Made by a program: the position numbers and the translations under genes
Part shown: piece by piece, positions 1 through 64,000 of the stretch
Position numbering within the stretch: the first letter of the stretch is position 1
How the letters are laid out: each line of letters begins with the position of its first letter
From: Sphingobium sp.
GTDB taxonomy: Bacteria; Pseudomonadota; Alphaproteobacteria; Sphingomonadales; Sphingomonadaceae
Assembly: GCA_022652485.1 (NCBI GenBank)
Contig: JALCRK010000003.1
Span: 35,798 to 99,797, forward strand
Direction of reading: 5' to 3'
DNA: 64,000 bases
The notes under the pieces: model-generated
What the model was told of the DNA's origin: nothing
What the model saw: the letters and a program-made list of their open reading frames with translations, nothing else
The model's database searches: none

Positions 1-1522
1 GCGCCACGGTATCGCCGCCGACCTCGCGCAACACTTCGGTCAACACTTCGCGGTCGCGGACAAGGCCATAAAAGGCATCATCGGCCACCCAATAATCGGC
101 CATCTTGACGCCAAGGTGAAGACCGATGGTTTCGATAAGGCCGGTTCCGCTTGCCAGTGTCTCGGCCATAACGACGCCAAGAACCTCCATGACAACCGCG
201 TCTGGCAATTCCAGCAACCGCTGGAACAGTCCGCTCACGCCGTTCCTCGGTTCATGGCCCAAAGTGACGCTTGGCTCATCGGGGTCAAAACCCAACACGC
301 CAAGCACTGCGCGGCGGCGCTCGTCGAAGCGGGCTTCGGCAACGCTGGTTTCGATGCTCTCGGTAATCGCTTCGTTTCGGCTGCGCTGATCTTGAACCCT
401 CACGCCCCATAGTGGCGAACCGCAAATCGCGTGGGCAACCATGACACGCAGCGCCACGCCGGTATTGGCGGCAAGCGCCGACCGCACCGCCGCATGGCGG
501 TGCAGGTCGATATAGCTCGTCATGGCTGCTGTGATTTCGGGGCGGCTGGCCTTGGTTGTCGCATCGGGCGCTTCGCCTTTGGCGATGCGCTTTGCTTCGC
601 GCTCGGTCAGATAGCCCTCGTGAAACGCCACCTCGCCATTATGGGCAATGGTCACATAGACCCGCCCGCCTTTGCGCTTCGGCGTGGCCGCGAACTCGTA
701 GCGATGGAAGTATTGCCCATCGGGCAAAACGACAACATCGCTCCACCCGTCCGCGATATAGGCAGCCTTGCGTTCCTCGATGGCCGCGCGCTGCGCGTCC
801 TCGAACTCGCGCAAATCCCCGAAATAGCCGTCCTTCTCGAACAGGTCTTTGACGATACGGCCATGATAGGTTTCAAGGTCGAACAGCGCGACGCTGGTTG
901 ATATGGACGCGCCGCCGAACAGCCACGCTTTCAACTGGTGGCCCTTGGGGATGGACGATTGTGGGTCGTCATACAGCGCCAGCCATGTTTTCTGCTGCGC
1001 CTTCGTCGCCAGCGTCAGATGGCGAACACTGGTCGCGTCGATCTCCTCGGCGCGGTAAAGCTGGCGGATGCGCGGCAGCAAATTGCCAAGCGCCAAGATG
1101 CGCTTGACGGTCAGTTCGGGCATCCCGAACGTCATGGAAATTTCGTCGGGCGTCCGGCCTTCCTTGACCAACCGCGTGAACGACTCCCACTGCGTCACCT
1201 CGTCGGGCGCAAGCCGCGCAAGGTTCTCGATCAATGAGGCTTCGAGGGCGGCGGCATCGTCGCCCGCCTCCATGATAGCGCACGGCAGCGGCTCGGCAAC
1301 GCCGTTCTCGTTTGCCACGGTCTGCGCGGCGAGAAAGCGACGGCTTCCCGCCACAATCTCGAATGTGGTGTCGCTGCCATTGGGCCGCACCAACAGCGGC
1401 ATGATAATGCCCCGTGCGCGGATGGATGGCAGAATGCCGCTAATGTCGGGCGGCTTCTTGCCGCTCCGCATATTGGCGGGGGAGATTGAAAGCCGGTCAA
1501 GGGCGATATGGTCAAGTTTCAT
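1..1522 (-). CDS. ParB/Srx N-terminal domain protein (ICE/plasmid-type ParB-like), partial: C-terminus is off-window
   Basis: Not in the ORF track because it runs off the left edge. A minus-strand ATG at 1522 opens a frame with no stop down to position 1. My translation MKLDHIALDRLSISPANMRSGKKPPDISGILPSIRARGIIMPLLVRPNG..FEIVAGSRRFLAAQ shows the ParB-type N-terminal motif. Confidence 0.75.
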   Translation of the reverse strand, partial: MKLDHIALDRLSISPANMRSGKKPPDISGILPSIRARGIIMPLLVRPNGSDTTFEIVAGSRRFLAAQTVANENGVAEPLPCAIMEAGDDAAALEASLIENLARLAPDEVTQWESFTRLVKEGRTPDEISMTFGMPELTVKRILALGNLLPRIRQLYRAEEIDATSVRHLTLATKAQQKTWLALYDDPQSSIPKGHQLKAWLFGGASISTSVALFDLETYHGRIVKDLFEKDGYFGDLREFEDAQRAAIEERKAAYIADGWSDVVVLPDGQYFHRYEFAATPKRKGGRVYVTIAHNGEVAFHEGYLTEREAKRIAKGEAPDATTKASRPEITAAMTSYIDLHRHAAVRSALAANTGVALRVMVAHAICGSPLWGVRVQDQRSRNEAITESIETSVAEARFDERRRAVLGVLGFDPDEPSVTLGHEPRNGVSGLFQRLLELPDAVVMEVLGVVMAETLASGTGLIETIGLHLGVKMADYWVADDAFYGLVRDREVLTEVLREVGGDTVA

Positions 1523-1634
1523 GTCACTTACTCCGTTAGGTGGCCCCATCCTCGGGGCATCTTGGGGGGCGGTGAGGATGGGGCCGGTTGTCCGCGCCGG
1601 ACTATCCAGCGCGGGGTCTGCCGCCGCCTTGGGT

Positions 1635-2027
1635 TCAAGGCGGCGGAAGGGCTGGATTCTCTTTGGCGCGGGCAACGGCTGCGGCCTCAAGCCGCGCCTC
1701 GTCCTCGGTGATGCTGCCCGCCACGCGGGCCGCATCGGCATAAATGGTCAGCGGGAAGCGCCCTTCAAAACACAGGTCGCGCTCAATGGTGAGGCCGAAC
1801 GGCAGCGATACCGCTGCAATCTCGGCAAGGCTGGCCGAACCCATTTCGGGGCAACCAAAGCCAAGATCGCAAAGTCCGAACAAAATGTCGCCGTCTTCGT
1901 CCAGTTCGGAAAACAGCCAAGTGCCCGACCCTACGGGATTGAAGAATTTGACGACCGGCACATGATCGCCACGGCTTTTGCCGTTGGCGATGAGGCGGGC
2001 GCGCTGGTCTTGGGTGAGTAACAGCAT
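1635..2027 (-). CDS. DUF2958 domain protein (ICE/plasmid backbone)
   Basis: MLLLTQDQRARLIANG..VVKFFNPVGSGTWLFSELDEDGDILFGLCDLGFGCPEMG is the characteristic DUF2958 sequence. Internal ATG at 2027 chosen within track ORF 1635-2195. Confidence 0.8.
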   Translation of the reverse strand: MLLLTQDQRARLIANGKSRGDHVPVVKFFNPVGSGTWLFSELDEDGDILFGLCDLGFGCPEMGSASLAEIAAVSLPFGLTIERDLCFEGRFPLTIYADAARVAGSITEDEARLEAAAVARAKENPALPPP

Positions 2028-2040
2028 GGGGAAAATCCTT

Positions 2041-2250
2041 TCAAAACATCTCGATCTGATTGCGGGCGTTGGTGTCGAACAAGCCATGATCGGCGGGGCG
2101 CTGCGCCTTGCGCGGCTCCAGCGGCGCATTGGCGCGCATGGCGAGACGGTCGCGGGGCGTGATTGGCGCAACGCCGTAAACAAGCGTCTGCTCACCGATG
2201 GGCGTTTGCTCGGACGCCAGCCGGTCTTTGCAGGGGAGCGTGGCGGTCAT
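2041..2250 (-). CDS. hypothetical small protein (69 aa), ICE operon
   Basis: Track ORF. ATGA overlap with the upstream ORF (2247-2250) and only 13 nt before the DUF2958 start, which suggests translational coupling. No recognisable family. Confidence 0.4.
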   Translation of the reverse strand: MTATLPCKDRLASEQTPIGEQTLVYGVAPITPRDRLAMRANAPLEPRKAQRPADHGLFDTNARNQIEMF

Positions 2251-2450
2251 GCCGCGCGCGCCAAGGTGGATTCGCTCTCCCGAACGAACGCCAACAGAAA
2301 ATCCGCTGCCTTGCTGGCTTGCGATGCTGCTTTGAAAATGGCGCGATTGTCGGCGCGCAGCACATTAAGTAATCGCGAGGTATCGATAATGTGAAGGAAC
2401 GCGGCCAGATTGGCTGATGTCTGCGGTTTCCGGCCAACATTCCTTCGCAT
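2247..2450 (-). CDS. hypothetical small helical protein (67 aa), ICE operon
   Basis: Track ORF with an ATG at 2450, 3 nt after the recombinase stop, and an ATGA overlap with the next ORF. No recognisable family. Confidence 0.35.
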   Translation of the reverse strand: MRRNVGRKPQTSANLAAFLHIIDTSRLLNVLRADNRAIFKAASQASKAADFLLAFVRESESTLARAA

Positions 2451-2453
2451 TAT

Positions 2454-3362
2454 TCAGAGCGTGTCGAGCCAGGCGAGTACGCTTGTATCGCGCTTCCAGG
2501 ATGGCTTGCCGCCGGGTGTGGTCGGAACGGCAACCTGTTCCAATGCCTTCCGTTTCGTTTCCAGATTGGCCCTCGCATAGTGGTTGGTCGTGTCGAGGCT
2601 CACATGGCCGAGCCAACTGCGGATGACCGTGACGTCGACGCCCGCCGAGATGAGGTGCACGGCGGTGGCGTGCCGGAAGGCGTGCGGCGTCACATGCTTG
2701 GCACGCAGCGTCGGCGTGGTTTCTGCCGCAGCCCTCACGTAGGCGGCAAGCTTGAACCGGACACCCGAGGCACTGAGCGGTTCGCCATAACGGTTGACGA
2801 ACAGCCTCTGGTCCGGCGCCCGTGGCTGTCGCTCGAGCAGCTTACTCAGCAGCAGGACCGTTTCCGGCCAGAGCGGGCAGATGCGTTCCTTTCGGCCCTT
2901 GCCGGTCAGGCGCACGCAGCTCGGGCTTTCGAACCGGATCGCTTCGGGGCACAGATCGAGCGCTTCCTGTATTCGTGCGCCGCTGTTGTAGAGGAACGAG
3001 AGCAGCGCATGGTCGCGCATACCCTCGATCGTAGAACGGTCGGGCTGAGCGAGGATCGCCGTCACTTCCGCCGGATCGAGGTAGCAGGGCTCCGATACCG
3101 GCGCGCGCTTGATCGGGATGTTGAGGATTTCGACGCATTGCGCGATCGATGGGGGATACTTGGTGGCCACGAAGTGGAAGAAGCTGCGGATCGCGGCAAG
3201 TCGGCAGTTGCGCGTGCCGATCGTGCCGCCGCGGTCGTGTTCGGCATGGCTCAGGAACGCGGCGACCTCGCTGGCGGTCAGATCGGCCAGCGTGATCACC
3301 GCCACCTTCTTTCCAGCACGCTGCGCGACGAAACGCGCCGAATTGGCCGAGGAAGCCGCCAA
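2454..3362 (-). CDS. tyrosine-type site-specific recombinase, probably N-terminally truncated
   Basis: Catalytic-domain motifs are present: SGARIQE, TGKGRKER, HAFRHATAVH, WLGH, HYA. Only the last helices of the SAM-like N-domain remain. The track start is a TTG with an in-frame stop at 3375-3377, directly at the junction with the helicase remnant. Confidence 0.8.
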   Translation of the reverse strand: MAASSANSARFVAQRAGKKVAVITLADLTASEVAAFLSHAEHDRGGTIGTRNCRLAAIRSFFHFVATKYPPSIAQCVEILNIPIKRAPVSEPCYLDPAEVTAILAQPDRSTIEGMRDHALLSFLYNSGARIQEALDLCPEAIRFESPSCVRLTGKGRKERICPLWPETVLLLSKLLERQPRAPDQRLFVNRYGEPLSASGVRFKLAAYVRAAAETTPTLRAKHVTPHAFRHATAVHLISAGVDVTVIRSWLGHVSLDTTNHYARANLETKRKALEQVAVPTTPGGKPSWKRDTSVLAWLDTL

Positions 3363-5094
3363 AGACCGCGCGGCCTATATACGCCCGATCGTGCTGTTTC
3401 AGGCAGAGGACAAGAACCGCGAAGTGACGGTGGAGGTGTTGCGGCATCACCTGATTGAAACGCATCACATCGACGGCAACGCCATCGCGGTGGCGACGGG
3501 CGATCAGCGGGGTCTGGACGGGATCGATTTATTCAAGCCGGATTGCCCGATTGAGTATGTCATCACGGTTGAGGCGTTGAAAGAAGGCTGGGATTGCTCC
3601 TTTGCTTATGTCTTCTGCTCCGTAGCAAATATCAAGAGTGCAACGGATGCCGAACAGCTTTTGGGCCGCGTGCTGCGTATGCCTTATGCCACGCGGCGTA
3701 AGTCGCCGCTGCTCAACAAAGCCTACGCCAATCTGGTGTCGAAGAGCTTTGCCGAAGCCGCGAATACTCTGCGTGATCGCCTCGTTGATATGGGCTTTGA
3801 GGAGCAAGAGGCCGAGGCAAATATCGAAGCGGTGCAAAGCTCGCTAGATGAAGGTTTGTGGGGTGAGCGGCGGCGTTCAAAGCCGACAGCGCGTATTTCG
3901 ATTGAGGTAACACCGGAAGTTTTAGCCACAGTGAAAGCGGTTGCTCCTGAAAAGTTGAAGATTGAAGCTGCTGAGGGCACCGTTGCTGTCGTTGAGGTGA
4001 CAGGATTTTTGCGGAAATCTGAGAAAGACCTGATCTACGCCTCTTTGCCTGAAAAAGCCGCAAACCACTTCCGCGAAGTAGTTCAACGCTTTGAGGCCGA
4101 GAACGCCCATGAAGCATCGCCGGCTGAGCTGGGGCAGGAATTTGTCGTGCCGCGACTAATGGCATCAATCCAAGGCGAACTCATTTTCGCCGACGCGGAT
4201 ATAATGGGCGAGTATTTCGAGTGGTCGCTTGCCAGTCATTCGGCGCAGCTTTCGCGAGCTGAATTCGATGTGCGCGATACTTCTGAAGCGTTCGAGATCG
4301 ACCTGGATGGCGATAGTCTGATGGTAAGGCATAGCGACCAATTCGATCAAATGATGCTAGACGTGCCAGTCGATGGTTGGACGGAAGCGGGATTGGTCAA
4401 TCTGCTCACGAAGCAAGTTCGCCAATCGGATAGGGCCATCGGCCACAGCGAAATGGTCGCTTGGCTTAGCGACGTGATCCGTCACTTGACGGGTGCACGT
4501 GCGATTCCGCTGGCAACGCTGATGCGTTGTCGATTCATTCTGGCCCGCAAATTGCGGGATAAGATTGCGGCAATTCGCGCCGAAGTCCGCAAGGGCGTTT
4601 ATCAGCGCTGCCTGTTCGCGCCGGAAGCTCAACCTCAGGTGTCATTCGACAATGGTTTCCGTTTCCATGATGGCATGTTCGCAGGCGTTCCCTGCTATCG
4701 CGGTACCAAATATCGTTTTACCCGTCATTACTTAGGTTGGGACCGCGTGCCTGCATTTGACGGCAATGAAGATGGCGAGGAATTCAAAGCCGCACAATTG
4801 CTCGACAGCATCAGCGACGTGGAATTTTGGGTTCGCAACGTCGCCAAACACGTCGATGCCTTTTGGTTTCCTCTGGCGAATGGGAGAACTTACCCCGATT
4901 TTGTCGCAAAACTGGAAGACGGACGGCTGTTGGTAGTCGAATATAAAGGCGCACATTTGGTGGCTGATTCCCTGGAGAAGCAAGCCATCGGGCAACTCTG
5001 GCAAAAATCGAGCGAGGAAAAGGGCATTTATGTATTCGCGGAAAAGGAACGTAATGGGATGAATGTGAAAGCGCAGATACTGGAAGCGCTTTAG
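3337..5094 (+). pseudogene. 5'-truncated SF2 helicase (type III restriction Res-like) with a C-terminal PD-(D/E)xK nuclease-like domain
   Basis: Only the helicase C-terminal motifs remain (VITVEALKEGWDCSFAYV; QLLGRVLRMPY) plus a C-terminal YPDF..VVEYKG. There is no DEAD/DEAH N-half and no plausible start codon. Residues before ~3337 in track ORF 3109-5094 are antisense to the recombinase gene. Confidence 0.7.
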
Positions 5095-5125
5095 AAAGGC
5101 AGCCACCAAAGCTGGAGAAAATTGA

Positions 5126-6022
5126 TCAGCGGCGGCGGCTTTTACTCGGGAACTGAGGGTTCTCCCAAACATCAAATGTATCACGGAAGCCCTCATCGAC
5201 CTCGCTTTCGTCTTCGGTCTCGTCAACGATCAGCATAGTCATTTTCCACCCGCCCGCCAGACTCAGCGCTTGCTCATTGATGGATGATGGGCGCTCAAGA
5301 CTTGCAAGCCAGACGCCTCGGTCAACTTCATCCCATTCTGCCTCGCTGTTTTGGGAACCGGAAGATAGAGAGTTGTGTGGAAGCGGCTTGCCTATCGCAG
5401 CTTCCACAAAAGGGAAGCGACTTGGCTTATAAACGCGCCTTATTATGTCATCTTGGGACAAGATGATCGCGCACATGTCATGGTGATAGGTTGAGTAATG
5501 GATTGCAGCGGCCTCTTTGCTCACATCATACCGAGCTGCCAAGGCAACAACATTTTGAAGGTCGGGCGCACCTTGAGAACGCATGTCTGCCTTAAACATG
5601 GGCAACGGCATCAGCATTCCCGCGCTAAACCTGTTTGCCTCCGATTCCATCCTCTTATAACGATCATCGCGACCCGCTTTGCGGATGCTCATATCGGCTT
5701 TTGAACATGTAAATTGGCCAGATGTCCCAGGCTTATGCGCAGCTATTAGGAAGTGTCCGAGCTCATGACCGATGGTATATCGCTGCCGCAATCGGTTCGC
5801 TGTGCCATTGACAAGGATAACCCCGTCTCGACGTTCAGGCTGCGTAATCAGTCCACCCTCAAAATTCTGTGTGGTCATCCTGTGAATGTCGGTGATGCCG
5901 ACGGCAACGGCCAGATCTTCGATCGGCACCGGAATTTGTAAGTCCGGCAATTGCCGGAGAATTTCGCTAATTACCCTTTCTGGAGAAGTGCAATCAGCAA
6001 GCTCAATCCGATCAATCTGCAT
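5126..6022 (-). CDS. ImmA/IrrE-family zinc metallopeptidase (CapP-like)
   Basis: HExxH motif IGHELGHFL followed by ESEANRFSAGMLMP (DUF955/ImmA type). Its ATG directly abuts the stop of the upstream XRE gene (TAGATG). Confidence 0.85.
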   Translation of the reverse strand: MQIDRIELADCTSPERVISEILRQLPDLQIPVPIEDLAVAVGITDIHRMTTQNFEGGLITQPERRDGVILVNGTANRLRQRYTIGHELGHFLIAAHKPGTSGQFTCSKADMSIRKAGRDDRYKRMESEANRFSAGMLMPLPMFKADMRSQGAPDLQNVVALAARYDVSKEAAAIHYSTYHHDMCAIILSQDDIIRRVYKPSRFPFVEAAIGKPLPHNSLSSGSQNSEAEWDEVDRGVWLASLERPSSINEQALSLAGGWKMTMLIVDETEDESEVDEGFRDTFDVWENPQFPSKSRRR

Positions 6023-6349
6023 CTATTGCCCTGACTCGCGCTTCTTTTTCATACCTTCGATCATCAGTTCAATAAATTGCCGGTCATTTTCATCCAAATT
6101 CTGGAGGTCGCGATACATAACCACAAGCTGCTCATCCTGAGCGTCGCTAGGATCTTCGCCCACTAAAGAAGCGATGGACACACCAAAATGCCCAGCAATA
6201 CCTTTGAGGAGTTCAATGGAAGGGTTAGCGGCAGTGCCTTTTTCAAGCTCCCAAATGTGCGCTTTGGACGCTCCAACCGCATCGGCAACAACCTGAAGCG
6301 ATTGGCCTTTAGCTGTTCGCAGCTTTTGCAACTTCGTTGCTAACGACAT
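6023..6349 (-). CDS. XRE-family helix-turn-helix transcriptional regulator (CapH-like)
   Basis: KLRTAKGQSLQVVADAVGASKAHIWELEKG is a classic Cro/C1 HTH. It is divergent from the NTase operon and co-transcribed with the ImmA peptidase. Confidence 0.85.
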   Translation of the reverse strand: MSLATKLQKLRTAKGQSLQVVADAVGASKAHIWELEKGTAANPSIELLKGIAGHFGVSIASLVGEDPSDAQDEQLVVMYRDLQNLDENDRQFIELMIEGMKKKRESGQ

Positions 6350-6386
6350 TATTCACGCTCCATTTCCGCTTTACCACAGTTCGCGC

Positions 6387-6415
6387 CCTATAGGAATCGC
6401 AAATCGTTCGGTCAA
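6387..6415 (-). promoter_or_regulatory. candidate sigma70 promoter for the XRE-ImmA genes (TTGACC-N17-TATAGG)
   Basis: The reverse complement of 6410-6415 is TTGACC, followed by a 17-nt spacer; the reverse complement of 6387-6392 is TATAGG. The -35 lies inside the left arm of the 10-bp inverted repeat. Confidence 0.5.
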
Positions 6416-6446
6416 TCGAACAAATTTGTGAGGCCTATTGACCGAA
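6407..6446. promoter_or_regulatory. candidate operator: perfect 10-bp inverted repeat TTCGGTCAAT-N20-ATTGACCGAA enclosing the palindrome ACAAATTTGT (6420-6429)
   Basis: Read directly from the sequence. Each arm contains a TTGACC -35 hexamer for one of the two divergent promoters. Confidence 0.55.
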
Positions 6447-6466
6447 GCTCTCGTTCAGTGTATCTT
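6438..6466 (+). promoter_or_regulatory. candidate sigma70 promoter for the DUF2188-NTase-E2-patatin operon (TTGACC-N17-TATCTT)
   Basis: TTGACC at 6438-6443, a 17-nt spacer, TATCTT at 6461-6466. The palindrome TCTTAC-N6-GTAAGA (6463-6480) overlaps the -10 and predicted start. The first ATG is at 6501, with AGGA at 6491-6494. Confidence 0.5.
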
Positions 6467-6500
6467 ACGTTATTGTAAGACAAAATCGAAAGGATGATCT

Positions 6501-6722
6501 ATGGGCCGCAATCAACACATTGTGCCACACAAGGCCGGCTGGGCCGTAAAATCAGCGGGCGGTGAGCGAGCTTCATCCGTTCACACAACCCAGCTGGCCG
6601 CGATTGAGCGCGGTCGTGAAACAGCACGAAGCCAAAAGTCAGAACTTTTGGTTCATGGACGCAACGGCCAGATCCGGCAGCGCGATAGCTATGGGAACGA
6701 TGATTTCCCACCTCAAGGATAG
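6501..6722 (+). CDS. DUF2188 domain protein
   Basis: MGRNQHIVPHKAGWAVKSAGGERASSVHTTQLAAIERGRETARSQKSELLVHGRNGQIRQRDSYGNDDFPPQG matches the DUF2188 pattern (HVVP..GWAVK...RAS...TQ.EAI...A......EL.IHGRDG.IR...SYG.DP.PP.G). Confidence 0.75.
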   Translation: MGRNQHIVPHKAGWAVKSAGGERASSVHTTQLAAIERGRETARSQKSELLVHGRNGQIRQRDSYGNDDFPPQG

Positions 6723-6733
6723 GTGAACTTAAA

Positions 6734-7984
6734 ATGACGATCTATGATCCAATCCGACCAAATCGCAATTACTTGCCGATGCCAAGTCCGGGTGATGCAA
6801 TGCTAATGGACATCGCCCGGCGGGTCCAGATTTCACCTACTAAGCAGGGTGAGGCGGAACAACACTTCCAAGCATTATGTGCTTATGTAGATCGGGTTGG
6901 CAGCCCGCTCGAAAGCATGGTCATTGCATGTTATCCCGGTGGCAGCTTTGCAACCGGAACCGCAATTGCATCAAGTGTTTCCAAAGATCAACATGACGTC
7001 GATGTTGTGATGGAACTCGATGTTGATTCTAACAGTGATCCAAAGCAGACGCTAGGATTGCTATATGAGGCAATCAACAGCGTGCCGGGTTCTAGATATT
7101 TCGGTCGGGTAAAGCTCAACTCCCGATGCGTAACAGTCCACTATGACGATGGTGTCCATGTGGATTTGATGCCGCTCGCGAGACTCGTAGCGACGCCGGA
7201 AAAGGCAGGAAACCTTTTTCATTCAAAGCCACAATCTGGCGAAAGCTACCACAAGCAGGTCAACCCTTGGGGTTTCGCCGAGCATTTTAATGGCAAGACT
7301 GCCTATGATCCTGTGTTCGCCGCAATGTTTGAAGCCCGATCAATGGCGGACAGTGGCGTCCTTGCAAAGGCAGACGTGGAGCCACTGCCAGCGCAGGTTC
7401 CTCTTACTGAAAAGTCAGCCAGAGTCGTCGCTTTACAGCTTATCAAGCGGAACCGCGATGTCCGTTTTCGGAATCGGTCGAAGCGCAAACCACCTTCGAT
7501 TGTGCTCTCGGCTATGGCTTTAGAAGTCGCGCCTTTGGGGGCTGGACTGCTTGAGGAAGTTGTTTCCATTTCGTTGCACATTGCACGTAGGCTCCAAGAA
7601 AAGTCGACGCACAATGTTTGCATCGAAGTTAGAAACCCGTCGTTTGTTCCTGACATTTTTACGGACAGATGGCCCCAAAACCTTGGGGATCAGAATGAAT
7701 ATGTCCGCGATTTGGAATATCTCGTTCGCCAATTGGCCAGACTGAGAGATGCCAACATTTCGATCACCGAATCCAAAACAATTCTTGATGATCTGTTCGG
7801 TGAAACGCCTGCGAAATATGCGATCAACGAGATCATGGAACGCAGTCGGCACGAAATGGAAAGGGGCACAATGAGGTTCGGACCTACGGGAAGAGTTCAC
7901 GCCAGCGCTGCGGCAGCGATTGCGACAAACTGCACCACGGCGCGTGCTAGCACAAATATGGGCGGCGGATGGCTCCCGGACTAA
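6734..7984 (+). CDS. CD-NTase-like (cGAS/DncV-like, SMODS-type) nucleotidyltransferase
   Basis: Pol-beta NTase signature: YPGGSFATGTAI (G69-G-S71), DVDVVMEL (D88, D90), VHVDLMP (D144). Ala/Thr-rich C-terminal tail ending NMGGGWLPD. First enzymatic gene of an operon with E2-like and patatin genes. Confidence 0.7.
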   Translation: MTIYDPIRPNRNYLPMPSPGDAMLMDIARRVQISPTKQGEAEQHFQALCAYVDRVGSPLESMVIACYPGGSFATGTAIASSVSKDQHDVDVVMELDVDSNSDPKQTLGLLYEAINSVPGSRYFGRVKLNSRCVTVHYDDGVHVDLMPLARLVATPEKAGNLFHSKPQSGESYHKQVNPWGFAEHFNGKTAYDPVFAAMFEARSMADSGVLAKADVEPLPAQVPLTEKSARVVALQLIKRNRDVRFRNRSKRKPPSIVLSAMALEVAPLGAGLLEEVVSISLHIARRLQEKSTHNVCIEVRNPSFVPDIFTDRWPQNLGDQNEYVRDLEYLVRQLARLRDANISITESKTILDDLFGETPAKYAINEIMERSRHEMERGTMRFGPTGRVHASAAAAIATNCTTARASTNMGGGWLPD

Positions 7985-8469
7985 TCAGCATTGATCACCA
8001 GATTGGTGCCATGACGGAGCGATGGCCCGCCTTTGAAGTAGTGGCCAAAAATGATCGTTGCGCAGTCTGGGAAGGTAATCTCGATCCAGTCAGCAGACGA
8101 TATCGTGTGCGTGTCAGATATGAGGTGCCTGTGGCAATCGAGAACTTTTCACTACTCAATGTGCAGCCCCGGGTTCAGATATTGTCTCCAGTTCTTGAGC
8201 GCCATCCTGAGCATGACGAGGGGCCAATCCCGCATGTATATATAAACAGCAAAGAGCAATCATTGCCTTATCTGTGTCTTTTCGATCCTTTCAATGGGGA
8301 GTGGACTCCGTCAGATTTGTTGGCAGAAACAACCGTGCCTTGGACTTCGCGCTATCTCTATTTTTATGAAGGCTGGTTGTTGACCGGTAAATGGTCAGGT
8401 GGAGGCAGGCACCCGACACAGGAGGAACTGGATGGAAGTCGACAGCCAAAAGCCATCGCGGAGATCTGA
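7969..8469 (+). CDS. E2 (UBC)-like protein, stand-alone (type II-short CBASS E2-like)
   Basis: The core GPIPHVYINSKEQSLPYLCLFDPFNGEWTPSDL parallels the UBC HPN..(G)..C..(L)..W.P layout, with a candidate catalytic Cys103 (codon 8275-8277). 16-nt overlap with the NTase gene. An alternative start is at 8011. Confidence 0.6.
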   Translation: MAPGLISIDHQIGAMTERWPAFEVVAKNDRCAVWEGNLDPVSRRYRVRVRYEVPVAIENFSLLNVQPRVQILSPVLERHPEHDEGPIPHVYINSKEQSLPYLCLFDPFNGEWTPSDLLAETTVPWTSRYLYFYEGWLLTGKWSGGGRHPTQEELDGSRQPKAIAEI

Positions 8470-9490
8470 CGGGACACTCAACGAGCGGCGCCACCAATTG
8501 CCTTGGCCAAAGGATAGGAGATTCCGCATCCTCTCAATTGATGGCGGCGGCATTCGTGGGATATTTCCTGCCGCAATTTTAGCAGAATTTGAGCGGAAGT
8601 TTCTCAGCGGTGACTCTGTTGGTGATTATTTCGACCTAATTGCCGGGACATCGACAGGAGGCATAATTGCTCTTGGTCTGTCGATAGGGTTACCTGCATC
8701 CAAAATTCTTGATTTGTACTTTAGTAATGGAGCAGAGATATTTCCCACAGCCGCGCCTCCGTTCAAGAGGATAAAGCGATTTTGGGCGAAATTTCGATCC
8801 TTAAATTATTACCAGTATAGCCGAGAACCGCTCGAACGTGAGTTACGTCAAATTTTTGGAACACTTACCATCGGTGACGCACAACGCCGCCTTTGTATTC
8901 CTTCATTTGATGGTTTCACCGAAGTAAACGTCTTCAAAACACCCCATCATCCCGATTTTAGGCTTGATTGGCGTGAGGAAATGGTGACGGTCGCACTAGC
9001 AACCTCTGCGGCTCCAACGTATTTTTCGGTCTACAAGGACGGTCAGCGACGTTTCGCAGATGGCGGCGTTTGGGCGAATAATCCTGTGATGGTAGCACTG
9101 GTAGACGCACTCACTTGCAATATGATCGAACGCGATCAGATCGATATTCTCTCGATCGGTTGTGGCGATGCTGAGATTAAAATGTCCGACGCTCAAATTC
9201 TGCGTGGTGGGTTGTGGCACTGGCGAGAAATTGTCTCATCGGCAATGCACCTCGCCAGCCAAAACGCGCTTGGCCAGGCCGGGCTGCTCATTGGACGTGA
9301 TCGCCTAATTCGCTTGAATACGCCTCCCTTCGCTGGGGGTGCCATTGGGTTGGACGACGTGAAACGTGCGAACACTGAGCTACCAAAAATCGCAAAGATT
9401 TTGGCAGAGCAGAATGGACCATTAGTGGCCGCTAGGTTTTTCTCTAGTAAGGCAGAACCATTCTCTCACTTTCATGGCTCCAAAGTTTGA
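8432..9490 (+). CDS. patatin-like phospholipase (CapV-like effector)
   Basis: ILSIDGGGIRG (oxyanion hole), GTSTGG (GxSxG nucleophile), ADGGVWANNP (catalytic Asp). ATG at 8432 preceded by AGGAGGA. Track ORF 8399-9490 trimmed accordingly. Confidence 0.9.
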   Translation: MEVDSQKPSRRSDGTLNERRHQLPWPKDRRFRILSIDGGGIRGIFPAAILAEFERKFLSGDSVGDYFDLIAGTSTGGIIALGLSIGLPASKILDLYFSNGAEIFPTAAPPFKRIKRFWAKFRSLNYYQYSREPLERELRQIFGTLTIGDAQRRLCIPSFDGFTEVNVFKTPHHPDFRLDWREEMVTVALATSAAPTYFSVYKDGQRRFADGGVWANNPVMVALVDALTCNMIERDQIDILSIGCGDAEIKMSDAQILRGGLWHWREIVSSAMHLASQNALGQAGLLIGRDRLIRLNTPPFAGGAIGLDDVKRANTELPKIAKILAEQNGPLVAARFFSSKAEPFSHFHGSKV

Positions 9491-10599
9491 TTGTCAGCTT
9501 CAAGCGCAAGCCGGTAACGTGCGTAGCGCCTCTCGCCGGTGCGAATTAACGCACCCTTCTCGACAAGATCGGCCAAATCGCGGGTCGCGGTAGCAAGGCT
9601 GGCATCTGTGATCGTCCGGTAATTCCCGGCGCTCAACCCACCCGCGAATCCATCCGGCCCTTCACGGAACAAGCGAAGCAGCGCCTTTTCCTGCCGTTCG
9701 TTGATTTGCCCGCGCAAGCGATCAAGCAGCCGAGTCTTGTCGATCAGGAAGCGAATGCGAGTGATCGTCCGTGCCTGCGCCTCGATGACAATATCGGCAA
9801 ACCATGCCAGCCAGGCATTGATGTCGTTGCTCTGGCTCCCGAGCTGGAGGGCGGCGTAATAGGCTTTGCGGTGACGATTGATCGTTTCCGCGAGCGCCGT
9901 CAGCGTCGGGGCCGCAAGGTTTTGCGCCAACGCTTTTTCGGCAATCGCGCGCCCGATACGGCCATTGCCATCCTCGAAGGGATGGATGCTCTCAAACCAC
10001 AGGTGCGAGATAGCGGCTCGGGTGATTGCCGGAAGCGGTTTCGCTGATTCCGGTGCGCTGTCGTTAAACCATGCGATGAAACGGGACATTTCCGCTGGAA
10101 CGGTATCGGACGGCGGTGCTTCGAAATGCACACGCGGCGCATGAAGCGCGCCCGACACAATCTGCATCGCATCTTGATGGCGACGGTAACGCCCGACATC
10201 GGTAATATCGCGCCGCCCGTTCATCACCATCGCGTGCCAAGCGAACAGGGTCTGGTCGTCAAGCGGCGCAGCATGGTTGCGATACACATCGGCCATCAAT
10301 TCAGCGGCCCCGGCCTCTGCCGCACTGGCGCGGCGCTGGTCGGTGGCAAAGCCCAGATGTCGCGCGAGTGACGACTGGACGCTGGCGCGATCGAGGATTT
10401 CTCCCTCGATGGCGGAGCTATCGACCACTTCTTGTGAAATCAGTTCGATGGTCAGGCCATCGCGGGCATCAGCGTCAAGGTGGTGCAGCGCGCCAATGAC
10501 AACGCCCGAACCTTTCAGGAATTGCTCTTCGGACGCGCGGATGCGATCCGCGTCGAAGCGGAAATCAGGCCAATCGGGAAGCTGCCAATTCCAGCGCAT
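9472..10599 (-). CDS. Fic family protein (AMPylase-type) with a DUF4172-like N-terminus
   Basis: Fic motif HPFEDGNGRIGR. N-terminus MRWNWQLPDWPDFRFD. C-terminal winged-helix-like region. The 3' end overlaps the patatin gene 3' end by 19 bp (convergent). Confidence 0.9.
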   Translation of the reverse strand: MRWNWQLPDWPDFRFDADRIRASEEQFLKGSGVVIGALHHLDADARDGLTIELISQEVVDSSAIEGEILDRASVQSSLARHLGFATDQRRASAAEAGAAELMADVYRNHAAPLDDQTLFAWHAMVMNGRRDITDVGRYRRHQDAMQIVSGALHAPRVHFEAPPSDTVPAEMSRFIAWFNDSAPESAKPLPAITRAAISHLWFESIHPFEDGNGRIGRAIAEKALAQNLAAPTLTALAETINRHRKAYYAALQLGSQSNDINAWLAWFADIVIEAQARTITRIRFLIDKTRLLDRLRGQINERQEKALLRLFREGPDGFAGGLSAGNYRTITDASLATATRDLADLVEKGALIRTGERRYARYRLALEADNQTLEP

Positions 10600-10972
10600 G
10601 ATGGATAAGATGCCTTTCTATCAATCACGATATAGCATGAATATGATTGATAAAGCGATAGCCAATCAATCATAACAGTCAGATTATCGCTTCGCGGAGT
10701 TTGCATATGGGAAAGCCCCCCCATTGCACCACTTTAAGTTCGCCAGCGGCGAAGGGACGCAATGCGGGGAAGACGCGGGCAAAGGGGTGCTTGAGGCTCG
10801 GCGCACCTTTTTCCTTCACCCGCTTGGCCGGTGTCCCGATCAAGAGCGCCAGCGGCGCATCGGAAAACCGGCGCAACCGCCAGACTCCCAAGAGCATCAG
10901 CGATGCGGAGTCAGCGTTTGAAGTGGGAGGTTCCTGATGCCCCCTACGATACGGGCGGGACGGTCATGTCTG

Positions 10973-12268
10973 CTACCGTCTCGCGGTTCTTGGCATTCGG
11001 GAGCGGCCGGAACGATCTCGTGTCGCGGCGGCTTTGGCGGCCCTTGCCGCAGCTTCGCTGTCGTCGCCGGGCTCTCGGGCCAATTCCCAACCGGTCATGC
11101 CCATGAGAACGCGATCTGCATGTTTCACAGTGTTCACATGGCCGTAATGCTGCTCGATCATCTTGACCGACGTTCCCATTTGTTCGGCAAGAATGTAAAC
11201 ATCGACGCCTTCTGAAAGGCGGAAGGTCGCATAGGTATGGCGGAAGCAATAGGTCGAACGGGAAATGCCGCTCGGCCCGATCCGCAAGTCCGATTCCGTC
11301 AACAGGTCTTGCACCGTGTCGCTGTAGAGATATTTGGCGGGCTTGCCGTTGATAATTGTGAAAACAGGATCGTCCGACTTGGTGGCCTTGGACAGCTCGC
11401 GAACGCGGTCGAGATAATCGCCGACACTCTTGGGAGCAACCAGTCTGCGGGACTTGCCTTTACCCTGCACAGATAAGACGACAATCTCCCTGCCGTCACG
11501 ATCCTTCGCCGCCATGATGTCTCGCCAGCGCAAGTTTCTCGCTTCTGGTGGACGCATCCCCGTGTTGCACATGATGAGCATGAAATTGTAGCAGATGGTT
11601 CGATACCAGATGCCCTGCGGCGATGTCGCCGCCTTGATCCATTTGCGGCCAAAGCTGTGCAGCTTACGATATTCCTCGGTCGTGAACTCATCGCGCCGCA
11701 TGGTTTTGAGCTTCGGCCTGCCCTCGAAGCGATGGCTCGCCGGAACATAGCGTTTGCTGATAGCGAAGCTCATCACCGCGTTGAAAGCACCCATTTCAAC
11801 GCCAATGGTTGCATCACTGACGATTGCCCGCGTCCGGCCCTTGCCGTTCTCCCGTCGCCATGTAGGATAATTTGACCAGCGGTCTTGACCAATTAGGTGA
11901 ATTTGCGTGCTTCCAATATAATCGTCCAAGACGCGGCGACAACGATTGGCGACGTTCTTGACGCTGTCGGCAGCCACCTCGCCCAACTTGGCGCGCCGCT
12001 GCTGCACAGCGATATATTCCTCTGCAACCTGGCGAAAAGGGCGGTTAAACACCGGCACATCATGCTTGATTCGAAAGCGAATGTCAGCATCGAGGTCGAA
12101 CGCTTGGTCATGCGCTGTCTGCCTGTCCGCCGTCCCTAACGCGATGGTCTTGTAGCGATCCTCCTTCGGGAGCTTGATGCGGCAATAGAAGTTGCGGTGC
12201 GCCACATCACCACGCCTGAAAATAATCAGGCCGGATTTAAGCTTCTCCTTGTCGGTGATAAACGCCAT
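10973..12268 (-). CDS. tyrosine-type site-specific integrase (island integrase)
   Basis: TGMRPPEARNLRWRDI, QGKGKSRRLVA, FRHTYATFRL, MGTSVKMIEQHYGHV (R..K..HxxR..H..Y). ATG at 12268 chosen (MAFITDKEKL); upstream alternatives at 12328 and 12376. Confidence 0.85.
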   Translation of the reverse strand: MAFITDKEKLKSGLIIFRRGDVAHRNFYCRIKLPKEDRYKTIALGTADRQTAHDQAFDLDADIRFRIKHDVPVFNRPFRQVAEEYIAVQQRRAKLGEVAADSVKNVANRCRRVLDDYIGSTQIHLIGQDRWSNYPTWRRENGKGRTRAIVSDATIGVEMGAFNAVMSFAISKRYVPASHRFEGRPKLKTMRRDEFTTEEYRKLHSFGRKWIKAATSPQGIWYRTICYNFMLIMCNTGMRPPEARNLRWRDIMAAKDRDGREIVVLSVQGKGKSRRLVAPKSVGDYLDRVRELSKATKSDDPVFTIINGKPAKYLYSDTVQDLLTESDLRIGPSGISRSTYCFRHTYATFRLSEGVDVYILAEQMGTSVKMIEQHYGHVNTVKHADRVLMGMTGWELAREPGDDSEAAARAAKAAATRDRSGRSRMPRTARR

Positions 12269-12436
12269 CGCGATGCTCCACTGTGCAGAATCTGTGTAGA
12301 TTAGCGTCGCAGGGGCGCGGAAATCCATAGCTGTGCAGGTGCTGTGTAGCTCTTTATAGCTTATTTTATTAGGCAATTCCAGTTATTTACTGTAATCCTG
12401 TCGTCCCGACCATTTTATATTTTCATATCAGATGAT

Positions 12437-12454
12437 TATCCGCTTTTGCGGATA
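12437..12454. repeat. perfect hairpin TATCCGC-TTTT-GCGGATA in the AT-rich island/core boundary region
   Basis: Read directly. It lies between the integrase start and the rplS terminator. Confidence 0.5.
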
Positions 12455-12519
12455 GGGAACGAAGGCTCGGGACACACCTCGTCAGGCACCAAAGCGATGC
12501 CCTAGATCCATACTCAACA

Positions 12520-12543
12520 TCATTCCCAAGTACGCGGGAATGA
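12520..12543. repeat. REP-like hairpin TCATTCCC-N8-GGGAATGA
   Basis: Read directly. Similar architecture to the hairpins at 30405-30469. Confidence 0.4.
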
Positions 12544-12564
12544 CGAGCGTTTGGCGAAGTTGAC

Positions 12565-12602
12565 CAGAAAGCAAAACAGGCGCACCCGAGCGGGCGCGCC
12601 TG
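12565..12602 (-). terminator. rho-independent terminator of rplS
   Basis: On the minus strand, CAGGCGCGCCCG..CGGGTGCGCCTG is followed by TTTTGCTTTC, ~30 nt after the rplS stop. Confidence 0.7.
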
Positions 12603-12632
12603 CTTGTAAAGCCTGAAGCTGTGTAAGGGCGA

Positions 12633-13013
12633 TCAGCCCTCGTTGCGGGTGTCGCGACGCTCGGCGATGCGGGCGCGCTTGCCGGTGCGGCCACGCAGAT
12701 AATAGAGCTTCGCACGACGCACGACGCCCTTGCGGACGACGGTGATGCTGTCGATGTTCGGCGAATAGAGCGGGAAGACGCGCTCAACGCCCTCGCCGAA
12801 GCTCATCTTGCGCACGGTGAAGTTCGACCCCATGCCCTTGTTCGAGCGGGCGATGCAGACGCCTTCATAGTTCTGAATACGGGTGCGTTCGCCTTCAACC
12901 ACCTTCACGCCGACGCGCAGCGTGTCGCCCGCGCGGAAATCCGGGATGGCATTGGCGGCGGCGGAGGTCGCCTTCGCGATTTCCTCGGCCTCGATCTGTT
13001 GAATGAGGTTCAT
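12633..13013 (-). CDS. rplS: 50S ribosomal protein L19
   Basis: [68 protein letters not shown] is a clear L19 sequence. Confidence 0.97.
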
Positions 13014-13055
13014 ATGACCTTCTTCCTTCGTCTCGTGTCGCGCGCCAGAGGCAGG

Positions 13056-13814
13056 TCAGTCCCGAACGCCCCTGTGGCGCTCCCAAAGGTCCGGCCTGCG
13101 TAACCGTGTATCATCCTCCGCCCTTTGCTTCCGCCAGGCGGCGATTTTCGCGTGATCCCCCGATCGCAACACTTCAGGGATCGCGCGCCCTTCCCACTCT
13201 TGTGGTCGGGTATAGTGCGGATATTCGAGGAGGCCGCTTTCGAAGCTTTCCTCGACTCCGCTTGAAGGCGCGCCCATTACCCCGGGAAGCAGGCGAATGC
13301 AAGCGTCGAGGATGGTGAGCGCCGCCATCTCTCCGCCGGAGAGGATGATATCGGTGAGGCTGACCTGTTCGATCTGCGGGCGAGCGTCGAACAGGCGCTC
13401 GTCGAACCCCTCGAAACGCCCGCAGAGAATGGTCACGCCGGGGCCGGAGGCGATCTCGCGGATGCGCGCCTGCGTAATGGGTTTCCCGCGCGGTGTCATG
13501 GCGAGGATGGGGGCGGCCTTTAATAGCCCCTCCCCTTCTGGGGAGGGGTTGGGGTGGGGCTTGCTCCGCTCCGCCATCCGCCGCTCCGCCTCATCCACGA
13601 CAGCGGAGAGTACATCGCAACGCAGCACCATGCCCGCGCCGCCACCTGCGGGTGTATCATCGACGGTGCGGTGCTTGTCCGTGGCGAAATCGCGGATCTG
13701 GATCGGGTCGCACGACCATATCCCTTGGCTTAACGCCCGCCCGGCGAGCGATAAACCCAGCGGACCGGGGAACATCTCCGGATAAAGGGTGAGGATTTGG
13801 GTGTGGAAGGTCAT
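13056..13814 (-). CDS. trmD: tRNA (guanine37-N1)-methyltransferase
   Basis: [63 protein letters not shown]. Contains an extra loop segment, [14 protein letters not shown]. Confidence 0.95.
13527..13548. repeat. palindrome CCCCTCCCC-TTCT-GGGGAGGGG inside the trmD coding sequence
   Basis: Read directly. It encodes the PSPEGEG part of the extra TrmD loop. Confidence 0.8.
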
Positions 13815-14311
13815 GCGACGAAAGCGGCGTCAATCACGGCCTGCTCCGCTTCGATCCGCGCGGCGTGGATGGGGACCATGAAACGCTTGCCCGGTTTGCC
13901 GTCCACTGCGGCGGGACGCTCGATTTCGAGGATGTCGCCCGCGCCGAAATTCTCGATCGCAACCACGTGCCCAAGTTCATCCCCTGCGTCAGAAACACAA
14001 GGCAAGTCTATGAGATCATGATGATAATATTCGCCATCTGCCAGAGGCGGCAGCGCCGAGCGGGGCACAGTGAGCGCGGTTCCGCGCAAGGCCTCGGCGG
14101 CATTGCGATCGGCTATCTCGGCAAAGCGCGCTACCGCGCCATTGGGGCCGTGGCGGACCGTCTTCAGGGTGAGCGAGCGCCCACCAGCATCGAAACTCTT
14201 ATAGGTGCGCAAGCTGTCCGGCCCGTCGCCGAACAGCTTCAAACGCACCTCGCCCGCCACGCCATGCGCACCGATGATGGCAGCAAGGGTGACGGGCTTG
14301 TCTTTATCCAA
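13811..14311 (-). CDS. rimM: ribosome maturation factor RimM
   Basis: [16 protein letters not shown].., [11 protein letters not shown]. Conserved position between rpsP and trmD, with a 4-nt overlap with trmD. Confidence 0.9.
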
Positions 14312-14314
14312 GGA

Positions 14315-14776
14315 TCAGCCCTCGGCCTGCTCTTCGCTGGCCTCTGCGGCGGGCGCTTCCTCGGCAGCAGGAGCTTCCTCGGCGGGCGCCTCTTCCACCG
14401 CGGGAGCGGCGGCAGCCTCACGGGCGGCTTCTTCAGCAGCGGCGAGCTTCTCGGCCTTCTCCTCTGCACGGTCCTTGGCCTTCTGGCCCGGCTCACCCTT
14501 GTTGGGGTTGCTGCGCGCGGCGCGCTCCTTCACGCCAGCGGCGTCGAGGAAGCGGGCTACGCGATCGGTCGGCTGCGCGCCGTTGGCGACCCAGTATTTC
14601 GCACGCTCGACGTCCAGAACGACGCGCTTCTCGTCGGTCTTGGCGAGGAGCGGATTGTAGCTGCCGATGCGCTCGATGAATTTGCCGTCACGCGGCGCGC
14701 GCACGTCTGCAACGACGATGCGGTAATAAGGACGCTTCTTGGAGCCACCGCGCGAAAGACGAATGGAAGTTGCCAT
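14315..14776 (-). CDS. rpsP: 30S ribosomal protein S16 with an Ala/Glu/Pro-rich C-terminal extension
   Basis: [43 protein letters not shown], followed by a low-complexity tail ([18 protein letters not shown]). Confidence 0.95.
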
Positions 14777-14821
14777 AAATTCTAACCTTACCTTTCTTGA
14801 AATTTGAAAATATTAAATAAA

Positions 14822-16300
14822 CTACTTTTTTCCGAAATTGCCGAAGCCCGGCGGGAGACCTCCGGGTGCTCCGCCGCCCAGACCCGGAAGGCCGCCACCG
14901 GCTCCCCCGCCCATGCCGCCCAGCATATCGCCAAGGCCACCGCCCAGACCACCCTTTCCGCCCATGAACATCTTCGCAAGGCCGCCCAATCCGCCCATCT
15001 TGCGGATCTTCTTCATCGCGGTTTCCATTTCCTGATGCATCTTGAGGAGCTTGTTCACCTCCTGCACCGTACGGCCCGCGCCCTTGGCGATGCGGATCTT
15101 GCGCTTGGCGTTGATGATCGCCGGGCGCTCGCGCTCCTTGGGAGTCATCGAGCCGATGATCGCATCCAGATGCACCAGCGCCTTGTCGTTGGCACCGCTC
15201 TGCGCCATCGCGGCTTGCGCTTTCTTGAGGCCTGGGATCATGCCCGCCATTGCGCCAAGGCCGCCCATCTGCTGCACCTGTTTCAGCTGCATCCGCAGGT
15301 CGTTGAGGTCAAATTGCCCCTTCGCCATTTTCTTGGCGAGCTTGTCCGCTTCTTCGGCGTCAATGACCTCCGCCGCCTTCTCGACCAGCGAAACGACATC
15401 GCCCATGCCAAGGATACGCTGCGAAACGCGCGCAGGGTGGAAGGGCTCGATCGCATCCAGCTTTTCGCCGGTGCCCGCGAACTTGATCGGCGCGCCGGTG
15501 ACGAAACGCATCGAGAGCGCCGCACCACCACGCGCATCACCATCCATACGGGTGAGCACCACGCCGGTCAGCGGCACCTGCTCGGTAAAGCTCTTAGCGA
15601 CGTTGACGGCGTCCTGGCCGGTGAGGCTATCAACGACCAGCAGGATTTCCTGCGGCGCGGATACATCCGCCACCGCCTTCATCTCGTCCATCAGCGCCTG
15701 ATCGACATGGAGGCGGCCCGCGGTATCGAGCATCACCACGTCATAGCCCTGCAACTTCGCGGACTGGAGCGCGCGGCGGGCGATATCGACCGGCTGCTGC
15801 CCCGCGACGATCGGCAAGGTGGCAACGTCGCACTGGGTTCCCAGCACCGCGAGCTGCTCCTGCGCCGCCGGACGGTTGACGTCGAGCGACGCCATCATCA
15901 CCTTCTTGCGTTCTTTTTCCTTGAGGCGCTTGGCGATCTTGGCGGTGGTGGTGGTCTTGCCCGATCCCTGCAAACCGACCATCATGATGACGGCAGGCGG
16001 CGTGACATCGAGCATCAGGTCGGAGCTTTCGGCCCCGAGGAATTCCGTCAGCGTATCGGAGACGATCTTGACGACCATCTGCCCCGGCGTGACTGAGCGC
16101 AGCACATCGCCGCCGACGGCGCGGTCGGTCGCGCGGTCGATGAACTCGCGCACCACGGGCAGCGCGACGTCCGCCTCCAGCAGCGCGATTCGCACCTCGC
16201 GCATCGCGGTGCGGACATCATCCTCCGTAAGCGCACCGCGCCCACGCAGCTTGTCGAATACCCCGGTCAGGCGATCGCTCAACGAGTCAAACATCGACAC
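14822..16300 (-). CDS. ffh: signal recognition particle protein Ffh
   Basis: MFDSLSDRL.., GLQGSGKTTTTAKIA, DTAGRL, TRMDGDARGGAALS, and a Met/Gly-rich M domain. Confidence 0.97.
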   Translation of the reverse strand: MSMFDSLSDRLTGVFDKLRGRGALTEDDVRTAMREVRIALLEADVALPVVREFIDRATDRAVGGDVLRSVTPGQMVVKIVSDTLTEFLGAESSDLMLDVTPPAVIMMVGLQGSGKTTTTAKIAKRLKEKERKKVMMASLDVNRPAAQEQLAVLGTQCDVATLPIVAGQQPVDIARRALQSAKLQGYDVVMLDTAGRLHVDQALMDEMKAVADVSAPQEILLVVDSLTGQDAVNVAKSFTEQVPLTGVVLTRMDGDARGGAALSMRFVTGAPIKFAGTGEKLDAIEPFHPARVSQRILGMGDVVSLVEKAAEVIDAEEADKLAKKMAKGQFDLNDLRMQLKQVQQMGGLGAMAGMIPGLKKAQAAMAQSGANDKALVHLDAIIGSMTPKERERPAIINAKRKIRIAKGAGRTVQEVNKLLKMHQEMETAMKKIRKMGGLGGLAKMFMGGKGGLGGGLGDMLGGMGGGAGGGLPGLGGGAPGGLPPGFGNFGKK

Positions 16301-16545
16301 CTCACAACGCGCGGAAATCCGCGGAAAAGCTTATACCCCAAAACGACAAGCGCGCCGGTGGGCGAAACCTCGCCGACCAGCGTCGATCCGTGGACCTTAT
16401 GGGCAATATGCCCAAGCCAGGGATGTCATCAGGGCGTCAACCGAACCCGAAGGCCCGCTCGACTGTCGCCGCCCATAAGCGAAAGTGCCGCCTTACGCAA
16501 GCGAAGCCGTGGACTTTCGCGCTATTCACCCCTACATGCGCGGCG

Positions 16546-17352
16546 ATGAGCAGCTTCGCCAAAATGCACGGTTTGAGAAATGATTTCGTGGTGATCGACG
16601 CGCGGGAAACGCCTGTCGAGATTACGGAAGCGCGCGCCCGCGCGATTGCGGACCGGCATACGGGCATCGGCTGCGATCAGTTGATCATTGTCGGCCAGTC
16701 CGACCGCGCGGATGTCTCAATGCGGATCTTCAATGCCGATGGCTCCGAGGTCGAGGCGTGTGGCAATGCGACACGCTGTATTCCGCTGTTCATTGGCAGC
16801 GACGTGACGATCGAGACCAAGGCCGGGATACTGGAAGCGCGGATTGCGGACGATGGCGTCAGTGTCGACATGGGCGCGCCACGGTTCGAGTGGCGTGAGA
16901 TTCCGCTGGCCTATGCGATGGACACCTATTCCCTGCCGACGACCTGGGATGATCTGCCGCCGCCCTTTTGCGTCAATGTCGGCAATCCGCATGTGATCTT
17001 CTTTGTGGGCGATCTCGATAAGGTCGATACCGCGCGACTGGGACAACTGATCGAGCATGATCCGCTTTTTCCGGCGCGAGTGAATGTCAATTTCGCGCAG
17101 GTGACGGGGCCGCACTCGCTACGCCTCATCGTGTGGGAACGCGGCGCCGGACTGACGCAGGCGTGCGGTACAGGGGCTTGCGCCACCGCTGTTGCCGCGA
17201 TCCGGCGCGGCCTCGCGCAGGGGCCGGTCACAGTCTCCCTACCGGGCGGCGATCTTGTCATCGACTGGCAGGCGGGCGGGCACATCCAGATGACCGGCCC
17301 TGCTAACCATGTCTTTTCCGGCGAGGCCGACTGGGGCGCTTTTGGTGGTTGA
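16546..17352 (+). CDS. dapF: diaminopimelate epimerase
   Basis: FAKMHGLRNDFVVID, GCDQLI, NADGSEVEACGNATRC, VNVGNPH, ERGAGLTQACGTGACA. ATG at 16546 within track ORF 16390-17352. Confidence 0.93.
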   Translation: MSSFAKMHGLRNDFVVIDARETPVEITEARARAIADRHTGIGCDQLIIVGQSDRADVSMRIFNADGSEVEACGNATRCIPLFIGSDVTIETKAGILEARIADDGVSVDMGAPRFEWREIPLAYAMDTYSLPTTWDDLPPPFCVNVGNPHVIFFVGDLDKVDTARLGQLIEHDPLFPARVNVNFAQVTGPHSLRLIVWERGAGLTQACGTGACATAVAAIRRGLAQGPVTVSLPGGDLVIDWQAGGHIQMTGPANHVFSGEADWGAFGG

Positions 17353-17378
17353 GGCGCACCGGCTCGTGACACAAGCTG

Positions 17379-18623
17379 ATGCCCGGGCCTGAGGTCATCA
17401 CCTTCGGGTGCCGCCTCAACATCGCCGAGAGCGAGGCGATGAAGGCGCTTGCGGGAGACGACCCGAACCTCGTCATCATCAACAGCTGCGCCGTGACGGG
17501 CGAGGCGGTGCGGCAGGCGCGGCAGGCAATCCGGCGCACGAAGCGCGAGCGCCCCGATGCCCGCATCGTCGTCACCGGCTGCGGCGCTCAGACCGACCCT
17601 GCCCTTTTTGCCGCCATGCCGGAGGTGGACAGCGTGCTCGGCAATCGGGAAAAACTGGAGCCTGCCGCCTTCGCACCATCAGGCGAGAAAGTGCGCGTCT
17701 CGGACATCATGGCGGTGCGTGAGACTGCGCCGCACATGGTCTCCGCGTTCGCCGATCACACCCGCGCATTCGTGGAAGTGCAGAATGGCTGCGACCATCG
17801 CTGCACCTTCTGCATCATCCCCTATGGCCGGGGCAACAGCCGCTCGGCGCCTGCGGGCGCGGTGATCGACCGTGTGAGGGCGCTGGTCGATGAGGGTTAT
17901 CGCGAGATTGTGCTGACCGGCGTCGATGTCACCAGCTATGGCGCGGATCTGCCTGGCAGCCCGAGCCTCGGCAGCCTGGTCGAGCGCATTCTGGCACAAG
18001 TTCCAGCGCTCCCCCGCCTGCGCCTGTCCTCGATCGACAGCGTCGAGATCGACGAGCGGCTGTTCGCGCTGCTGACGGACGAGCCGCGCGTGATGCCGCA
18101 TGTGCACCTCTCGCTCCAATCCGGCGACGACATGATATTGAAGCGCATGAAGCGCCGCCACACCCGCGCAGACGCGATCCGCATTGTCGAGCGGCTGCTG
18201 GTCGCACGCCCTGAGATCAGCATCGGCGCGGACATCATCGCCGGGTTCCCGACCGAGACGGAGGAGATGTTCGCCAACTCCCTCGCGCTGGTGGAAGAAT
18301 GCCGTATCGTCCACGGCCACATCTTCCCCTATTCCCCCCGCACGGGAACGCCCGCCGCGCGGATGCCGCAGGTCGACCGCGCAACGGTCAAGGCCCGCGC
18401 CGCCGCCTTGCGCAGAGCGTGCGGAGACAACCGCGCGCGCTGGCTCGCCTCGCTGGTCGGCTCGCGCCAGCAGGTGCTGGTCGAAAGCGGCGGAACATCG
18501 GGCCATTCCGCGAATTTTGCCCCCGTGCGCCTGCCCACCCCCAAAAAACGCGGAGAAATCGTCGCTGCGACCATCGCCGGGGTTGAGAATGGCGCGCTGA
18601 TCGCGCAAGAGATCGCGACATGA
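17379..18623 (+). CDS. mtaB: radical-SAM methylthiotransferase MtaB (MiaB-like tRNA-modifying enzyme)
   Basis: TFGCRLNIAESE, a radical-SAM CxxxCxxC (NGCDHRCTFCIIP), a TRAM-like C-terminus, and the conserved dapF-mtaB-ftsY synteny. Confidence 0.85.
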   Translation: MPGPEVITFGCRLNIAESEAMKALAGDDPNLVIINSCAVTGEAVRQARQAIRRTKRERPDARIVVTGCGAQTDPALFAAMPEVDSVLGNREKLEPAAFAPSGEKVRVSDIMAVRETAPHMVSAFADHTRAFVEVQNGCDHRCTFCIIPYGRGNSRSAPAGAVIDRVRALVDEGYREIVLTGVDVTSYGADLPGSPSLGSLVERILAQVPALPRLRLSSIDSVEIDERLFALLTDEPRVMPHVHLSLQSGDDMILKRMKRRHTRADAIRIVERLLVARPEISIGADIIAGFPTETEEMFANSLALVEECRIVHGHIFPYSPRTGTPAARMPQVDRATVKARAAALRRACGDNRARWLASLVGSRQQVLVESGGTSGHSANFAPVRLPTPKKRGEIVAATIAGVENGALIAQEIAT

Positions 18624-19552
18624 GTGATACTGCACCCAAAAGCTGGCGCGAAAAGCTGTTCGGCGGCCTGAAGCGCACGTCGGAGAAGCTGGGCGAGAAT
18701 CTCGGCGTGCTGTTTGCCAAGCCGCTCGATGCGCAGACGCTGGACGAGATCGAGGAAGCGCTGATTGTCTCGGACCTGGGACCAGCAATGGCGATGCGTA
18801 TCCGCGACCGGCTTGAGGACACGCGCCACAGCCGCCCGATCACAGAGGAATATGTCCGCGAGGTAATTACCGAGGAAGTGGAAAAGGTCTTGAAGCCGGT
18901 CGCTAAACCGCTCGAATTCAAGCCCATGAAGCCGCATGTCATCCTTGTCATCGGCGTAAATGGCTCTGGCAAGACGACGACCATCGCCAAGCTCGCCAAG
19001 CGGTTTCAGGAGCAGGGCCGCAGCGTGATGCTGGCGGCGGGCGACACCTTCCGCGCGGCGGCCATCGGGCAATTGAAGATCTGGGCAGAGCGGATCGGCG
19101 TACCCATCGTCTCCGGCAAGGAGGGCGGCGACGCGGCAGGCCTTGCGTTCTCCGCCGTGCAGCAGGCGATTGAGCAGGGCATCGACATATTGATCGTCGA
19201 TACCGCAGGCCGCCTCCAGAACCGTACCGAGCTGATGGATGAGCTGGCGAAGATCCGCCGCGTGCTGGGACGGCTTGATCCCGCCAGCCCGCACGACGTC
19301 GTGCTGGTGCTCGATGCGACCTCGGGCAACAATGTCCTTTCCCAGATCGAGGTATTTCGCGATGTCGCGCAGGTTACGGGCCTAGTGATGACCAAGCTTG
19401 ATGGCACCGCGCGCGGTGGAATGCTGGTCGCTGCGGCGGAGAAATACGGCCTCCCTATCCACGCCATCGGCGTCGGCGAAACTATCGACGACCTGCGCCC
19501 GTTCGACCCCGCCGACATGGCCAAAGCCATTGCTGGAAGCGCCTATGCCTGA
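18620..19552 (+). CDS. ftsY: signal recognition particle receptor FtsY
   Basis: VIGVNGSGKTTTIAKLA, DTFRAAA, DTAGRLQN, TKLDGTARGG. Confidence 0.95.
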   Translation: MSDTAPKSWREKLFGGLKRTSEKLGENLGVLFAKPLDAQTLDEIEEALIVSDLGPAMAMRIRDRLEDTRHSRPITEEYVREVITEEVEKVLKPVAKPLEFKPMKPHVILVIGVNGSGKTTTIAKLAKRFQEQGRSVMLAAGDTFRAAAIGQLKIWAERIGVPIVSGKEGGDAAGLAFSAVQQAIEQGIDILIVDTAGRLQNRTELMDELAKIRRVLGRLDPASPHDVVLVLDATSGNNVLSQIEVFRDVAQVTGLVMTKLDGTARGGMLVAAAEKYGLPIHAIGVGETIDDLRPFDPADMAKAIAGSAYA

Positions 19553-20195
19553 GACTGCCTCCCCCCAATCGCCCGCCCCGCAAGCGAAAGCGAAGAACGC
19601 CAATCTCAGCCTCGCGCTCGATTTCGGCCCGCTGCTCGTTTTCTTCGTCGGCTTCAAGCTCATCGGCATGATCGCGGGCACCGCCCTCTTCATGGTGACG
19701 ATCACGCTCGCGGTGCTGATTTCGAAATGGAAGCTCGGCAAGGTCTCACCGATGCTGTGGTTGTCCGCCATTCTCGTCGTTTTTTTCGGTGGGCTGACAA
19801 TCTATTTCAATGACCAGCGCTTCATCCAGATCAAGCCGACGATCATTTACAGCTTTTTCGCGGTGCTGCTTCTCGGCGGACTGGCGAAGGGCAAGCCGCT
19901 GCTCAAATATCTGTTGCAGGCGGCCTATGACGGCCTCGACGAGACCGGCTGGCGCAAGCTCTCGCGTAACTGGGCGATCTTCTTCATTTTCATGGCCATC
20001 GCCAACGAAGCGATGCGCGCGAGCATGAACTTCGATACCTGGCTCACGGTCAAGGTTTGGGGCGTGACGATCGTGTCGTTCGTGTTTGCCGCCGCTAACA
20101 TTCCGATGCTGATGAAACACGGGCTGGTGCTGGACAAGCAGTCACCCGCTGCCGCCGAAACCGCAGTCGCGCAAGGTGACGCACCGCAGGGTTAA
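19545..20195 (+). CDS. yciB: intracellular septation protein A (YciB/IspZ family)
   Basis: Multi-pass membrane protein: LDFGPLLVFFVGFK.., IKPTIIYSFFAVLLLGG.., WRKLSRNWAIFF. ATG at 19545 overlaps the ftsY stop. Confidence 0.8.
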   Translation: MPETASPQSPAPQAKAKNANLSLALDFGPLLVFFVGFKLIGMIAGTALFMVTITLAVLISKWKLGKVSPMLWLSAILVVFFGGLTIYFNDQRFIQIKPTIIYSFFAVLLLGGLAKGKPLLKYLLQAAYDGLDETGWRKLSRNWAIFFIFMAIANEAMRASMNFDTWLTVKVWGVTIVSFVFAAANIPMLMKHGLVLDKQSPAAAETAVAQGDAPQG

Positions 20196-20256
20196 AGCTT
20201 TTGTTTTTGCCGCGATTTCTGAATCGTCAAATGAAACCATTTGACAGGAAATCGCT

Positions 20257-21585
20257 CTATTCGCCGCTGATTGGCCCCGGCTCGTTGGCGACGATGCCGA
20301 GCACCGCTGCCCATGCCGCCACATTCTGCTCCAGCTGCGAGGGGTCGATCTTGTCGAGCGTGTCATCCGGTGTGTGATGAATGTCGAAATAGCGGGTACC
20401 GTCCTGTTGGAGGTCGATCACAGCCGTCTTTTGCCGAGTCATGATCCCTTCGACATCGGTGCCGCCATGCGGCTCACCTGCCGAGAACACGATCCCCAGC
20501 GGAGTGAGCGCCGCAACGATGCGGTCGCCCAGCGCCTTGTTGGCGGGGGCGAACTTCGTCTTCACCGCCCACACCCGGTCAGCACCGAAATCGCTCTCCA
20601 TCGCCAGTGCGTGAGGCTCCCCGCCGTGGCGCTTGGCATAATCCTCTCCGCCGAAGCCGCCCAGCTCCTCGCTCCCCGCCCATAGCACACGGATGGTGCG
20701 CAGTGGCTTGCCGCCCGCCTGCGTCCGCAGCGCCGCCGCCGTCACGATGGCGCAGCCCGCCCCATCGTCGATTGCGCCGGTGCCGAGATCCCAGCTGTCG
20801 AGATGGCACGCAACGAGGATCGGCGACAGCGAAGGGTCACGCCCCGGCAGATCGCCGATCACATTGCCCGAGGGCATGGCATCCTGCGCATGGCCGGTCA
20901 GCGTCAGCGCGATGCGCATCGGCTTGTTCGTGGCGGCGATACGCGCGACGATATCGGCATCGGGATTGGAGATCGCAGCCGCCGGAATCGGTTTCACGCC
21001 ATCCGGGACATTCATCACGCCGGCGTGGGGATTGCGGTGTGCGTCCGTGCCGACCGAGCGGATGACGATGCCCAGGGCGCCCTTTTGCGCGGCGATGGCC
21101 GGCCCCTTGCGGCGGACATCGCCATAAGGACCATAACCGCTGCCGTCCTGATTGGCCTTCATCGCATGATCGACAAAGGCGATCCTGCCCGTGAGCGATC
21201 CATCGGGCGCCGCCTTCAAGGCAGCGAGGGTCGGGAAATAGACCATTTCCCCCTCGATCCCCTTGGGTGGCGTAGCCCCGCTATAGCCGAGCGCCGTGAC
21301 CGCGAAATCGTGCGGATAGGGCGCCATCAGCCGGGCCTTGTCGACCCCACGCACATAGCCGCGTATCGTGAAAGGCTCGATCACCACATTGGTGAAGCCG
21401 AGCGCGGTGAGCCGCGCCTTCGCCCACTCGCGCGCGGCCGCCTCGGTTGGCGTACCGGCGAGGCGAGGGCCGATTTCGGTGGTGAGACCGGCAACGATAT
21501 CCCAGGCCAGCGTCTTGTCATCACCTGCAGCCTGGGCAGGGGCACAGGCCAGCAGGGCGGCCGCGAAACAGAGAGTCTTTTTCAT
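20257..21585 (-). CDS. secreted M28-family metallopeptidase
   Basis: Signal peptide MKKTLCFAAALLACAPAQA. ILVACHLDSWDLGTGAIDDGAGCAIV and WAGSEELGGFG are M28 zinc-ligand blocks. Confidence 0.8.
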   Translation of the reverse strand: MKKTLCFAAALLACAPAQAAGDDKTLAWDIVAGLTTEIGPRLAGTPTEAAAREWAKARLTALGFTNVVIEPFTIRGYVRGVDKARLMAPYPHDFAVTALGYSGATPPKGIEGEMVYFPTLAALKAAPDGSLTGRIAFVDHAMKANQDGSGYGPYGDVRRKGPAIAAQKGALGIVIRSVGTDAHRNPHAGVMNVPDGVKPIPAAAISNPDADIVARIAATNKPMRIALTLTGHAQDAMPSGNVIGDLPGRDPSLSPILVACHLDSWDLGTGAIDDGAGCAIVTAAALRTQAGGKPLRTIRVLWAGSEELGGFGGEDYAKRHGGEPHALAMESDFGADRVWAVKTKFAPANKALGDRIVAALTPLGIVFSAGEPHGGTDVEGIMTRQKTAVIDLQQDGTRYFDIHHTPDDTLDKIDPSQLEQNVAAWAAVLGIVANEPGPISGE

Positions 21586-21629
21586 GGCACAGGCCTATCA
21601 TCCCGCGCTCGCGCTGCCAATCGTCGCCC

Positions 21630-21661
21630 TGAAAAAGAAAGAGCCGCCCGGAGGCGGCTCT
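21630..21661 (-). terminator. rho-independent terminator of sodB
   Basis: On the minus strand, AGAGCCGCC-TCCG-GGCGGCTCT is followed by TTCTTTTTC. Confidence 0.7.
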
Positions 21662-21685
21662 TGCAAAGACTGGATCAGGCCAAGA

Positions 21686-22312
21686 TCAGGCCATTTCCTC
21701 CGCCTTCTGGTCGGCGCGCTCGACGCCGCGGCCATCGAGGTTCTGAGAGACGAAATCCCAGTTGATCGCGTTTTTCAGCAGCGCCTCGGCATAGTTCGGG
21801 CGCGCATTGCGATAGTCGATATAATAGGCATGTTCCCACACATCGAGGATGAAGAGCGGCTGCACGCCCTCATAGGCGACCGGGGTGTCGGCGTCATGAT
21901 AGGAGGTGACTTCGAGCTTGCCGTCCTTCAGGACCAACGCGGCCCAGCCGGAGGCGAAATGGCCGACCGCCTCGGCCTTCAGCTTCTCGAGCAGCGCGTC
22001 CGTTGAGCCAAAAGCCTCATCGATCTTGGCCTTTAATTCGGCACTCGGCTGAGTCTTTTCGGGGCTGAGGCAGAGCCAGTAAAAGCTGTGATTCCATATC
22101 TGGCCGACCTGATTGAACAGAACACCCTTGGACGAACGGATCAGCTCCGCCAGCGATTTTCCTTGCAGCGCAGCATCGGCCGCAATCAGTTCGTTCGCCT
22201 TGGTGACATAGGCCTGATGATGTTTGCCATGATGATAATCGAATGTTTCCGCCGAGATGAGATCGCCGAAAGCGTCCTTGGAGTAAGGCAATTCGGGGAG
22301 GTTGAAGGCCAT
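21686..22312 (-). CDS. sodB: Fe-type superoxide dismutase
   Basis: MAFNLPELPYSKDAF..HHGKHHQAYV, GQIWNHSFYW (Fe-SOD type), DVWEHAYYIDYRN. ATG at 22312 within the longer track ORF. Confidence 0.95.
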   Translation of the reverse strand: MAFNLPELPYSKDAFGDLISAETFDYHHGKHHQAYVTKANELIAADAALQGKSLAELIRSSKGVLFNQVGQIWNHSFYWLCLSPEKTQPSAELKAKIDEAFGSTDALLEKLKAEAVGHFASGWAALVLKDGKLEVTSYHDADTPVAYEGVQPLFILDVWEHAYYIDYRNARPNYAEALLKNAINWDFVSQNLDGRGVERADQKAEEMA

Positions 22313-22542
22313 GATAAAAGGTCCTGTCCTGGGGTTGATGATGGAATGCGCCGCCCTGAAAACGCCTGACGGCACCAAAATGTCCGCCCCATTTAGGAAA
22401 TTTGTGTTGCCACGCAACATACCGAATCGCGGTATCGCAGCGCCGGCGATTAACCGTGTGACAATCCAGCCCCCATCGCCTAGACTGGCCCCGGCAGAGC
22501 AACGGCTCGCCGTGTTTTTCGAATACTCTCCTGGGGGAAGCC

Positions 22543-23109
22543 ATGACGAAATTTTTTGCAAATCTTCATATGGTGCTGGCAGCGGGCGTCCTGCTCGCGA
22601 TTGTGGTGATGTTCGGCGCCCATGCCGACATGGTGACGGCCAACGCGGTGTTCCGCTGGCTCCATCTGTTCTTTGGTGTGACGTGGATCGGCCTGCTTTA
22701 TTATTTCAACTTCGTGCAGATCCCGACCATGCCCAAGATTCCGGCGGAGCTGAAACCCGCCGTCGGCAAGCATATCGCCCCGGCCGCCCTGTTCTTCTTC
22801 CGCTGGGGCGCCGCGTTCACGGTGCTGACCGGCCTGATTGTCGCGCATCTCTCCGGCTATCTGGTGCAGGCGCTGACCTTCTCGGATCCGAACTTCAAGC
22901 TGATCGGCATCGGCATGTGGCTGGCGCTCATCATGGCGTTCAACGTCTGGTTCGTGATCTGGCCCGCACAGAAGCGCGCGCTGGGCATTGTCGAGGCCGA
23001 TGACGCGACCAAGGCTGCGGCGGCGACCCGCGCGATGATCTTCTCGCGCACCAACACGCTGCTCTCGCTGGCGATGTTCTATTGCATGGTGAACGCCAAC
23101 AACGGCTGA
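22543..23109 (+). CDS. conserved multi-pass membrane protein (resembles the urate hydroxylase PuuD N-terminal membrane domain)
   Basis: 4-5 hydrophobic spans. FRWLHLFFGVTWIGLLYYFNFVQ resembles the PuuD-type N-domain from memory. Function not established. Confidence 0.6.
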   Translation: MTKFFANLHMVLAAGVLLAIVVMFGAHADMVTANAVFRWLHLFFGVTWIGLLYYFNFVQIPTMPKIPAELKPAVGKHIAPAALFFFRWGAAFTVLTGLIVAHLSGYLVQALTFSDPNFKLIGIGMWLALIMAFNVWFVIWPAQKRALGIVEADDATKAAAATRAMIFSRTNTLLSLAMFYCMVNANNG

Positions 23110-23127
23110 TCCACCGTATTACTTTCG

Positions 23128-23160
23128 AAAAGGGCGTCCTACGATGTGGGGCGCCCTTTT
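23128..23160. terminator. bidirectional terminator hairpin between convergent genes
   Basis: AAAAGGGCGTCC-loop-GGGCGCCCTTTT. T-runs are available on both strands. It abuts the pspF stop. Confidence 0.6.
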
Positions 23161-24162
23161 CTATGTTTGCAGCAATCCGTGCCTACGCAGGCAGTGGCGA
23201 AACTGGTCGTAGCTGAGCTTGAGCGCCTTTGCGGCGGCGCGCTGGTTGTGGCGATGACGCACCAGCGCTTCCTCGACCAGCGAGCGCTCGTAAGCCGCGA
23301 CGGCGCTTTTAAGATCGTCGACAATGGGTGTGGGCTCCGCATCGGGTACGCTTGCCACCTTGGGCGGCGCTTCCACCATAGATGCAGGCGCCCAGGGCGA
23401 GGCGAACGGATCGAACGTCAGGCTATCCACCGGCCCATCCTCCTCCTGCCAGCGATAGACCGCGCGCTCAACCACGTTGCGCAGCTCGCGCACATTGCCC
23501 GGCCAGCGATATGCCTCCATCGCCGCCATCACCGCATCCGAAAAACCGGGCCAGCGCAGCCAGCCGATCTCCGACGCCATCCGCCGCCCGAAATGATCGG
23601 CCAATACAGCCACATCCCCGTCACGCGCCCGCAACGGCGGCAGGGTGATCACCTCGAAACTCAAGCGATCGAGCAGGTCGGCGCGGAAGCTGCCCCTGTC
23701 CGCTGCGGCAGGGAGGTTCTCATTGGTGGCGGCTACAATGCGTACATTTACGGTGACCGGCCGCGACGCACCGATCCGTGTCACCTCGCCATATTCGACC
23801 ACACGCAGCAGCCGCTCCTGCGCCGCCATCGAGAGCGTGCCAAGCTCGTCGAGAAACAATGTGCCGCCGTCCGCCTCCTCGAACCGCCCTGCCCGCGCCC
23901 GCGTCGCCCCGGTAAAGGCGCCCGCCTCATGGCCGAACAGCTCCGCTTCGATCAGCGTCTCCGGCAGCGCCGCGCAGTTCATCGTCACCAGCGGCTTGTC
24001 CCAGCGCGCGGAGAGATGGTGGAGGCGCTGGGCGATCAGTTCCTTGCCCGTACCGCGCTCGCCGATCACCAGCACGGGCCGGTCCAGCGCGGCCGCCCGC
24101 CCCGCCAGCTCGATCGCGTCGAGGAAGGGCAGTGACTGACCAATGAAGCTCTGGCGTTCCAT
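23161..24162 (-). CDS. pspF: sigma54-dependent transcriptional activator PspF (AAA+ only, no receiver domain)
   Basis: GERGTGKE (Walker A), GAFTGA loop (EAGAFTGA), FLDELG, a C-terminal Fis-type HTH. Adjacent to pspABC. Confidence 0.9.
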   Translation of the reverse strand: MERQSFIGQSLPFLDAIELAGRAAALDRPVLVIGERGTGKELIAQRLHHLSARWDKPLVTMNCAALPETLIEAELFGHEAGAFTGATRARAGRFEEADGGTLFLDELGTLSMAAQERLLRVVEYGEVTRIGASRPVTVNVRIVAATNENLPAAADRGSFRADLLDRLSFEVITLPPLRARDGDVAVLADHFGRRMASEIGWLRWPGFSDAVMAAMEAYRWPGNVRELRNVVERAVYRWQEEDGPVDSLTFDPFASPWAPASMVEAPPKVASVPDAEPTPIVDDLKSAVAAYERSLVEEALVRHRHNQRAAAKALKLSYDQFRHCLRRHGLLQT

Positions 24163-24264
24163 ATCGCTACTATATGGCGCATTTTACTAACTATTTGTAT
24201 ATTATTTTTACTGCCTTATCTGCAGAAACGTAGAAATCCTTGAATTTCGGCTATTTTCTGAAAT

Positions 24265-24280
24265 TGGCACGCCCCCTGCA
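24265..24280 (+). promoter_or_regulatory. sigma54 (-24/-12) promoter TGGCACG-N4-CTGCA
   Basis: TGGCAC at 24265-24270 and GC of CTGCA at 24278-24279, so GG to GC spacing is 12 nt. It lies ~70 nt upstream of the TonB-like gene and is preceded by an AT-rich tract. Confidence 0.6.
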
Positions 24281-24349
24281 ATAGAGTGAGCATGGCTCGA
24301 AACGATCGGGTCACAGATTTTCGGAACACATATCAACAGGGGATTTTTT

Positions 24350-24814
24350 ATGACCAACGCCGTTTTCATCCGCACCGCCGCCGCGCTGTTCGCCACCGGC
24401 ATGACCTTCATCACCTTCTCTTCGGCTCAGGCCGAGACCAATGCAGACTACCGTGCCAGCGTCGAAAAGAGCATTGATGCGCAGCTGCGGATGCCGGAAG
24501 CCGGCCTTGCGGGGCGTCATGGCACCGCGACGCTTGCGGTCGTCGTCGACGCCAGCGGCCGGGTCGAAAGCATCAAGCTGCTGAAGTCGGCCGGCTTCGC
24601 CAACTTCGACCGCGAGGCAATCCGTACCGCCAGCCGCGTATCCTACCCTGCTTCAGCCAATGGTCGCACTGTCGCGATGGTACTCGGCTTCAACGAGGCG
24701 GTTACCAGCAAGGCGCAGGCCGAAGGCGGCGCGATCGTGACCGCCTGGGCTGATGAACAGGATCGCAAGGTCCGCCTTGCCCAACAGACGACCGCCCAGC
24801 AACCCGACAGCTGA
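24350..24814 (+). CDS. periplasmic TonB C-terminal domain protein
   Basis: Signal peptide ..FSSAQA. ATLAVVVDASGRVESIKLLKSAGFANFDREAIRTASRVSYP is a TonB_C fold signature. Confidence 0.75.
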   Translation: MTNAVFIRTAAALFATGMTFITFSSAQAETNADYRASVEKSIDAQLRMPEAGLAGRHGTATLAVVVDASGRVESIKLLKSAGFANFDREAIRTASRVSYPASANGRTVAMVLGFNEAVTSKAQAEGGAIVTAWADEQDRKVRLAQQTTAQQPDS

Positions 24815-24850
24815 GCGTTCTTTGGGGGTGCGGAACCGAACTCCCATAAC

Positions 24851-24893
24851 GCCGGGGCGGAGAACATTTCCGTCCCTTGCGCTCCGCCCCGGC
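24851..24893. repeat. GC-rich 12-bp stem-loop GCCGGGGCGGAG-N19-CTCCGCCCCGGC between the TonB-like gene and pspA
   Basis: Read directly. There is no T-run after it on either strand. Confidence 0.6.
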
Positions 24894-24929
24894 AAATGCG
24901 CATAATGAATGTACAGGAGTAATTTCGAC

Positions 24930-25634
24930 ATGGGTATTTTTTCCCGCACCCGCGACATCATCGCCGCCAATATGACGGACATGCTGGATCGCGCCGAAGA
25001 CCCGGCCAAGATGATCCGCATGATCATCCTCGAAATGGAGGAGACTCTGGTGGAAGTGCGGGCATCCGCCGCCCGCACCATTGCCGACCAGAAGGAAATG
25101 CGCCGGGCAATCGGCAAGCTGGAGGTGGCGCAGGCGAGCTGGACCGAAAAGGCCGCGCTCGCGCTCTCCAAGGACCGCGAGGATCTGGCCAAGGCCGCTC
25201 TGGTCGAGAAGCAGAAAGCCGCCGACATGGCAGCGCAGCTTGAGGGAGAGATCACCGAGCTGGACGATGCCCTCCAGGCCGCCGAGGATGATATCGCCAA
25301 GCTTCAGGCCAAGCTGCAGGAAGCGCGCACCCGCCAGAATGCGCTGGTTAAGCGTATGGAAGGCGCGCAGAACCGTCTGCGCCTGCGGGAAATGTACGCC
25401 GGTGAACGGACCCGCGAGGCATTTGCCCGCTTCGAGCTTCTCGAGCGCCGTGTGGACCTGGCTGAGGGCCATGCCGAGGCGATGAAGATGGGCGGGCAGC
25501 CCAAGACGCTGGAAGAGGAAATCGCCGAGTTGCGCATGAGCGACAAGGTGGAGGAAGAGCTGGCGGCCCTGAAGGCGGCGCAGCAAGGTGGCGCCGGTAC
25601 CCCCGCCCAGAAGGAGGACGACGCACATGGATGA
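24930..25634 (+). CDS. pspA: phage shock protein A
   Basis: MGIFSRTRDIIAANMTDMLDRAEDPAKMIRMIILEMEETLVEVR. Coiled-coil PspA/IM30. AGGAG 11 nt upstream. Confidence 0.93.
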   Translation: MGIFSRTRDIIAANMTDMLDRAEDPAKMIRMIILEMEETLVEVRASAARTIADQKEMRRAIGKLEVAQASWTEKAALALSKDREDLAKAALVEKQKAADMAAQLEGEITELDDALQAAEDDIAKLQAKLQEARTRQNALVKRMEGAQNRLRLREMYAGERTREAFARFELLERRVDLAEGHAEAMKMGGQPKTLEEEIAELRMSDKVEEELAALKAAQQGGAGTPAQKEDDAHG

Positions 25635-25899
25635 GAGCTTTCTCGCCGTACCAATCATCGGCATCATATTCATCGGCCTGCCGTGGGTGGTCCTCCACTA
25701 TCTCACCAAATGGAAGACCGCCTCCAGCCTGACCCGCGAGGATGAAAACATGCTCGACAGCCTGTACGACACAGCGCGCCGGCTGGAGGAACGCCTCATC
25801 ACGGTCGAACGAATCGTCGCCGCCGACCATCCCGACTTCAAACCCACCACTTCTGGCGCGGTAGACACCGATCCCGTCGCCTATCGCAGGAGCAACTGA
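25627..25899 (+). CDS. pspB: phage shock protein B
   Basis: A single TM segment (FLAVPIIGIIFIGLPWVVLHY) then EDENMLDSLYDTARRLEERL. 8-nt overlap with pspA. Confidence 0.85.
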   Translation: MDESFLAVPIIGIIFIGLPWVVLHYLTKWKTASSLTREDENMLDSLYDTARRLEERLITVERIVAADHPDFKPTTSGAVDTDPVAYRRSN

Positions 25900-25900
25900 C

Positions 25901-26281
25901 ATGAGCGCGCGCCGCACCAAATATTATCTCGACAAGTCCAACGGCAAGTGGATGGGCGTCTGCTCGGGCCTTGCGGACTATACCGGCATCGATGTGCTGT
26001 GGATTCGCGTTGGCGTGATCGTCCTCACGATAATGGGCGGTTTCCCCTGGACGCTGATCGCCTATTTCGTGACCGCATGGCTGGCCGAACCGAAGCCCTA
26101 CGGCCTCTACGAGGATGCCGAAGAGGCCCGCTTCTGGCAGGGCGTCCGCGCCAACCCGTCCCGCACTGCGCGCGACGTGCGCTCGCGCTTCCGCGACATC
26201 GACCGCCGCCTGTCCGACATCGAGGTGCATTACACCAGTGCCAACAGCCGCCTCGCACGCGAGATCGACAGCCTGAAATAA
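25901..26281 (+). CDS. pspC: phage shock protein C
   Basis: KYYLDKSNGKWMGVCSGLADYTGIDVLWIRVGVIV is the PspC domain. Confidence 0.9.
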   Translation: MSARRTKYYLDKSNGKWMGVCSGLADYTGIDVLWIRVGVIVLTIMGGFPWTLIAYFVTAWLAEPKPYGLYEDAEEARFWQGVRANPSRTARDVRSRFRDIDRRLSDIEVHYTSANSRLAREIDSLK

Positions 26282-26304
26282 GCGCCTGCCAACAGGGGAT
26301 TGCC

Positions 26305-26342
26305 GGGGAGAGGGAAGCAAAGCCTTCCCTCTCCCTTTTTTG
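26305..26342 (+). terminator. rho-independent terminator of the psp operon
   Basis: GGGGAGAGGGAAG-CAAAG-CCTTCCCTCTCCC followed by TTTTTTG. Confidence 0.75.
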
Positions 26343-26359
26343 CCTTTATAGGGTACGGA

Positions 26360-26764
26360 ATGACCGCGCTTTCCGACATTTACGAGGAATATGAATTTCT
26401 CGAGCCTGACGACCGCTATCGCCTGTTGATCGACCTCGGCCGAGCGCTGGAACCGATGCCCGCCGCCTTGAAGACCGACGCCACTTTGGTGCGAGGCTGC
26501 TCTGCCGCCGTCTGGGTCTACCCGCAGCGCATGGACGACGGACGGCTGCATTTCCTTGCCGACAGCAACGCCGCGATCACCAAGGGCATCATCGCGCTGG
26601 TACTGAAGACGGTGCAGGACCGCACGGCGCAGGAGGTCGCGACCGCCGACATCGAAGGCGCGCTGACCCCATTCGACCTCAAGAACCAGCTTTCCTCCAA
26701 CCGCACGCAGGGCATTCCCAACATGATCGCCCTCATCCGCGAGACCGCCGCGCGCTATTTGTAA
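26360..26764 (+). CDS. sufE: cysteine desulfuration protein SufE
   Basis: [17 protein letters not shown].., [11 protein letters not shown] (active-site Cys), SNRTQGI. Confidence 0.9.
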
Positions 26765-26808
26765 GCAAGGACTGGCGCTTGGGCCGCGACCGTCCCATAT
26801 GGAGCCGC

Positions 26809-27810
26809 ATGACCAAAGTTTCCGTACTCGATCTCGTCCCCGTCACCGAAGGTGGCACCGTCCGCGAGGCGCTGCTTCGCGCCGCCGACCTAGCCCGGCA
26901 CGCGGAGACCCTGGGCTATGAACGCTATTGGACTGCGGAGCACCACGGAATGCCCGGCATCGCGTCGGCCGCAACCTCCGTTGTCCTCGCCCATGTGGGG
27001 GCCGCGACCAGCACTATTCGCATCGGTGCGGGCGGCATCATGCTGCCCAATCACGCGCCACTCGCCATTGCGGAGCAGTTCGGTACGCTGGAAGCGCTGT
27101 TTCCCGGCCGCGTCGATCTCGGCCTCGGACGCGCGCCCGGTTCGGACCAGCGGGTCGCGCAGGCAATGCGGCGCAACATGACGAGCGGCGCGGAAAATTT
27201 CCCGCAGGACGTGATCGAGCTGCAGGCGTTTCTCGCGGGCGACGGACGCCTACCCTTTCAGGCGACGCCCGGCGCGGAGTCCAACGTGCCGCTGTGGATC
27301 TTGGGATCGAGCCTTTATGGCGCGCAGCTCGCCGCGCATCTCGGCCTGCCGTACGCCTTCGCCTCGCACTTCGCGCCCGACATGCTCGATGACGCGCTCC
27401 ACATCTACCGCCGCGATTTCAAGCCCTCGGCGCAGTTGCAGCAGCCCTATGCGATGGCCGGGTTCAACATCTTCGCGGCGGATAGCCAGGAAGAGGCGGA
27501 AAACATCGCCACTTCCATGATGCAGGCGGTGGTGGCGCTACGCACCGGCACACCAGGCCGCCTGCAGCCGCCCAAGCCTGGATATCGCGACACTCTGCCA
27601 CCGATGGCGCAGGCAATGCTCGACAATTTCCTCGCGGCATCGAGCATCGGCACGCAGGCGGTTGTGGAACGAGACCTCGCCGCCTTCATCCGCCGCACCC
27701 GCGTGGACGAGATCATCGTCGGTGGGCATATCTACGATCAGGCAGCGCGCAAGCGATCGCTCGAAATCGGCATGACAGCGATGCAGGCGGTCGAGGCAGT
27801 CGCGGTCTAG
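26809..27810 (+). CDS. LLM-class (luciferase-like) flavin-dependent oxidoreductase
   Basis: [62 protein letters not shown]. Its TAG stop lies inside the terminal CTAG of the adjacent repeat. Confidence 0.9.
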
Positions 27811-27913
27811 AGCACGCTGCGTTAAATCTGACGCAGGACGCGCGCTCTATATTTTTGTTGGCGCATCGTTTTTTGCGCAAAACCGGTTCCCACTTTTGCG
27901 CACGATGCTCTAG
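27807..27913 (+). repeat. MITE/RIME-like two-hairpin intergenic repeat, full copy 1 (termini CTAGAGC...GCTCTAG)
   Basis: Near-identical to 62524-62631. Left hairpin AGAGCACGCTGCGT..ACGCAGGACGCGCGCTCT. Right hairpin GCATCG-T5-TGCGCAAAA-CCGGTTCCCAC-TTTTGCGCA-CGATGC. Confidence 0.85.
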
Positions 27914-28449
27914 CTGCCCGGCTTCCATTGGCGGCGTTCCTCGGCGGTGCGCAGCACATCATAAGCCGCCTGTATCGCCTGAAAACGGATCGCGGCCTCC
28001 TTGTCGTCAGGCTTCACATCCGGGTGATTTTCCTTCGCCAGCCGACGCCAGCTCTTGCGCACGGCCTCAAAGTCGGCGTCGCTTTCCAGCCCGAGAATCT
28101 CCAGTGCGCGCATCTCGTCCCGGCTCCGGGTGCCATCTCCCGGCGCGCCCCAGCCATAGAAGGCACCGCCGGAAAACCCCCCCGCATCACGCCGCTCCTC
28201 ACGCTCGCGGTTGGCGCGTTCCTCCTCGTCCAGCCCCTGAAAATAGTCCCAGCCACGATTATATTCCGCCGCGTGGGCCTGGCAGAAATACCAGCGTTCC
28301 TTGCTGTTGGGGGATTTGGGCGCGGGGCACTCGCCCGGCTGATCGCAGCCATGCCGGTCGCACAGCCGCACCTGCTGCGCCGCGCGCTCCGATCCATAAC
28401 CGCCCCAGCGGGGAAAGCCCCAGTCGTTCCGTCTGCCTTGCCGTGCCAT
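27910..28449 (-). CDS. J-domain (DnaJ-like) protein
   Basis: C-terminal J domain: LEILGLESDADFEAVRKSWRRLAKENHPDV (HPD). N-terminal Cys-rich region. ATG at 28449. Its stop is the CTA of the repeat's terminal CTAG. Confidence 0.8.
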   Translation of the reverse strand: MARQGRRNDWGFPRWGGYGSERAAQQVRLCDRHGCDQPGECPAPKSPNSKERWYFCQAHAAEYNRGWDYFQGLDEEERANREREERRDAGGFSGGAFYGWGAPGDGTRSRDEMRALEILGLESDADFEAVRKSWRRLAKENHPDVKPDDKEAAIRFQAIQAAYDVLRTAEERRQWKPGS

Positions 28450-28540
28450 AAGCTGAGCAGTGTAACCGCCGTCCCTTACAGAAGAAAGACGGCATCCCAA
28501 GTTTTTCTCTTCGGTTTGAAGCAGGCATTTGCTAAAGCGG

Positions 28541-28985
28541 CGGCGCCAGAGGGTCGGGCGGCCGCGGCTTGCGCAAGCGAGGCGAGGAAAGTCCGGGCTC
28601 CACGAAACAACGGTGCCGGCTAACTGCCGGCGGGGCCAAAAGCTTGCTTGGACGCCTCAGGGACAGTGCAACAGAGAGCAGGTCGCGTCAGCCTCAGGGC
28701 TTAGGGCTTCGGCCGCGCGAAGGTGAAAGGGTGCGGTAAGAGCGCACCGCGCCCCCGGCAACGGCGGGCGGCACGGTAAACCCCACCGGGAGCAAGACCG
28801 AATAGGGACGGCGCGCTTTTCGGCAACGGAAAGCAGGGTGTTTCGCCCCAGATCGTCCGGGTTGGTTGCTTGAGGGGCGGAGTAATCCGCCTCCTAGAGG
28901 AATGGCCGCCCATCCGTTTACGCGTCTTCGCAAGAGGATACGGTGGCGGTGGACAGAACCCGGCTTATAGACCCTCTGGCGCTTT
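28541..28985 (+). ncRNA. rnpB: RNase P RNA, bacterial type A
   Basis: P1 pairing GCGCCAGAGGGTC (28543-) with GACCCTCTGGCGC (-28982). Universally conserved GAGGAAAGTCCGGGCTCC near the 5' end and ACAGAACCCGGCTTA near the 3' end, plus GGTAAACCCCACC. Confidence 0.92.
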
Positions 28986-29189
28986 AGAGGACAAGATCGC
29001 GGCCGAAAGTCACGAAAGTCACACCCTGTCGCGGGGTGTTTGATCCCCCTGCCCCAGAACGCAGCATGATGATGATGGCTGCGCGCAATTGATCGAACCC
29101 ATCAAAGAGCCTGCATATCTGGGCCAGCCACTCCCGCCGCCCGAAAAGATAGTCCGCGCGCCAATATGCAGCCGCGCCTTATTCATGTG

Positions 29190-29243
29190 GTCGCATCGTG
29201 CATTGCCAAAAACCGGTTCCCACTTTTTGGCACGATGCTCCAG
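29190..29243 (+). repeat. half copy (right hairpin only) of the MITE-like repeat
   Basis: GCATCGTGCAT-TGCCAAAAA-CCGGTTCCCAC-TTTTTGGCA-CGATGCTCCAG. The loop is identical to copies 1 and 3, and the stem carries two compensatory base-pair changes. Confidence 0.75.
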
Positions 29244-29575
29244 CATCCAAGGCCGGATCGCGTAATGCCGGGCGCGCGTCTCTCTCCCGCAGGCGGGAGG
29301 GGCAAGCGGATGCCACCGGCTGGCGCGACCCACAATGGATCACGCGGCGGGAGGCGACATGGCGAACCTGCGCGGGGGCAGCGATATGGGGCCTTTGGAG
29401 GGCGTGTATCAAAGGATGCCAGCTGTAGGACAGGGGATATTGCAATTGGCGGACTGCCCATCCCTTGTCCCGTTCCGGAACGCCGGACAATTACCTCCAG
29501 ATTGGCGGTAATGGCGCATTGCATCCGCCCGCCCGATCTGGGATGCGCGGAGTGTTGTATTTATCGGGGGATCGC

Positions 29576-30379
29576 ATGAAGGTGACGAAATGGGCTGGCG
29601 CGGCGGTTGCGGGCGCGATGATGATGGCTGGGCCGGGGACGGCGGGTGCGGTCGTGGTGCTGGATCAGTTGTCGCAGGTTCCAAACGTGACTGGAAAGTT
29701 TACGATCGCTGCATCTGTAGGCTATTTTGATCCCGCTTATTCTTTTCCGCGTTATGCGGGCACTCGGGTTTCATTTTCACAAGGTATGACTGCTGGTGCC
29801 AGAGGAAAGCTCGATCACATTGACTTTTCTCATGGTATCAATTTCAGTTCTTGGGGTCTACCTACTTCAGGATTATTAGTCGTTTCTCTGTTTGATGGAG
29901 ATTATGCAACAGGGGCACGAACCTTAGTGGGGCAATCGATGTTTGATTTTGCATCAGTGGGAAACGGCATCACCAACGGCGATCCGAACCTTCTGAATTT
30001 TACATTTCAGACCAGCTCGTTCAACTATCGAGTAAAAGATGGACAGGCATTTAGCGTTCTTTTCGATACCACGTCGAACACTTCTGGTCTAAATTATTTC
30101 AATAGAGGCTATGGCGATTTCGACCTCAGCACAATTACTCCCAACATCTCCCAATACTACGGATCAAATTATACGGGTGGTAAATTTCAATTCTATTTGG
30201 ATGGAACCGCAATATCACCTCCGGAAGACGTAGCTGATAGCGACCTCACCTTCGCCTCCTATGTCGATACCAGCGGAGGCGTCCCCGAGCCCGCGACATG
30301 GGCGCTGATGATCTTCGGCTTTGGTGGAATCGGCGCAGCGTTGCGGCGGCGGGGGAAGCGCGTTTCCGCGTTGGCTTAG
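29576..30379 (+). CDS. PEPxxWA-CTERM sorting-domain secreted protein
   Basis: N-terminal signal/TM segment (AGAAVAGAMMMAGPGTAGA). C-terminal VPEPATWALMIFGFGGIGAALRRR. The central region is Ser/Asn/Phe/Tyr-rich. ATG at 29576. Confidence 0.8.
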   Translation: MKVTKWAGAAVAGAMMMAGPGTAGAVVVLDQLSQVPNVTGKFTIAASVGYFDPAYSFPRYAGTRVSFSQGMTAGARGKLDHIDFSHGINFSSWGLPTSGLLVVSLFDGDYATGARTLVGQSMFDFASVGNGITNGDPNLLNFTFQTSSFNYRVKDGQAFSVLFDTTSNTSGLNYFNRGYGDFDLSTITPNISQYYGSNYTGGKFQFYLDGTAISPPEDVADSDLTFASYVDTSGGVPEPATWALMIFGFGGIGAALRRRGKRVSALA

Positions 30380-30404
30380 CTGGCCCTATCGGACTGACTG
30401 ACGT

Positions 30405-30469
30405 GCTCCTGCGAACGCAGGAGCCCAGTTGCCAGCGTCCGTCTGTGTTCCTGCCTTCGCAGGAACACA
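30405..30469. repeat. two REP-like hairpins (GCTCCTGCG-AA-CGCAGGAGC; TGTGTTCCTGC-CTTC-GCAGGAACACA) between convergent genes
   Basis: Read directly. Both share the core TCCTGC..GCAGGA. Confidence 0.7.
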
Positions 30470-30485
30470 GTCACATCACCCCACT

Positions 30486-31169
30486 TCATTCATCCCCGGT
30501 CGGCTTGGGCAGCAGCAGCGCCAGCAGGATCGCGCGGCACTCGCCGCAGATCACGCCGTCGATCAGCTCCGGCCTGAACCTCCGCTGGAAGGCCCGCACC
30601 GCGGCCTCGCCATCCTTAATGTCATAGCCAAAGCGCTCCAGCGCCAGCATGAAGGCGCTGTCCGACCAGAGCGGGTCCATCAGATGCTTGGTCGGGCGGG
30701 GCAGCGCCAGCCGCAGCCGCGCCAGCTTCATCCAGGGAAACAGCTCGCCGGGATCCTGCTTGCGCTCCGGCGCGACATCGGAATGGCCGACGATATTGCC
30801 GCGGGTGATGCCGTGGCGCTGCACGATCTCGTGCACGAGCGGGATCAGCGCCTCGATCTGCGCATCCGGGAACGGGCGATACCCCCATTCGTGGCCGGGG
30901 TTGACGATCTCGATGCCGATGCTGGCGGAATTGATATCGGTGATGCCGCGCCACCAGCTCTTGCCCGCGTGCCAGGCGCGCTTCTCCTCCGCCACCATGC
31001 GGACGATCTCGCCCTCCTCGGTCACGACATAATGCGCGGAGACCTTCGATTCCGGGTTGGCAAGCCAGTCGATCGCGCTTTGTGCATCGGGCATACCCGT
31101 ATAGTGCAGCACCAGCATCGATATGGGCAGCTTGCGCTCATCATGATTGGGTGACGGCCGTTCCTTCAC
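30486..31169 (-). CDS. ampD: N-acetylmuramoyl-L-alanine amidase (AmpD-like) with a PG-binding C-terminus
   Basis: PSPNHDER, LVLHYTGM, SAHYVV, RAWHAG, IGIEIVN, IVGHSDVAPERKQDPG. Confidence 0.88.
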   Translation of the reverse strand: MKERPSPNHDERKLPISMLVLHYTGMPDAQSAIDWLANPESKVSAHYVVTEEGEIVRMVAEEKRAWHAGKSWWRGITDINSASIGIEIVNPGHEWGYRPFPDAQIEALIPLVHEIVQRHGITRGNIVGHSDVAPERKQDPGELFPWMKLARLRLALPRPTKHLMDPLWSDSAFMLALERFGYDIKDGEAAVRAFQRRFRPELIDGVICGECRAILLALLLPKPTGDE

Positions 31170-31238
31170 CAGATGTTCCTGCCCTTTTCAGCCCTGATCT
31201 TTATTCGGGCCTTACAATGGCGGACAAGCGGGGAACGA

Positions 31239-32078
31239 TCAAGCGGCTTCCGAACGCCGATAGGCGCCGCGATGCTCCGGGCAGGAGGAAAAATCCGCCG
31301 TAAGCCCGATGCTGGTCTCCCCCGCGCCGAGCAACAGCCAGCCGCCGGGCGATGCATGGCGCGCCAGCTGGGCAAAGAGCTGCTGCTTCTTTTCCGCGGT
31401 GAAATAGAGCAGCACATTCCGGCACAGGATCATGTCATAGGTGCCGCGGGGCGCTTCCGGCGCGAACAGGTTATCAACCTGAAACTCGACCATGTCACGC
31501 AATGTGGGGCTGATGCGCCAGTGATCGCCCTCGGGCTCCATCCAGCGGAGCATGTCCGACACCGGCAACCCGCGCTGCGCCTCCATCTGCGGGACGATGC
31601 CGGATCTGGCGCGGGCGATGGCGCTGTGAGAGATGTCCGTCGCCAGTATCTCCATCTTCCATTCGGGCCAGCCGGTCCTGCCGTTGAGGAACAGCATGGC
31701 GAGCGACCAGGCCTCCTGCCCGCTTGAGCACCCGGCGCACCAGACGCGCAATGTCTTCCCACGCCCTTCGACGGTGGCGCGCTCCATCGCGGCTGGCAGC
31801 AGATGGCGGCCGATCATCTCGAAGATATGCGGATCGCGGAAGAAACTGGTCTCGTTATTGAGCAGCGCGTCGACCACTTCGGTGGCGAGAGCGTCGCCGC
31901 GCTCGTTGCGGATGGCATCCACCAGCGCATCGAGGGAGGCGAAACCCCGCGCACGCAGCACCGGCCCCAGCGATGCCTCGATCCGCCACATGCGGCCATC
32001 GGACAGGATTTGCCCGGTGCGCTGCTCCAGCAGGTCCATCAAACTGCGTACGGAGGCTGTAACCGAGATTTCCCTCAT
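31239..32078 (-). CDS. cheR: chemotaxis protein methyltransferase CheR
   Basis: NETSFFRDPHIF, LRVWCAGCSSGQEAWSLAM, ILCRNVLLYF. The ATG at 32078 forms an ATGA overlap with the cheB stop. Confidence 0.9.
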   Translation of the reverse strand: MREISVTASVRSLMDLLEQRTGQILSDGRMWRIEASLGPVLRARGFASLDALVDAIRNERGDALATEVVDALLNNETSFFRDPHIFEMIGRHLLPAAMERATVEGRGKTLRVWCAGCSSGQEAWSLAMLFLNGRTGWPEWKMEILATDISHSAIARARSGIVPQMEAQRGLPVSDMLRWMEPEGDHWRISPTLRDMVEFQVDNLFAPEAPRGTYDMILCRNVLLYFTAEKKQQLFAQLARHASPGGWLLLGAGETSIGLTADFSSCPEHRGAYRRSEAA

Positions 32079-33154
32079 GACGGCAATCCGCATTTTTCGC
32101 GGAGATAGTGGGGTATGTCCGAAGGCGCCAGCAGGGCGGAGGCAATGCCTTCCCGCGCGACGGAGGCAGGCATTCCCCATATGGTGCAGCTGGGCCGGTC
32201 CTGCGCGATGACGACGCCGCCCTCGCCAACGATCGCCCGCCCGCCTGCGGTGCCGTCCCGCCCGATGCCGGTAAGAACGATGCCAAGCGCGCCCGCGCCA
32301 TAGCTGCGCGCCATGCCCGCGAACATGTGGTTTACGGATGGCCGCGTGAAAGTGTCGGGGTCGCAATCATGCGCGAGCCCCACCCGCACCGTGCCGCCAT
32401 CCCGCCAGCAGGAGAGGCTGGCCTCGCCCGGAGCGATGAGGATATGGCCGGGGCGCAGCTCCTCGCCTTCGCGCGCGACCGAAACCGGAAGGTGAGACAT
32501 CCGGGCAACCTGCCGGGCATAATGGGGTATGAAGGGGGCAGGCAGATGCTGGGTGACGAGAATGGGCACTGGGGGTTTTCCCGGCAGCGCTCCCAGCAGA
32601 TCGGCGAGCGCATGGATGCCGCCCGTCGATGCGCCGATGCCGATGCACTCCACCCGAAAGCCCTGCGGCACGGGGCGGTGCACGATCGGAGCCCGGTCCG
32701 CCGCGCGATACCGTCCGGCGGCGGCAAGGCGGCGTATGCGCATAAGCAACTGATCGGCGAACTGCTGACCCGAATCCCCGCTCGCTGGCTTGGCAATGGC
32801 ATCGCTGGCCCCGAGCGAGAGCGCCGCCACCGCAATCTTGCTGCCACGTTGGCAGTGCGAAGAGAGCATGATGACATGCGCGTTGCGGGCAGCGTTCAGG
32901 AGCTGAGGCAATGCGTCGAGGCCATTCTGCCCCGGCATCTCATGATCGAGCAGGATGATGTCGGCCTGCTGGCCGGCGAGGAATGCGTACGCCTCGTCGA
33001 GATGGCCCGCTGTGCACACCAGCTCCACATCGGAAATGCGGGCGAAGATGCCCGCCACGACCGAACGCACCACAACCGAATCATCGATCATGAGAACACG
33101 GACTGCGTTAGCCTGCGCGCTGCGGATGGAAGTTGCAGGCAGTATGGCGTTCAT
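32075..33154 (-). CDS. cheB: protein-glutamate methylesterase/glutaminase CheB (REC + methylesterase)
   Basis: REC domain (VLMIDDS..ILLDHEMP). IGIGASTGG, ILVTQHLP, and SVNHMF..GIVLTGIGRDG catalytic blocks. Confidence 0.93.
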   Translation of the reverse strand: MNAILPATSIRSAQANAVRVLMIDDSVVVRSVVAGIFARISDVELVCTAGHLDEAYAFLAGQQADIILLDHEMPGQNGLDALPQLLNAARNAHVIMLSSHCQRGSKIAVAALSLGASDAIAKPASGDSGQQFADQLLMRIRRLAAAGRYRAADRAPIVHRPVPQGFRVECIGIGASTGGIHALADLLGALPGKPPVPILVTQHLPAPFIPHYARQVARMSHLPVSVAREGEELRPGHILIAPGEASLSCWRDGGTVRVGLAHDCDPDTFTRPSVNHMFAGMARSYGAGALGIVLTGIGRDGTAGGRAIVGEGGVVIAQDRPSCTIWGMPASVAREGIASALLAPSDIPHYLREKCGLPS

Positions 33155-33187
33155 CGCCTGATCCTGAGCGAAATTATCCCGGGCGTG

Positions 33188-33550
33188 TCAGAGCACGCCG
33201 ACGATCTGCAGCTTGCTTTCCAGCGTATCCCGATCGAACGGCTTCATCACATATTCGTCCGCCCCGGCATCGAGCGCGGCCTTGATATGCCCGAGCCCAT
33301 TTTCCGTGGTGCAAAAGATCACCTTGGGACGGCGGGCATTGGTGGCGTTAAGCTGTTGCAAAAATTCCATGCCGCTCATCACCGGCATGTTCCAGTCTAG
33401 TAGCACGACGTCATGGTCGCTGCTCTGACACTGGTTCAGCGCGTCACGGCCGTCGCAGGCCTCACTCACGCTGATGTCGAGCGATTCGAGAATGTGGCGT
33501 GCGACCTTACGAATGACCTTGGAATCATCCACTACCAAGCAGTTTTTCAT
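33188..33550 (-). CDS. cheY: chemotaxis response regulator CheY
   Basis: A 120-aa single REC domain: LVVDDS, VLLDWNMP, KP. Confidence 0.92.
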   Translation of the reverse strand: MKNCLVVDDSKVIRKVARHILESLDISVSEACDGRDALNQCQSSDHDVVLLDWNMPVMSGMEFLQQLNATNARRPKVIFCTTENGLGHIKAALDAGADEYVMKPFDRDTLESKLQIVGVL

Positions 33551-33622
33551 ACCGGTTTCCCTAAAAGTGGGCTTATTTCATCATTATAGGCTGGAAAGCT
33601 GAGCGAAAGGTAAACACCATAC

Positions 33623-34078
33623 TCAGGCTGCTTGCGCGCAGACGCCCAGCTCGAGAAAACCGGAGAGGGACACGAGAAAATGCGGATCTCCGCCATTTTC
33701 GATCACCCCCTTGGCATAAGGTTGCCATGCCGGATCGATCCGGCCGCAGATCGGGAGAGGAAGAGTGTCGATCGTCTGGATGTCATCGACCCGATCGACC
33801 AATATGCCATATCCATGACCGCTGATCTCGCACACGATCACATGAAATTCGCTCTCGGTATCCTCCTGCGGGCGCACGCATGATTTTTGCCTGCGTACCA
33901 GCGCGGCCGCATCGATCACCGTGAGGACGCGGCTGCGCAGCGCAGAAAGTCCGGCAACATGATCCGAAACGCCCGGCACGGGCGAAAGCTCGTTGAGGCG
34001 CACCACTGCATCGACCTCGTCCGTACTCACCGCGATCGGCGTTCCCGCAATATGCGCAAAAAGATAGAGCCCGTTCAT
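33623..34078 (-). CDS. cheW: chemotaxis coupling protein CheW
   Basis: CheW-like domain (151 aa). 4-nt overlap with cheA. Confidence 0.88.
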   Translation of the reverse strand: MNGLYLFAHIAGTPIAVSTDEVDAVVRLNELSPVPGVSDHVAGLSALRSRVLTVIDAAALVRRQKSCVRPQEDTESEFHVIVCEISGHGYGILVDRVDDIQTIDTLPLPICGRIDPAWQPYAKGVIENGGDPHFLVSLSGFLELGVCAQAA

Positions 34079-36501
34079 GCGGCGACTGTCCCTTCCCCAA
34101 GTGCGGTGAGCGTGCGGATAAGCGTATCCCGGTCGTAGCGGTATATGCTGTCGTCCTTGGCTCCACGCGGCTGACTCGCGCGGCGCAGGCGCACCACGGG
34201 CTGCGCGCTGGCGGCTTCGTCCGTCGCGTCCGTGTCATCCGTCAACAGCAGAATATCTCCGCGCTGCGGCGAAGCTCCTTCCTCGCCCCACATCACCTGA
34301 AAACCCGCCTGTTCCAACAGGGGCGCGAGTATCTCGCGATTCCAGGGATCGTCGGCATCCGCGATGAAGCACCGGGCGGGAGCACTCGCCGCGCTTCCGG
34401 GCTGGACCGGCGCGGTTCCGGCAAGCGCCAGTATCGCCATGCTGTCCACGGCCTCCACCTGCCGGCCATCGAGCAGCACGAGCCCCGCGACGAGGCCGTG
34501 GCGGGCGGACATGTCCAGCTCATTCGAGACATTCTCGATATCGAGCACCATGCGGATGGGGTAGCACAGCTCGTGCAGGTCGTCGCGAATGCGCAGGCAG
34601 GTCACCTCGCGCGTGCCGGGCTGCGCGTCCGTCTCGCCGACAGCGGAGGCGCAGTTGATGATGCGGCCATCGAGCGTGACATAGGGTCGACCCGCCGAGG
34701 TACCGAAACGGTCAAGCGGGATATCCTCCACACGCTCTACCAGCGACAGCCGGATGATCCGCTCCTCGCCCGAAAGCTCTATGTAGCGCAACCCCGCGTA
34801 GCTGCCCCCGCGTGCCTCAGTGGCATCGGAGGGCGCCTTGGTCTCTACAGTCTCGGAAATAAGCGGCAGCTGGGAAATCTGGGCAATTCCGCCAGCATCG
34901 AGAAGCAACATCGGCTGCCCGTTGTCCGGCAGTGTCATGCCCGCATAGATGCCTGCGGCCATCACCATCGGCGCAGCCGGGCGGATGACCAATTCCTCGT
35001 GGTTCTCCACATTGGCCACCGCGAGAATATAGGGCTTTCCGCCCGTGGAACGCACCAGCATCAGCGAGCGCGGCCCTTGCCCCTGGAGAATCGGCATTCC
35101 GATCACATCCTCGAGGTTGATCATCGAATAGCGGGTATTGCGGATTGTGGCGGTAAGCCCGCCGCCGAGCTGGCCGACCGAGACGGTGGGGTTGTTGTCA
35201 TGCAGAATTTCGACCACCGCAGAGCGCGGGATGGCGAAATTGATGCCGCCCGCGTTCAGGATCAGCCCCGGAATGATCGTCAGCGTGAGCGGGACACGCA
35301 TCGTGAGCGTCAGCCCCCTGCCCGGCTCGCTCGCCAGCGAGATCACTCCGCCGATCCGCTCGATATTGGCGCGCACGATATCCATGCCCACGCCGCGACC
35401 GGATATGGCTGTCACCTCCTGCGCGGTGGAGAGGCCAGGCGTGAAGATGAGTTCCATCTTCGCCTGCTCGCTGAGCTGCGCGACATCCTGTATACTCATC
35501 AGGCCTGCCGATACGACCTTGCTGACAACGGCATCGGTATTGATGCCTCGTCCGTCGTCCGCCACCTCGATCACGATCTGGCTGCCGGACTGGTGCGCCG
35601 ACACCCGCAGCGTGCCCATTTCCCGCTTGCCCACCGCGCGGCGCTGTTCAGGGCTTTCGATTCCATGATCGATGCTGTTGCGCACGATATGGGTCAGCGG
35701 ATCGATGACCGCCTCCACCATCTCGCGGTCCATTTCGACATCGCCGCCCTCAAGCACCAGCTCGATTTTCTTGCCGAGCTCGCGGCTCAGATCCCGCACC
35801 ATGCGCGGGATTGCCATGAACAGGCGGTCCACCCGCTGCATCCGCGTCTTGGAGATGGTGTCGCGCATGTCCGCGATGCAATTGGAAAGCCGCTCGAACG
35901 CGGATTCGAGTTCGGGCTCCGGCTCGACCACGCGCAGCTTGCGCGACAATTCGTTGCGGGCCAGCACCATGTCCGACACGCCGTTCATCAGCTGATCGAT
36001 GAGGACCAGCGGCAACCGGATGGTGCGGGCGGAACCCGGCAACCGGGCCTGCGCCTCCTCTTGGCTGGCCGAAAGAGCATCGGGATTGTCGCCTTCGTCG
36101 CCCTCGCCGCCCGCCGTACCGCGTGCTTCGGCAAAGCATCGCTTCAACGTCGCGATGATGACCTCGTCATCCTTGCGATCGAGCGTATCGCCGGAAACGA
36201 TCGCGGCGCACAGCTCCGCGATACGGTCCATGATCGCGAGGACCGCGCTGATCGTCGCAGCATCGGGGACCGCATCGCCGCTGCGCATCTCGGAGAGCAC
36301 ATCTTCCGCAGCGTGGCTCAATTTCTCGAACCGCGGCAGGTTGAGGAAGCCCGAGCTACCCTTTACGGTATGGAAAAAGCGGAAAAGCTCGTCGAGCCGT
36401 TCCCGGTCAGACGGGTCCGCTTCCAGCGCCACCACCACATTGGCGAGCGCCTCCAGCCCTTCCTGCGTCTCTGCAACAAAATCGGAAAGCAGCTCTTCCA
36501 T
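34075..36501 (-). CDS. cheA: chemotaxis histidine kinase CheA (extended, with an extra CheW-like segment and a receiver-like C-terminus)
   Basis: Hpt FHTVKGSSGFLNL, HATPase blocks (HIVRNSIDHG, DDGRGI, GRGVGMD), a P5 CheW-like domain. The C-terminal FIADADDPWNREIL..GDILLLTDD looks REC-like. Confidence 0.93.
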   Translation of the reverse strand: MEELLSDFVAETQEGLEALANVVVALEADPSDRERLDELFRFFHTVKGSSGFLNLPRFEKLSHAAEDVLSEMRSGDAVPDAATISAVLAIMDRIAELCAAIVSGDTLDRKDDEVIIATLKRCFAEARGTAGGEGDEGDNPDALSASQEEAQARLPGSARTIRLPLVLIDQLMNGVSDMVLARNELSRKLRVVEPEPELESAFERLSNCIADMRDTISKTRMQRVDRLFMAIPRMVRDLSRELGKKIELVLEGGDVEMDREMVEAVIDPLTHIVRNSIDHGIESPEQRRAVGKREMGTLRVSAHQSGSQIVIEVADDGRGINTDAVVSKVVSAGLMSIQDVAQLSEQAKMELIFTPGLSTAQEVTAISGRGVGMDIVRANIERIGGVISLASEPGRGLTLTMRVPLTLTIIPGLILNAGGINFAIPRSAVVEILHDNNPTVSVGQLGGGLTATIRNTRYSMINLEDVIGMPILQGQGPRSLMLVRSTGGKPYILAVANVENHEELVIRPAAPMVMAAGIYAGMTLPDNGQPMLLLDAGGIAQISQLPLISETVETKAPSDATEARGGSYAGLRYIELSGEERIIRLSLVERVEDIPLDRFGTSAGRPYVTLDGRIINCASAVGETDAQPGTREVTCLRIRDDLHELCYPIRMVLDIENVSNELDMSARHGLVAGLVLLDGRQVEAVDSMAILALAGTAPVQPGSAASAPARCFIADADDPWNREILAPLLEQAGFQVMWGEEGASPQRGDILLLTDDTDATDEAASAQPVVRLRRASQPRGAKDDSIYRYDRDTLIRTLTALGEGTVAA

Positions 36502-36584
36502 CTACCCGCCCGCGACACGTTATTGGGAGGCATGATCGGGCAAGGATGGTTAATATGTCGTTAAATCCCGCTGATAATCGCCAC

Positions 36585-37250
36585 TTATATCGGCAGCATG
36601 GCGCCAAAGACGAGAGCGGGCTCACCGGCGGCGGAGAGCATCATCTGCCCGCCCGCCTTTTCCACCAACTGGCGGGTCATCCACGCGGCGGCGGAGCGCG
36701 ATGTCACAGAGCCATCGCGCAGCTGGCCGGAGAGCGCGGCGCGCAATTCCTCGTCGAGCACGATCTTCTGCCCCTGCCCGCGCACTGCAATCTCGATGCT
36801 GCCCGGCTGCACCTCCACGCCGATGTCGAGCTGGCCACCACGCACCAGCGCATCGCCCGCGATCAGCGCGAGGTTGAGCAAAACCTTGGCGGCCCGCTTG
36901 TTGAGCGCTTCCTCGGGCACCAGCCATCCGACCTTCACGCGACCGGACGACGCGAACATGCCCTCGATGGCCTGCCGCGCCTCGTCAGGGGGAACGGCGT
37001 CGCCATAACCGCCGGCAGACCCGAAGGCGAGGCGGAAGAATTTGAGCTTCGCGGCCGAAGTCCGGGCGCTTTCCGCAAGAAGATCGAGGCAGCGGGCGCG
37101 CATCTCAGGATCGGTCTCGTCGGCCATCAGTTCCAGGCCATTATTAAAGGCACCAACCGGGCTCAGCAAATCATGGCACAGACGCGAGCACAGCAAAGCC
37201 GCGAAATCCAGCACCGGATCGCCCTGTTGCCCTGCCGTTTGATTGCTCAT
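36585..37250 (-). CDS. chpT: histidine phosphotransferase ChpT
   Basis: LLCSRLCHDLLSPVGAFNNGLELM is the ChpT/DUF2328 H-box. ATG at 37250 within the track ORF. Confidence 0.8.
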   Translation of the reverse strand: MSNQTAGQQGDPVLDFAALLCSRLCHDLLSPVGAFNNGLELMADETDPEMRARCLDLLAESARTSAAKLKFFRLAFGSAGGYGDAVPPDEARQAIEGMFASSGRVKVGWLVPEEALNKRAAKVLLNLALIAGDALVRGGQLDIGVEVQPGSIEIAVRGQGQKIVLDEELRAALSGQLRDGSVTSRSAAAWMTRQLVEKAGGQMMLSAAGEPALVFGAMLPI

Positions 37251-37319
37251 CCATTTCCTCGCATGTCTGTTATTCTTTGTCTTTGCCGCCATGACGGCAG
37301 ATAAGCAAGCGGGATCGCC

Positions 37320-37736
37320 TCACGCATCCTCGACGGTCAGCTCGACAGCGACGAAACGACCGTGCAGCCCATTATGACCCGCCCGCCATAGCGCCATGCG
37401 CCCATCGGGTGCGCAGATCAGCCAGAGCGCACCATCGGGGCAAGCCATGTCGGCATCGCAAGCAGACGGGGAGACATCGCCGCCGGGATGGGAGTGATAA
37501 TGGCCAAGCACCTGAGCGCCACCGCTGCGCGCCTCCCGGTGCGCGGCGAGCAGCACGGCGGGGTCTATCTCGAACCGGGAGGCGGGTTCGTCCGCCACGT
37601 TGGCCGCTTCCCGTGCCTCAACGATGCGTCCCCCCTGCCCCAGCAACAGACCACATATCTCTCGCCCCGGCCCCTCCACTGCCCGCGCGCGGATCGTTTC
37701 CCATTCCACTCTTGATATATGAACCGCCATCCCCAC
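37320..37736 (-). CDS. Mov34/MPN/JAB-family metallopeptidase
   Basis: E..(EICG) and the JAMM motif HYHSHPGGDVSPSACD. Confidence 0.8.
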   Translation of the reverse strand: MGMAVHISRVEWETIRARAVEGPGREICGLLLGQGGRIVEAREAANVADEPASRFEIDPAVLLAAHREARSGGAQVLGHYHSHPGGDVSPSACDADMACPDGALWLICAPDGRMALWRAGHNGLHGRFVAVELTVEDA

Positions 37737-37747
37737 ATCCCTACGCG

Positions 37748-38707
37748 ATGGGGGATACGAGTTCCAGCATGACTGCGGTAATTGACGAGGCGCATTCCGG
37801 CGCGCGTCTGGACAAGGCTCTGGCGGGCCTGGTGCCGTCGCTCTCGCGCGAGCGGCTTAAGGCGCTGATACTCGAAGGTCATGTCACCGGCAAACGCGGC
37901 GTGGCGGTGCGGGATCCATCGGCCAAGGTCGCATCCGGTCAGACCTTCACCATTGCCCTGCCCGAGCCGGTGGACGCCGAGGCTGCGGCGCAGGATATTC
38001 CGCTTGCTGTCGTTTACGAGGACGCGCACCTGATCGTGGTCGACAAGCCAGCGGGCCTTGTGGTGCACCCGGCAGCAGGCAATCTCGACGGAACCTTGGT
38101 CAATGCGTTGCTGCACCACTGCGCGGGGCAGCTGTCCGGCATCGGGGGCGTCGCACGTCCCGGCATCGTACACCGCATCGACAAAGACACCTCGGGGCTG
38201 CTGGTGGTGGCGAAATCCGATACCGCCCATGAGGGGCTCGCCCGCCAGTTCAAGGATCACAGCATCGTCCGCCGCTACCTCGCGATCGTGCGCGGCCATC
38301 CCCGCCCGACAAGCGGCACGATCGATACATGGATCGGGCGGTCCGATCGGGATCGCAAGAAGATGGCCGTGCAGCGCGAGGGGCGCGGCAAGCACGCCGT
38401 GACACATTATCGCACTGTGGAAACACTGAAAGGCGCCGCCCTCGTGGAATGCCGCCTGGAAACCGGCCGCACCCATCAGGTGCGTGTCCATATGAGCCAT
38501 CTCGGCCACCCGCTGATCGGCGATCCGGTCTATGGCAAGGCCGGACGAATGAAGTTCGGCGTGGGCCAGGCCAAGGAAAGCTTTGGCCGCCAGGCATTGC
38601 ACGCAGCCGTTCTGGGGTTTATTCATCCTATAACACAGGAAAAGCTGGCGTTTGAAAGCGCAGTGCCTGCCGACATGCAGGAACTGTTAAGCCAGCTCCG
38701 CGTATAG
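37748..38707 (+). CDS. rluD: RluA/RluD-family 23S rRNA pseudouridine synthase
   Basis: S4 domain (ARLDKALAGLVPSLSRERLKALI), VVDKPAGLVVHP, HRIDKDTSGLLVVAK. ATG at 37748. Confidence 0.9.
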   Translation: MGDTSSSMTAVIDEAHSGARLDKALAGLVPSLSRERLKALILEGHVTGKRGVAVRDPSAKVASGQTFTIALPEPVDAEAAAQDIPLAVVYEDAHLIVVDKPAGLVVHPAAGNLDGTLVNALLHHCAGQLSGIGGVARPGIVHRIDKDTSGLLVVAKSDTAHEGLARQFKDHSIVRRYLAIVRGHPRPTSGTIDTWIGRSDRDRKKMAVQREGRGKHAVTHYRTVETLKGAALVECRLETGRTHQVRVHMSHLGHPLIGDPVYGKAGRMKFGVGQAKESFGRQALHAAVLGFIHPITQEKLAFESAVPADMQELLSQLRV

Positions 38708-38774
38708 TTCATGGAAGAGAGACGCGGCGTAACGCACCTTGAAGGGGCAAAGAGAAGGGACCGGGGTTAACATC

Positions 38775-39676
38775 ATGGCCAAAGGCAACTCATCCACCGC
38801 GGTTGTGCCGGTTCTTGGCACCGACGCGAGCCTCAACCGCTATCTCTCGGAAATCCGCAAGTTTCCGGTGCTCTCGGCAGAGCAGGAATATATGCTCGCC
38901 AAGCGCTATCAGGAGCATCAAGACCCGGAAGCGGCGGCGCAGCTCGTCACCAGCCACCTCCGCCTCGTCGCCAAGATCGCGATGGGCTATCGCGGCTATG
39001 GCCTGCCCGTCAGCGAGCTCATCTCCGAGGGCAATATCGGCCTGATGCAGGGCGTGAAGAAATTCGAGCCGGATCGTGGCTTCCGCCTCGCGACTTATGC
39101 AATGTGGTGGATCAGGGCATCGATCCAGGAGTTCATCCTGCGCAGCTGGTCGCTGGTCAAGATGGGCACCACGGCAGCGCAGAAGAAGCTGTTCTTCAAC
39201 CTGCGGCGAATGAAAACAATATCGAGGCGTTCGAGGATGGCGACCTCCGCCCCGAGGACGTGACCAAGATCGCCACCGATCTCGGCGTTTCCGAGGACGA
39301 TGTCGTCAGCATGAACCGCCGCATGGCAATGGGCGGGGATACCTCGCTCAACGTGCCGATGCGCGAGGATGGCGAGGGCCAGTGGCAGGACTGGCTGGCG
39401 GACGACAATCCGTTGCAGGACGAGCGCGTCGCCGACGCCGAAGAGAGGGACATTCGCCACAGCCTGCTGCTGGAGGCGATGGACAGCCTCAACGATCGCG
39501 AAAAATTCATTCTCACCGAACGCCGCCTCGCCGAAGAGCCCAAGACGCTGGAAGAGCTCTCCCAAGTCTATGGCGTCAGCCGCGAGCGCGTGCGCCAGAT
39601 CGAGGTTCGCGCGTTCGAGAAATTGCAGAAGGCGATGATGCGGATCGCGGGCGAGCGCTATCTCGCCCCGGCGTAA
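38775..39676 (+). pseudogene. rpoH: RNA polymerase sigma-32 factor RpoH, interrupted by a 1-nt frameshift at the A-run 39213-39216
   Basis: Track ORFs 38739-39263 and 39104-39676 together give a complete RpoH (..EGNIGLMQGVKKFEP, WWIRASIQEFILRSWSLVKMGTTAAQKKLFFNLRRMK | NNIEAFEDGDL..RERVRQIE). The join needs one extra A in ATGAAAACAAT. Confidence 0.85.
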
Positions 39677-39916
39677 CCCCGCCGCTATCCGCCGATAAAA
39701 CCGACACTCCGGAAAAAACCCGGCGTCCCCGGGGGAACGCCGGGTAAGAGATGGGTCAGACATAATGGCTGCCCATCGGGTCGCCCTTACTGCCTATAAG
39801 AGCTTCAAGAAGATTCCATGACATAGGTCATAATTGCCGCCCTCCCCGCGCAAAAATTACGCCTTCGGGCGCGTCCGTTCGCCGCAGCTTTTGCATCCCC
39901 GCGCCGCATTGCCTAT

Positions 39917-40441
39917 ATGGCCATCATGCCCATATTCCCTCGCCCCGTTTCCCCTAAAAATGCCGCCGGTGACCTGTGGGGATATCTGCGCGAGCGGCGC
40001 GCGCATCGCTGGCCGTTGCTCGGCGTGTCCGCCGGACTGACATGGGCGATCGTCTGGCTGTTCGTGCTTGATGCCAACACCAACACCATGCCGAAACAGA
40101 ATCAGATCCAGTATTTCGAGAACTGGCGCGCAAACAGGTCCGATATTGCAGTGATCCTGCAGCAGAAAAAGGATCTGGCGGACCGCGTGGCGGCGATCCA
40201 CGCCAAGCAGAAGGAAATGCAGAAGGTCGCAGACATGTTCGGCATCGAGTGGCGCGAGGAGGCAAGGCGCAATGCCGCGCGCGAGGCAGAGGCGGTCCGC
40301 ATTCTCAATGCGCGGCTCGACAAGCGCCTGGCCGAAGCTCAGGCAAAGCTCGACGCGGCAAAGCCCCTATCCACACCCTCGCAACCCACACCCTCGCAAC
40401 CCACGCCCGCGCAATCCGCAGCCATCGCCCCCATATCATGA
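39917..40441 (+). CDS. hypothetical membrane-anchored coiled-coil protein
   Basis: One TM segment (WPLLGVSAGLTWAIVWLFVL), then a charged helical region and a Pro/Ser/Gln tail. ATGA overlap with ribD. Confidence 0.6.
   Translation: MAIMPIFPRPVSPKNAAGDLWGYLRERRAHRWPLLGVSAGLTWAIVWLFVLDANTNTMPKQNQIQYFENWRANRSDIAVILQQKKDLADRVAAIHAKQKEMQKVADMFGIEWREEARRNAAREAEAVRILNARLDKRLAEAQAKLDAAKPLSTPSQPTPSQPTPAQSAAIAPIS
40373..40417 (+). repeat. 15-bp tandem repeat (ACACCCTCGCAACCC x2 plus a degenerate third unit) encoding PSQPT repeats
   Basis: Read directly. Confidence 0.8.
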
Positions 40442-41421
40442 GCGCGCTTTCCCAGGACACGCGCTTCATGCGCGCCGCCATCGCACTTTCGTTGCGAGGG
40501 CTGGGCCGCACCGCGCCCAACCCCAATGTGGGGTGCATCATCGTGCGGGACGGGACGATCGTCGGGCGCGGATGGACCCAGCCCGGCGGCCGCCCCCATG
40601 CTGAGGCGCAGGCGCTGGCGCAGGCGGACGGGGTTACGGAAGGCGCCACCGCCTATGTAACGCTCGAACCCTGTTTTCACCTTAGCCCACGCGGCCCGCG
40701 TTGCGTGGAATTGCTCCACCGCGCCAAGGTCGCCCGCGTCGTGATCGCCGCGCCAGACCCGGACCCGCGCACCAATGGGCAGAGCCTCGCATGGTTGCGC
40801 GAGCAGGGCATCGATGTTTCGGTCGGCCTGCTGCGCGCGGAAGCCGAAGCAGCCATGACGGCGTTCTTCGCGCGCCAGATGCTGGGCCGCCCGGCAGTGA
40901 CATTGAAACTCGGCCTCTCGCTCGATGGCTGCATCGCCTGCGCGGACGGAACGAGCCAGTGGATTACGGGAGCCACCGCTCGCGCCCACGCGCATCTGCT
41001 CCGTGCCAGTCACGACGCCATTTTGGTCGGTCGGGGCACCTGGTGGGCCGACAAGCCCCGGCTCGATGTCCGCCTTTCCGGCCTGGAAGACCGTGCGCCC
41101 CGCCGCATCCTGCTCGGGCATGGCACGGCGCCGGAGGGATGGACACTGATCGATGATCCCGCCCGCATCGCGGATCTGGAGGGCGTCTCCAGCATATTGA
41201 TCGAAGGCGGTGCACAGACTGCTGCGGCGTTTCTCCGCGCCGATCTGGTGGACAGGCTCGTGCTCTATCGCGCGCCGATCCTGATCGGCGGCGGCAAGCC
41301 CGCCATCGGTGATATCGGCCTCCCCTCCCTCGATGTCGCGCATGGCCGCTGGCAGCGCGCCGACAGACGGCCCCTCGGCGAGGACATGATGGAGGTTTAC
41401 GCGCGGACGCGAGCCAGCTAG
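40438..41421 (+). CDS. ribD: bifunctional riboflavin biosynthesis deaminase/reductase RibD
   Basis: PNPNVGCIIV, HAEAQAL, YVTLEPC (CMP/dCMP deaminase zinc motif), C-terminal RibD_C reductase domain. Confidence 0.92.
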   Translation: MSALSQDTRFMRAAIALSLRGLGRTAPNPNVGCIIVRDGTIVGRGWTQPGGRPHAEAQALAQADGVTEGATAYVTLEPCFHLSPRGPRCVELLHRAKVARVVIAAPDPDPRTNGQSLAWLREQGIDVSVGLLRAEAEAAMTAFFARQMLGRPAVTLKLGLSLDGCIACADGTSQWITGATARAHAHLLRASHDAILVGRGTWWADKPRLDVRLSGLEDRAPRRILLGHGTAPEGWTLIDDPARIADLEGVSSILIEGGAQTAAAFLRADLVDRLVLYRAPILIGGGKPAIGDIGLPSLDVAHGRWQRADRRPLGEDMMEVYARTRAS

Positions 41422-41430
41422 AGCGGTTTC

Positions 41431-42054
41431 ATGTTCACCGGCATCGTTTCCGACATCGGCACCATCCTGTCCGCAGAGCAGCGCGGCGACCTGCGCCTCG
41501 TCATCGACTGCGGATACGATGTGGATGCCATCGCCCTTGGCGCGTCAATTGCCTGCTCCGGCGTCTGCCTCACTGTCGTAGACAAGGGATCGCACGCGGA
41601 CGGCAGGGGCTGGTTTGCCGTCGACGCCTCCGCCGAGACGGTGAAATGCACCGCGCCCGGCATGTGGGAAGCAGGCCGCCGCCTTAATCTCGAACGCGCG
41701 CTGAAGCTGGGTGACGAGCTGGGCGGGCATATCGTCACCGGCCATGTCGACGGTGTCGCGACGGTGATCGGTGTATGCGAGGAAGGCGAATCGCGGCGTG
41801 TCGGCTTCCGCGTCGGGCCTGAGATCGCGCCCTATGTTGCGGCGAAAGGCTCCGTCACGATCGACGGCGTCTCGCTTACCGTCAATGAGGTCGCCGACCA
41901 TCAGGGCGAGACTCATTTCAGCGTAAACCTGATTCCCCACACCTGGGCTGTGACCACGTTGGGCGAACTCGGGGAGGGACGCCCGGTCAATATCGAGATC
42001 GACGTGCTGGCGCGTTATCTCGCCCGCCTGAAGGAACGCATCACCATAGTGTGA
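41431..42054 (+). CDS. ribE: riboflavin synthase (alpha chain)
   Basis: MFTGIVSDIGTI, GASIACSGVCLTVV, LGGHIVTGHVDG, SVTIDGVSLTVN. Confidence 0.93.
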   Translation: MFTGIVSDIGTILSAEQRGDLRLVIDCGYDVDAIALGASIACSGVCLTVVDKGSHADGRGWFAVDASAETVKCTAPGMWEAGRRLNLERALKLGDELGGHIVTGHVDGVATVIGVCEEGESRRVGFRVGPEIAPYVAAKGSVTIDGVSLTVNEVADHQGETHFSVNLIPHTWAVTTLGELGEGRPVNIEIDVLARYLARLKERITIV

Positions 42055-42067
42055 TTGCTCTTTACTT

Positions 42068-42083
42068 TCACATTGTAATGTGA
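42068..42083. promoter_or_regulatory. inverted repeat TCACATT-GT-AATGTGA in the AT-rich ribE-ribB spacer
   Basis: Read directly, 13 nt upstream of the ribB ATG (42096). Confidence 0.35.
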
Positions 42084-42095
42084 TTATTGTGTGAC

Positions 42096-43388
42096 ATGTC
42101 TACACACCATGTCCTCCAGCAGATCGTCCGGCTGATCAATAGCGGCGCCATGTCGCGGTCCGGCCTCGCCCGCGCCTCCGGGCTTCATGCCAACAGTCTC
42201 CGCAAGCTCGGCGAAGCGGACTGGAATCCCACCGCAGACACGCTCGCCAAGTTGGAAGCCTATCTCGACCGACGCGAAAGCGGCACCGCTCTCGCCAGCC
42301 CCGAAGAGATCATCAACGAGGCCCGCAATGGCCGCATGTTCATTCTCGTCGACGACGAGGACCGGGAGAATGAGGGCGACCTCGTGATTCCGGCGCAGAT
42401 GGCCACTCCCGACGCGATCAACTTCATGGCCACGCACGGTCGTGGCCTGATCTGCCTCGCCCTCACGAGGTCGCGCGTCGAGCAGCTCGGCCTCGATCTC
42501 ATGAGCCGTGCCAATGGCACCCGCCACGAAACAGCCTTCACCGTTTCGATCGAGGCCCGCGAAGGCGTGACGACCGGCATATCGGCGGCGGACCGTGCGC
42601 GTACTATCGCGGTCGCCATCGATGCCTCCAAGGGGCGGCAGGACATCGTGACACCTGGCCACGTCTTCCCGCTTGTCGCGCGCGATGGCGGCGTCCTCAT
42701 CCGCACCGGCCATACCGAGGCGGCGGTCGACGTGTCCCGGCTCGCGGGCCTCAATCCTTCCGGCGTGATCTGCGAGATCATGAAGGATGACGGGACCATG
42801 GCGCGACTCGACGACCTGATCCCCTTTGCCCAGCGCCACGGCCTCAAGATCGGCACGATCCGCGACCTGATCGCCTATCGCCGCCGCCACGACCATCTGA
42901 TCGAGCGTCGCGCGGAAGCGAATTTCGTTAGCCGCTGGGGCGGCGACTGGAAGGCAATAACCTTCTTCAATCGCGCCACCCAGTCCGAGCAGCTGGTCCT
43001 GCAAAAGGGACATATAGATCCCGACGAGCCCACGCTGGTGCGTATGCACCAGATCAACCCCTTCGCCGATATTTTTGGGGAGAACAGCAACCGCGTCGAT
43101 GTTCTCGCCCGCTCGATGGAAATTATCGGGAAAGAGGGCGCGGGGCTGATCGTCGCGATCAACCGGCGCGGGCCGGACGATTTCTCGCGGATGCTCCAGG
43201 CGCGCGATGCCAGCACGCCGCGCGACATGGACGAATTGCGCGATTATGGCGTGGGTGCGCAGATCCTTGCCGAACTGGGCGTGCATGACATGATTCTGCT
43301 TACCAACACACAGCACAGCCTGATCGCGCTCGATGGCTATGGCCTTTCCGTGGTCGGCCAGCGTGCGATTGACCTCCAGGGAGATTAA
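42096..43388 (+). CDS. ribB: 3,4-dihydroxy-2-butanone-4-phosphate synthase with an N-terminal HTH-like extension and a degenerate GTP-cyclohydrolase-II-like C-domain
   Basis: The DHBPS core is intact ([48 protein letters not shown]). The C-domain lacks the CxxxxxxxxxxCxC zinc site. The track start at 42087 is TTG; an ATG is at 42096. Confidence 0.9.
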
Positions 43389-43390
43389 AG

Positions 43391-43813
43391 GTGGCCAAAT
43401 TCCTCATCGTCGAGGCTCGTTTTTACGACCATCTGAACGACCTGCTGATCGAAGGCGCGGCCGCCGCGCTGAATGCCGCCGGGCATACGCACGAAGTCCT
43501 GACCGTGCCCGGCGCGCTGGAAATTCCGGGGGCCATCGCCCTTGCCGCGGAAAGCGGAGACTATGACGGCTATGTCGCCATCGGCGTCGTGATCCGAGGC
43601 GAGACCTATCATTTCGAGGTCGTGTCGAACGAAAGCGCCCGCGGCCTCATGGCGCTGACGCTGGATGGAATGCCGATCGGCAATGGCATCCTCACGGTCG
43701 AGAACGAGGCGCAGGCGCTCACCCGCGCGCGGCCCACGGAGAAGGACAAGGGCGGCGAGGCGGCGAAGGCGGCGATACGTATGCTGGAGCTGCGCGAGAA
43801 ATTCGCGGGCTGA
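43391..43813 (+). CDS. ribH: 6,7-dimethyl-8-ribityllumazine synthase
   Basis: [10 protein letters not shown].., [20 protein letters not shown]. Confidence 0.92.
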
Positions 43814-43858
43814 CCGGATGCGGCTTGCCTCCGCTGCCTTCGGCCCTAAATAGGGTTC

Positions 43859-44527
43859 ATGGCCCAGACTGCCCTTCCCCCCGATCCTACGCTGGATGAA
43901 GTCCGCTTGGCACTCGCCCCGCTCGTCGCGCGCAACGCCGCGTTCGATGGCTGGAGCAAGGCGGCGGTGGAGATGGCGGGGAGCCAGGCAGGCGTCGCGC
44001 CCGCAATCGCGGACCTCGCTTTCGAGGGCGGCGCGACATCCATGATCGAGGCCTGGTTTGCGTCCATAGACTCCGCGATGCTGACCGCCTGCCCGCCGGA
44101 AAGACTCGCCGCCATGAAGGTGCGTGAGAAGATCGCGATGCTGATCGAAGCCCGGCTCGATGCGCTCGCACCGGCGAAGGAATCCCTCCACCGTGCGCTC
44201 TCCATTCTCGCCATGCCGCAGAATGTGGCGCGGGCCGCGAAGCTCGGCTGGCACGCGGCGGACATCATGTGGCGCGCGGCGGGCGATACCGCCGTCGACT
44301 ATAACCATTACACCAAGCGCACCCTGCTGGCGGGCATATACACCGCGACGCTGCTCGCCTTCGTCAACGACGAGAGCGAGGACCACGCCGACACCCGCGC
44401 CTTCCTCGCCCGGCGCATCGACGGGGTGATGCGTTTCGAGAAGGCCAAGGCCGGCTTCACCCGGCGCGCGGAACAGCGCCCGAGCCTCGCGCGTTTCGTG
44501 GGCCGTCTGCGCTACAGGATGCGCTGA
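43859..44527 (+). CDS. COQ9-family protein
   Basis: An alpha-helical, 222-aa protein. FDGWS.., DYNHYTKRTLLAGIYTATLLAF resembles the bacterial COQ9/RpsU-divergent family (from memory). Confidence 0.7.
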   Translation: MAQTALPPDPTLDEVRLALAPLVARNAAFDGWSKAAVEMAGSQAGVAPAIADLAFEGGATSMIEAWFASIDSAMLTACPPERLAAMKVREKIAMLIEARLDALAPAKESLHRALSILAMPQNVARAAKLGWHAADIMWRAAGDTAVDYNHYTKRTLLAGIYTATLLAFVNDESEDHADTRAFLARRIDGVMRFEKAKAGFTRRAEQRPSLARFVGRLRYRMR

Positions 44528-44592
44528 GGCTGAGGTTCAGCCGCAGTTCAAGGCGCGTGGGCTAGCCCAGCAGACGACAAGGAGACACGACA

Positions 44593-45246
44593 ATGAAACC
44601 CTTCGCCCGTCTTGCCGCGATGCTCCTCGGCTGTGCCGCGCTTGCCCTCCCTGCCACCAGCGGCAGCGCCGCGCCGGTCCAAAGCACTGCCGATAGTCAG
44701 GATCTCGCCAGGGTTGCGGACTATATCCGCCAGACGAAGAGCCTCGTCGCGGACTTTTCCCAGACCGACCGCAAGGGGCAGACCTTAACCGGCAAGCTCA
44801 CCCTCAAGCAGCCCGGCAAGATCCGTTTCCAGTATCAGGAGGGTGTGCCGCTGCTGATCGTGGGAGACGGCCACGCGCTTACCATGATCGACTATGAGGT
44901 GCGACAGGTGCAACGCTGGCCGATCGGCAGCTCGCCTCTGGGCGCGCTGATCGATCCGTCACGCGATTTCACCAGGTTCAGCAAGATCATCCAGACCGGC
45001 GACCCCAACATCCTCTCGGTCGAGGCGCGCGACCCCAAGCGCCCGGAGTTCGGCACCATCATGCTGGTGTTTCAGCGCCAATCCTCCGCGCCCGCAGGCC
45101 TCAACCTCTATGGCTGGGTCGCGCGCGACGCGCAGGGCAACCGCACCGCCGTGCGCCTCACCGGCCAGCGCTATAACGGGGCGGTAGCGGATTCGGCATT
45201 CCGCTGGCGCGATCCCCGCCCGCAAGGTCCGCGCGGGGGCGGCTGA
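44593..45246 (+). CDS. lolA: LolA-family outer-membrane lipoprotein carrier protein
   Basis: Signal peptide, then ADFSQTDRKGQTLTGKLTLKQPGKIRFQY. Confidence 0.8.
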   Translation: MKPFARLAAMLLGCAALALPATSGSAAPVQSTADSQDLARVADYIRQTKSLVADFSQTDRKGQTLTGKLTLKQPGKIRFQYQEGVPLLIVGDGHALTMIDYEVRQVQRWPIGSSPLGALIDPSRDFTRFSKIIQTGDPNILSVEARDPKRPEFGTIMLVFQRQSSAPAGLNLYGWVARDAQGNRTAVRLTGQRYNGAVADSAFRWRDPRPQGPRGGG

Positions 45247-45404
45247 ACGGTGCGGGCAAGCGACGAACCGTTTCGTTCATAATTCTGTTCATGTTGGCGA
45301 CAGCCAGAATCGGCTAGAAGGACTTAACCGCAGAGGAAGCGGCCGGACTTCCCCCTGTTATCCGGCCCGCCCACTTTGTGATTGCGCCCAATAGCGCAGA
45401 CTGG

Positions 45405-45443
45405 ACCCTCGCTCCACGCCCCCGGAGCGGGGGTCTTTCATTT
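45405..45443 (+). terminator. terminator-like hairpin ACCCTCGCTCC-N8-GGAGCGGGGGT followed by CTTTCATTT
   Basis: Read directly. It lies ~160 nt after the lolA stop. Confidence 0.5.
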
Positions 45444-45495
45444 ACAATGAACATGGCTTGCGCAGGCTTGCCAAGCCCCCTAGGGGGAATGGGAT

Positions 45496-46290
45496 ATGCC
45501 TCAAATTCTTAAAATCGCCTCGTGGAATATCAACAGCGTCCGCGCCCGTATCGATCTCGTCACCCGCTTTTTGCAGGAGGAAGCTCCTGACATTCTGTGC
45601 CTGCAGGAAACCAAGGTGACGGACGACATCTTCCCCGGCGGCGTTTTTCGCCAGATGGGTTATAATCACCATATCCTCCACGGCCAGCCAATGCATCACG
45701 GCGTCGCGATCATCAGCAAGGTGCCGATGCGTGAGGACGACCGGCTCGACTGGCAGGCGAACAAGGAGGCGCGCCATGTCGGCGTGCGGCTCGACAATGG
45801 CGTGCGGCTGGAAAACGTCTATGTGCCCGCTGGCGGAGAAGTGCCGGACCGGGAGCAGAACCCCAAATTCGGGCAGAAGCTCGATTTCCTCGAGCGCATG
45901 ATCGCCTGGGCGGAAAAGCTGGAGACACCGACGATCCTCACCGGCGATTTCAACATCGCGCCGATGGAGTGCGACGTGTGGAGCCACAAGCAGCTCGTTG
46001 ACGTCGTCAGCCATACCCCGGTGGAGTGCGAACTGCTGGGCCGGTTGCAGGCGGCGCATAACTGGGTCGATCTCGGCCGCAAATTCTATCCCGCGCCGGA
46101 GCGGCTCTACACATGGTGGAGCTATCGCGCCAAGGACTGGGCGGCTTCGGATCGCGGGCGCAGGCTCGATCATATGTGGGTCAGCCCGGAGCTGGCGGAC
46201 AAGGCGAGGAACCATCGCGTCGCGGAGAATTGCCGCAGCTGGATGCGCCCCTCTGACCACGCACCACTCATTACCGAGTTCGCCTTCTGA
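45496..46290 (+). CDS. xthA: exodeoxyribonuclease III
   Basis: IASWNINSVRAR, DILCLQETK, WSYR, SDHAPL. Confidence 0.93.
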   Translation: MPQILKIASWNINSVRARIDLVTRFLQEEAPDILCLQETKVTDDIFPGGVFRQMGYNHHILHGQPMHHGVAIISKVPMREDDRLDWQANKEARHVGVRLDNGVRLENVYVPAGGEVPDREQNPKFGQKLDFLERMIAWAEKLETPTILTGDFNIAPMECDVWSHKQLVDVVSHTPVECELLGRLQAAHNWVDLGRKFYPAPERLYTWWSYRAKDWAASDRGRRLDHMWVSPELADKARNHRVAENCRSWMRPSDHAPLITEFAF

Positions 46291-47363
46291 TGAGCGAGCC
46301 GGCGGCCGCACGCGCAGTCGCCAAGGCGATCGACGCGCTGAGGCGTGGCTGGCCGGTCGAGGTCATGGCGGGTACTGAACGCCTCCATCTGCTCGCAGTG
46401 GAAAGCGCGGATGAGGCCAGCCTGCCCGCCTTCGATCCCGGAAGTGAAGCGCCCATCCTGATCTCCGCCGCGCGGGCACTAACGCTCCGGCTCGCCAACC
46501 AGCGCGAGGCGGCCGTTCCGGAAGCCCCGGTACTGGTGCAGCGCGAGAGTTGGATCGATCTTGCGGGCGCGATGGCGCTTGCCGATCCGGTGCGCGATCT
46601 CGCGACGCCCCTGAAAGGCCCCTATCGCGCGCTGCATATCGACGCGCCGCAAGCCGCAGCAGCCACACTCCGCCTTGCGCGATTGGCGGGAATCCTGCCC
46701 GCCTTCTTCGTCTCCACCCAGCCGGTTTCGGTGGAGGCCAGCGCCGAAGCCTTGGATATCGCTCGCTTCGATGGAGCGCCGCATCTCTATATCGCCACAC
46801 GCGCGCGCCTGCCGGTCGCCGCTGCGGAGTCCGCCGAGATCGTGGCCTTCCGCACACCGGGAGACCCGCGCGAACATGTCGCGCTGGTGGTGGGCAAGCG
46901 CGATGGATCGCTACCGGTTGTCCGCCTTCACAGCGAGTGCCTGACCGGCGACGTGCTGGGCAGCCTGAAATGCGACTGCGGACCCCAGCTGCATTCCGCC
47001 TTGCACCAGATCGCCGACGCGCAATGGGGGGTATTGCTCTATCTCCGTCAGGAGGGGCGCGGCATCGGCCTCATTAACAAGCTGCGCGCCTATGCGTTGC
47101 AGGATCAGGGCTTCGATACGGTCGACGCCAACACGCGGCTCGGCTTTTCGATCGACGCACGGGATTTCTCTGTCGCGGCGCAGATGCTGCGCCTGCTGAG
47201 CGTGGAAGAGCTGCGGCTGCTCACCAACAATCCCGCCAAGGTCATCGGGCTGGAGGCGGAAGGCATTCGCGTGGCGGAGCGGCTGCCGCTGGCCCTGCCG
47301 CCAAACCCGCACAACGCGCGTTATCTCGACACCAAGCGGGACAGAACCGGACACCAGCTGTGA
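46290..47363 (+). CDS. ribA: GTP cyclohydrolase II with a degenerate N-terminal extension
   Basis: VRLHSECLTGDVLGSLKCDCGPQL (zinc site), LYLRQEGRGIGLINKLRAY, DTVDAN, RLLTNNP. Confidence 0.9.
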   Translation: MSEPAAARAVAKAIDALRRGWPVEVMAGTERLHLLAVESADEASLPAFDPGSEAPILISAARALTLRLANQREAAVPEAPVLVQRESWIDLAGAMALADPVRDLATPLKGPYRALHIDAPQAAAATLRLARLAGILPAFFVSTQPVSVEASAEALDIARFDGAPHLYIATRARLPVAAAESAEIVAFRTPGDPREHVALVVGKRDGSLPVVRLHSECLTGDVLGSLKCDCGPQLHSALHQIADAQWGVLLYLRQEGRGIGLINKLRAYALQDQGFDTVDANTRLGFSIDARDFSVAAQMLRLLSVEELRLLTNNPAKVIGLEAEGIRVAERLPLALPPNPHNARYLDTKRDRTGHQL

Positions 47364-47947
47364 GCATCACGCGGAAAAGTGAGGACCCGTTTTCCGCGAC
47401 AGGCGATGCGACCACAATAAATATGAGCGCCGCCATCAGGGTCGATGTGGCAAGCCGCAGTCTCAGCTTCGATGGAATGCGCATTCCCTGCTCTATCGGC
47501 AAGGGCGGCCCCTGCGACGCTCACGCCAAGCGCGAAGGCGATGGCTGCACGCCGCTCGGCATCTGGCTTGTCCGCGGCGCCCTGCTGCGCCCCAAGCGGG
47601 TAAGGCTGGAGGCAGCGCTGCTCATCCCGTGGCGATGGACGCGGGAAAATGACGGCTGGTCAGACGGAATGGACGATCCGGTCTACAACCGACCCGTGCT
47701 CCTCCCCCATGCCTATTCCCATGAGCGCCTGCAGCGGGACGACGCCGCCTACGACATCATTATCGTGCTCGGCCATAACGACGCGCCGCCCGTTCCCGGC
47801 ATGGGCAGCGCGATCTTCTGGCACATCTGGGTGCCGGGAGAAGATGGATCACCGAAACCCACGGAAGGCTGTGTCGCCATATCGCGGGCGGATATGGACT
47901 CCATTCTGCCGAGGCTTGCGCCCGGCATGGCGATGGAAATCATTTAG
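47360..47947 (+). CDS. L,D-transpeptidase (YkuD)-family protein
   Basis: GSAIFWHIW..KPTEGCVA is the YkuD His/Cys catalytic motif. Confidence 0.7.
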   Translation: MSITRKSEDPFSATGDATTINMSAAIRVDVASRSLSFDGMRIPCSIGKGGPCDAHAKREGDGCTPLGIWLVRGALLRPKRVRLEAALLIPWRWTRENDGWSDGMDDPVYNRPVLLPHAYSHERLQRDDAAYDIIIVLGHNDAPPVPGMGSAIFWHIWVPGEDGSPKPTEGCVAISRADMDSILPRLAPGMAMEII

Positions 47948-50706
47948 GCCGCCATCTGCTCCATCACGGTGGCCTCGGAAGCCTCCAGAAGCCGCCGTTC
48001 CAGCGTTTGCAGACGCGATTTGCTCTCGATTTTCCCTCCGAGGAGATCGGTGATGTAGAAGGTATCCACCGCGCGTTCGCCATAGGTCGAGATGTGCGCG
48101 CTGTGTACCGTTACCTTGGACTGGAACAGCGCATAGGCGAGGTTGAAGAGCAGCGCCGGCTTGTCCCGCGCGTGAATCTCAATCACCGTGAAGCGGTTGG
48201 AGGCCTTGTTGTCGATCAGCACATTGGGTGCGATCGCGAACGCCTCCGCCCGCGCCCTGGGGAGCGGCCGCGCCTCCAGCTTGGGCTGGAGTTTCTGCTT
48301 GTTGGCGAGCGCGTCCTCGATAGCGCGCTCGATGCGGCTGAGCTGGCTGGGCTCGTCGAACGGCCGCCCGAGGGGATCCTGCACCAGGAAATTGTCGATC
48401 GCCATGCCGTCCCGCGTGGTATGGATGCGCGCGTCGATAATGCTTCCGCCCGCGAGATGTATTGCCCCGGCAATGCGATAGAAAATACCCGGATGGTCCG
48501 CCGCATAGATGGTAACGAGGGTGGCACCCCGCTCCGGATAGACCTGCGCAGCAATCGAAAGGGGCGCCTTGCCCGCCGCCAGAATGTGGCGCGCATTGTG
48601 CGCCAGGATGTCATCGGCCTCCGCGATCCAGTAGCTTTCCGGCAGGCGCCTGGCGAGACTGCCGAATTCGGCGTCAGTGATGTCCAGTTGTTGCCGCAAC
48701 GCCCTTTGCTTGGCCTCGACCTTCTCCTTGCGCCCCGTGGACTTGTGGCCAAGGCGCAGAACTTCCTCCGCAGCGTGGTATAGCTCAGACAGGAGCTGCC
48801 GTTTCCAGCTGTTCCACACCCCCGGCCCCACCGCCCGGATATCGACCGTCGTCAGCATCAGCAGCAGCTTCAGGCGCTCCGCACTCTGGACCACTTCGGC
48901 AAAATCCATGATGGTCTTGTAATCGGAGAGGTCGCGCTTGAAAGCGGTGGCGCTCATCAGGAGGTGGTGCCGGACCAGCCAGGATACAGTCTCGGTCTCT
49001 GCGGCACTCAGGCCGAGGCGGGGGCCAAGCCGCTCCGCCACCTCCGCACCCAGAAGGCTGTGGTCGCCGCCGCGTCCCTTGGCGATGTCGTGCATCAGTA
49101 CCGCGACATGCAGCACGCGACGCGAGACAACCTTGCCCATCAAATCGCTCGATAGCGGATGATCCTCCGTCAGCTCGCCCCGCTCGATCTGCGCCAGCAA
49201 TCCTACAGCGCGGATCGTATGCTCATCGACGGTATAGTGATGGTACATATCGAACTGCATCTGCGCCACGACCCGGCCGAAATCCGGAATGAACCGCCCG
49301 AAAACCGTAGCCTCGTTGATCCAGCGCAACACTTTCTCGGGATCGCGCGGCGATGTGAGCACATCCATGAAGAATGCATTGGCGCGCGGATTCTTGCGCA
49401 CACTGTTATCGATGAGCGGCGCATCGCGCCGCGCCGCAATCATCGCGCTGGGATGAATTTCCAGCTCATGCTTATCCGCCAGCGCGAAAATCTCAAGCAG
49501 GCGCACCGGATCGCTCTGAAAGAAATCGTCGCTGGGAAGCGCGATACGCCCGCGTTCCAACACAAAGCCATCGAGCTTGCGCGGGCGACGGAACAGCGTC
49601 GGCATGAAGCGCCGTCCGCGCACTGCCCATTGGTCATCGAGATGCGCGAGGAACACGCCGGTCAAATCCCCGACGACCTTCGCCATGAGGAAATAATAGC
49701 GCATGAAGCGCTCGACTCCCGAACGGCCCGAACGAGCCGTGAAGTTCATGCGTTCCGCCACCTCGAGCTGAAGATCGAAGGTGAGCCGGTCCTCCTCGCG
49801 CTTTGTAATGTCGTGCAGATGGCTGCGTACCGCCCAGAGAAAGCTCTCCGCCTTCTGGAACTGTTTCAGCTCCTGCGCGGTCAGCAACCCGGCATCGACC
49901 AGACCCGCGACATTATCGATACGGTTCACATATTTGCCGATCCAGAACAGGGTCTGCAAATCCCGCAGGCCGCCCTTGCCTTCCTTGACATTGGGTTCGA
50001 CAACATAGCGGCTGTCGCCCATCCGTTTATGGCGCTCCTCGCGCTCGGCCAGCTTTTCCGCGACAAACGCCCGCGCGCCTTCCTTCACCACTTCCGCGCC
50101 GAAGCGCGTCCGCGCCTCGTCATAGACTTCGCGATCGCCCCAGACATAGCGCGCCTCTAGCAGCGCGGTGCGCACGGTAAGATCGGCCTTCGCCATGCGG
50201 ATCATCTCGTCCACCGAGCGGCTGCTATGTCCAACCTTCAGGCCCAGATCCCACAGCGAATACAGCATGGACTCGATCACCTGCTCGGTCCAGCCGGTCG
50301 GCTTGTAGGGGGTTACGAACGCGATATCGACATCCGAGCCAGGCGCCATTTCGCCGCGGCCATAGCCACCCACCGCCAGCAGCACCATCTGCTCACTCGT
50401 GCTGCGGTTGCCGGGGTTATAGAGATGGCGGATGGTCGCGTCATAGAGGATACGCAGGATCTGATCGGTCAGAAATGCCAGCGCCTGCACGGTTTCGCGC
50501 CCGTTGGTGGGATGATCGTGCAGGCGGCGCATCGCTTCCGCCCGGCCCGAAGCCAGTGCCCCGGCCAATATTCCGACGATCTTGCCCCGGAGAACCGCGC
50601 TATTGTGGGTATCGGCGTCCTTGACCACCTGCTCCAGATGGTCGGCCAGCGCACGCCGGTCTATGATAGCGCGGCGATTGGGCAATGCGGAAAAGAAATC
50701 GGTCAT
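47944..50706 (-). CDS. glnD: [protein-PII] uridylyltransferase/uridylyl-removing enzyme
   Basis: NTase block (LLAVGGYGRGEMAPGSDVDI), HD domain (HDIAKGRGGDHS), two C-terminal ACT domains. ATG at 50706 within the track ORF. Confidence 0.93.
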   Translation of the reverse strand: MTDFFSALPNRRAIIDRRALADHLEQVVKDADTHNSAVLRGKIVGILAGALASGRAEAMRRLHDHPTNGRETVQALAFLTDQILRILYDATIRHLYNPGNRSTSEQMVLLAVGGYGRGEMAPGSDVDIAFVTPYKPTGWTEQVIESMLYSLWDLGLKVGHSSRSVDEMIRMAKADLTVRTALLEARYVWGDREVYDEARTRFGAEVVKEGARAFVAEKLAEREERHKRMGDSRYVVEPNVKEGKGGLRDLQTLFWIGKYVNRIDNVAGLVDAGLLTAQELKQFQKAESFLWAVRSHLHDITKREEDRLTFDLQLEVAERMNFTARSGRSGVERFMRYYFLMAKVVGDLTGVFLAHLDDQWAVRGRRFMPTLFRRPRKLDGFVLERGRIALPSDDFFQSDPVRLLEIFALADKHELEIHPSAMIAARRDAPLIDNSVRKNPRANAFFMDVLTSPRDPEKVLRWINEATVFGRFIPDFGRVVAQMQFDMYHHYTVDEHTIRAVGLLAQIERGELTEDHPLSSDLMGKVVSRRVLHVAVLMHDIAKGRGGDHSLLGAEVAERLGPRLGLSAAETETVSWLVRHHLLMSATAFKRDLSDYKTIMDFAEVVQSAERLKLLLMLTTVDIRAVGPGVWNSWKRQLLSELYHAAEEVLRLGHKSTGRKEKVEAKQRALRQQLDITDAEFGSLARRLPESYWIAEADDILAHNARHILAAGKAPLSIAAQVYPERGATLVTIYAADHPGIFYRIAGAIHLAGGSIIDARIHTTRDGMAIDNFLVQDPLGRPFDEPSQLSRIERAIEDALANKQKLQPKLEARPLPRARAEAFAIAPNVLIDNKASNRFTVIEIHARDKPALLFNLAYALFQSKVTVHSAHISTYGERAVDTFYITDLLGGKIESKSRLQTLERRLLEASEATVMEQMAA

Positions 50707-50711
50707 GATTG

Positions 50712-53351
50712 CTATGTAATGTCCCTCGCCTGTTCCGCCAGCGCCTTGAGCCTGTATATTACATCTAGCGCCTCGCGCGGGGTGAGTGTGTCCGCATCGA
50801 TACCGTTCAAGGCTTCCCATAAAGGATCGGGGTTAAGGTCTTCCTTAGCCTCGATCGACGCGGCAAACAGCGGCAGGTCATCCAGCCCGGCAGCGATGCC
50901 GCCCGTTTTGGCCCGGCCCGCCTCCAGCTTCGCCAAAACCGCCTTTGCGCGCGCCAGCACCGCAGGCGGCAAGCCCGCGAGACGCGCCACCGCGATGCCA
51001 TAGCTGCGGTCCGCCGGCCCCTCCGCCACCTCGTGCATCAGCACCAGATCGCCCTTCCATTCCCGGGCGCGGACGTGATGCAGGGATAGCGCCGGGAGCG
51101 TCTCGGCCAGCCGCGTCAGCTCGTGATAATGCGTGGCAAAGAGGCAGCGGCATTTGTTCACCTCGTGGACCGCCTCGACCACCGCCCATGCCAGCGCCAG
51201 GCCATCATAGGTGGATGTACCGCGGCCGACCTCATCCAGGATAACAAAGCTGCGCTCCGTCGCCTGAGAGAGAATGGCCGCAGTCTCGACCATCTCGACC
51301 ATGAAGGTCGAGCGCCCGCGCGCCAGATTGTCCGAGGCGCCAACGCGGCTGAAGAGGCGGTCGACAAGGCTCAGCGTGGCCGACTGTGCGGGAACATAGC
51401 TTCCCGCCTGCGCCAGCAGGACGATCAGCGCGTTCTGCCGCAGGAACGTCGACTTGCCGCCCATGTTCGGGCCGGTCACGAGCCACAGCCGGTCCGTTTG
51501 GTGGAGCGCGCAATCGTTGGCGACAAAGGGTTGCCGATCGCGCCGCAATGCGTCCTCGACGACGGGGTGCCGTCCCCCGACGATATCCAGCCGTTGGTCA
51601 GCAACGAATGCGGGCCGCGCCCAGCCACCTTCCGCGGCGCGTTCGGCGAGCGCAGAGGCCACATCAAGCCGCGCCAATGCCTGCGCCGCACGCGTGATGG
51701 CGTCCTTGCGGGCGAGAGCCATCTCGATCAGGCTCTCAAGATGCGCGGCCTCGGCGGCCAGCGCATGAGCTCCCGCCTGAGACACGCGGCTGGCTTCCTC
51801 ATGCAGGGCCACCGAATTGAACCGCACCACCCCGGCCAGCGTCTGGCGGTGGGTGAACCCCGCCCCCTCCCGCATCAGCGCATCGCCATGCTTGGCCGGC
51901 ACCTCGACATGATAGCCGAGTACCGCATTGTGGCGGATTTTCAGTGCCGCGATGCCGGTTTCATCGCGGTAACGCGCCTCAAGCAGTGCGATGGCACGGC
52001 GGCCATCGCTGCCCAGACGGCGCAACTCGTCCAGCGCCGCGTCATAGCCCTCCGCAATATAACCGCCATTGGCCGCCTCTGTGGGAGGCGTCGGCACCAG
52101 CGCCTGCGCCAGTTCATCGACCAGCTCGCCATGCCCATCCAGCGCGGGCAGCAACCGATCCAGCAGAGCCGGGCGTTGCTCGGCCTTGGCAAGCCGCTCG
52201 CGCAGCATCCGCGCCTCGTTGAGGCCGTCGCGCAGCTGGCCGAGATCGCGCGGGGAACCACGGCCCATAGCGAGACGGCCCAGCGCACGGCCGACATCCG
52301 GCAGCGCGCGCAAGGCAGCACGCAGCGCCTCGCGCCGACCGCTGTGGTCATGCAGCCATTGCACGAGATCAAGCCGCTCCTCGATTTCATCGCGGCCCAG
52401 TTGAGGCGTTGCAAGATCGGCGGCGAGCAGGCGCGCACCCGCGCCAGTGACTGTGCGGTCGATGCTGTGCAGCAGGCTGCCTGCCCGGCTGCCGCTCATG
52501 GTTGCGGTGATCTCGAGGCTCTCGCGGGTCGCCGCGTCGATCGCCATATGGCTGCCCGGCGCAATGTGTACCGGCGGCGCGAGATGCGGCAACCTCCCCT
52601 GCCCGGCATGATCGAGATAGGCGAGAAGCCCGCCGATGGCTGAGAGTTCTGCACGGCTGAAACTGCCGAAGCCATCCAGCGTGGCAACGCCGAACAGGCC
52701 TTTGAGCCGCGCCTCCGCCCGCTGGGAGGAAAAGGCCGCCTTGTCGAAGCTGCGCGCCCCCGCGACATCGAGGCTCGACCCTTCGATTAGCACGATCTCG
52801 CTCGCGCCCAGCCGCGCCAGCTCCCCATCGAGAGCGCGCGCGTCCACACACATCGCCTCGAACCGCCCTGTGGAGATGTCCGCCGCCGCGATTCCGATCT
52901 CGCCCGCAGCCTCGCCGATGGCGACCAGAATGTTGTCGGCCCGCGCATCGAGCAACGTGTCTTCCGTCAGCGTGCCCGCGGTCACATAACGGACGATACC
53001 GCGCGCGACGAGCGCCTTGGATCCACCGCGCGCCTTCGCCTCCGCAGGGGTTTCCGTCTGCTCGGCAATCGCAACCCGGTGCCCGGCACGAATCAGGCGG
53101 GCGAGATAGCCTTCGGCGCTGTGCACCGGCACACCGCACATCGGGATGGGAGCGCCGTCATGCTCGCCACGGGACGTGAGCGCGATGTCGAGTGTCGCTG
53201 CTGCCGCCTTTGCGTCATCGAAGAAGAGCTCGAAAAAATCTCCCATGCGATAGAACAGGAGGCAATCGCCCGCCTTGGACTTGAGCTCGAAATATTGCGC
53301 CATCATGGGGGTCAGCGGCGCGGCAACAGAGGGAGCAGACTGGCTATCCAT
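50712..53351 (-). CDS. mutS: DNA mismatch repair protein MutS
   Basis: TPMMAQYFELK, FYRMGDFFELFFDDA, GPNMGGKSTFLRQ, DEVGRGTSTYDG. Confidence 0.97.
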   Translation of the reverse strand: MDSQSAPSVAAPLTPMMAQYFELKSKAGDCLLFYRMGDFFELFFDDAKAAAATLDIALTSRGEHDGAPIPMCGVPVHSAEGYLARLIRAGHRVAIAEQTETPAEAKARGGSKALVARGIVRYVTAGTLTEDTLLDARADNILVAIGEAAGEIGIAAADISTGRFEAMCVDARALDGELARLGASEIVLIEGSSLDVAGARSFDKAAFSSQRAEARLKGLFGVATLDGFGSFSRAELSAIGGLLAYLDHAGQGRLPHLAPPVHIAPGSHMAIDAATRESLEITATMSGSRAGSLLHSIDRTVTGAGARLLAADLATPQLGRDEIEERLDLVQWLHDHSGRREALRAALRALPDVGRALGRLAMGRGSPRDLGQLRDGLNEARMLRERLAKAEQRPALLDRLLPALDGHGELVDELAQALVPTPPTEAANGGYIAEGYDAALDELRRLGSDGRRAIALLEARYRDETGIAALKIRHNAVLGYHVEVPAKHGDALMREGAGFTHRQTLAGVVRFNSVALHEEASRVSQAGAHALAAEAAHLESLIEMALARKDAITRAAQALARLDVASALAERAAEGGWARPAFVADQRLDIVGGRHPVVEDALRRDRQPFVANDCALHQTDRLWLVTGPNMGGKSTFLRQNALIVLLAQAGSYVPAQSATLSLVDRLFSRVGASDNLARGRSTFMVEMVETAAILSQATERSFVILDEVGRGTSTYDGLALAWAVVEAVHEVNKCRCLFATHYHELTRLAETLPALSLHHVRAREWKGDLVLMHEVAEGPADRSYGIAVARLAGLPPAVLARAKAVLAKLEAGRAKTGGIAAGLDDLPLFAASIEAKEDLNPDPLWEALNGIDADTLTPREALDVIYRLKALAEQARDIT

Positions 53352-53500
53352 CGGACGCAGCGATAGCGTCTTGGAGGCACGGACGAAAGCACATCCCGTA
53401 CTGGTCCAACAAATTTGCGCTCCGCTCTTGTTACCTGCCTATAAATAACGCTAGGGGGCAAGCTCGCCTGCACGCATCGGTTCAATCATGAGGGACAAGT

Positions 53501-55762
53501 ATGTCTGATCGCCCCACAATCGAATTTTCCGAGCGTGAAGCCCTTTTTTTCCACTCGACCGGCCGCCCCGGCAAGATCGAGATCATCGCCTCCAAGCCTA
53601 TGGCGACACAGCGCGATCTCTCGCTCGCCTACTCGCCGGGCGTCGCCGTGCCGGTCAAGGCCATCGCGGAAAACCCTGCCACCGCCTATGATTACACAGC
53701 CAAGGGCAATCTCGTCGCGGTCATTTCCAACGGCACCGCCATTCTCGGTCTCGGCAACCTGGGCGCGCTCGCGTCCAAGCCGGTGATGGAAGGCAAGGCG
53801 GTGCTGTTCAAGCGCTTCGCCGACGTGGACTCGATCGACATCGAGGTCGCGACCGAAGATCCGCAGGCGTTCATCGATGCGGTGGCGCTGCTTGAACCCA
53901 CCTTCGGCGGCATCAACCTTGAGGACATCAAGGCGCCGGAATGCTTCATCATCGAGCAGGCGCTGAAAGAGCGCATGAACATTCCGGTCATGCATGATGA
54001 CCAGCATGGCACCGCAATCATTTGCGCGGCGGGACTCATCAACGCGCTGCATATCACCGGAAGGGACATCAAGGACGTCAGCATCGTCGTCAACGGGGCT
54101 GGCGCCGCCGCCATCGCCTGCACAGAGCTGATTATCGCGATGGGCGCGGACAAATCCCGCATCCTGATGTGCGACCGCAATGGCGTGATCTATCAAGGCC
54201 GCACCGAGGGCATGGATCAGTGGAAATCCGCCCACGCCGCCAAGACGGAGCGGCGCACCCTGGAGGAGGCACTCAAGGGCGCGGACATTTTCATCGGCCT
54301 GTCGGCGGCGGGGGCGGTCCAGCCCCATATGGTCAAGGACATGGCGCCCAAGCCGATCATCTTCGCGATGGCAAATCCCGACCCGGAGATCACCCCGCCG
54401 GATGCCAAGGCCGCCCGCCCGGATGCGATCGTCGCCACGGGGCGTTCTGACTATCCCAACCAGGTGAACAACGTCCTCGGCTTCCCGTTCATCTTCCGGG
54501 GAGCGCTCGATGTGCGCGCAACCGCGATCAACGAGCACATGAAGATCGCCGCCGCCACCGCTATCGCCGATCTCGCGCGGCAGCAGGTTCCCGAGGAGGT
54601 CGCGCGCGCTTATGGCAAGCTCCACAGCTTTGGCCCTGACTATATCATCCCGGCACCGTTCGATCCGCGCCTGATGGAAGTCGTGTCCGCTGCCGTCGCG
54701 AAGGCGGCGATGGATAGCGGCGTGGCGCAAAAGCCAATCGAGGATATGGACGCCTATCGGCAGTCCCTCAAGGCGCGGCTCAACCCGACCACAGCCGTTC
54801 TCACCCTCGCTTATGAGGGCGCCAAGGCCAGCCCCAAGCGCGTGGTGTTCGCGGAAGCCGAGGAAGAAGTGGTACTGCGTGCCGCGATCCAGTTCCGCGA
54901 CGGCGGCTATGGTATTCCGGTGCTGGTCGGTCGGCAGGATGTCTATGACCGTCTGCGCGCGCTTGGCGTCGCCGATCCGCACAGCTTCGAGGTACATAAC
55001 AGCGTCAACTCGCCGCTGGTACCGAAGATGGTGGACATGCTCTACGCCCGCCTTCAGCGCCGGGGCTATCTGCGCCGCGACTGCGAGCGCATGGTGAACC
55101 GGGATCGCAATATCTTCGGCTCGCTGCTGCTCAAGATGGGCGAGGCGGACGCAATGATTACCGGCACGACGCGCACCTACAGCCAGACCATGCGTGAAGT
55201 TCGCCGCGTCATCGATCCGGTGCCGGGCCGCACCAATTTCGGCATCCATATCCTTGTCGGCCAAAGCCATACGGTGTTCATGGCCGATACCACCGTGCAC
55301 GAGCGCCCATCCGCGATCGAGCTGGCGGACATCGCCGAGGGAACTGCGGCCGTCGCCCGCCGCATGGGCCATGAGCCCCGCGTCGCCTTCCTGTCCTACT
55401 CCACCTTCGGCAACCCCTGGGGTAACTGGCTCGAAAATCTGCGCGAGGCGGTTGCGATACTGGACGAACGCGGTGTGGACTTCGAATATGAGGGCGAGAT
55501 GGCGCCTGACGTGGCGCTCAATCCCACGGTGATGAAGAACTACCCGTTCTGCCGCCTTTCCGGCCCCGCCAACTGCCTCATCATGCCGGGGCTGCAATCG
55601 GCCAATCTCTCCGCCAAGCTGCTGCGCGAGCTGGGAGGAGACAGCGTCATCGGCCCGATGCTGGTCGGCATGGAAAAGCCGGTGCAAGTCGCCACGATGG
55701 CCTCCAATGCCAGCGAACTGCTCACCCTCGCCGTGCTCGCGGCGGGCGGGATCGCGGGATAA
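53501..55762 (+). CDS. maeB: NADP-dependent malic enzyme (malic enzyme + phosphotransacetylase-like domain)
   Basis: [38 protein letters not shown], plus a C-terminal PTA-like domain. Confidence 0.95.
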
Positions 55763-56443
55763 TCAGGCTTCGGGGGCTGGCGCGGCCTGCCCCTTGAACC
55801 CCTGCGCGATGACATACCATTCGCTGCTGCCCTTGCGGCTGGCGGGCGGCTTGGCGTGCTTCACGGTCCGGAAATTCTGCTTCAGCAAAATGAGAAGATC
55901 CTTGTCCGTTCCGCCCGCGAACACCTTGGCGACGAAGGCACCGCCGGGCTTGAGGTGCTCGACTGCGAACCAGGCTGCCGCCTCGACCAGCCCCATCGTG
56001 CGGAGGTGATCCGTCTGGGCATGGCCGACCGTATTCGCCGCCATGTCCGACAATACGAGGTCAGGCGCATCGCCCAGCGCGTCATTAAGCGCCGCGTCGG
56101 CCGCCTCGCTGAGAAAGTCCATCTGCAACAGCACAACGCCCTCTATCGGGTCCACCGGCAGCAGATCTATGCCCACGACCTTCGCCTGCGGGACGCGCTT
56201 GCGGACCACCTGCGCCCATCCGCCGGGCGCGACACCGAGATCGACCACCGCGCGCGCCCCCTTCAGCAAGCCGAACTTCTCGTCCAGCTCCATCAGCTTG
56301 AACGCGGCACGGCTGCGCCATCCTTGCGCCTTGGCCTGCTTGACATAAGGGTCGTTCAGCTGCCGTTGCAGCCAGCGGGTCGACTGAGCGGTGCGATTCT
56401 TCGCGGTCTTGACCCGGACCTTGCCGGCACCCGCGCCCCTCAC
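55763..56443 (-). CDS. rlmE: 23S rRNA (uridine2552-2'-O)-methyltransferase RlmE/FtsJ
   Basis: RWLQRQLNDPYV, YRSRAAFKL, VVDLGVAPGGWAQV, DLVLSDMA. A GTG at 56443 is proposed as the start (GTGA overlap with the ppx stop). The track ORF extends to 56551 without a better start. Confidence 0.88.
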   Translation of the reverse strand: MRGAGAGKVRVKTAKNRTAQSTRWLQRQLNDPYVKQAKAQGWRSRAAFKLMELDEKFGLLKGARAVVDLGVAPGGWAQVVRKRVPQAKVVGIDLLPVDPIEGVVLLQMDFLSEAADAALNDALGDAPDLVLSDMAANTVGHAQTDHLRTMGLVEAAAWFAVEHLKPGGAFVAKVFAGGTDKDLLILLKQNFRTVKHAKPPASRKGSSEWYVIAQGFKGQAAPAPEA

Positions 56444-57501
56444 AGACGCTGATCCATCAGACAGCGCAAAATGCCTTCGCGAATGCCCCTGTCGGCAATG
56501 CCGAGGCGTTCGGCGGGCCAGATATTCAGGATTTCTTCGAGAATGGCGCACCCCGCCACCACCAGATCCGCCCGCTCCGCACCGATGCTGGGCAGAGCCC
56601 GCCGCTCCTCCAGCGTCATCAGGGACAGGCGCTGCGAAATGGTCCGCATCGAGGAAGTCGGCACGATCAGCCCGTCGATCAGTTGCCGGTTATATTTGGG
56701 AAGATCGAGATGGACGCTCGCCAGCGTCGTGACCGTGCCGGATGTCCCTAGAAGGCGCGGCTGGTCCGCATTGGTGGGCAGACGTTCGGCGAAGGGAGCC
56801 ACGGCCTCAGCCACCCGCGCGCGCATCCGGGCATAGACCTCGGTGCGCGCCCTCTCATCGTCGCCGGGCGGTAATTCGCTTTCCGTGAGCGAGACGACGC
56901 CCCACGGCACGCTCAGCCAATCGATGATGCGCGGCGCGGCTCCGCTGCTATCCACCAGAACCAGCTCGGTCGAACCGCCGCCAATATCAAAAATCAGCGC
57001 AGGGCCGTCACCCGGCTCCAGCAGGGCGTGGCACCCCATCACGGCCAGGCGGGCTTCCTCCTGCGCCGAAATGATATCCAGCACGATGCCGGTTTCGCGC
57101 TTGACCCGCGCTATGAACTCTACGCCATTGGACGCGCGGCGGCAGGCCTCCGTCGCGACCGAGCGGGCCAGCGTCACCTGCCGCGTGCGCAGTTTTTCCG
57201 CGCAAACGCCCAGCGCGGCGATCGTCCGGTCCATCGCCGCCTCGGACAGCGCACCACTACCCGCCAACCCCTCACCCAGCCTGACGATACGCGAAAAGGC
57301 GTCGACAACCACAAATCCGTCTGCGGAGGGCTTGGCGATCAGGAGGCGGCAGTTGTTTGTACCGAGGTCTATGGCCGCATAGCTGCCGCGCCCGGACCAG
57401 GGCGCGGGCTTGCGCGGAGCCGTTTCCTTGAAACTGCCATTGCCCCGTTTTTTCGAGGGGCGGACGGCACCTGCCGTCTCTTGGCGAGGCTGTTGCGCCA
57501 T
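56440..57501 (-). CDS. ppx: Ppx/GppA-family exopolyphosphatase
   Basis: AAIDLGTNNCRLLI, RLGEGL, ATEACRRASNG, FDIGGGSTEL. Confidence 0.88.
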   Translation of the reverse strand: MAQQPRQETAGAVRPSKKRGNGSFKETAPRKPAPWSGRGSYAAIDLGTNNCRLLIAKPSADGFVVVDAFSRIVRLGEGLAGSGALSEAAMDRTIAALGVCAEKLRTRQVTLARSVATEACRRASNGVEFIARVKRETGIVLDIISAQEEARLAVMGCHALLEPGDGPALIFDIGGGSTELVLVDSSGAAPRIIDWLSVPWGVVSLTESELPPGDDERARTEVYARMRARVAEAVAPFAERLPTNADQPRLLGTSGTVTTLASVHLDLPKYNRQLIDGLIVPTSSMRTISQRLSLMTLEERRALPSIGAERADLVVAGCAILEEILNIWPAERLGIADRGIREGILRCLMDQRL

Positions 57502-57685
57502 TGCTTCACAATACTCTTATGCCCGCCGCGCGGTCTGCGCGGCACTTGAAACGGACACTAGGCATTCTTTGCCGGGCGCGCAACCATGCCCGAGGACGTA
57601 GAGGCCAAATACTCCCGGGCGGCACCCGCGTCTGCGCATAGCTTCGGCGCATATCGGGGAATTTCGCTTCGCCGTTTCGCGTGCC

Positions 57686-57714
57686 TTGACAGGGCGAAGG
57701 ACCGCGCCTAGATC
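57686..57714 (+). promoter_or_regulatory. candidate sigma70 promoter of tRNA-Gln (TTGACA-N17-TAGATC)
   Basis: TTGACA at 57686-57691, a 17-nt spacer, TAGATC at 57709-57714, 12 nt before the tRNA 5' end. Confidence 0.5.
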
Positions 57715-57725
57715 GACGCCTCCGT

Positions 57726-57799
57726 TGCCCCGTCGTCTAAAGGTAAGACTACGGACTCTGACTCCGTCAATCGAGGTTCGAATCCTCGCGGGGCATCCA
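57726..57799 (+). tRNA. tRNA-Gln (anticodon CUG), CCA encoded
   Basis: Hand-folded cloverleaf. Acceptor UGCCCCG/CGGGGCA, D stem GUCU/AGAC, anticodon stem ACGGA/UCCGU with loop CU-CUG-AC, T arm CGAGG-UUCGAAU-CCUCG, 3' U-CCA. Confidence 0.9.
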
Positions 57800-57822
57800 T
57801 CTCTTCTTTGGGAAAATCGACT

Positions 57823-58374
57823 TCAGTCGATGGTCATGCGGCCATTGCCGAGCGTGATCGTGCCCAGTTCCGCGAGCGCGTTCTGACCGAGCAGCGAGAC
57901 CGGCAGGCCGTTGTCGATCACCGCCACCTTGATATTGCTCAGCTTGCGACCGGCGATATCCATCTGCTCGATGGTGGCCGAGCGCGCCTCGGTCATGCCA
58001 CCCGCCGTACGCAGCCTGGAGCCGGAACCAGCAGGGGTTTCCATGCGGACGCCAAGACGGCGCGCATCCGCGCCGGTCAACACCGTCACGCTCGCGCCCG
58101 TATCGATCAGGAAGCGGGTGCGGCTGCCGTCCGCAAAACGCGCATCGAGATAATAAAGGCCGTCGGGAGCGGGCAGGATTTGGTTGCCACTATCGACCGC
58201 GCCGGTTGCGGGCACCTGCCGCTGCTCGACATAGGAAGCCATCACGGTAGCTGACGAGGAGGCGCGCGCCGGCTCGGCGGGCCTGACCGGCTGGGGCATC
58301 GAAATGCCCAGCGCGAAAGCCGCCAACGACGCGCACGCGCCGGTCATCATCATTTTGCTAAATATACCTGCCAT
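57823..58374 (-). CDS. retropepsin-like (clan AA, TIGR02281-type) aspartic protease, membrane-anchored
   Basis: N-terminal TM/signal segment. FLIDTGASVTVL catalytic DTG motif. ATG at 58374. Confidence 0.75.
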   Translation of the reverse strand: MAGIFSKMMMTGACASLAAFALGISMPQPVRPAEPARASSSATVMASYVEQRQVPATGAVDSGNQILPAPDGLYYLDARFADGSRTRFLIDTGASVTVLTGADARRLGVRMETPAGSGSRLRTAGGMTEARSATIEQMDIAGRKLSNIKVAVIDNGLPVSLLGQNALAELGTITLGNGRMTID

Positions 58375-58441
58375 GAAAAGGCAGATGCCATCCCGACCGA
58401 CAATAGGCGGTTGCAAAACAGACTGAAGACGCGGTTAACCG

Positions 58442-59356
58442 TCAATTTGACGCAGAGGTGCCTTTTGCGTTCAAGGCGGCAATGCGCCGCTCTATCCTCT
58501 TGCCGCGCAGCCCTTCGCGCCAGGCGCTGAGCGCCAGCAGCGCCGCGACGATCGCCATCTGCCCGGCCAGCATATGATAGCGCCAGCGCAGCGTGTCCCC
58601 GTCCCGGTAGAGCAGATAGGGTCGTTCCGCGACGGGATAGCGGATATTGCGGTAAAGCCGCTCCACATCGCCCGGAAGCGCCCCCCTCGCCAGCACGCCA
58701 CTGCGCACGGGAAGGAAATGACGCGGCAGGTCCGCCCGTTCCTCGACCTGCACGAAAAAGCGCGCGGGAAGCGCCTCTCCGCGCAGACGATAGCGCACGG
58801 GAGCGAAATAGAGCCGCCGGTGAAACAGGAGCGCCCTGTCATCGAACCGCACCAGCGCCTCCATATCCACCGGGCCGACCACCGTGGCGCTGCCTTCGGG
58901 CACGGAGGGGCTTTGCGCGTTGCGGATATCCACCAGATGCACCGGCATCCCCTCGCGCGGGAGCCAGAGGGACAGCACATAGACGAGCAGCGCCCCGGCG
59001 GTGCTCAGAAGCGCCAGAAAGCCGCAGACCCGCCGCAGGCGCCGTGATGCGCTGAGCATGATGCCCACCGGATCGCCCGTCTCCTCATTCTTCGCGCGCC
59101 AGCGCCGCCAGAGGATGAACAGCATCGCCAGAAGAGGGACGCTGAAAAACAGGCTGAGGAGAGCAATGGTGATGCCGGGATAATAATGATCCAGCACGCG
59201 GTATTGCCACTCGGCCAATAATTCGACGAAGCCGTGATATTGCGTGGCCTGCCACACGAACATGCCACCCAGCAGAGCGAGCCACAGCGCCGTCACCACG
59301 CCCGCGGTCCTCTTCTGGCGGTTCAGTTCGTTCCGCAGTGCATCCGAGTCGTCCAT
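58442..59356 (-). CDS. hypothetical integral membrane protein
   Basis: 4 hydrophobic spans in a 304-aa ORF with coding-like composition. No recognisable family. Confidence 0.55.
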   Translation of the reverse strand: MDDSDALRNELNRQKRTAGVVTALWLALLGGMFVWQATQYHGFVELLAEWQYRVLDHYYPGITIALLSLFFSVPLLAMLFILWRRWRAKNEETGDPVGIMLSASRRLRRVCGFLALLSTAGALLVYVLSLWLPREGMPVHLVDIRNAQSPSVPEGSATVVGPVDMEALVRFDDRALLFHRRLYFAPVRYRLRGEALPARFFVQVEERADLPRHFLPVRSGVLARGALPGDVERLYRNIRYPVAERPYLLYRDGDTLRWRYHMLAGQMAIVAALLALSAWREGLRGKRIERRIAALNAKGTSASN

Positions 59357-59584
59357 TCCATGCCCCCACCCGACCACAGCAGCGCTGTTTGGTTGACTAT
59401 GTCGTTGGTAACTACATGGTGCAAATGGACTGCCTCTGGCAACGGGAATCCCGGCGATGACCGCGAGGGAACGCCCGCTTTTTCGAGGGCTTGCAAGAAA
59501 ATAACCTATTTGGAATATTTCCCTGTCCTACAGATATGATAAATGGTTATCAGCGCCACAGAGCAACCTTTCCAAGGAGCAGAC

Positions 59585-59854
59585 ATGGCGACCGACAATT
59601 TCCAGACCCTCAGCGACATTCCCGGCGCCCCTTCCCGCGCGCCGTTCGCCGTCACCCCCAGCGACAGCGTGGAGCTGAGCATCATTCCCAAGGCGCTCTA
59701 TGTCGGCACCGGCGGCACGGTAATCCTGCGCGGCGTCGGCGGCGCGGCGGACGTGACGTTCAAGAATGTCGCCAATGGCCAGGTGCTCGACGTGCGCGCG
59801 CAATTTGTCCGCGCAACCGGCACCACCGCCGCAGACATCGTGGCGCTCGCCTGA
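59585..59854 (+). CDS. small spike-base-like protein (resembles the RcGTA rcc01079 head-spike base family)
   Basis: 89 aa. ..VTPSDSVELSIIPKALYVGTGGTVILRGVGG..VTFKNVANGQVLDVRAQFVRATGTTAADIVALA matches my memory of the family pattern (PSD..L...ALYVG.GG......F.NV..G..L.V....V.ATGTTA..IVAL). AAGGAG RBS. TGATG overlap with the next gene. Confidence 0.65.
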   Translation: MATDNFQTLSDIPGAPSRAPFAVTPSDSVELSIIPKALYVGTGGTVILRGVGGAADVTFKNVANGQVLDVRAQFVRATGTTAADIVALA

Positions 59855-61989
59855 TGAGCATGTTCGGCTTTACGACCCGGCGCGCGGCCATGCGCCGGCG
59901 CGGCGGGGCCGGTTCCGGCCCCGTTGCCGGAACCTCGCCCACGGCCTTTGCCGTCGCCCCCACGGTGCAATATCACCCCAATAGCCAGACCGCGACACTC
60001 AATGGCTCCAATCTCGTGCTGGACTGCGCGGACCTGAAAGGCCTCGCGCCGCTGCTCGGCCTTGCCGCCATTCCCAACAACAGGATACGCAATCCCAACA
60101 TGGCGGGCGCTGTGATCGGTACGCCGGGAATAGTGCCGAACAACTGGGCCTACGCGACCAACACCACCGGACTGACTTCAACCGTGGTGGGCACGGGTGT
60201 CGAAAACGGCATTCCGTATCTTGATCTACGCGTGTTCGGCACTCCCGGATCGAGCGGCGTGGTCTCGGTCTATTTCGACACCCCGACAGGCATCGCCGCC
60301 GCCACAGCGCAGACATGGGCTGCGGCTGTGTACGCCCGGATATCGGCGGGAAGCGCCACCAATATTTCAAGCCAGATCCTCGCGATCGACGAAATCACCT
60401 CGGGAGGCGCCTACGTAACTGGCGGCAGCAGCTCCATTTCTCTTACCGGATCGCTGACGGCTTTTTCCTTCGCCAGAACGCTGAATGGAGGCGCCACCGT
60501 GGCCTTCATCCGCCCCTTTGTCCGCTTCAGCGTGACATCCGGCCTCGCCATCGACATCACGCTGCGCTTAGGGTTGCCCGATCTGGAGCAGGCGGCAAGC
60601 GCCACGACGCCCACCGTGGTCGGCCCGGTGCAGATGACCGACGCGCGGGGGCGCAAGTTCTGGCGCTTCTCGCCGGGGCAATATCTGCTGGTTTCCAATG
60701 CGCTCGCCAGCATCAATCACCGCCAGTCGATGCTGTTCGCGGTGTGGCGCGCGCACAAGGTGACGAAGGGCGAGGACGTACCGCTCTTCTCCACCCGCTA
60801 CTCCGCCTATACCGACGATACGACCAACACCAACCGCACTAACGGCTATCTGCTGCGATGGTTTTCCGCGACCGGCGCGACCCAGGCGGTCGGGCGGCTC
60901 CACAGCGGCACGGTCGATGTGTTCAGCACGGCGAGCAATCCCGGCAAGTTCATTCCGGGCGCGCAGTTGCACGTCGTCGGCTTCGCCTCGCGCGCGGGTG
61001 CATCCGCCGGAACGGACGTGGGCGGGCGGTTCTATATCAACAATGACGCCGCCCCCACCGCGCAGACATCGCTCACCGGCACGGCCGACATCGGCGCGCT
61101 GATCGGCGCGAAGGGCGCGGCATCGAACGGCGGCACCGCCACCTATACCGGCTTCGATCTCTATGAGCTGGCGTTCTGGAAAGGCACCTTTACCGATGCC
61201 CAGGCGGACGCGGCGGCAGCTGCGATGGTTTCCAACTGGGGCATCCCCACGATCGACAGCCAGCTCATCCTGCTGGGCGACAGCATTACCGAATGCATCG
61301 ACACGGCGACCACTACCGTGGTGCCGGGCGACAATGTCGCCACAACGCTGACCGCGCCCGGAGCGGAGCTGGTGCCGACCAATGTCCGGGTCATTAACGC
61401 GGCGGTCGGCGGATCGGGCATCGCGTCCGCCTTCACCGGCGTTTCGCTCACCGCGCAGCGCGACGATGCGGCGGGGCCGCTGATCTACACCTATCCCGGC
61501 GGGCCATCGAAAAACATCCTTACCTGCAATATCGGCATCAACGACATGCGCAGCTCCAACGGCAATCTGGCGGCCGCCGCGCATTACGCCAATTTCACCG
61601 CGCTGCTGAACACGGCAACCACCGGCTATCTGCAACGCGGGTTCAAGGTGGTCGCCGTCACGCCGACCGCGATCAACGGCGACGCAACAGGACAGAGCCG
61701 CATCGTGTCGTTCCGCGCGATGCTCGCCGATCCGAATAGCGACGCGGTGGTCGGCCAGTTCCTGACCGATGTGCAGGCGAACACGGGCCAGAGCTTTGAC
61801 GGGCTGGTGAGCGTGTTGCCGATCTGCAAGATCCAGTACGCATCGAGCGGCACGATCTTCCTCGACGCGACCGACGCCGCCGACACCACTTATTATGCGG
61901 GGGACGGCACCCACCACCAGCAGCTTGGCTATCTATTGCAGGCGACCGGCGGCGCAACTCCGCAATATGGCTATGGAGCAGTGCTTTAA
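59854..61989 (+). CDS. fibre/spike-like protein with a C-terminal SGNH/GDSL esterase domain
   Basis: 711 aa, Gly/Thr/Ala/Ser-rich. SGNH blocks LILLGDSITE (I), CNIGINDM (III), GDGTHHQQ (V). Translationally coupled to the spike-base-like gene. Confidence 0.75.
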   Translation: MSMFGFTTRRAAMRRRGGAGSGPVAGTSPTAFAVAPTVQYHPNSQTATLNGSNLVLDCADLKGLAPLLGLAAIPNNRIRNPNMAGAVIGTPGIVPNNWAYATNTTGLTSTVVGTGVENGIPYLDLRVFGTPGSSGVVSVYFDTPTGIAAATAQTWAAAVYARISAGSATNISSQILAIDEITSGGAYVTGGSSSISLTGSLTAFSFARTLNGGATVAFIRPFVRFSVTSGLAIDITLRLGLPDLEQAASATTPTVVGPVQMTDARGRKFWRFSPGQYLLVSNALASINHRQSMLFAVWRAHKVTKGEDVPLFSTRYSAYTDDTTNTNRTNGYLLRWFSATGATQAVGRLHSGTVDVFSTASNPGKFIPGAQLHVVGFASRAGASAGTDVGGRFYINNDAAPTAQTSLTGTADIGALIGAKGAASNGGTATYTGFDLYELAFWKGTFTDAQADAAAAAMVSNWGIPTIDSQLILLGDSITECIDTATTTVVPGDNVATTLTAPGAELVPTNVRVINAAVGGSGIASAFTGVSLTAQRDDAAGPLIYTYPGGPSKNILTCNIGINDMRSSNGNLAAAAHYANFTALLNTATTGYLQRGFKVVAVTPTAINGDATGQSRIVSFRAMLADPNSDAVVGQFLTDVQANTGQSFDGLVSVLPICKIQYASSGTIFLDATDAADTTYYAGDGTHHQQLGYLLQATGGATPQYGYGAVL

Positions 61990-62095
61990 TATTTTTCCGA
62001 ACACCCAATACTTGCGCCGCGTTGCGCGTTTCGCACTGCAATACGAGAACATATAGTCAATTACAGGACATTTAGGGTCAATCAAAACCTCCGAT

Positions 62096-62128
62096 ATGGA
62101 TTTATGTTGCAGTACAGCATAAATCCAT
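62096..62128. repeat. 11-bp perfect AT-rich stem-loop ATGGATTTATG-N11-CATAAATCCAT
   Basis: Read directly, inside a ~260-bp AT-rich spacer downstream of the fibre gene. Confidence 0.7.
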
Positions 62129-62365
62129 TTGCATTGCTTAAAATTTGTTAATCACCTGTATTTACTCTATGTTCAAGCTATGCCATTAGGAAAATCTTCC
62201 ATTGGACAGCGCGACGCGAAATCACGGCGCATATAATGGAGAAATGGTATGGGACTGCCGCAACCCCAGACGTTGCACGGTAGGGAAATAAGGGAGAAAA
62301 TCCCGTCCCCTTCTCCGTCAGAGCCAGCCCGGCCGATTGTATCGGTACAAGGTGAGGTCGCTGCC

Positions 62366-62527
62366 ATGCAAAGCCTGATTGCGTCACGTTTATCAAAACA
62401 GGAATCGACCGAGGAGCGGCGCGACGCCAGCTCCCTGCTCGAAACCGCCGTTTCCGGCCTGTCCCGGCTCAGCGGCTATGCCGCGATGGGCCTGGCGCTC
62501 GCGGCGATTGCGTTCCTGATTTTCTAG
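62366..62527 (+). CDS. possible small tail-anchored membrane protein (53 aa)
   Basis: ATG at 62366 with AAGGTGAGG upstream. C-terminal hydrophobic helix YAAMGLALAAIAFLIF. Its TAG stop lies inside the terminal CTAG of the repeat. Weak evidence overall. Confidence 0.3.
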   Translation: MQSLIASRLSKQESTEERRDASSLLETAVSGLSRLSGYAAMGLALAAIAFLIF

Positions 62528-62631
62528 AGCGCGCTGCGTTAAATCTGACGCAGGACGCGCGCTCTATATTTTTGTTGCCGCATCGTTTTTTTGCGCAAAG
62601 CCGGTTCCCACTTTTGCGCACGATGCTCTAG
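62524..62631 (+). repeat. MITE/RIME-like two-hairpin intergenic repeat, full copy 3
   Basis: Aligns end to end with 27807-27913, with a few substitutions and a 1-nt T-run difference. Same orientation. Confidence 0.85.
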
Positions 62632-62663
62632 GTCGATCGCCCCCAGGGCGGTCCAACCGGTTC

Positions 62664-62700
62664 AAAGGCTCCCCATGACATTGGGGAGCCTTTGTCGTTT
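62664..62700 (+). terminator. rho-independent terminator AAAGGCTCCCC-N8-GGGGAGCCTTT + GTCGTTTT
   Basis: Read directly. An 11-bp perfect stem followed by a T-rich tail. Confidence 0.65.
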
Positions 62701-62984
62701 TGGCGGCGCGGCAGGACTGAAAACACGGCCGCCCCTGCCCGAATCCCATTTTGAGGCACTTTTTCCGATACCAGGCGTTCTGTTCATCGCATATCTTATG
62801 CATCTGAAATTATGTTTGTTGTACAGTAGAGCCTGATGCATATTTACCCTTTCGTAACCACAAATGGCGGATATGCCGTTGGGCTTGCGCAATTGGGTTA
62901 AGAATGGCCGACGGCTGTCCGATCGGTCGGAACGGATAACAGGGAGCACACAGAGTGACGGACATACGTGCCGTAAGCGCTAAT

Positions 62985-64000
62985 ATGCCCCGCACGCCTA
63001 TCCGCAAGGCTCTGTCGAAGCAGGCCGTGCGCCTGATCCTCTACAGCCAGCTCATCATTCTCGATTGCGCCGCCCTCATCAGCGGCTTTTCCTTTGTCGG
63101 CCTGGTGCGGGGCGAGGCGTGGATTTCGCCGGCGGGTATCAATCTGGGCTATCTGCTGGTGCCGCTCTATGGCCTGCTCGCGATCAACCGCAGCGCCTAC
63201 ACCATCGATGTGCTCGGCTCGCTGGCGGAGAGCCTGCGGCGCGCCGTGACCGCGCTGTTCATGACGATGCTGATCGTGCTGATGTTCGGTTTCTTCTTTC
63301 ACGCCCAGTCGGCCGTGTCGCGCGCCTCGTTCGCCGCGGGCATCTGCATCAGCGGACTGTTCCTGACTTCGGCGCGCATCGCTTTTTATTATTATACCCG
63401 CAACCGGACCGGCGACAGGCTGACCGACGAGCTGCTGATCCTCGATGGCCTGCCGTATACGGGGCTCTATCACGACAACATCATCAATGCCGCCGCCGAG
63501 CAGATCGAGCCGGACCTGCACAACCCCAAGATGCTCTCCCGCCTCGCCAGCTATCTCCACGGCTTCGACCGCGTGGTGGTCGCCTGCACGCCAGAGCGGC
63601 AACACGCATGGGCGCTGCTGCTCAAAGGCGCGAACATCCGGGGCGAGGTGATGCTGCCCGAGTCCAACACGCTCGGCGCGATCGGCCTTTCGTCCTATCA
63701 TGGCAACGACACGCTGGTGGTGTCGCGCGGGCCGTTGAGCATGGCCAACCGGGCGAAGAAGCGCGTGCTGGATCTCGCCGTCACGGTTCCGGCGCTGATC
63801 GCGCTGTCGCCGCTGTTCGTGCTGGTCGCCATCGCGATCAAGCTGGAAAGCCGTGGGCCGGTCTTCTTCATGCAGCAGCGCATCGGCCGCTCCAACCAGC
63901 TTTTCAACATCCTGAAATTCCGCAGTATGCGGGTCGAGGCCTGTGACGCGGAAGGGAACCGCTCCACCGAGCGTGACGACGACCGCATCACTCGCGTCGG
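62985..64000 (+). CDS. polyprenyl-phosphate hexose-1-phosphate transferase (SpsB/GelB/WbaP-like priming sugar transferase), partial: C-terminus is off-window
   Basis: Not in the ORF track because it runs off the right edge. My translation from ATG 62985 is MPRTPIRKAL..LILYSQLIILD.., FDRVVVACTPERQHAWALLLKG, RAKKRVLDLAVTVPALIALSPLF, KLESRGPVFFMQQRIGRSNQLFNILKFRSMRVE. An in-frame GTG alternative is at 62955. Confidence 0.88.
   Translation, partial: MPRTPIRKALSKQAVRLILYSQLIILDCAALISGFSFVGLVRGEAWISPAGINLGYLLVPLYGLLAINRSAYTIDVLGSLAESLRRAVTALFMTMLIVLMFGFFFHAQSAVSRASFAAGICISGLFLTSARIAFYYYTRNRTGDRLTDELLILDGLPYTGLYHDNIINAAAEQIEPDLHNPKMLSRLASYLHGFDRVVVACTPERQHAWALLLKGANIRGEVMLPESNTLGAIGLSSYHGNDTLVVSRGPLSMANRAKKRVLDLAVTVPALIALSPLFVLVAIAIKLESRGPVFFMQQRIGRSNQLFNILKFRSMRVEACDAEGNRSTERDDDRITRV

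Follow-up and report, generated by a model that had tools for sequence, protein, structure and literature searches.

A probable E2-only CBASS operon with a CapV-type effector, CapH/CapP regulators and a DUF2188 leader gene on a tRNA-Pro island of Sphingobium sp.

The window analysed here is a 64,000-nucleotide stretch of a Sphingobium sp. contig (JALCRK010000003.1). A sequence-only reading had proposed that six of its genes form a CBASS-like defence operon with its own regulators, carried as island cargo. An ORF check of the window found all six where they had been placed (Table 1), including the plus-strand coupling (an 11-nt gap, then 16-nt and 38-nt overlaps) and the divergent pair in which the capH stop abuts the capP start. 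The described motif positions were also in place in the translations, save for one spacer in the E2.

Table 1. Features of the operon and of the adjoining island end (positions in the window)
Feature	Position	Strand	Description
capP	5126..6022	-	Zn-metallopeptidase (M78/ImmA-IrrE family)
capH	6023..6349	-	XRE-type HTH repressor, 108 aa; stop codon abuts capP start
Divergent regulatory region	6350..6500	no strand	between capH and DUF2188
DUF2188 (PADLOC candidate PDC-S16)	6501..6722	+	73 aa, promoter-proximal 'leader' gene
CD-NTase, BdCdnG (clade G) type	6734..7984	+	416 aa
Stand-alone CBASS E2	7969..8469	+	166 aa
CapV-type patatin phospholipase effector	8432..9490	+	352 aa
Tyrosine integrase of operon-carrying genomic island	10973..12376	-	Pfam Phage_integrase 7.2e-12
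tRNA-Pro(CGG) 3'-end remnant, 19 nt	12394..12412	+	right-hand att junction of island

PADLOC and profile-HMM searches matched capP, capH, the cyclase, the E2 and the phospholipase effector, the five known CBASS or regulator components, each full-length and with high scores (5e-25 to 1e-143). The cyclase-E2-patatin order recurs in 20 of 20 related genome loci retrieved, and in further metagenome loci besides. Given both the full-length matches and the repeated gene order, the locus is not a chance arrangement. PADLOC and Pfam profiles, alignments to solved structures and an E2 fold search all bear out the type II short (E2-only) identity. Judged from its sequence, the locus is very probably an intact E2-only CBASS with a CdnG-type cyclase and CapV, gated by CapH/CapP and located on a tRNA-Pro-integrated island.

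The NTase had been read as a cGAS/DncV-like CD-NTase, and independent matches agree: PADLOC PDLC00800 (1.4e-143), Pfam SMODS and DncV-like NTase (both above cut-off) and the BdCdnG structure 7LJN (2.1e-54, spanning residues 10-410). SmCdnG (8HSB_A) also matches, at 5.7e-11. The motifs GGS (69-71), DVD (88-90) and HVD (142-144) are present, and homology assigns G70-S71, D88, D90 and D144 as catalytic residues. Lid-3 is D307xxxD311, and the C-terminus consists of a conserved G410-G411 followed by a GWLPD tail. The catalytic residues, the lid-3 DxxxD and the C-terminal GG are invariant in a 22-sequence alignment.

The E2 matches PADLOC PDLC00877 (5.2e-55) and aligns residue by residue with SmE2 (8HSB_B, 1.3e-16), placing Cys103 (codon 8275-8277) on the catalytic C101, His89 on H87 and His148 on H152. 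All three residues are invariant in 30 homologues, and E2 homologues carry Pfam PF26395 'E2-CBASS' in precomputed matches. In a Foldseek search with the AF2 model (pLDDT 77), SmE2 ranked on top (8yjy_B/8hsb_B, E 2e-8, TM 0.65), followed by weak matches to UBE2V1/UFC1, in keeping with the proposed UBC-type E2. The core motif PHVY..YLCLFDP and Cys103 were as described, but the spacer counts 9 aa (I92-P100) rather than 11. The lysine on which the cyclase might be parked is uncertain, because Asp155 occupies the position of K159, the isopeptide acceptor of SmE2, and Arg147 that of K151. Lys161 in the C-terminal tail is no more than a guess for this role, prompted by a tail lysine that the family consensus conserves.

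The patatin matches the PADLOC phospholipase effector (3.4e-116), Pfam Patatin (5e-28) and NCBIfam CBASS_lipase (257 bits against a cut-off of 200). This last score and its matches to the CapV structures 9KH7 and 8ZR9 (1e-35 to 1e-41) support the suggested CapV-type effector. Its oxyanion loop DGGGIRG covers aa 37-43, the nucleophile Ser74 lies within GTSTG (from aa 72) and Asp210 within DGG. Although the longest patatin ORF begins at GTG 8399, ATG 8432 is the better start: a Shine-Dalgarno sequence (AGGAGG) precedes it, and alignments with homologues begin at the first residue of the ATG form.

Control by CapH/CapP had been proposed from the XRE and ImmA gene pair, and both profiles and structures agree. 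CapP matches PADLOC capP (2.2e-52, residues 12-266, 242-position profile), Pfam Peptidase_M78 (7.6e-15) and Thauera CapP (7T5T, 1.4e-13). HELGH lies at aa 86-90, and FTCSKADM aligns on FQCSDADM of 7T5T, the site of the cysteine-switch Cys113, which puts Cys106 within the switch loop. CapH matches PADLOC capH over its full length (5e-25) and Pfam HTH_31/HTH_3; its best PDB match is the CapH HTH domain (7T5U, 6.9e-8), with SinR and DdrO next. In the region between the divergent genes, the conserved 17-mer CGTTCGGTCAATCGAAC (6405-6421), which contains GTTCG-N6-CGAAC, is inferred to be a candidate CapH operator. A promoter scan placed a plus-strand -35 (TTGACC, 6438-6443) and -10 (TATCTT, 6461-6466) nearby, with a second CGTTC(A/G)GT copy at 6452-6459 and a window-specific 10-bp inverted repeat (6407-6416/6437-6446). 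Across eight aligned homologous capH-proximal intergenic regions, the operator and promoter blocks are invariant, while the sequence around them has diverged.

The operon is indeed island cargo. A conspecific contig without the island (L042) is 99.4% identical over window positions 12394-23814, with an intact tRNA-Pro(CGG) at the very point where the homology ends. The integrase gene lies 18 nt from the junction, GC content is 0.49-0.54 over 4001-9000 versus 0.62-0.66 in the flanks, and the left island end lies beyond window position 1. Two observations hint at decay: the type III restriction Res gene of the island is missing its N-terminal third, and in one metagenome variant (L044) the patatin is called as split and the Fic gene as shortened. 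Even so, a reading of the operon as a non-functional passenger in decay on a degraded island is highly improbable: each of its six ORFs covers its profile in full and keeps all catalytic residues, several independent contigs carry the locus at 99.9-100% conservation, and assembly errors could account for the split calls in L044.

The sequence-only reading had further suggested an undescribed variant, on grounds that do not hold. The cyclase-E2-effector order is the same throughout the related genome loci, and a lack of E1 and JAB is the defining trait of the type II short class. Nor is E2-only CBASS the least understood class: its mechanism and structures are published, and it has its own Pfam family (PF26395). 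Type II short systems with a phospholipase and a CapH/CapP pair with cysteine switch were already tabulated (Lau et al. 2022); among 141 "Type II short" rows with CapH/CapP, which include sphingomonads, such examples come from Sphingopyxis, Novosphingobium and Altererythrobacter (Lau et al. 2022, Table S1). The operon is thus a standard, already known type II short CBASS.

Comparison with characterised systems places its parts more precisely. The CdnG operon of Bradyrhizobium diazoefficiens (7LJN; clade CdnG10; E2-CBASS) shares full-length cyclase homology (about 52-54% identity to Bradyrhizobium-type cyclases), the lid-3 (D/E)xxxD, the C-terminal ...T-x-x-G-G tail and the cdnG-E2-capV order. 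However, Bradyrhizobium-type loci (n=11, L010-L020) have no CapH/CapP or DUF2188 detectable within 8 kb, although some Bradyrhizobium systems are listed with CapH/CapP and a sigma factor (Lau et al. 2022, Table S1). No experimental characterisation of the E2 and CapV of the B. diazoefficiens operon was found in the literature searched, where the BdCdnG-BdE2 complex is only an AlphaFold 3 model. The Serratia marcescens system (SmCdnG-SmE2, 8HSB/8YJY/9KKB) likewise has a stand-alone E2 with the Cys/His/His constellation and a conserved C-terminal cyclase Gly with a removable tail, and SmE2 is the best structural match of the window's E2 model. In contrast, homology between the two cyclases is remote (E 6e-11), the acceptor Lys159 has no counterpart lysine at the aligned position, the Serratia effector is a 2TM-SAVED protein plus exonuclease rather than CapV, and CapH/CapP is absent from the four-gene operon listing. 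This effector type, with 3',2'-cGAMP, belongs to the sole E2-CBASS studied in vivo. As in the CapH/CapP systems of E. coli MS115-1 type III CBASS and Thauera sp. K11 (7T5T, 7T5U), a divergent HTH and M78 peptidase pair, with HExxH and a cysteine-switch loop in CapP, shares its promoter region with the CBASS operon. Those examples govern type III (HORMA/NucC) CBASS, whereas the window's is type II short with a lineage-specific operator.

The product of the leader gene matches Pfam DUF2188 (8.3e-24) and PADLOC PDC-S16 (7.6e-35), and its AF2 model (pLDDT 85.5) has a beta-beta-beta-alpha-beta-beta topology that matched no PDB entry in sequence or fold. Its gene lies 11 nt 5' of the cyclase, so the two are co-transcribed, and the six-gene arrangement is repeated in several genera (L007-L009, L028, L031). 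This could suggest an undescribed E2-CBASS variant with an unusual gene order and DUF2188 as a functional subunit (a sensor or a cyclase/E2 cofactor), but we consider that unlikely. The gene order is the family norm; the genome loci most like the window (L001-L004, cyclases 75-76% identical) keep capP-capH-cdnG-E2-capV without DUF2188; and 12 others (L005, L010-L020) lack both DUF2188 and CapH/CapP. Moreover, close homologues (55-77% identical) head operons of at least five different cargo systems, with full Cap2/Cap3 CBASS, Bub-like ubiquitination, SIR2, DUF8370/8371 or nothing behind them, while lying directly downstream of CapH/CapP, CapH-CapP fusions or a BrxR/WYL-type regulator. DUF2188 is therefore not CBASS-specific but belongs to a portable regulator module, and the extra gene, once taken as a sign of novelty, travels with that module. 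A link between DUF2188 and CapH/CapP had been reported by 2022 (Lau et al. 2022): for example, the alphaproteobacterium Tsuneonella flava, a relative of sphingomonads, has the same capP-capH and DUF2188-cargo arrangement in strain MS1-4, although its cargo is guanylate cyclases and a cNMP-binding TIR protein, not CBASS (Lau et al. 2022, citing Burroughs & Aravind 2020).

What DUF2188 does within this module may be read in two ways. Tentatively, it could be part of DNA-damage regulation rather than an effector or a subunit of CBASS, serving perhaps as an anti-repressor, a feedback factor or a co-sensor that binds ssDNA, with CapH/CapP or WYL-type (BrxR/CapW-like) repressors as partners. In most of about 10 contexts it is the first gene, divergent from such a regulator, a position kept whatever cargo comes next, and two loci (L024/L025) hold a fusion regulator and DUF2188 with no further recognisable cargo. 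However, L001-L004, which have no DUF2188, retain CapH/CapP together with the conserved operator and promoter seen here, so the switch does not need DUF2188; two contexts (L021, L038) have no recognisable regulator, and no DNA-binding fold match was found. A comparably speculative reading is that DUF2188 is a minimal DNA-damage-induced defence or toxic effector behind which larger systems were inserted, giving two independent defences under one switch. Consistent with this, PDC-S16 is a single-gene candidate in PADLOC, units of regulator and DUF2188 only are known (L024-L027), a published list includes it as a putative Thoeris-associated effector, and it adjoins the Pa011 CBASS operon. Yet it is a 73-aa soluble protein without a catalytic or membrane motif, and experimental support was not found in the literature searched.

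By homology to characterised systems at each step, the operon may work as follows. CapH would bind the conserved operator, which overlaps and flanks the -35/-10, and repress DUF2188-cdnG-E2-capV. ssDNA from phage replication or DNA damage would bind CapP and displace the Cys106 switch loop, allowing CapP to cleave CapH and induce the operon, with DUF2188 co-induced as its first gene (bioRxiv 10.1101/2022.04.27.489752; 10.64898/2026.05.16.725639). In E2-CBASS, the E2 cuts the cyclase tail behind a conserved Gly, and a thioester, an isopeptide and then poly-cyclase chains follow (bioRxiv 10.1101/2022.05.25.493364; PMC12948482). Here, the Cys103/His89 dyad would cut behind the invariant Gly410/Gly411, holding the cyclase as a thioester on Cys103 before transferring it to a lysine, where it would be parked as an isopeptide conjugate and inhibited; upon infection, the E2 would build isopeptide-linked poly-cyclase chains, the active form. 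Lid-3 D307xxxD311 points to GTP as donor and a G-containing cyclic dinucleotide as product, most likely 3',3'-cUMP-GMP as for BdCdnG (PMC10442399), or else 3',2'-cGAMP as for SmCdnG; for both this product and the CapV ligand, the prediction is carried over from a relative about 52-54% identical. The dinucleotide would activate CapV (Ser74/Asp210), degrading membrane phospholipid and killing the infected cell, so that the operon would serve its Sphingobium host as an abortive-infection system.

Judged by its gene content, the locus encodes a conventional type II short (E2-only) CBASS, still intact, with a CdnG-type cyclase and a CapV effector, under CapH/CapP control and carried on a tRNA-Pro island. 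This parts list had been proposed by a sequence-only reading, and cyclase, E2 and effector all match the corresponding profiles, with full-length PADLOC-DB matches for all six genes of the operon and its regulators. An ORF listing recovered the six ORFs where that reading had placed them, and scripted checks returned the claimed spacing (an 11-nt gap between DUF2188 and the cyclase, then overlaps of 16 and 38 nt, with the capH stop abutting the capP start) as well as the claimed NTase, E2, patatin and peptidase motifs. The spacer between PHVY and YLCLFDP in the E2, given as 11 aa, needs correcting to 9 aa. The longest patatin ORF runs from GTG 8399; ATG 8432 is preceded by an AGGAGG Shine-Dalgarno sequence, and patatin homologues begin aligning at the ATG 8432 form. 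As had also been proposed, the operon holds neither an E1 nor a JAB/Cap3 gene: ThiF, Prok-E2_B and JAB profiles gave no match in any scanned ORF flanking the operon, which is bounded by capP on one side and a convergent Fic gene on the other.

Features of the locus, its promoter region and the surrounding island, with window positions and supporting matches
Feature	Position	Strand	Pfam	PADLOC	Motif or remark
DUF2958 gene	1635-2195	-			match 2.4e-42
Second tyrosine recombinase gene	2454-3362	-
Type III restriction Res gene	3109-5094	+			truncated
capP	5126-6022	-	Peptidase_M78 7.6e-15	capP 2.2e-52	HELGH86
capH	6023-6349	-	HTH_31 2e-07, HTH_3 1.3e-06	capH 5e-25
17-mer	6405-6421				candidate CapH operator
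Inverted repeat arms	6407-6416 / 6437-6446				10 bp each
-35 box	6438-6443	+			TTGACC
-10 box	6461-6466	+			TATCTT
DUF2188	6501-6722	+	DUF2188 8.3e-24	PDC-S16 7.6e-35
CD-NTase	6734-7984	+	SMODS 5.3e-10, DncV-like NTase 7.9e-06	Cyclase PDLC00800 1.4e-143	GGS 69-71, DVD 88-90, HVD 142-144
E2	7969-8469	+	no match (local scan)	E2 PDLC00877 5.2e-55	Cys103 (codon 8275-8277)
Patatin	8432-9490	+	Patatin 5e-28	phospholipase effector 3.4e-116	oxyanion loop DGGGIRG 37-43, GTSTG 72-76, DGG 210-212
DUF4172-Fic gene	9472-10599	-		SoFic 5.8e-45
Integrase ORF	10973-12376
tRNA-Pro(CGG) remnant	12394-12412				19 nt, 3 mismatches

A non-signalling NTase of the MNT, KNTase or antitoxin type can be ruled out for the cyclase gene, as its product passes the Pfam thresholds for both SMODS (40.2 bits, cut-off 26.5) and DncV-like NTases (27.2 bits, cut-off 24.9) and matches the CBASS cyclase model at 1e-143. 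The catalytic residues G70-S71, D88, D90 and D144 are all there and do not vary across an alignment of 22 sequences. The best PDB match is BdCdnG, the cyclase of Bradyrhizobium diazoefficiens (7LJN, residues 10-410, 2.1e-54), with Serratia marcescens CdnG a more distant one (8HSB_A, 5.7e-11). In BdCdnG, whose reported product is 3',3'-cUMP-GMP, the lid-3 residues E305 and D309 contact the donor GTP (PMC10442399). Their counterparts D307 and D311 are invariant in the 22 sequences, and by its nearest characterised relative and this lid-3 (D/E)xxxD motif the enzyme is assigned to the CdnG type (clade G, CdnG10-like). Its length of 416 aa is in keeping with the 'longer' cyclases of E2-CBASS, and its C-terminus carries an invariant G410-G411 followed by a tail of 4-7 residues. 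Full-length homology to BdCdnG also predicts a C-terminal E2-binding motif made of a helix and a three-stranded sheet.

In the S. marcescens system, the E2 (SmE2) trims cyclase residues beyond the conserved C-terminal Gly, after which a Gly-Cys101 thioester is formed and converted into an isopeptide bond on SmE2's own tail lysine, the inhibited state, while poly-cGAS chains built by SmE2 switch on synthesis. Tail cleavage, thioester formation and the pH-dependent bond conversion need C101, H87 and H152, and mutation of any of these residues or of the Gly abolishes protection against T4 (bioRxiv 10.1101/2022.05.25.493364 / PMC12948482). The window E2 aligns with SmE2 (8HSB_B, 1.3e-16) so that Cys103, His89 and His148 correspond to C101, H87 and H152, the two histidines being the protease-type residues of E2-only E2s; all three are invariant in 30/30 homologues. 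The SmE2 acceptor K159 aligns with Asp155. An AlphaFold2 model of the protein (pLDDT 77, pTM 0.76) returned SmE2 as its first PDB match in Foldseek (E 2e-8, TM 0.65), followed weakly by UBE2V1 and UFC1, with eukaryotic E2s at E >= 0.095 and TM about 0.40. Together with the sequence alignment, this excludes a 166-aa protein that lacks the UBC fold. The empty local Pfam-A result is explained by the library version, as E2 homologues carry PF26395 'E2-CBASS' in precomputed annotations.

The patatin clears the NCBIfam equivalog 'CBASS cGAMP-activated phospholipase' (CBASS_lipase; 257 bits, cut-off 200), and CapV structures match it at 1e-35 to 1e-41, which along with its PADLOC match bears out the proposed CapV-type effector.

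The XRE HTH and ImmA-type peptidase genes are likewise capH and capP by their PADLOC matches. They lie upstream of the operon and divergent from it, sharing a 151-bp intergenic region. CapH finds its best PDB match in the CapH HTH domain 7T5U, and CapP aligns with Thauera CapP (7T5T), placing Cys106 (FTCSKADM) on the cysteine-switch Cys113 (FQCSDADM). Roughly one CapP in three has such a cysteine-switch loop, and CapH represses the CBASS promoter until it is cleaved by ssDNA-activated CapP (bioRxiv 10.1101/2022.04.27.489752 / 10.64898/2026.05.16.725639). A promoter scan of the intergenic region found a sigma-70-like promoter on the + strand. When the region was aligned with seven homologous capH-proximal regions, four blocks proved invariant or nearly so across the eight loci and the remaining sequence diverged: the 17-mer CGTTCGGTCAA(T/A)CGAAC, the -35 TTGAC, a second copy of CGTTCGGT at 6452-6459, and the -10 TATC(T/A)TACG. 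These are putative CapH operator sites on both sides of the promoter.

The window also contains a perfect 10-bp inverted repeat, TTCGGTCAAT / ATTGACCGAA, that puts one TTGACC hexamer on either strand. The full repeat is window-specific and is not conserved in relatives. The two hexamers could be back-to-back -35 boxes, one serving the operon and, speculatively, the other capH. By eye, a minus-strand capH promoter can be sketched whose -35 falls within the 17-mer; its poor -10 fails the criteria of the scan, and such a promoter is speculation.

The proposal that the operon is island cargo is supported by base composition and by an empty site. GC content is 0.49-0.54 over 4001-9000 vs 0.62-0.66 in the flanks. 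A look-up with the window TrmD retrieved near-identical contigs with the same island, plus one conspecific contig without it (L042), which is 99.4% identical to window 12394-23814. Its homology breaks off after covering the last 19 nt of an intact tRNA-Pro(CGG) (L042 11403-11479), of which the window keeps only a remnant, 18 nt from the integrase ORF. The integration site of the island is the tRNA-Pro(CGG) 3' end. Downstream, L042 carries radC and thyA, neither of which is in the window, indicating that the island exceeds 12.4 kb and that its left end lies off-window; this end and the intact tRNA-Pro(CGG) must be beyond window position 1. No att direct repeats of the island were found within the 64-kb window, the left end being outside it.

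Among other genes of the island, the Fic gene is convergent with capV, overlapping it by 19 nt; its DUF4172-Fic product matches the PADLOC SoFic model, yet reaches only 53 bits vs the NCBIfam SoFic cut-off of 550, and is possibly a second defence gene. The Res gene covers only positions 308-890 of the 898 in its profile, has no partnering Mod gene that could be seen, and abuts and overlaps the second tyrosine recombinase gene. In a related contig (L041), a Transposase_mut IS near window positions 4780-4787 further breaks up the same Res gene. In some metagenome copies of the island (L044 14329-15322 and 13218-14096; L040 15831-17009), the patatin is split into two calls, the Fic call is shorter and the cyclase call loses 24 aa, which reflects either strain-level decay or assembly or gene-calling error. 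The DUF2958 family is known from conjugative or integrative elements; if the window's DUF2958 gene belongs to such an element, this would suggest that the island runs leftwards as a larger mobile element.

The architecture of the locus is widely shared. Scanning a single genome for each species yielded 20 loci with relatives of the window cyclase, onto which the window proteins were mapped by tblastn and phmmer. The order cdnG-E2-capV recurs in 20/20, so it cannot count as the novelty it had been taken for. Divergent capP-capH genes lie upstream in seven loci (L001-L004 and L007-L009), a divergent M78 peptidase alone in one (L006), and DUF2188 separates capH from the cyclase only in L007-L009. 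The six-gene unit capP-capH-DUF2188-cdnG-E2-capV is also found on two metagenome contigs (L028 and L031). The cyclases most similar to the window's among the genome loci (75-76% identical, L001-L004) keep the regulators, the same promoter and the same putative operator, with DUF2188 missing. Taken together, this mapping makes cyclase-E2-effector the norm, CapH/CapP frequent yet optional, and DUF2188 optional.

Published catalogues contain such systems. E2-only systems make up 616 of 2,199 type II systems, their cyclases exceed those of E1E2/JAB systems in length and fall into clade G in 74% of cases, and BdCdnG is cited as a member (bioRxiv 10.1101/2022.05.25.493364 / PMC12948482). 'Type II short' accounts for 141 entries in Table S1 of Lau et al. 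2022, many of which combine a cysteine switch with a phospholipase effector, as in Sphingopyxis macrogoltabida, Novosphingobium nitrogenifigens and Altererythrobacter atlanticus. With class, mechanism, regulator pair and the same combination in sphingomonads already catalogued, the locus is not the undescribed variant suggested earlier, and what it contributes to CBASS, a known class, is small. In the literature searched, the sole whole-system study of an E2-only CBASS concerns S. marcescens 2TM-SAVED, and none combines CapV with a BdCdnG-type cyclase. The locus thus has some modest value for the question of which nucleotide, cUMP-GMP or cGAMP, is paired with CapV in its subfamily.

The DUF2188 product passes the Pfam PF09954 threshold (84 bits, cut-off 22), and its close homologues (55-77% identical) were traced to contigs on which regulators were re-checked by phmmer.

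Genetic contexts of DUF2188 genes
Upstream of DUF2188	After DUF2188	Loci
capP-capH, divergent	E2-CBASS	L028, L029, L031, L007-L009
capP-capH, divergent	CapV-CD-NTase-Cap2-Cap3	L034/L035
capP-capH, divergent	no recognised cargo	L026/L027
HTH + 315-aa protein, divergent	Multi_ubiq, Prok-E2_E, JAB/ThiF, BubE	L033
HTH-M78 fusion, divergent	SIR2 system	L036/L037
HTH-M78 fusion, divergent	DUF8370/8371	L032
HTH-M78 fusion, divergent	nothing recognisable	L024/L025
BrxR/WYL repressor, divergent	small ORFs	L022/L023
AAA ATPase + Peptidase_S8 genes, no regulator recognised	no cargo recognised	L021
no regulator recognised	no cargo recognised	L038

Across the homologue contigs (L021-L038), DUF2188 is almost always the first gene, divergent from a regulator that is CapH/CapP, a fused CapH-CapP or a repressor of the BrxR/WYL kind, and is followed by at least five different systems or by none. 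These varied contexts identify it as a leader gene that moves between operons gated by DNA damage, outside CBASS proper. The earlier suggestion that it is a novelty built into this CBASS does not hold, since homologues head operons with unrelated cargo and the gene is optional in E2-CBASS loci. CapH/CapP operons starting with DUF2188 were already noted by Lau et al. 2022. Placed behind three kinds of DNA-damage-responsive regulator and before at least five cargo types, DUF2188 poses a cheap, testable question on a small protein.

Structure offers few clues to the protein. Its AF2 model (pLDDT 85.5) has a beta-beta-beta-alpha-beta-beta order; there were no PDB sequence matches and no significant PDB fold match, the best, to the Cas1 N-terminal domain (E 0.16, TM 0.36), being taken as noise. 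The single significant match in a viral library was an unnamed 210-aa protein (E 1.9e-6, 39% identity).

A bolder reading, which we regard as improbable, is that DUF2188 is a dedicated, always-first component of DNA-damage-gated defence switches that tunes them for many unrelated cargoes. Such tuning would be exerted, for instance, as an ssDNA-binding co-sensor, as an anti-repressor providing positive feedback, or as a brake on leaky expression. The switches concerned would be CapH/CapP, CapH-CapP fusions and WYL-type (BrxR/CapW-like) repressors, and the cargoes served would include E2-CBASS, Cap2/Cap3 CBASS, Bub-like ubiquitination and SIR2 systems. If DUF2188 does tune these switches, the window locus would be a convenient, compact model.

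What the first reader, a model, noticed from the sequence alone, without database searches (positions are those of the whole stretch)
6501..6733. DUF2188 gene as the leader cistron of the NTase-E2-patatin operon
Seen: a 73-aa DUF2188 protein is the first ORF downstream of the predicted + promoter (-10 at 6461-6466, ATG 6501, AGGA RBS). It ends 11 nt before the NTase ATG, with no terminator-like structure in between, so it is almost certainly co-transcribed.
Established: DUF2188 is a widespread small domain of unknown function. I know of no described role for it in CBASS or any other defence system.
Inference: it may be a new accessory component, for example a sensor/adaptor, a chaperone-like inhibitor of the NTase, or a regulator of the E2 step. 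Alternatively it is only a hitch-hiking gene.
Basis: partly seen in the sequence, partly recalled or inferred. Interest (0 to 1): 0.65.

Follow-up and report, generated by a model that had tools for sequence, protein, structure and literature searches.

The report
Portable small gene heading a CBASS operon
The 73-aa DUF2188 gene really is the first cistron of a CapH/CapP-controlled CBASS anti-phage operon, but it is an optional, mobile small gene (an untested defence candidate, PADLOC PDC-S16) that travels with damage-sensing repressor switches in front of many different immune systems, not a dedicated CBASS part.

Summary
Observation confirmed. ORF 6501-6722(+) is a true DUF2188 gene (Pfam E=8e-24). 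It lies 11 nt upstream of the CD-NTase and behind a promoter and operator that are conserved across genera.

Interpretation only partly supported. In 75 non-redundant loci with close relatives (56-72% identity, many phyla), the dominant neighbour is an upstream M78-peptidase/HTH regulator (about 48/75; odds ratio 47, p=2e-30). CBASS follows in only 13/75. Other cargo includes TIR, ubiquitin-like systems, DUF4160/DUF2442, or nothing.

The closest CBASS relatives (CD-NTase 75-78% identical) keep the same CapP-CapH switch and promoter but lack DUF2188, a clean ~235-nt indel. Where present, the gene is under strong purifying selection (dN/dS 0.02-0.14).

The link to defence and to CapH/CapP was already published (Burroughs & Aravind 2020, as cited by Lau; Lau et al. 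2022). PADLOC lists the family as PDC-S16, which is untested.

Best reading: a facultative, cargo-independent output of damage-responsive switches that acts on a conserved target, not on the CD-NTase or E2. Its biochemistry is unknown, and neither fold nor profile searches gave a lead. The natural plus/minus operon pairs make it directly testable.

The parts
5126..6022 (-). capP: M78/IrrE-type Zn-metallopeptidase, the partner that cleaves CapH
   Evidence: Pfam Peptidase_M78 E=7.6e-15; PADLOC capP E=2.2e-52
6023..6349 (-). capH: Xre-type HTH repressor, divergent from the DUF2188-CBASS operon
   Evidence: Pfam HTH_31/HTH_3; PADLOC capH E=5e-25
6405..6421 (.). Conserved palindromic element CGTTCGGTCAATCGAAC upstream of the -35: candidate CapH operator
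   Evidence: Conserved in DUF2188-plus and DUF2188-minus operons (A3; A2). Same position as the 22-bp CapH site of Lau et al.. Binding not tested.
6407..6446 (.). Perfect 10-nt inverted repeat TTCGGTCAAT/ATTGACCGAA (arms 6407-6416 and 6437-6446); the right arm overlaps the -35
   Evidence: the repeat finder. The right arm beyond TTGAC is specific to this window.
6438..6466 (+). Promoter: -35 TTGACC (6438-6443), 17-nt spacer holding a second CGTTC half-site (6451-6455), -10 TATCTT (6461-6466)
   Evidence: Promoter scan. TTGAC is invariant and TATCTTACG is conserved across genera.
6491..6494 (+). Shine-Dalgarno AGGA for DUF2188, 6 nt before the ATG
   Evidence: Sequence
6501..6722 (+). DUF2188 / PADLOC PDC-S16 gene, 73 aa, pI 10.4, with the C-terminal tail S-Y-G-x-D-x-x-P-P-x-G
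   Evidence: Pfam E=8e-24; PDC-S16 E=7.6e-35; phrog_3220 E=2e-26; AF2 model pLDDT 86.8; dN/dS 0.02-0.14; tail motif
6721..6726 (+). Shine-Dalgarno AGGTGA for the CD-NTase, overlapping the DUF2188 stop codon
   Evidence: Sequence
6734..7984 (+). CD-NTase (SMODS/DncV-like cyclase)
   Evidence: Pfam SMODS; PADLOC Cyclase PDLC00800 E=1.4e-143
7969..8469 (+). E2-only Cap2-like protein (type II 'short' CBASS)
   Evidence: PADLOC E2 E=5e-55. The orthologue in L126 carries PF26395 E2-CBASS.
8432..9490 (+). Patatin-like phospholipase effector (CapV). The ORF opens at 8399; the likely start is ATG 8432, as in the 93%-identical operon.
   Evidence: Pfam Patatin E=5e-28; PADLOC phospholipase effector E=3e-116; 352-aa orthologue

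Best explanation
Shown: 6501-6722 encodes a real, strongly constrained 73-aa DUF2188 protein. It is the first cistron of the transcription unit DUF2188/CD-NTase/E2/patatin. That unit is driven by the promoter shared with the divergent capH-capP pair.

Inferred from the published CapH/CapP mechanism: CapH represses this promoter until ssDNA or DNA damage activates CapP to cleave it. DUF2188 would therefore be made together with, and just ahead of, the CBASS proteins.

Shown by comparative genomics: the gene is not a CBASS part. It is a facultative, horizontally mobile module (PADLOC PDC-S16). Its most constant neighbour is a stress-responsive repressor or antitoxin switch, and the downstream cargo is interchangeable or absent. 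The switch types seen are:
- split CapH/CapP;
- fused RmrA-like HTH-M78;
- sigma-like protein plus CapP;
- WYL/BrxR.

Inferred mechanism (about 0.35 on its own): it is a cargo-independent output of the switch. In this reading it is a small basic protein that acts on something common to all hosts and contexts (nucleic acid, the translation apparatus or a phage component). It would add an independent layer, or a threshold, to whatever immune cargo follows, and would not bind the CD-NTase or E2.
For: - Operon and promoter. The operator, -35, -10 and early leader are conserved between operons with and without the gene. The conserved palindrome sits where Lau et al. mapped the CapH site.
- Switch linkage: M78-family ORFs are 44/217 at positions -3..-1 against 6/1121 elsewhere in the same loci (OR 47, p=2e-30). 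The regulator classes were identified by Pfam and PADLOC.
- Interchangeable cargo.
- Sole regulated gene: about 17 loci have no same-strand ORF of 80 aa or more downstream. BrxR<->DUF2188 occurs with only tiny ORFs after it.
- Facultative: the closest CBASS relatives lack it, as a clean ~235-nt indel. The prophage X-Y(-DUF2188) operon likewise occurs with and without it.
- Functional protein: dN/dS 0.02-0.14.
- Portability: 56-72% identity across many phyla, 457 plasmid records, 27 phage records and 119 viral contigs.
- Stand-alone on Klebsiella plasmids.
- Near-identical DUF2188 proteins beside very different partners: median normalised similarity 0.70, against 0.08-0.25 for neighbours (with a selection-bias caveat).
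Against: - No biochemical activity is known or predictable. Foldseek against the PDB gave nothing significant. Profile searches gave no PDB or cross-family hit.
- A 73-aa protein with no catalytic motif has not been shown to act as an autonomous effector, and all PDC candidates are untested.
- Adjacency to regulators would equally fit a role in tuning the switch.
- Fusions to CopG/RHH and HTH-like segments look more like a regulator or antitoxin module than an effector.
- My gene calls in the loci are crude ORF calls, and the 80 loci are the ones most similar to the query, not a random sample.
- CapH binding and CapP control of this particular promoter are inferred, not shown.
Confidence: 0.5

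Rival explanations
1. Switch modulator. DUF2188 acts back on the damage-sensing switch or its signal. For example, it could bind ssDNA or the operator, or engage the M78 peptidase through its invariant C-terminal tail. That would lock in or terminate derepression, much as Cro or Xis do as first genes of ImmR/ImmA- or CI-controlled operons.
For: Its strongest association is with M78/HTH regulators. It also follows WYL/BrxR regulators, which like CapP are reported to sense ssDNA (titles and abstracts). It lies in early operons next to prophage immunity switches. It is fused to DNA-binding modules in some proteins. It is basic, with pI 10.4. The invariant tail lies outside the Pfam domain.
Against: Regulators of unrelated families and very low mutual similarity (median 0.08) accompany nearly identical DUF2188 proteins, which argues against a specific protein-protein fit. 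In loci where it is the only regulated gene, a pure feedback factor would leave the switch without an output. It occurs on plasmids with no adjacent regulator. CapH/CapP switches work without it, both in Lau's E. coli system and in the minus clade.
Confidence: 0.22
2. CBASS-specific accessory: a sensor/adaptor, an inhibitor or chaperone of the CD-NTase, or a regulator of the E2 step.
For: The operonic junction with CBASS genes is tight in the window and in about 20 other loci. The positional association with CD-NTases is significant. All linked CBASS contain E2 or E1/E2, and the protein ends in Gly.
Against: Only 13/75 loci carry CBASS. The same protein precedes unrelated systems or nothing. 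The nearest CBASS relatives lack it. The type II bias is what is expected, because about 76% of CapH/CapP-linked CBASS are type II. The PPxG tail is equally present in contexts without E2.
Confidence: 0.07
3. Antitoxin-like buffer. DUF2188 would be a minimal HicB-type neutralising domain that damps leaky toxicity of whatever effector follows, or of the PIN-like partner of RmrA, until a threshold is passed.
For: The literature suggests similarity of DUF2188 to the HicB N-terminal domain. The model topology beta-beta-beta-alpha-beta-beta is compatible. Fusion to a CopG antitoxin-type RHH domain exists. The gene frequently neighbours TA-like modules: RmrA+PIN-like, HigB, Panacea and RES.
Against: Neither HicB nor 5JN6 was recovered here by sequence, profile or Foldseek. 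No HicA-like toxin is adjacent. One highly conserved protein is unlikely to neutralise effectors as different as patatin, TIR, HNH and PIN.
Confidence: 0.1
4. Selfish or neutral passenger. The gene merely exploits insertion-tolerant sites in defence loci ('embedding') and contributes nothing to the host operon.
For: It is facultative, mobile and embedded in many systems.
Against: It is under strong purifying selection inside CBASS operons. It has a very specific position and orientation behind regulated promoters. There are no transposition or recombination signatures at the indel boundaries.
Confidence: 0.06

Closest known systems
PADLOC PDC-S16 (single-gene 'phage defence candidate', Payne et al. 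2024 preprint)
   Same: Full-length match to both PDC-S16 models (E=7.6e-35 and 1.4e-33). It is embedded between the parts of a known defence system, which is the criterion by which PDCs were defined.
   Different: PDCs were derived from genes embedded in BREX, DISARM and type I R-M loci; here the host system is CBASS. PDC-S16 is untested, so the label says nothing about mechanism.
CapH/CapP-associated 'DUF2188 + nucleotide cyclase' and 'DUF2188 + hypothetical protein' operons (Lau et al. 2022, Fig. 6F)
   Same: Divergent capP-capH, then a DUF2188 gene in the regulated operon. I recovered the Extensimonas-type X-Y-DUF2188 arrangement in about 27 viral contigs and in prophages.
   Different: Lau et al. 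treated DUF2188 as the signature of separate, non-CBASS operons. Their CBASS table does not mention it. Here it heads a bona fide type II-short CBASS.
CapH/CapP-regulated CBASS (Lau et al. 2022)
   Same: Same gene order and orientation. A conserved element upstream of the -35 sits where CapH binds. 'Type II short + phospholipase' is the commonest class in their table.
   Different: There is an extra leader cistron between the promoter and the CD-NTase. The closest relatives without it are otherwise collinear.
Pseudomonas aeruginosa BWHPSA011 type II-A CBASS (Huiting et al.)
   Same: A DUF2188 gene is drawn directly adjacent to the CBASS operon. In my census DUF2188 directly precedes capV-cdnA-type operons in L044, L051, L066 and L069.
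   Different: That work did not study the gene. The four-gene complementation was done in a strain that probably still had it, so it is uninformative here.
HicB antitoxin N-terminal domain / RPA3313 (PDB 5JN6)
   Same: A three-stranded sheet followed by a helix. Similarity is claimed in the literature for another DUF2188 protein.
   Different: Not recovered here by phmmer, a profile HMM or Foldseek. There is no HicA partner and no DNA-binding C-terminal domain.
Cro/Xis-type first genes of repressor-controlled operons (lambda cI-cro; ICEBs1 immR-immA/xis); analogy only, from general knowledge
   Same: A small basic protein encoded as the first gene transcribed divergently from an HTH repressor that is inactivated by proteolysis.
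   Different: The fold is not an HTH or winged helix. DNA binding is untested. In some prophages it is the third gene, or is co-oriented with the repressor.

Membership tests
Pfam DUF2188 (PF09954) | Match to the family HMM above the gathering threshold | tested here: met
   E=8.3e-24, 84 bits against a cut-off of 22; model positions 1-62 of 62
PADLOC PDC-S16 | Full-length match to the PDC-S16 HMMs | tested here: met
   PDLC04942 E=7.6e-35 and PDLC04941 E=1.4e-33; residues 1-73 against model positions 1-75
PADLOC PDC-S16 | Embedded within, or next to, known defence systems | tested here: met
   It lies between capH/capP and the CBASS core genes. Neighbours in other loci are CBASS, TIR, Bub-like, AbiLi, RmrA and others.
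PADLOC PDC-S16 | Confers phage defence | not testable with these tools
   The authors state that all 145 PDCs are untested
CBASS ancillary (Cap) protein | Consistent co-occurrence with CD-NTase operons of a given type | tested here: not met
   13/75 loci have CBASS cargo. It is absent from the closest CBASS relatives L082-L086 and L106, and from L088 and L114.
CBASS ancillary (Cap) protein | Required for, or modulates, CD-NTase signalling | not testable with these tools
   Needs genetics or biochemistry. Huiting's complementation is uninformative.
CapH/CapP-regulated immune operon | Divergent HTH repressor plus M78 peptidase sharing the promoter region with the regulated operon | tested here: met
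   capH 6023-6349(-) and capP 5126-6022(-), with a 151-nt intergenic region
CapH/CapP-regulated immune operon | Conserved repressor-binding element upstream of the -35 | tested here: met
   CGTTCGGTCAATCGAAC (6405-6421) is conserved across loci. Its position agrees with Lau et al.. Binding itself is not tested.
CapH/CapP-regulated immune operon | ssDNA-stimulated cleavage of CapH by CapP derepresses the operon | not testable with these tools
   Inferred from Lau et al.
HicB-like antitoxin | Detectable sequence or structural similarity to the HicB N-terminal domain | tested here: not met
   No PDB hit by phmmer or profile at E<=10. No HicB among the Foldseek hits; best E=0.3. No weak Pfam cross-hit.
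HicB-like antitoxin | Adjacent HicA-type toxin gene | tested here: not met
   No such gene in the window operon or in the recurrent neighbour clusters

The most novel reading that the evidence does not exclude
DUF2188/PDC-S16 is a universal, cargo-independent 'first-response' module of ssDNA/damage-sensing immune switches (CapH/CapP, RmrA-like, WYL/BrxR, prophage ImmR/ImmA-like). It would be a tiny protein that, once released by repressor inactivation, either sets the activation threshold of the switch or locks it, or by itself arrests a conserved host or phage process. This would be a regulatory or effector layer shared by CBASS, TIR systems, ubiquitin-like (Bub) systems, BREX/DISARM and temperate phages that has so far been overlooked.
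Probability: 0.25. Interest if true: 0.7.

Novelty: new member of a known kind. Interest (0 to 1): 0.42.

Why it matters
DUF2188/PDC-S16 is one of the most widespread small genes embedded in bacterial immune loci: at least 6,798 representative clusters, plus plasmids and prophages. Yet no function has ever been tested.

This window, together with its natural DUF2188-minus relatives, offers a clean experimental handle. The two kinds of operon share the same switch, promoter and CBASS, and differ by a ~235-nt indel. Knowing what the protein does would clarify how damage-inducible immune operons are tuned. It would also show whether a single portable module serves many unrelated defence systems.

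For annotation, it warns against counting this gene as a CBASS component. It also shows that CapH/CapP-type regulators should be looked for whenever PDC-S16 is found.

Tried and rejected
1. **HicB / RPA3313 (5JN6) relationship.** phmmer and a 28-sequence profile against PDB sequences gave no hit at E<=10. Foldseek of a confident model gave no significant PDB hit (best E=0.3, Cas1 N-terminal regions, TM<=0.38). Pfam at E<=10 gave no cross-family hit. Not confirmed.
2. **E2-specific link.** Every linked CBASS is type II and the protein ends in Gly. But about 76% of CapH/CapP-linked CBASS are type II anyway (308 of about 405), and the tail occurs equally without E2. Rejected.
3. **The minus-clade leader as a remnant of the DUF2188 3' end (evidence for deletion).** The local alignment score was reached by about 25% of shuffles. 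Rejected; the direction of the indel is unresolved.
4. **Mantel-type co-evolution test of DUF2188 against M78, patatin and CD-NTase.** The correlations are driven by whole-locus relatedness and a small n, and the loci were selected on DUF2188 similarity. Not discriminating.
5. **Huiting et al. complementation as a test of dispensability.** The chromosomal DUF2188 probably remained in the deletion strain. Inconclusive.
6. **Identifying partners X (415 aa) and Y (318 aa) of the dedicated X-Y-DUF2188 operon.** No PDB relatives. X has no Pfam domain or informative name, and Y shows no Pfam hit in the gene tables.
7. **Papers not held.** The Burroughs & Aravind 2020 and RPA3313 papers could not be read. 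What I say about them rests on citations by others or on memory.
Full report
**1. The observation**

The window holds an ATG-initiated 73-codon ORF at 6501-6722 on the + strand. It matches Pfam DUF2188 over the whole model (E=8.3e-24).

- AGGA lies 6 nt upstream of the ATG.
- A TTGACC-17-TATCTT promoter-like site lies at 6438-6466.
- The stop codon is 11 nt from the CD-NTase ATG, and the CD-NTase Shine-Dalgarno (AGGTGA, 6721-6726) overlaps that stop.
- No terminator-like or further promoter-like site lies between 6467 and 7265 on the + strand.

The promoter scan alone is not above chance. However, the same hexamers are conserved in the homologous control regions of other genera. The downstream genes are a CD-NTase (PADLOC cyclase E=1e-143), an E2-only Cap2-like protein and a patatin effector. 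This makes a type II 'short' CBASS.

**2.

The divergent genes at 6023-6349(-) and 5126-6022(-) are capH (E=5e-25) and capP (E=2e-52). This is the HTH-repressor/M78-peptidase switch of Lau et al. In their system CapH binds a conserved element just upstream of the -35 and is cleaved by ssDNA-activated CapP.

The 151-nt intergenic region contains the palindrome CGTTCGGTCAATCGAAC (6405-6421) in exactly that position. It also has a second CGTTC half-site between the -35 and -10, and a perfect 10-nt inverted repeat whose right arm overlaps the -35.

The DUF2188 protein itself matches PADLOC PDC-S16 over its full length (E=7.6e-35), and phrog_3220, a phage family of unknown function.

**3. Census starting from DUF2188**

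A genome scan found at least 573 relatives. The best 80 loci are 56-72% identical and come from Alpha-, Beta- and Gammaproteobacteria, Bacteroidota, Chloroflexota, Acidobacteriota, Cyanobacteria, Gemmatimonadota and even Gracilibacteria. I called ORFs, clustered all neighbours and annotated the clusters.

The dominant neighbour is a CapP-family M78 peptidase gene lying divergently upstream. By clustering alone it is present in 42 of 75 non-redundant loci. Counting weaker or differently oriented cases raises this to about 48 of 75.

As an internal control, M78-family ORFs are 44/217 at positions -3..-1 but only 6/1121 elsewhere in the same loci (OR 47, p=2e-30).

The regulators come in several architectures:

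| Class | Architecture |
|---|---|
| a | Split CapH + CapP |
| b | Fused HTH-M78 (PADLOC RmrA, E=1e-45) followed by a PIN-like gene |
| c | HTH + short M78 + SbcB-like exonuclease |
| d | Sigma-like protein + unknown gene + CapP (E=2.5e-61) |
| e | HTH + short M78 |

Lau et al. list the same sigma-associated and fused variants. Other loci have a WYL/BrxR regulator, a plain Xre HTH, HigB+HTH or an MqsA-HTH/Panacea antitoxin in the same divergent position.

**4. Cargo**

The genes downstream on the same strand are very diverse:
- CBASS in 13/75 loci: patatin/DncV-like/Cap2, SAVED-HNH, and SMODS/E2-E1-JAB/DUF6602
- TIR proteins (5 loci)
- DUF4160 + DUF2442-HTH
- Multiubiquitin/E2/JAB-E1/BubE
- HAD (PDC-S34) + Mrr-like
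- Abi_2, a pPIWI-associated nuclease, and others

About 17 loci have no same-strand ORF of 80 aa or more within 200 nt. Some have only an 86-aa ORF (phrog_23950) or other tiny ORFs.

The association with CD-NTases is nevertheless far from random: 12/149 at +1..+3 against 2/1189 elsewhere (OR 52, p=2e-10). But CBASS is one cargo among many.

**5. Reverse census starting from the CD-NTase**

A metagenome scan gave 42 loci.

| Group | Loci | CapP-CapH | DUF2188 |
|---|---|---|---|
| CD-NTase 100% (same sequence as the window) | L081 | capH seen (contig ends before capP) | present |
| CD-NTase 75-78%, CapH 82-83% (closest relatives) | L082-L086, L106 | present | absent |
| CD-NTase about 60-65% | L089-L094, L118 (and L001) | present | present (67-73% identical) |
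| CD-NTase 63-73% | L088, L114 | present | absent |
| More distant CBASS with CapH/CapP | L110, L116 | present | absent |
| No CapH/CapP, at least 1 kb of upstream sequence | 15 loci | absent | absent |

Within this CBASS clade, DUF2188 never occurs without CapH/CapP.

Alignment A3 shows that plus and minus operons share the operator, -35, -10 and the first ~25 nt of leader. DUF2188 with its RBS is a clean ~235-nt indel in front of the CD-NTase start codon. I could not establish the direction of the indel, because an apparent remnant in the minus leader is not significant.

In these loci, which were chosen without reference to DUF2188, its identity to the window protein (67-73%) equals that of CapH (69-72%) and exceeds that of CapP, the CD-NTase, E2 and patatin (59-68%). 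Within the plus clade, dN/dS is 0.02-0.14 at dS 0.1-1.2. The gene is facultative but clearly functional.

**6. Shuffling**

The window protein's nearest relatives outside its own operon lineage sit in unrelated settings:
- 77% identical: behind an AbiLi-like ATPase, in front of HAD and Mrr-like genes.
- 75% identical: behind capH/capP-like genes, in front of a Bub-type ubiquitin-like operon.
- 73% identical: behind BrxR.

The family is also found on 457 plasmids, including 341 Klebsiella plasmids where it stands alone near a DUF2384-RES pair. It occurs in the immunity region of Streptococcus prophages and in 119 IMG/VR contigs.

In about 27 of the 80 viral loci examined it is the third gene of an operon X(415 aa)-Y(318 aa)-DUF2188. 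This operon is transcribed divergently from an M78-HTH pair in a serine-recombinase prophage, and is followed by an excisionase-like HTH and replication genes. X has no Pfam domain. A diverged X-Y module has no DUF2188 gene called. So it is not always the leader, and it is facultative there too.

**7. The protein**

AlphaFold2 with the family alignment gives a confident model (pLDDT 86.8). The topology is beta(5-10)-beta(13-18)-beta(24-28)-alpha(31-45)-beta(48-52)-beta(58-63), followed by a less ordered tail.

Invariant residues include G13, G20, Q31, R39, G53, G56, I58, R59, G65, D67, P70 and P71; W14 and H52 are nearly invariant.

The tail S-Y-G-x-D-x-x-P-P-x-G lies beyond the Pfam domain. 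It forms the extreme C-terminus in 37/40 close relatives, and at least 61/150 representatives end in exactly PPxG. The protein is basic, with pI 10.4.

Searches for relatives of known function found nothing:
- Foldseek found no significant PDB match. Its one clear viral match is a 210-aa protein with 39% identity.
- Sequence and profile searches found no PDB relative.
- Pfam at a permissive threshold gave no cross-family hit.

The HicB/5JN6 relationship proposed in the literature for another DUF2188 protein is therefore not confirmed for this one.

Informative architectures elsewhere in the family are tandem double and triple repeats, CopG/RHH+DUF2188, an HTH-like segment+DUF2188, and KTSC+DUF2188. 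The last is mirrored by an adjacent free-standing KTSC gene.

**8. Mechanism**

*Shown.* The gene heads the CBASS transcription unit behind a conserved, operator-bearing promoter shared with capH-capP. It is a constrained protein. Its positional partner across genomes is a repressor/antitoxin-type switch, and its cargo is interchangeable or absent. It can be gained or lost without other change to the operon.

*Inferred from Lau et al.* Expression follows CapP-mediated CapH cleavage on DNA damage or ssDNA.

*Inferred, and my commitment.* It is a cargo-independent output of such switches and acts on a conserved target. The reasons are:
- It is the only regulated gene in many loci.
- It occurs alone on plasmids.
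- It stays 60-75% identical while regulators and cargo change completely.

I put this at about 0.35. The alternatives are a modulator of the switch or its ssDNA signal (0.2-0.25), an antitoxin-like buffer (0.1), a CBASS-specific accessory (0.07) and a passenger (0.06). The apparent link to E2-containing CBASS is explained by the ~76% type II background among CapH/CapP-linked CBASS.

**9. What is known, and novelty**

- Lau et al. [quoted passage not shown]
- Huiting et al. drew a DUF2188 gene beside the Pa011 CBASS.
- A 2025 Thoeris preprint calls a DUF2188 protein a putative effector.
- Payne et al. introduced the PDC candidates and state that all 145 are untested.
- No later CapH/CapP paper in the library mentions the domain.

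The window is therefore a new member of a known kind: a CapH/CapP-regulated type II-short CBASS that carries PDC-S16 as its leader cistron.

This analysis adds four things: the quantitative picture (switch-linked, cargo-agnostic, facultative); the clean plus/minus indel in otherwise collinear operons; the conserved C-terminal tail; and the prophage X-Y-DUF2188 context.

**10. Caveats**

- Gene calls in the fetched loci are simple ORF calls in often GC-rich DNA.
- The 80 genomic loci are those most similar to the query.
- Related loci are not phylogenetically independent, although near-duplicates were removed.
- No binding, cleavage, transcription or phenotype was or could be tested here.

Noticed in passing
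window 3109-5094 (+) and 2454-3362 (-): The 661-aa ORF matches only model positions 308-890 of an 898-position type III restriction enzyme model (PADLOC REase_III, E=5e-105). Its 5' part overlaps a tyrosine-recombinase gene on the opposite strand. It looks like a res gene truncated by insertion of an integrase-bearing element.
   Followed up: partly
window 9472-10599 (-): A Fic/DOC + DUF4172 protein matches PADLOC SoFic (E=6e-45). It is convergent with the patatin gene and overlaps its 3' end by 19 nt, giving a second defence-type gene in the same island.
   Followed up: no
window 10973-12376 (-) and 12633-14311 (-): A second phage-type integrase lies directly next to the housekeeping genes rplS-trmD-rimM. 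No tRNA gene was found in 1-20000. The CBASS/SoFic/REase segment therefore appears to be an integrase-bounded island that is not inserted at a tRNA. Island ends and att repeats were not mapped.
   Followed up: partly
window 7940-7984: The CD-NTase ends in ...NMGGGWLPD, so it does not end in Gly. From general knowledge, type II CBASS conjugation uses a C-terminal Gly, so the last four residues may need to be processed. Not examined further.
   Followed up: no
L081 (Ga0073902_10052529) and L117 (Ga0138256_10299085): Two JGI metagenome contigs are 100% identical at protein level to parts of the window operon, so the source organism or element is present in those samples.
   Followed up: no
L008 10280-10540, L010 10279-10539, L020 8500-8763, L031 10278-10538: A conserved 86-87-aa ORF (52-91% identical between these four loci) directly follows DUF2188 in loci with no other cargo; L043 carries a weak relative. 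It matches phrog_23950 (E=7e-29, unknown function) and has no Pfam hit.
   Followed up: partly
L183 2591-5219; L220-L223 4001-6509: A prophage early operon X(415-417 aa, no Pfam)-Y(318 aa)-DUF2188 is divergent from an M78-HTH pair. It sits between a serine-recombinase/DUF2924 module and excisionase-like and replication genes. X has 114 homologous clusters, all unnamed.
   Followed up: partly
P0134; L215 2168-2621 and L216 323-776: DUF2188 is fused to a KTSC domain in one protein and directly followed by a free-standing KTSC gene in other loci. This is a fusion-plus-adjacency link between two domains of unknown function.
   Followed up: partly
about 20 loci, e.g. L033 8276-9860, L066 5316-6940: A fused HTH-M78 protein (PADLOC RmrA, E=1e-45) plus a 168-173-aa PIN-like protein (weak PDC-S70 match) form a conserved pair divergent from DUF2188. 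This is a possible three-gene Rosmer-like module.
   Followed up: partly
L005, L020, L043, L056 (upstream of DUF2188): A clear CapP (E=2.5e-61 in L020) is paired not with CapH but with a sigma-70 region-4-like protein and a 138-148-aa unknown protein. This matches the 'Sigma-70 present' class in Lau's Table S1.
   Followed up: partly
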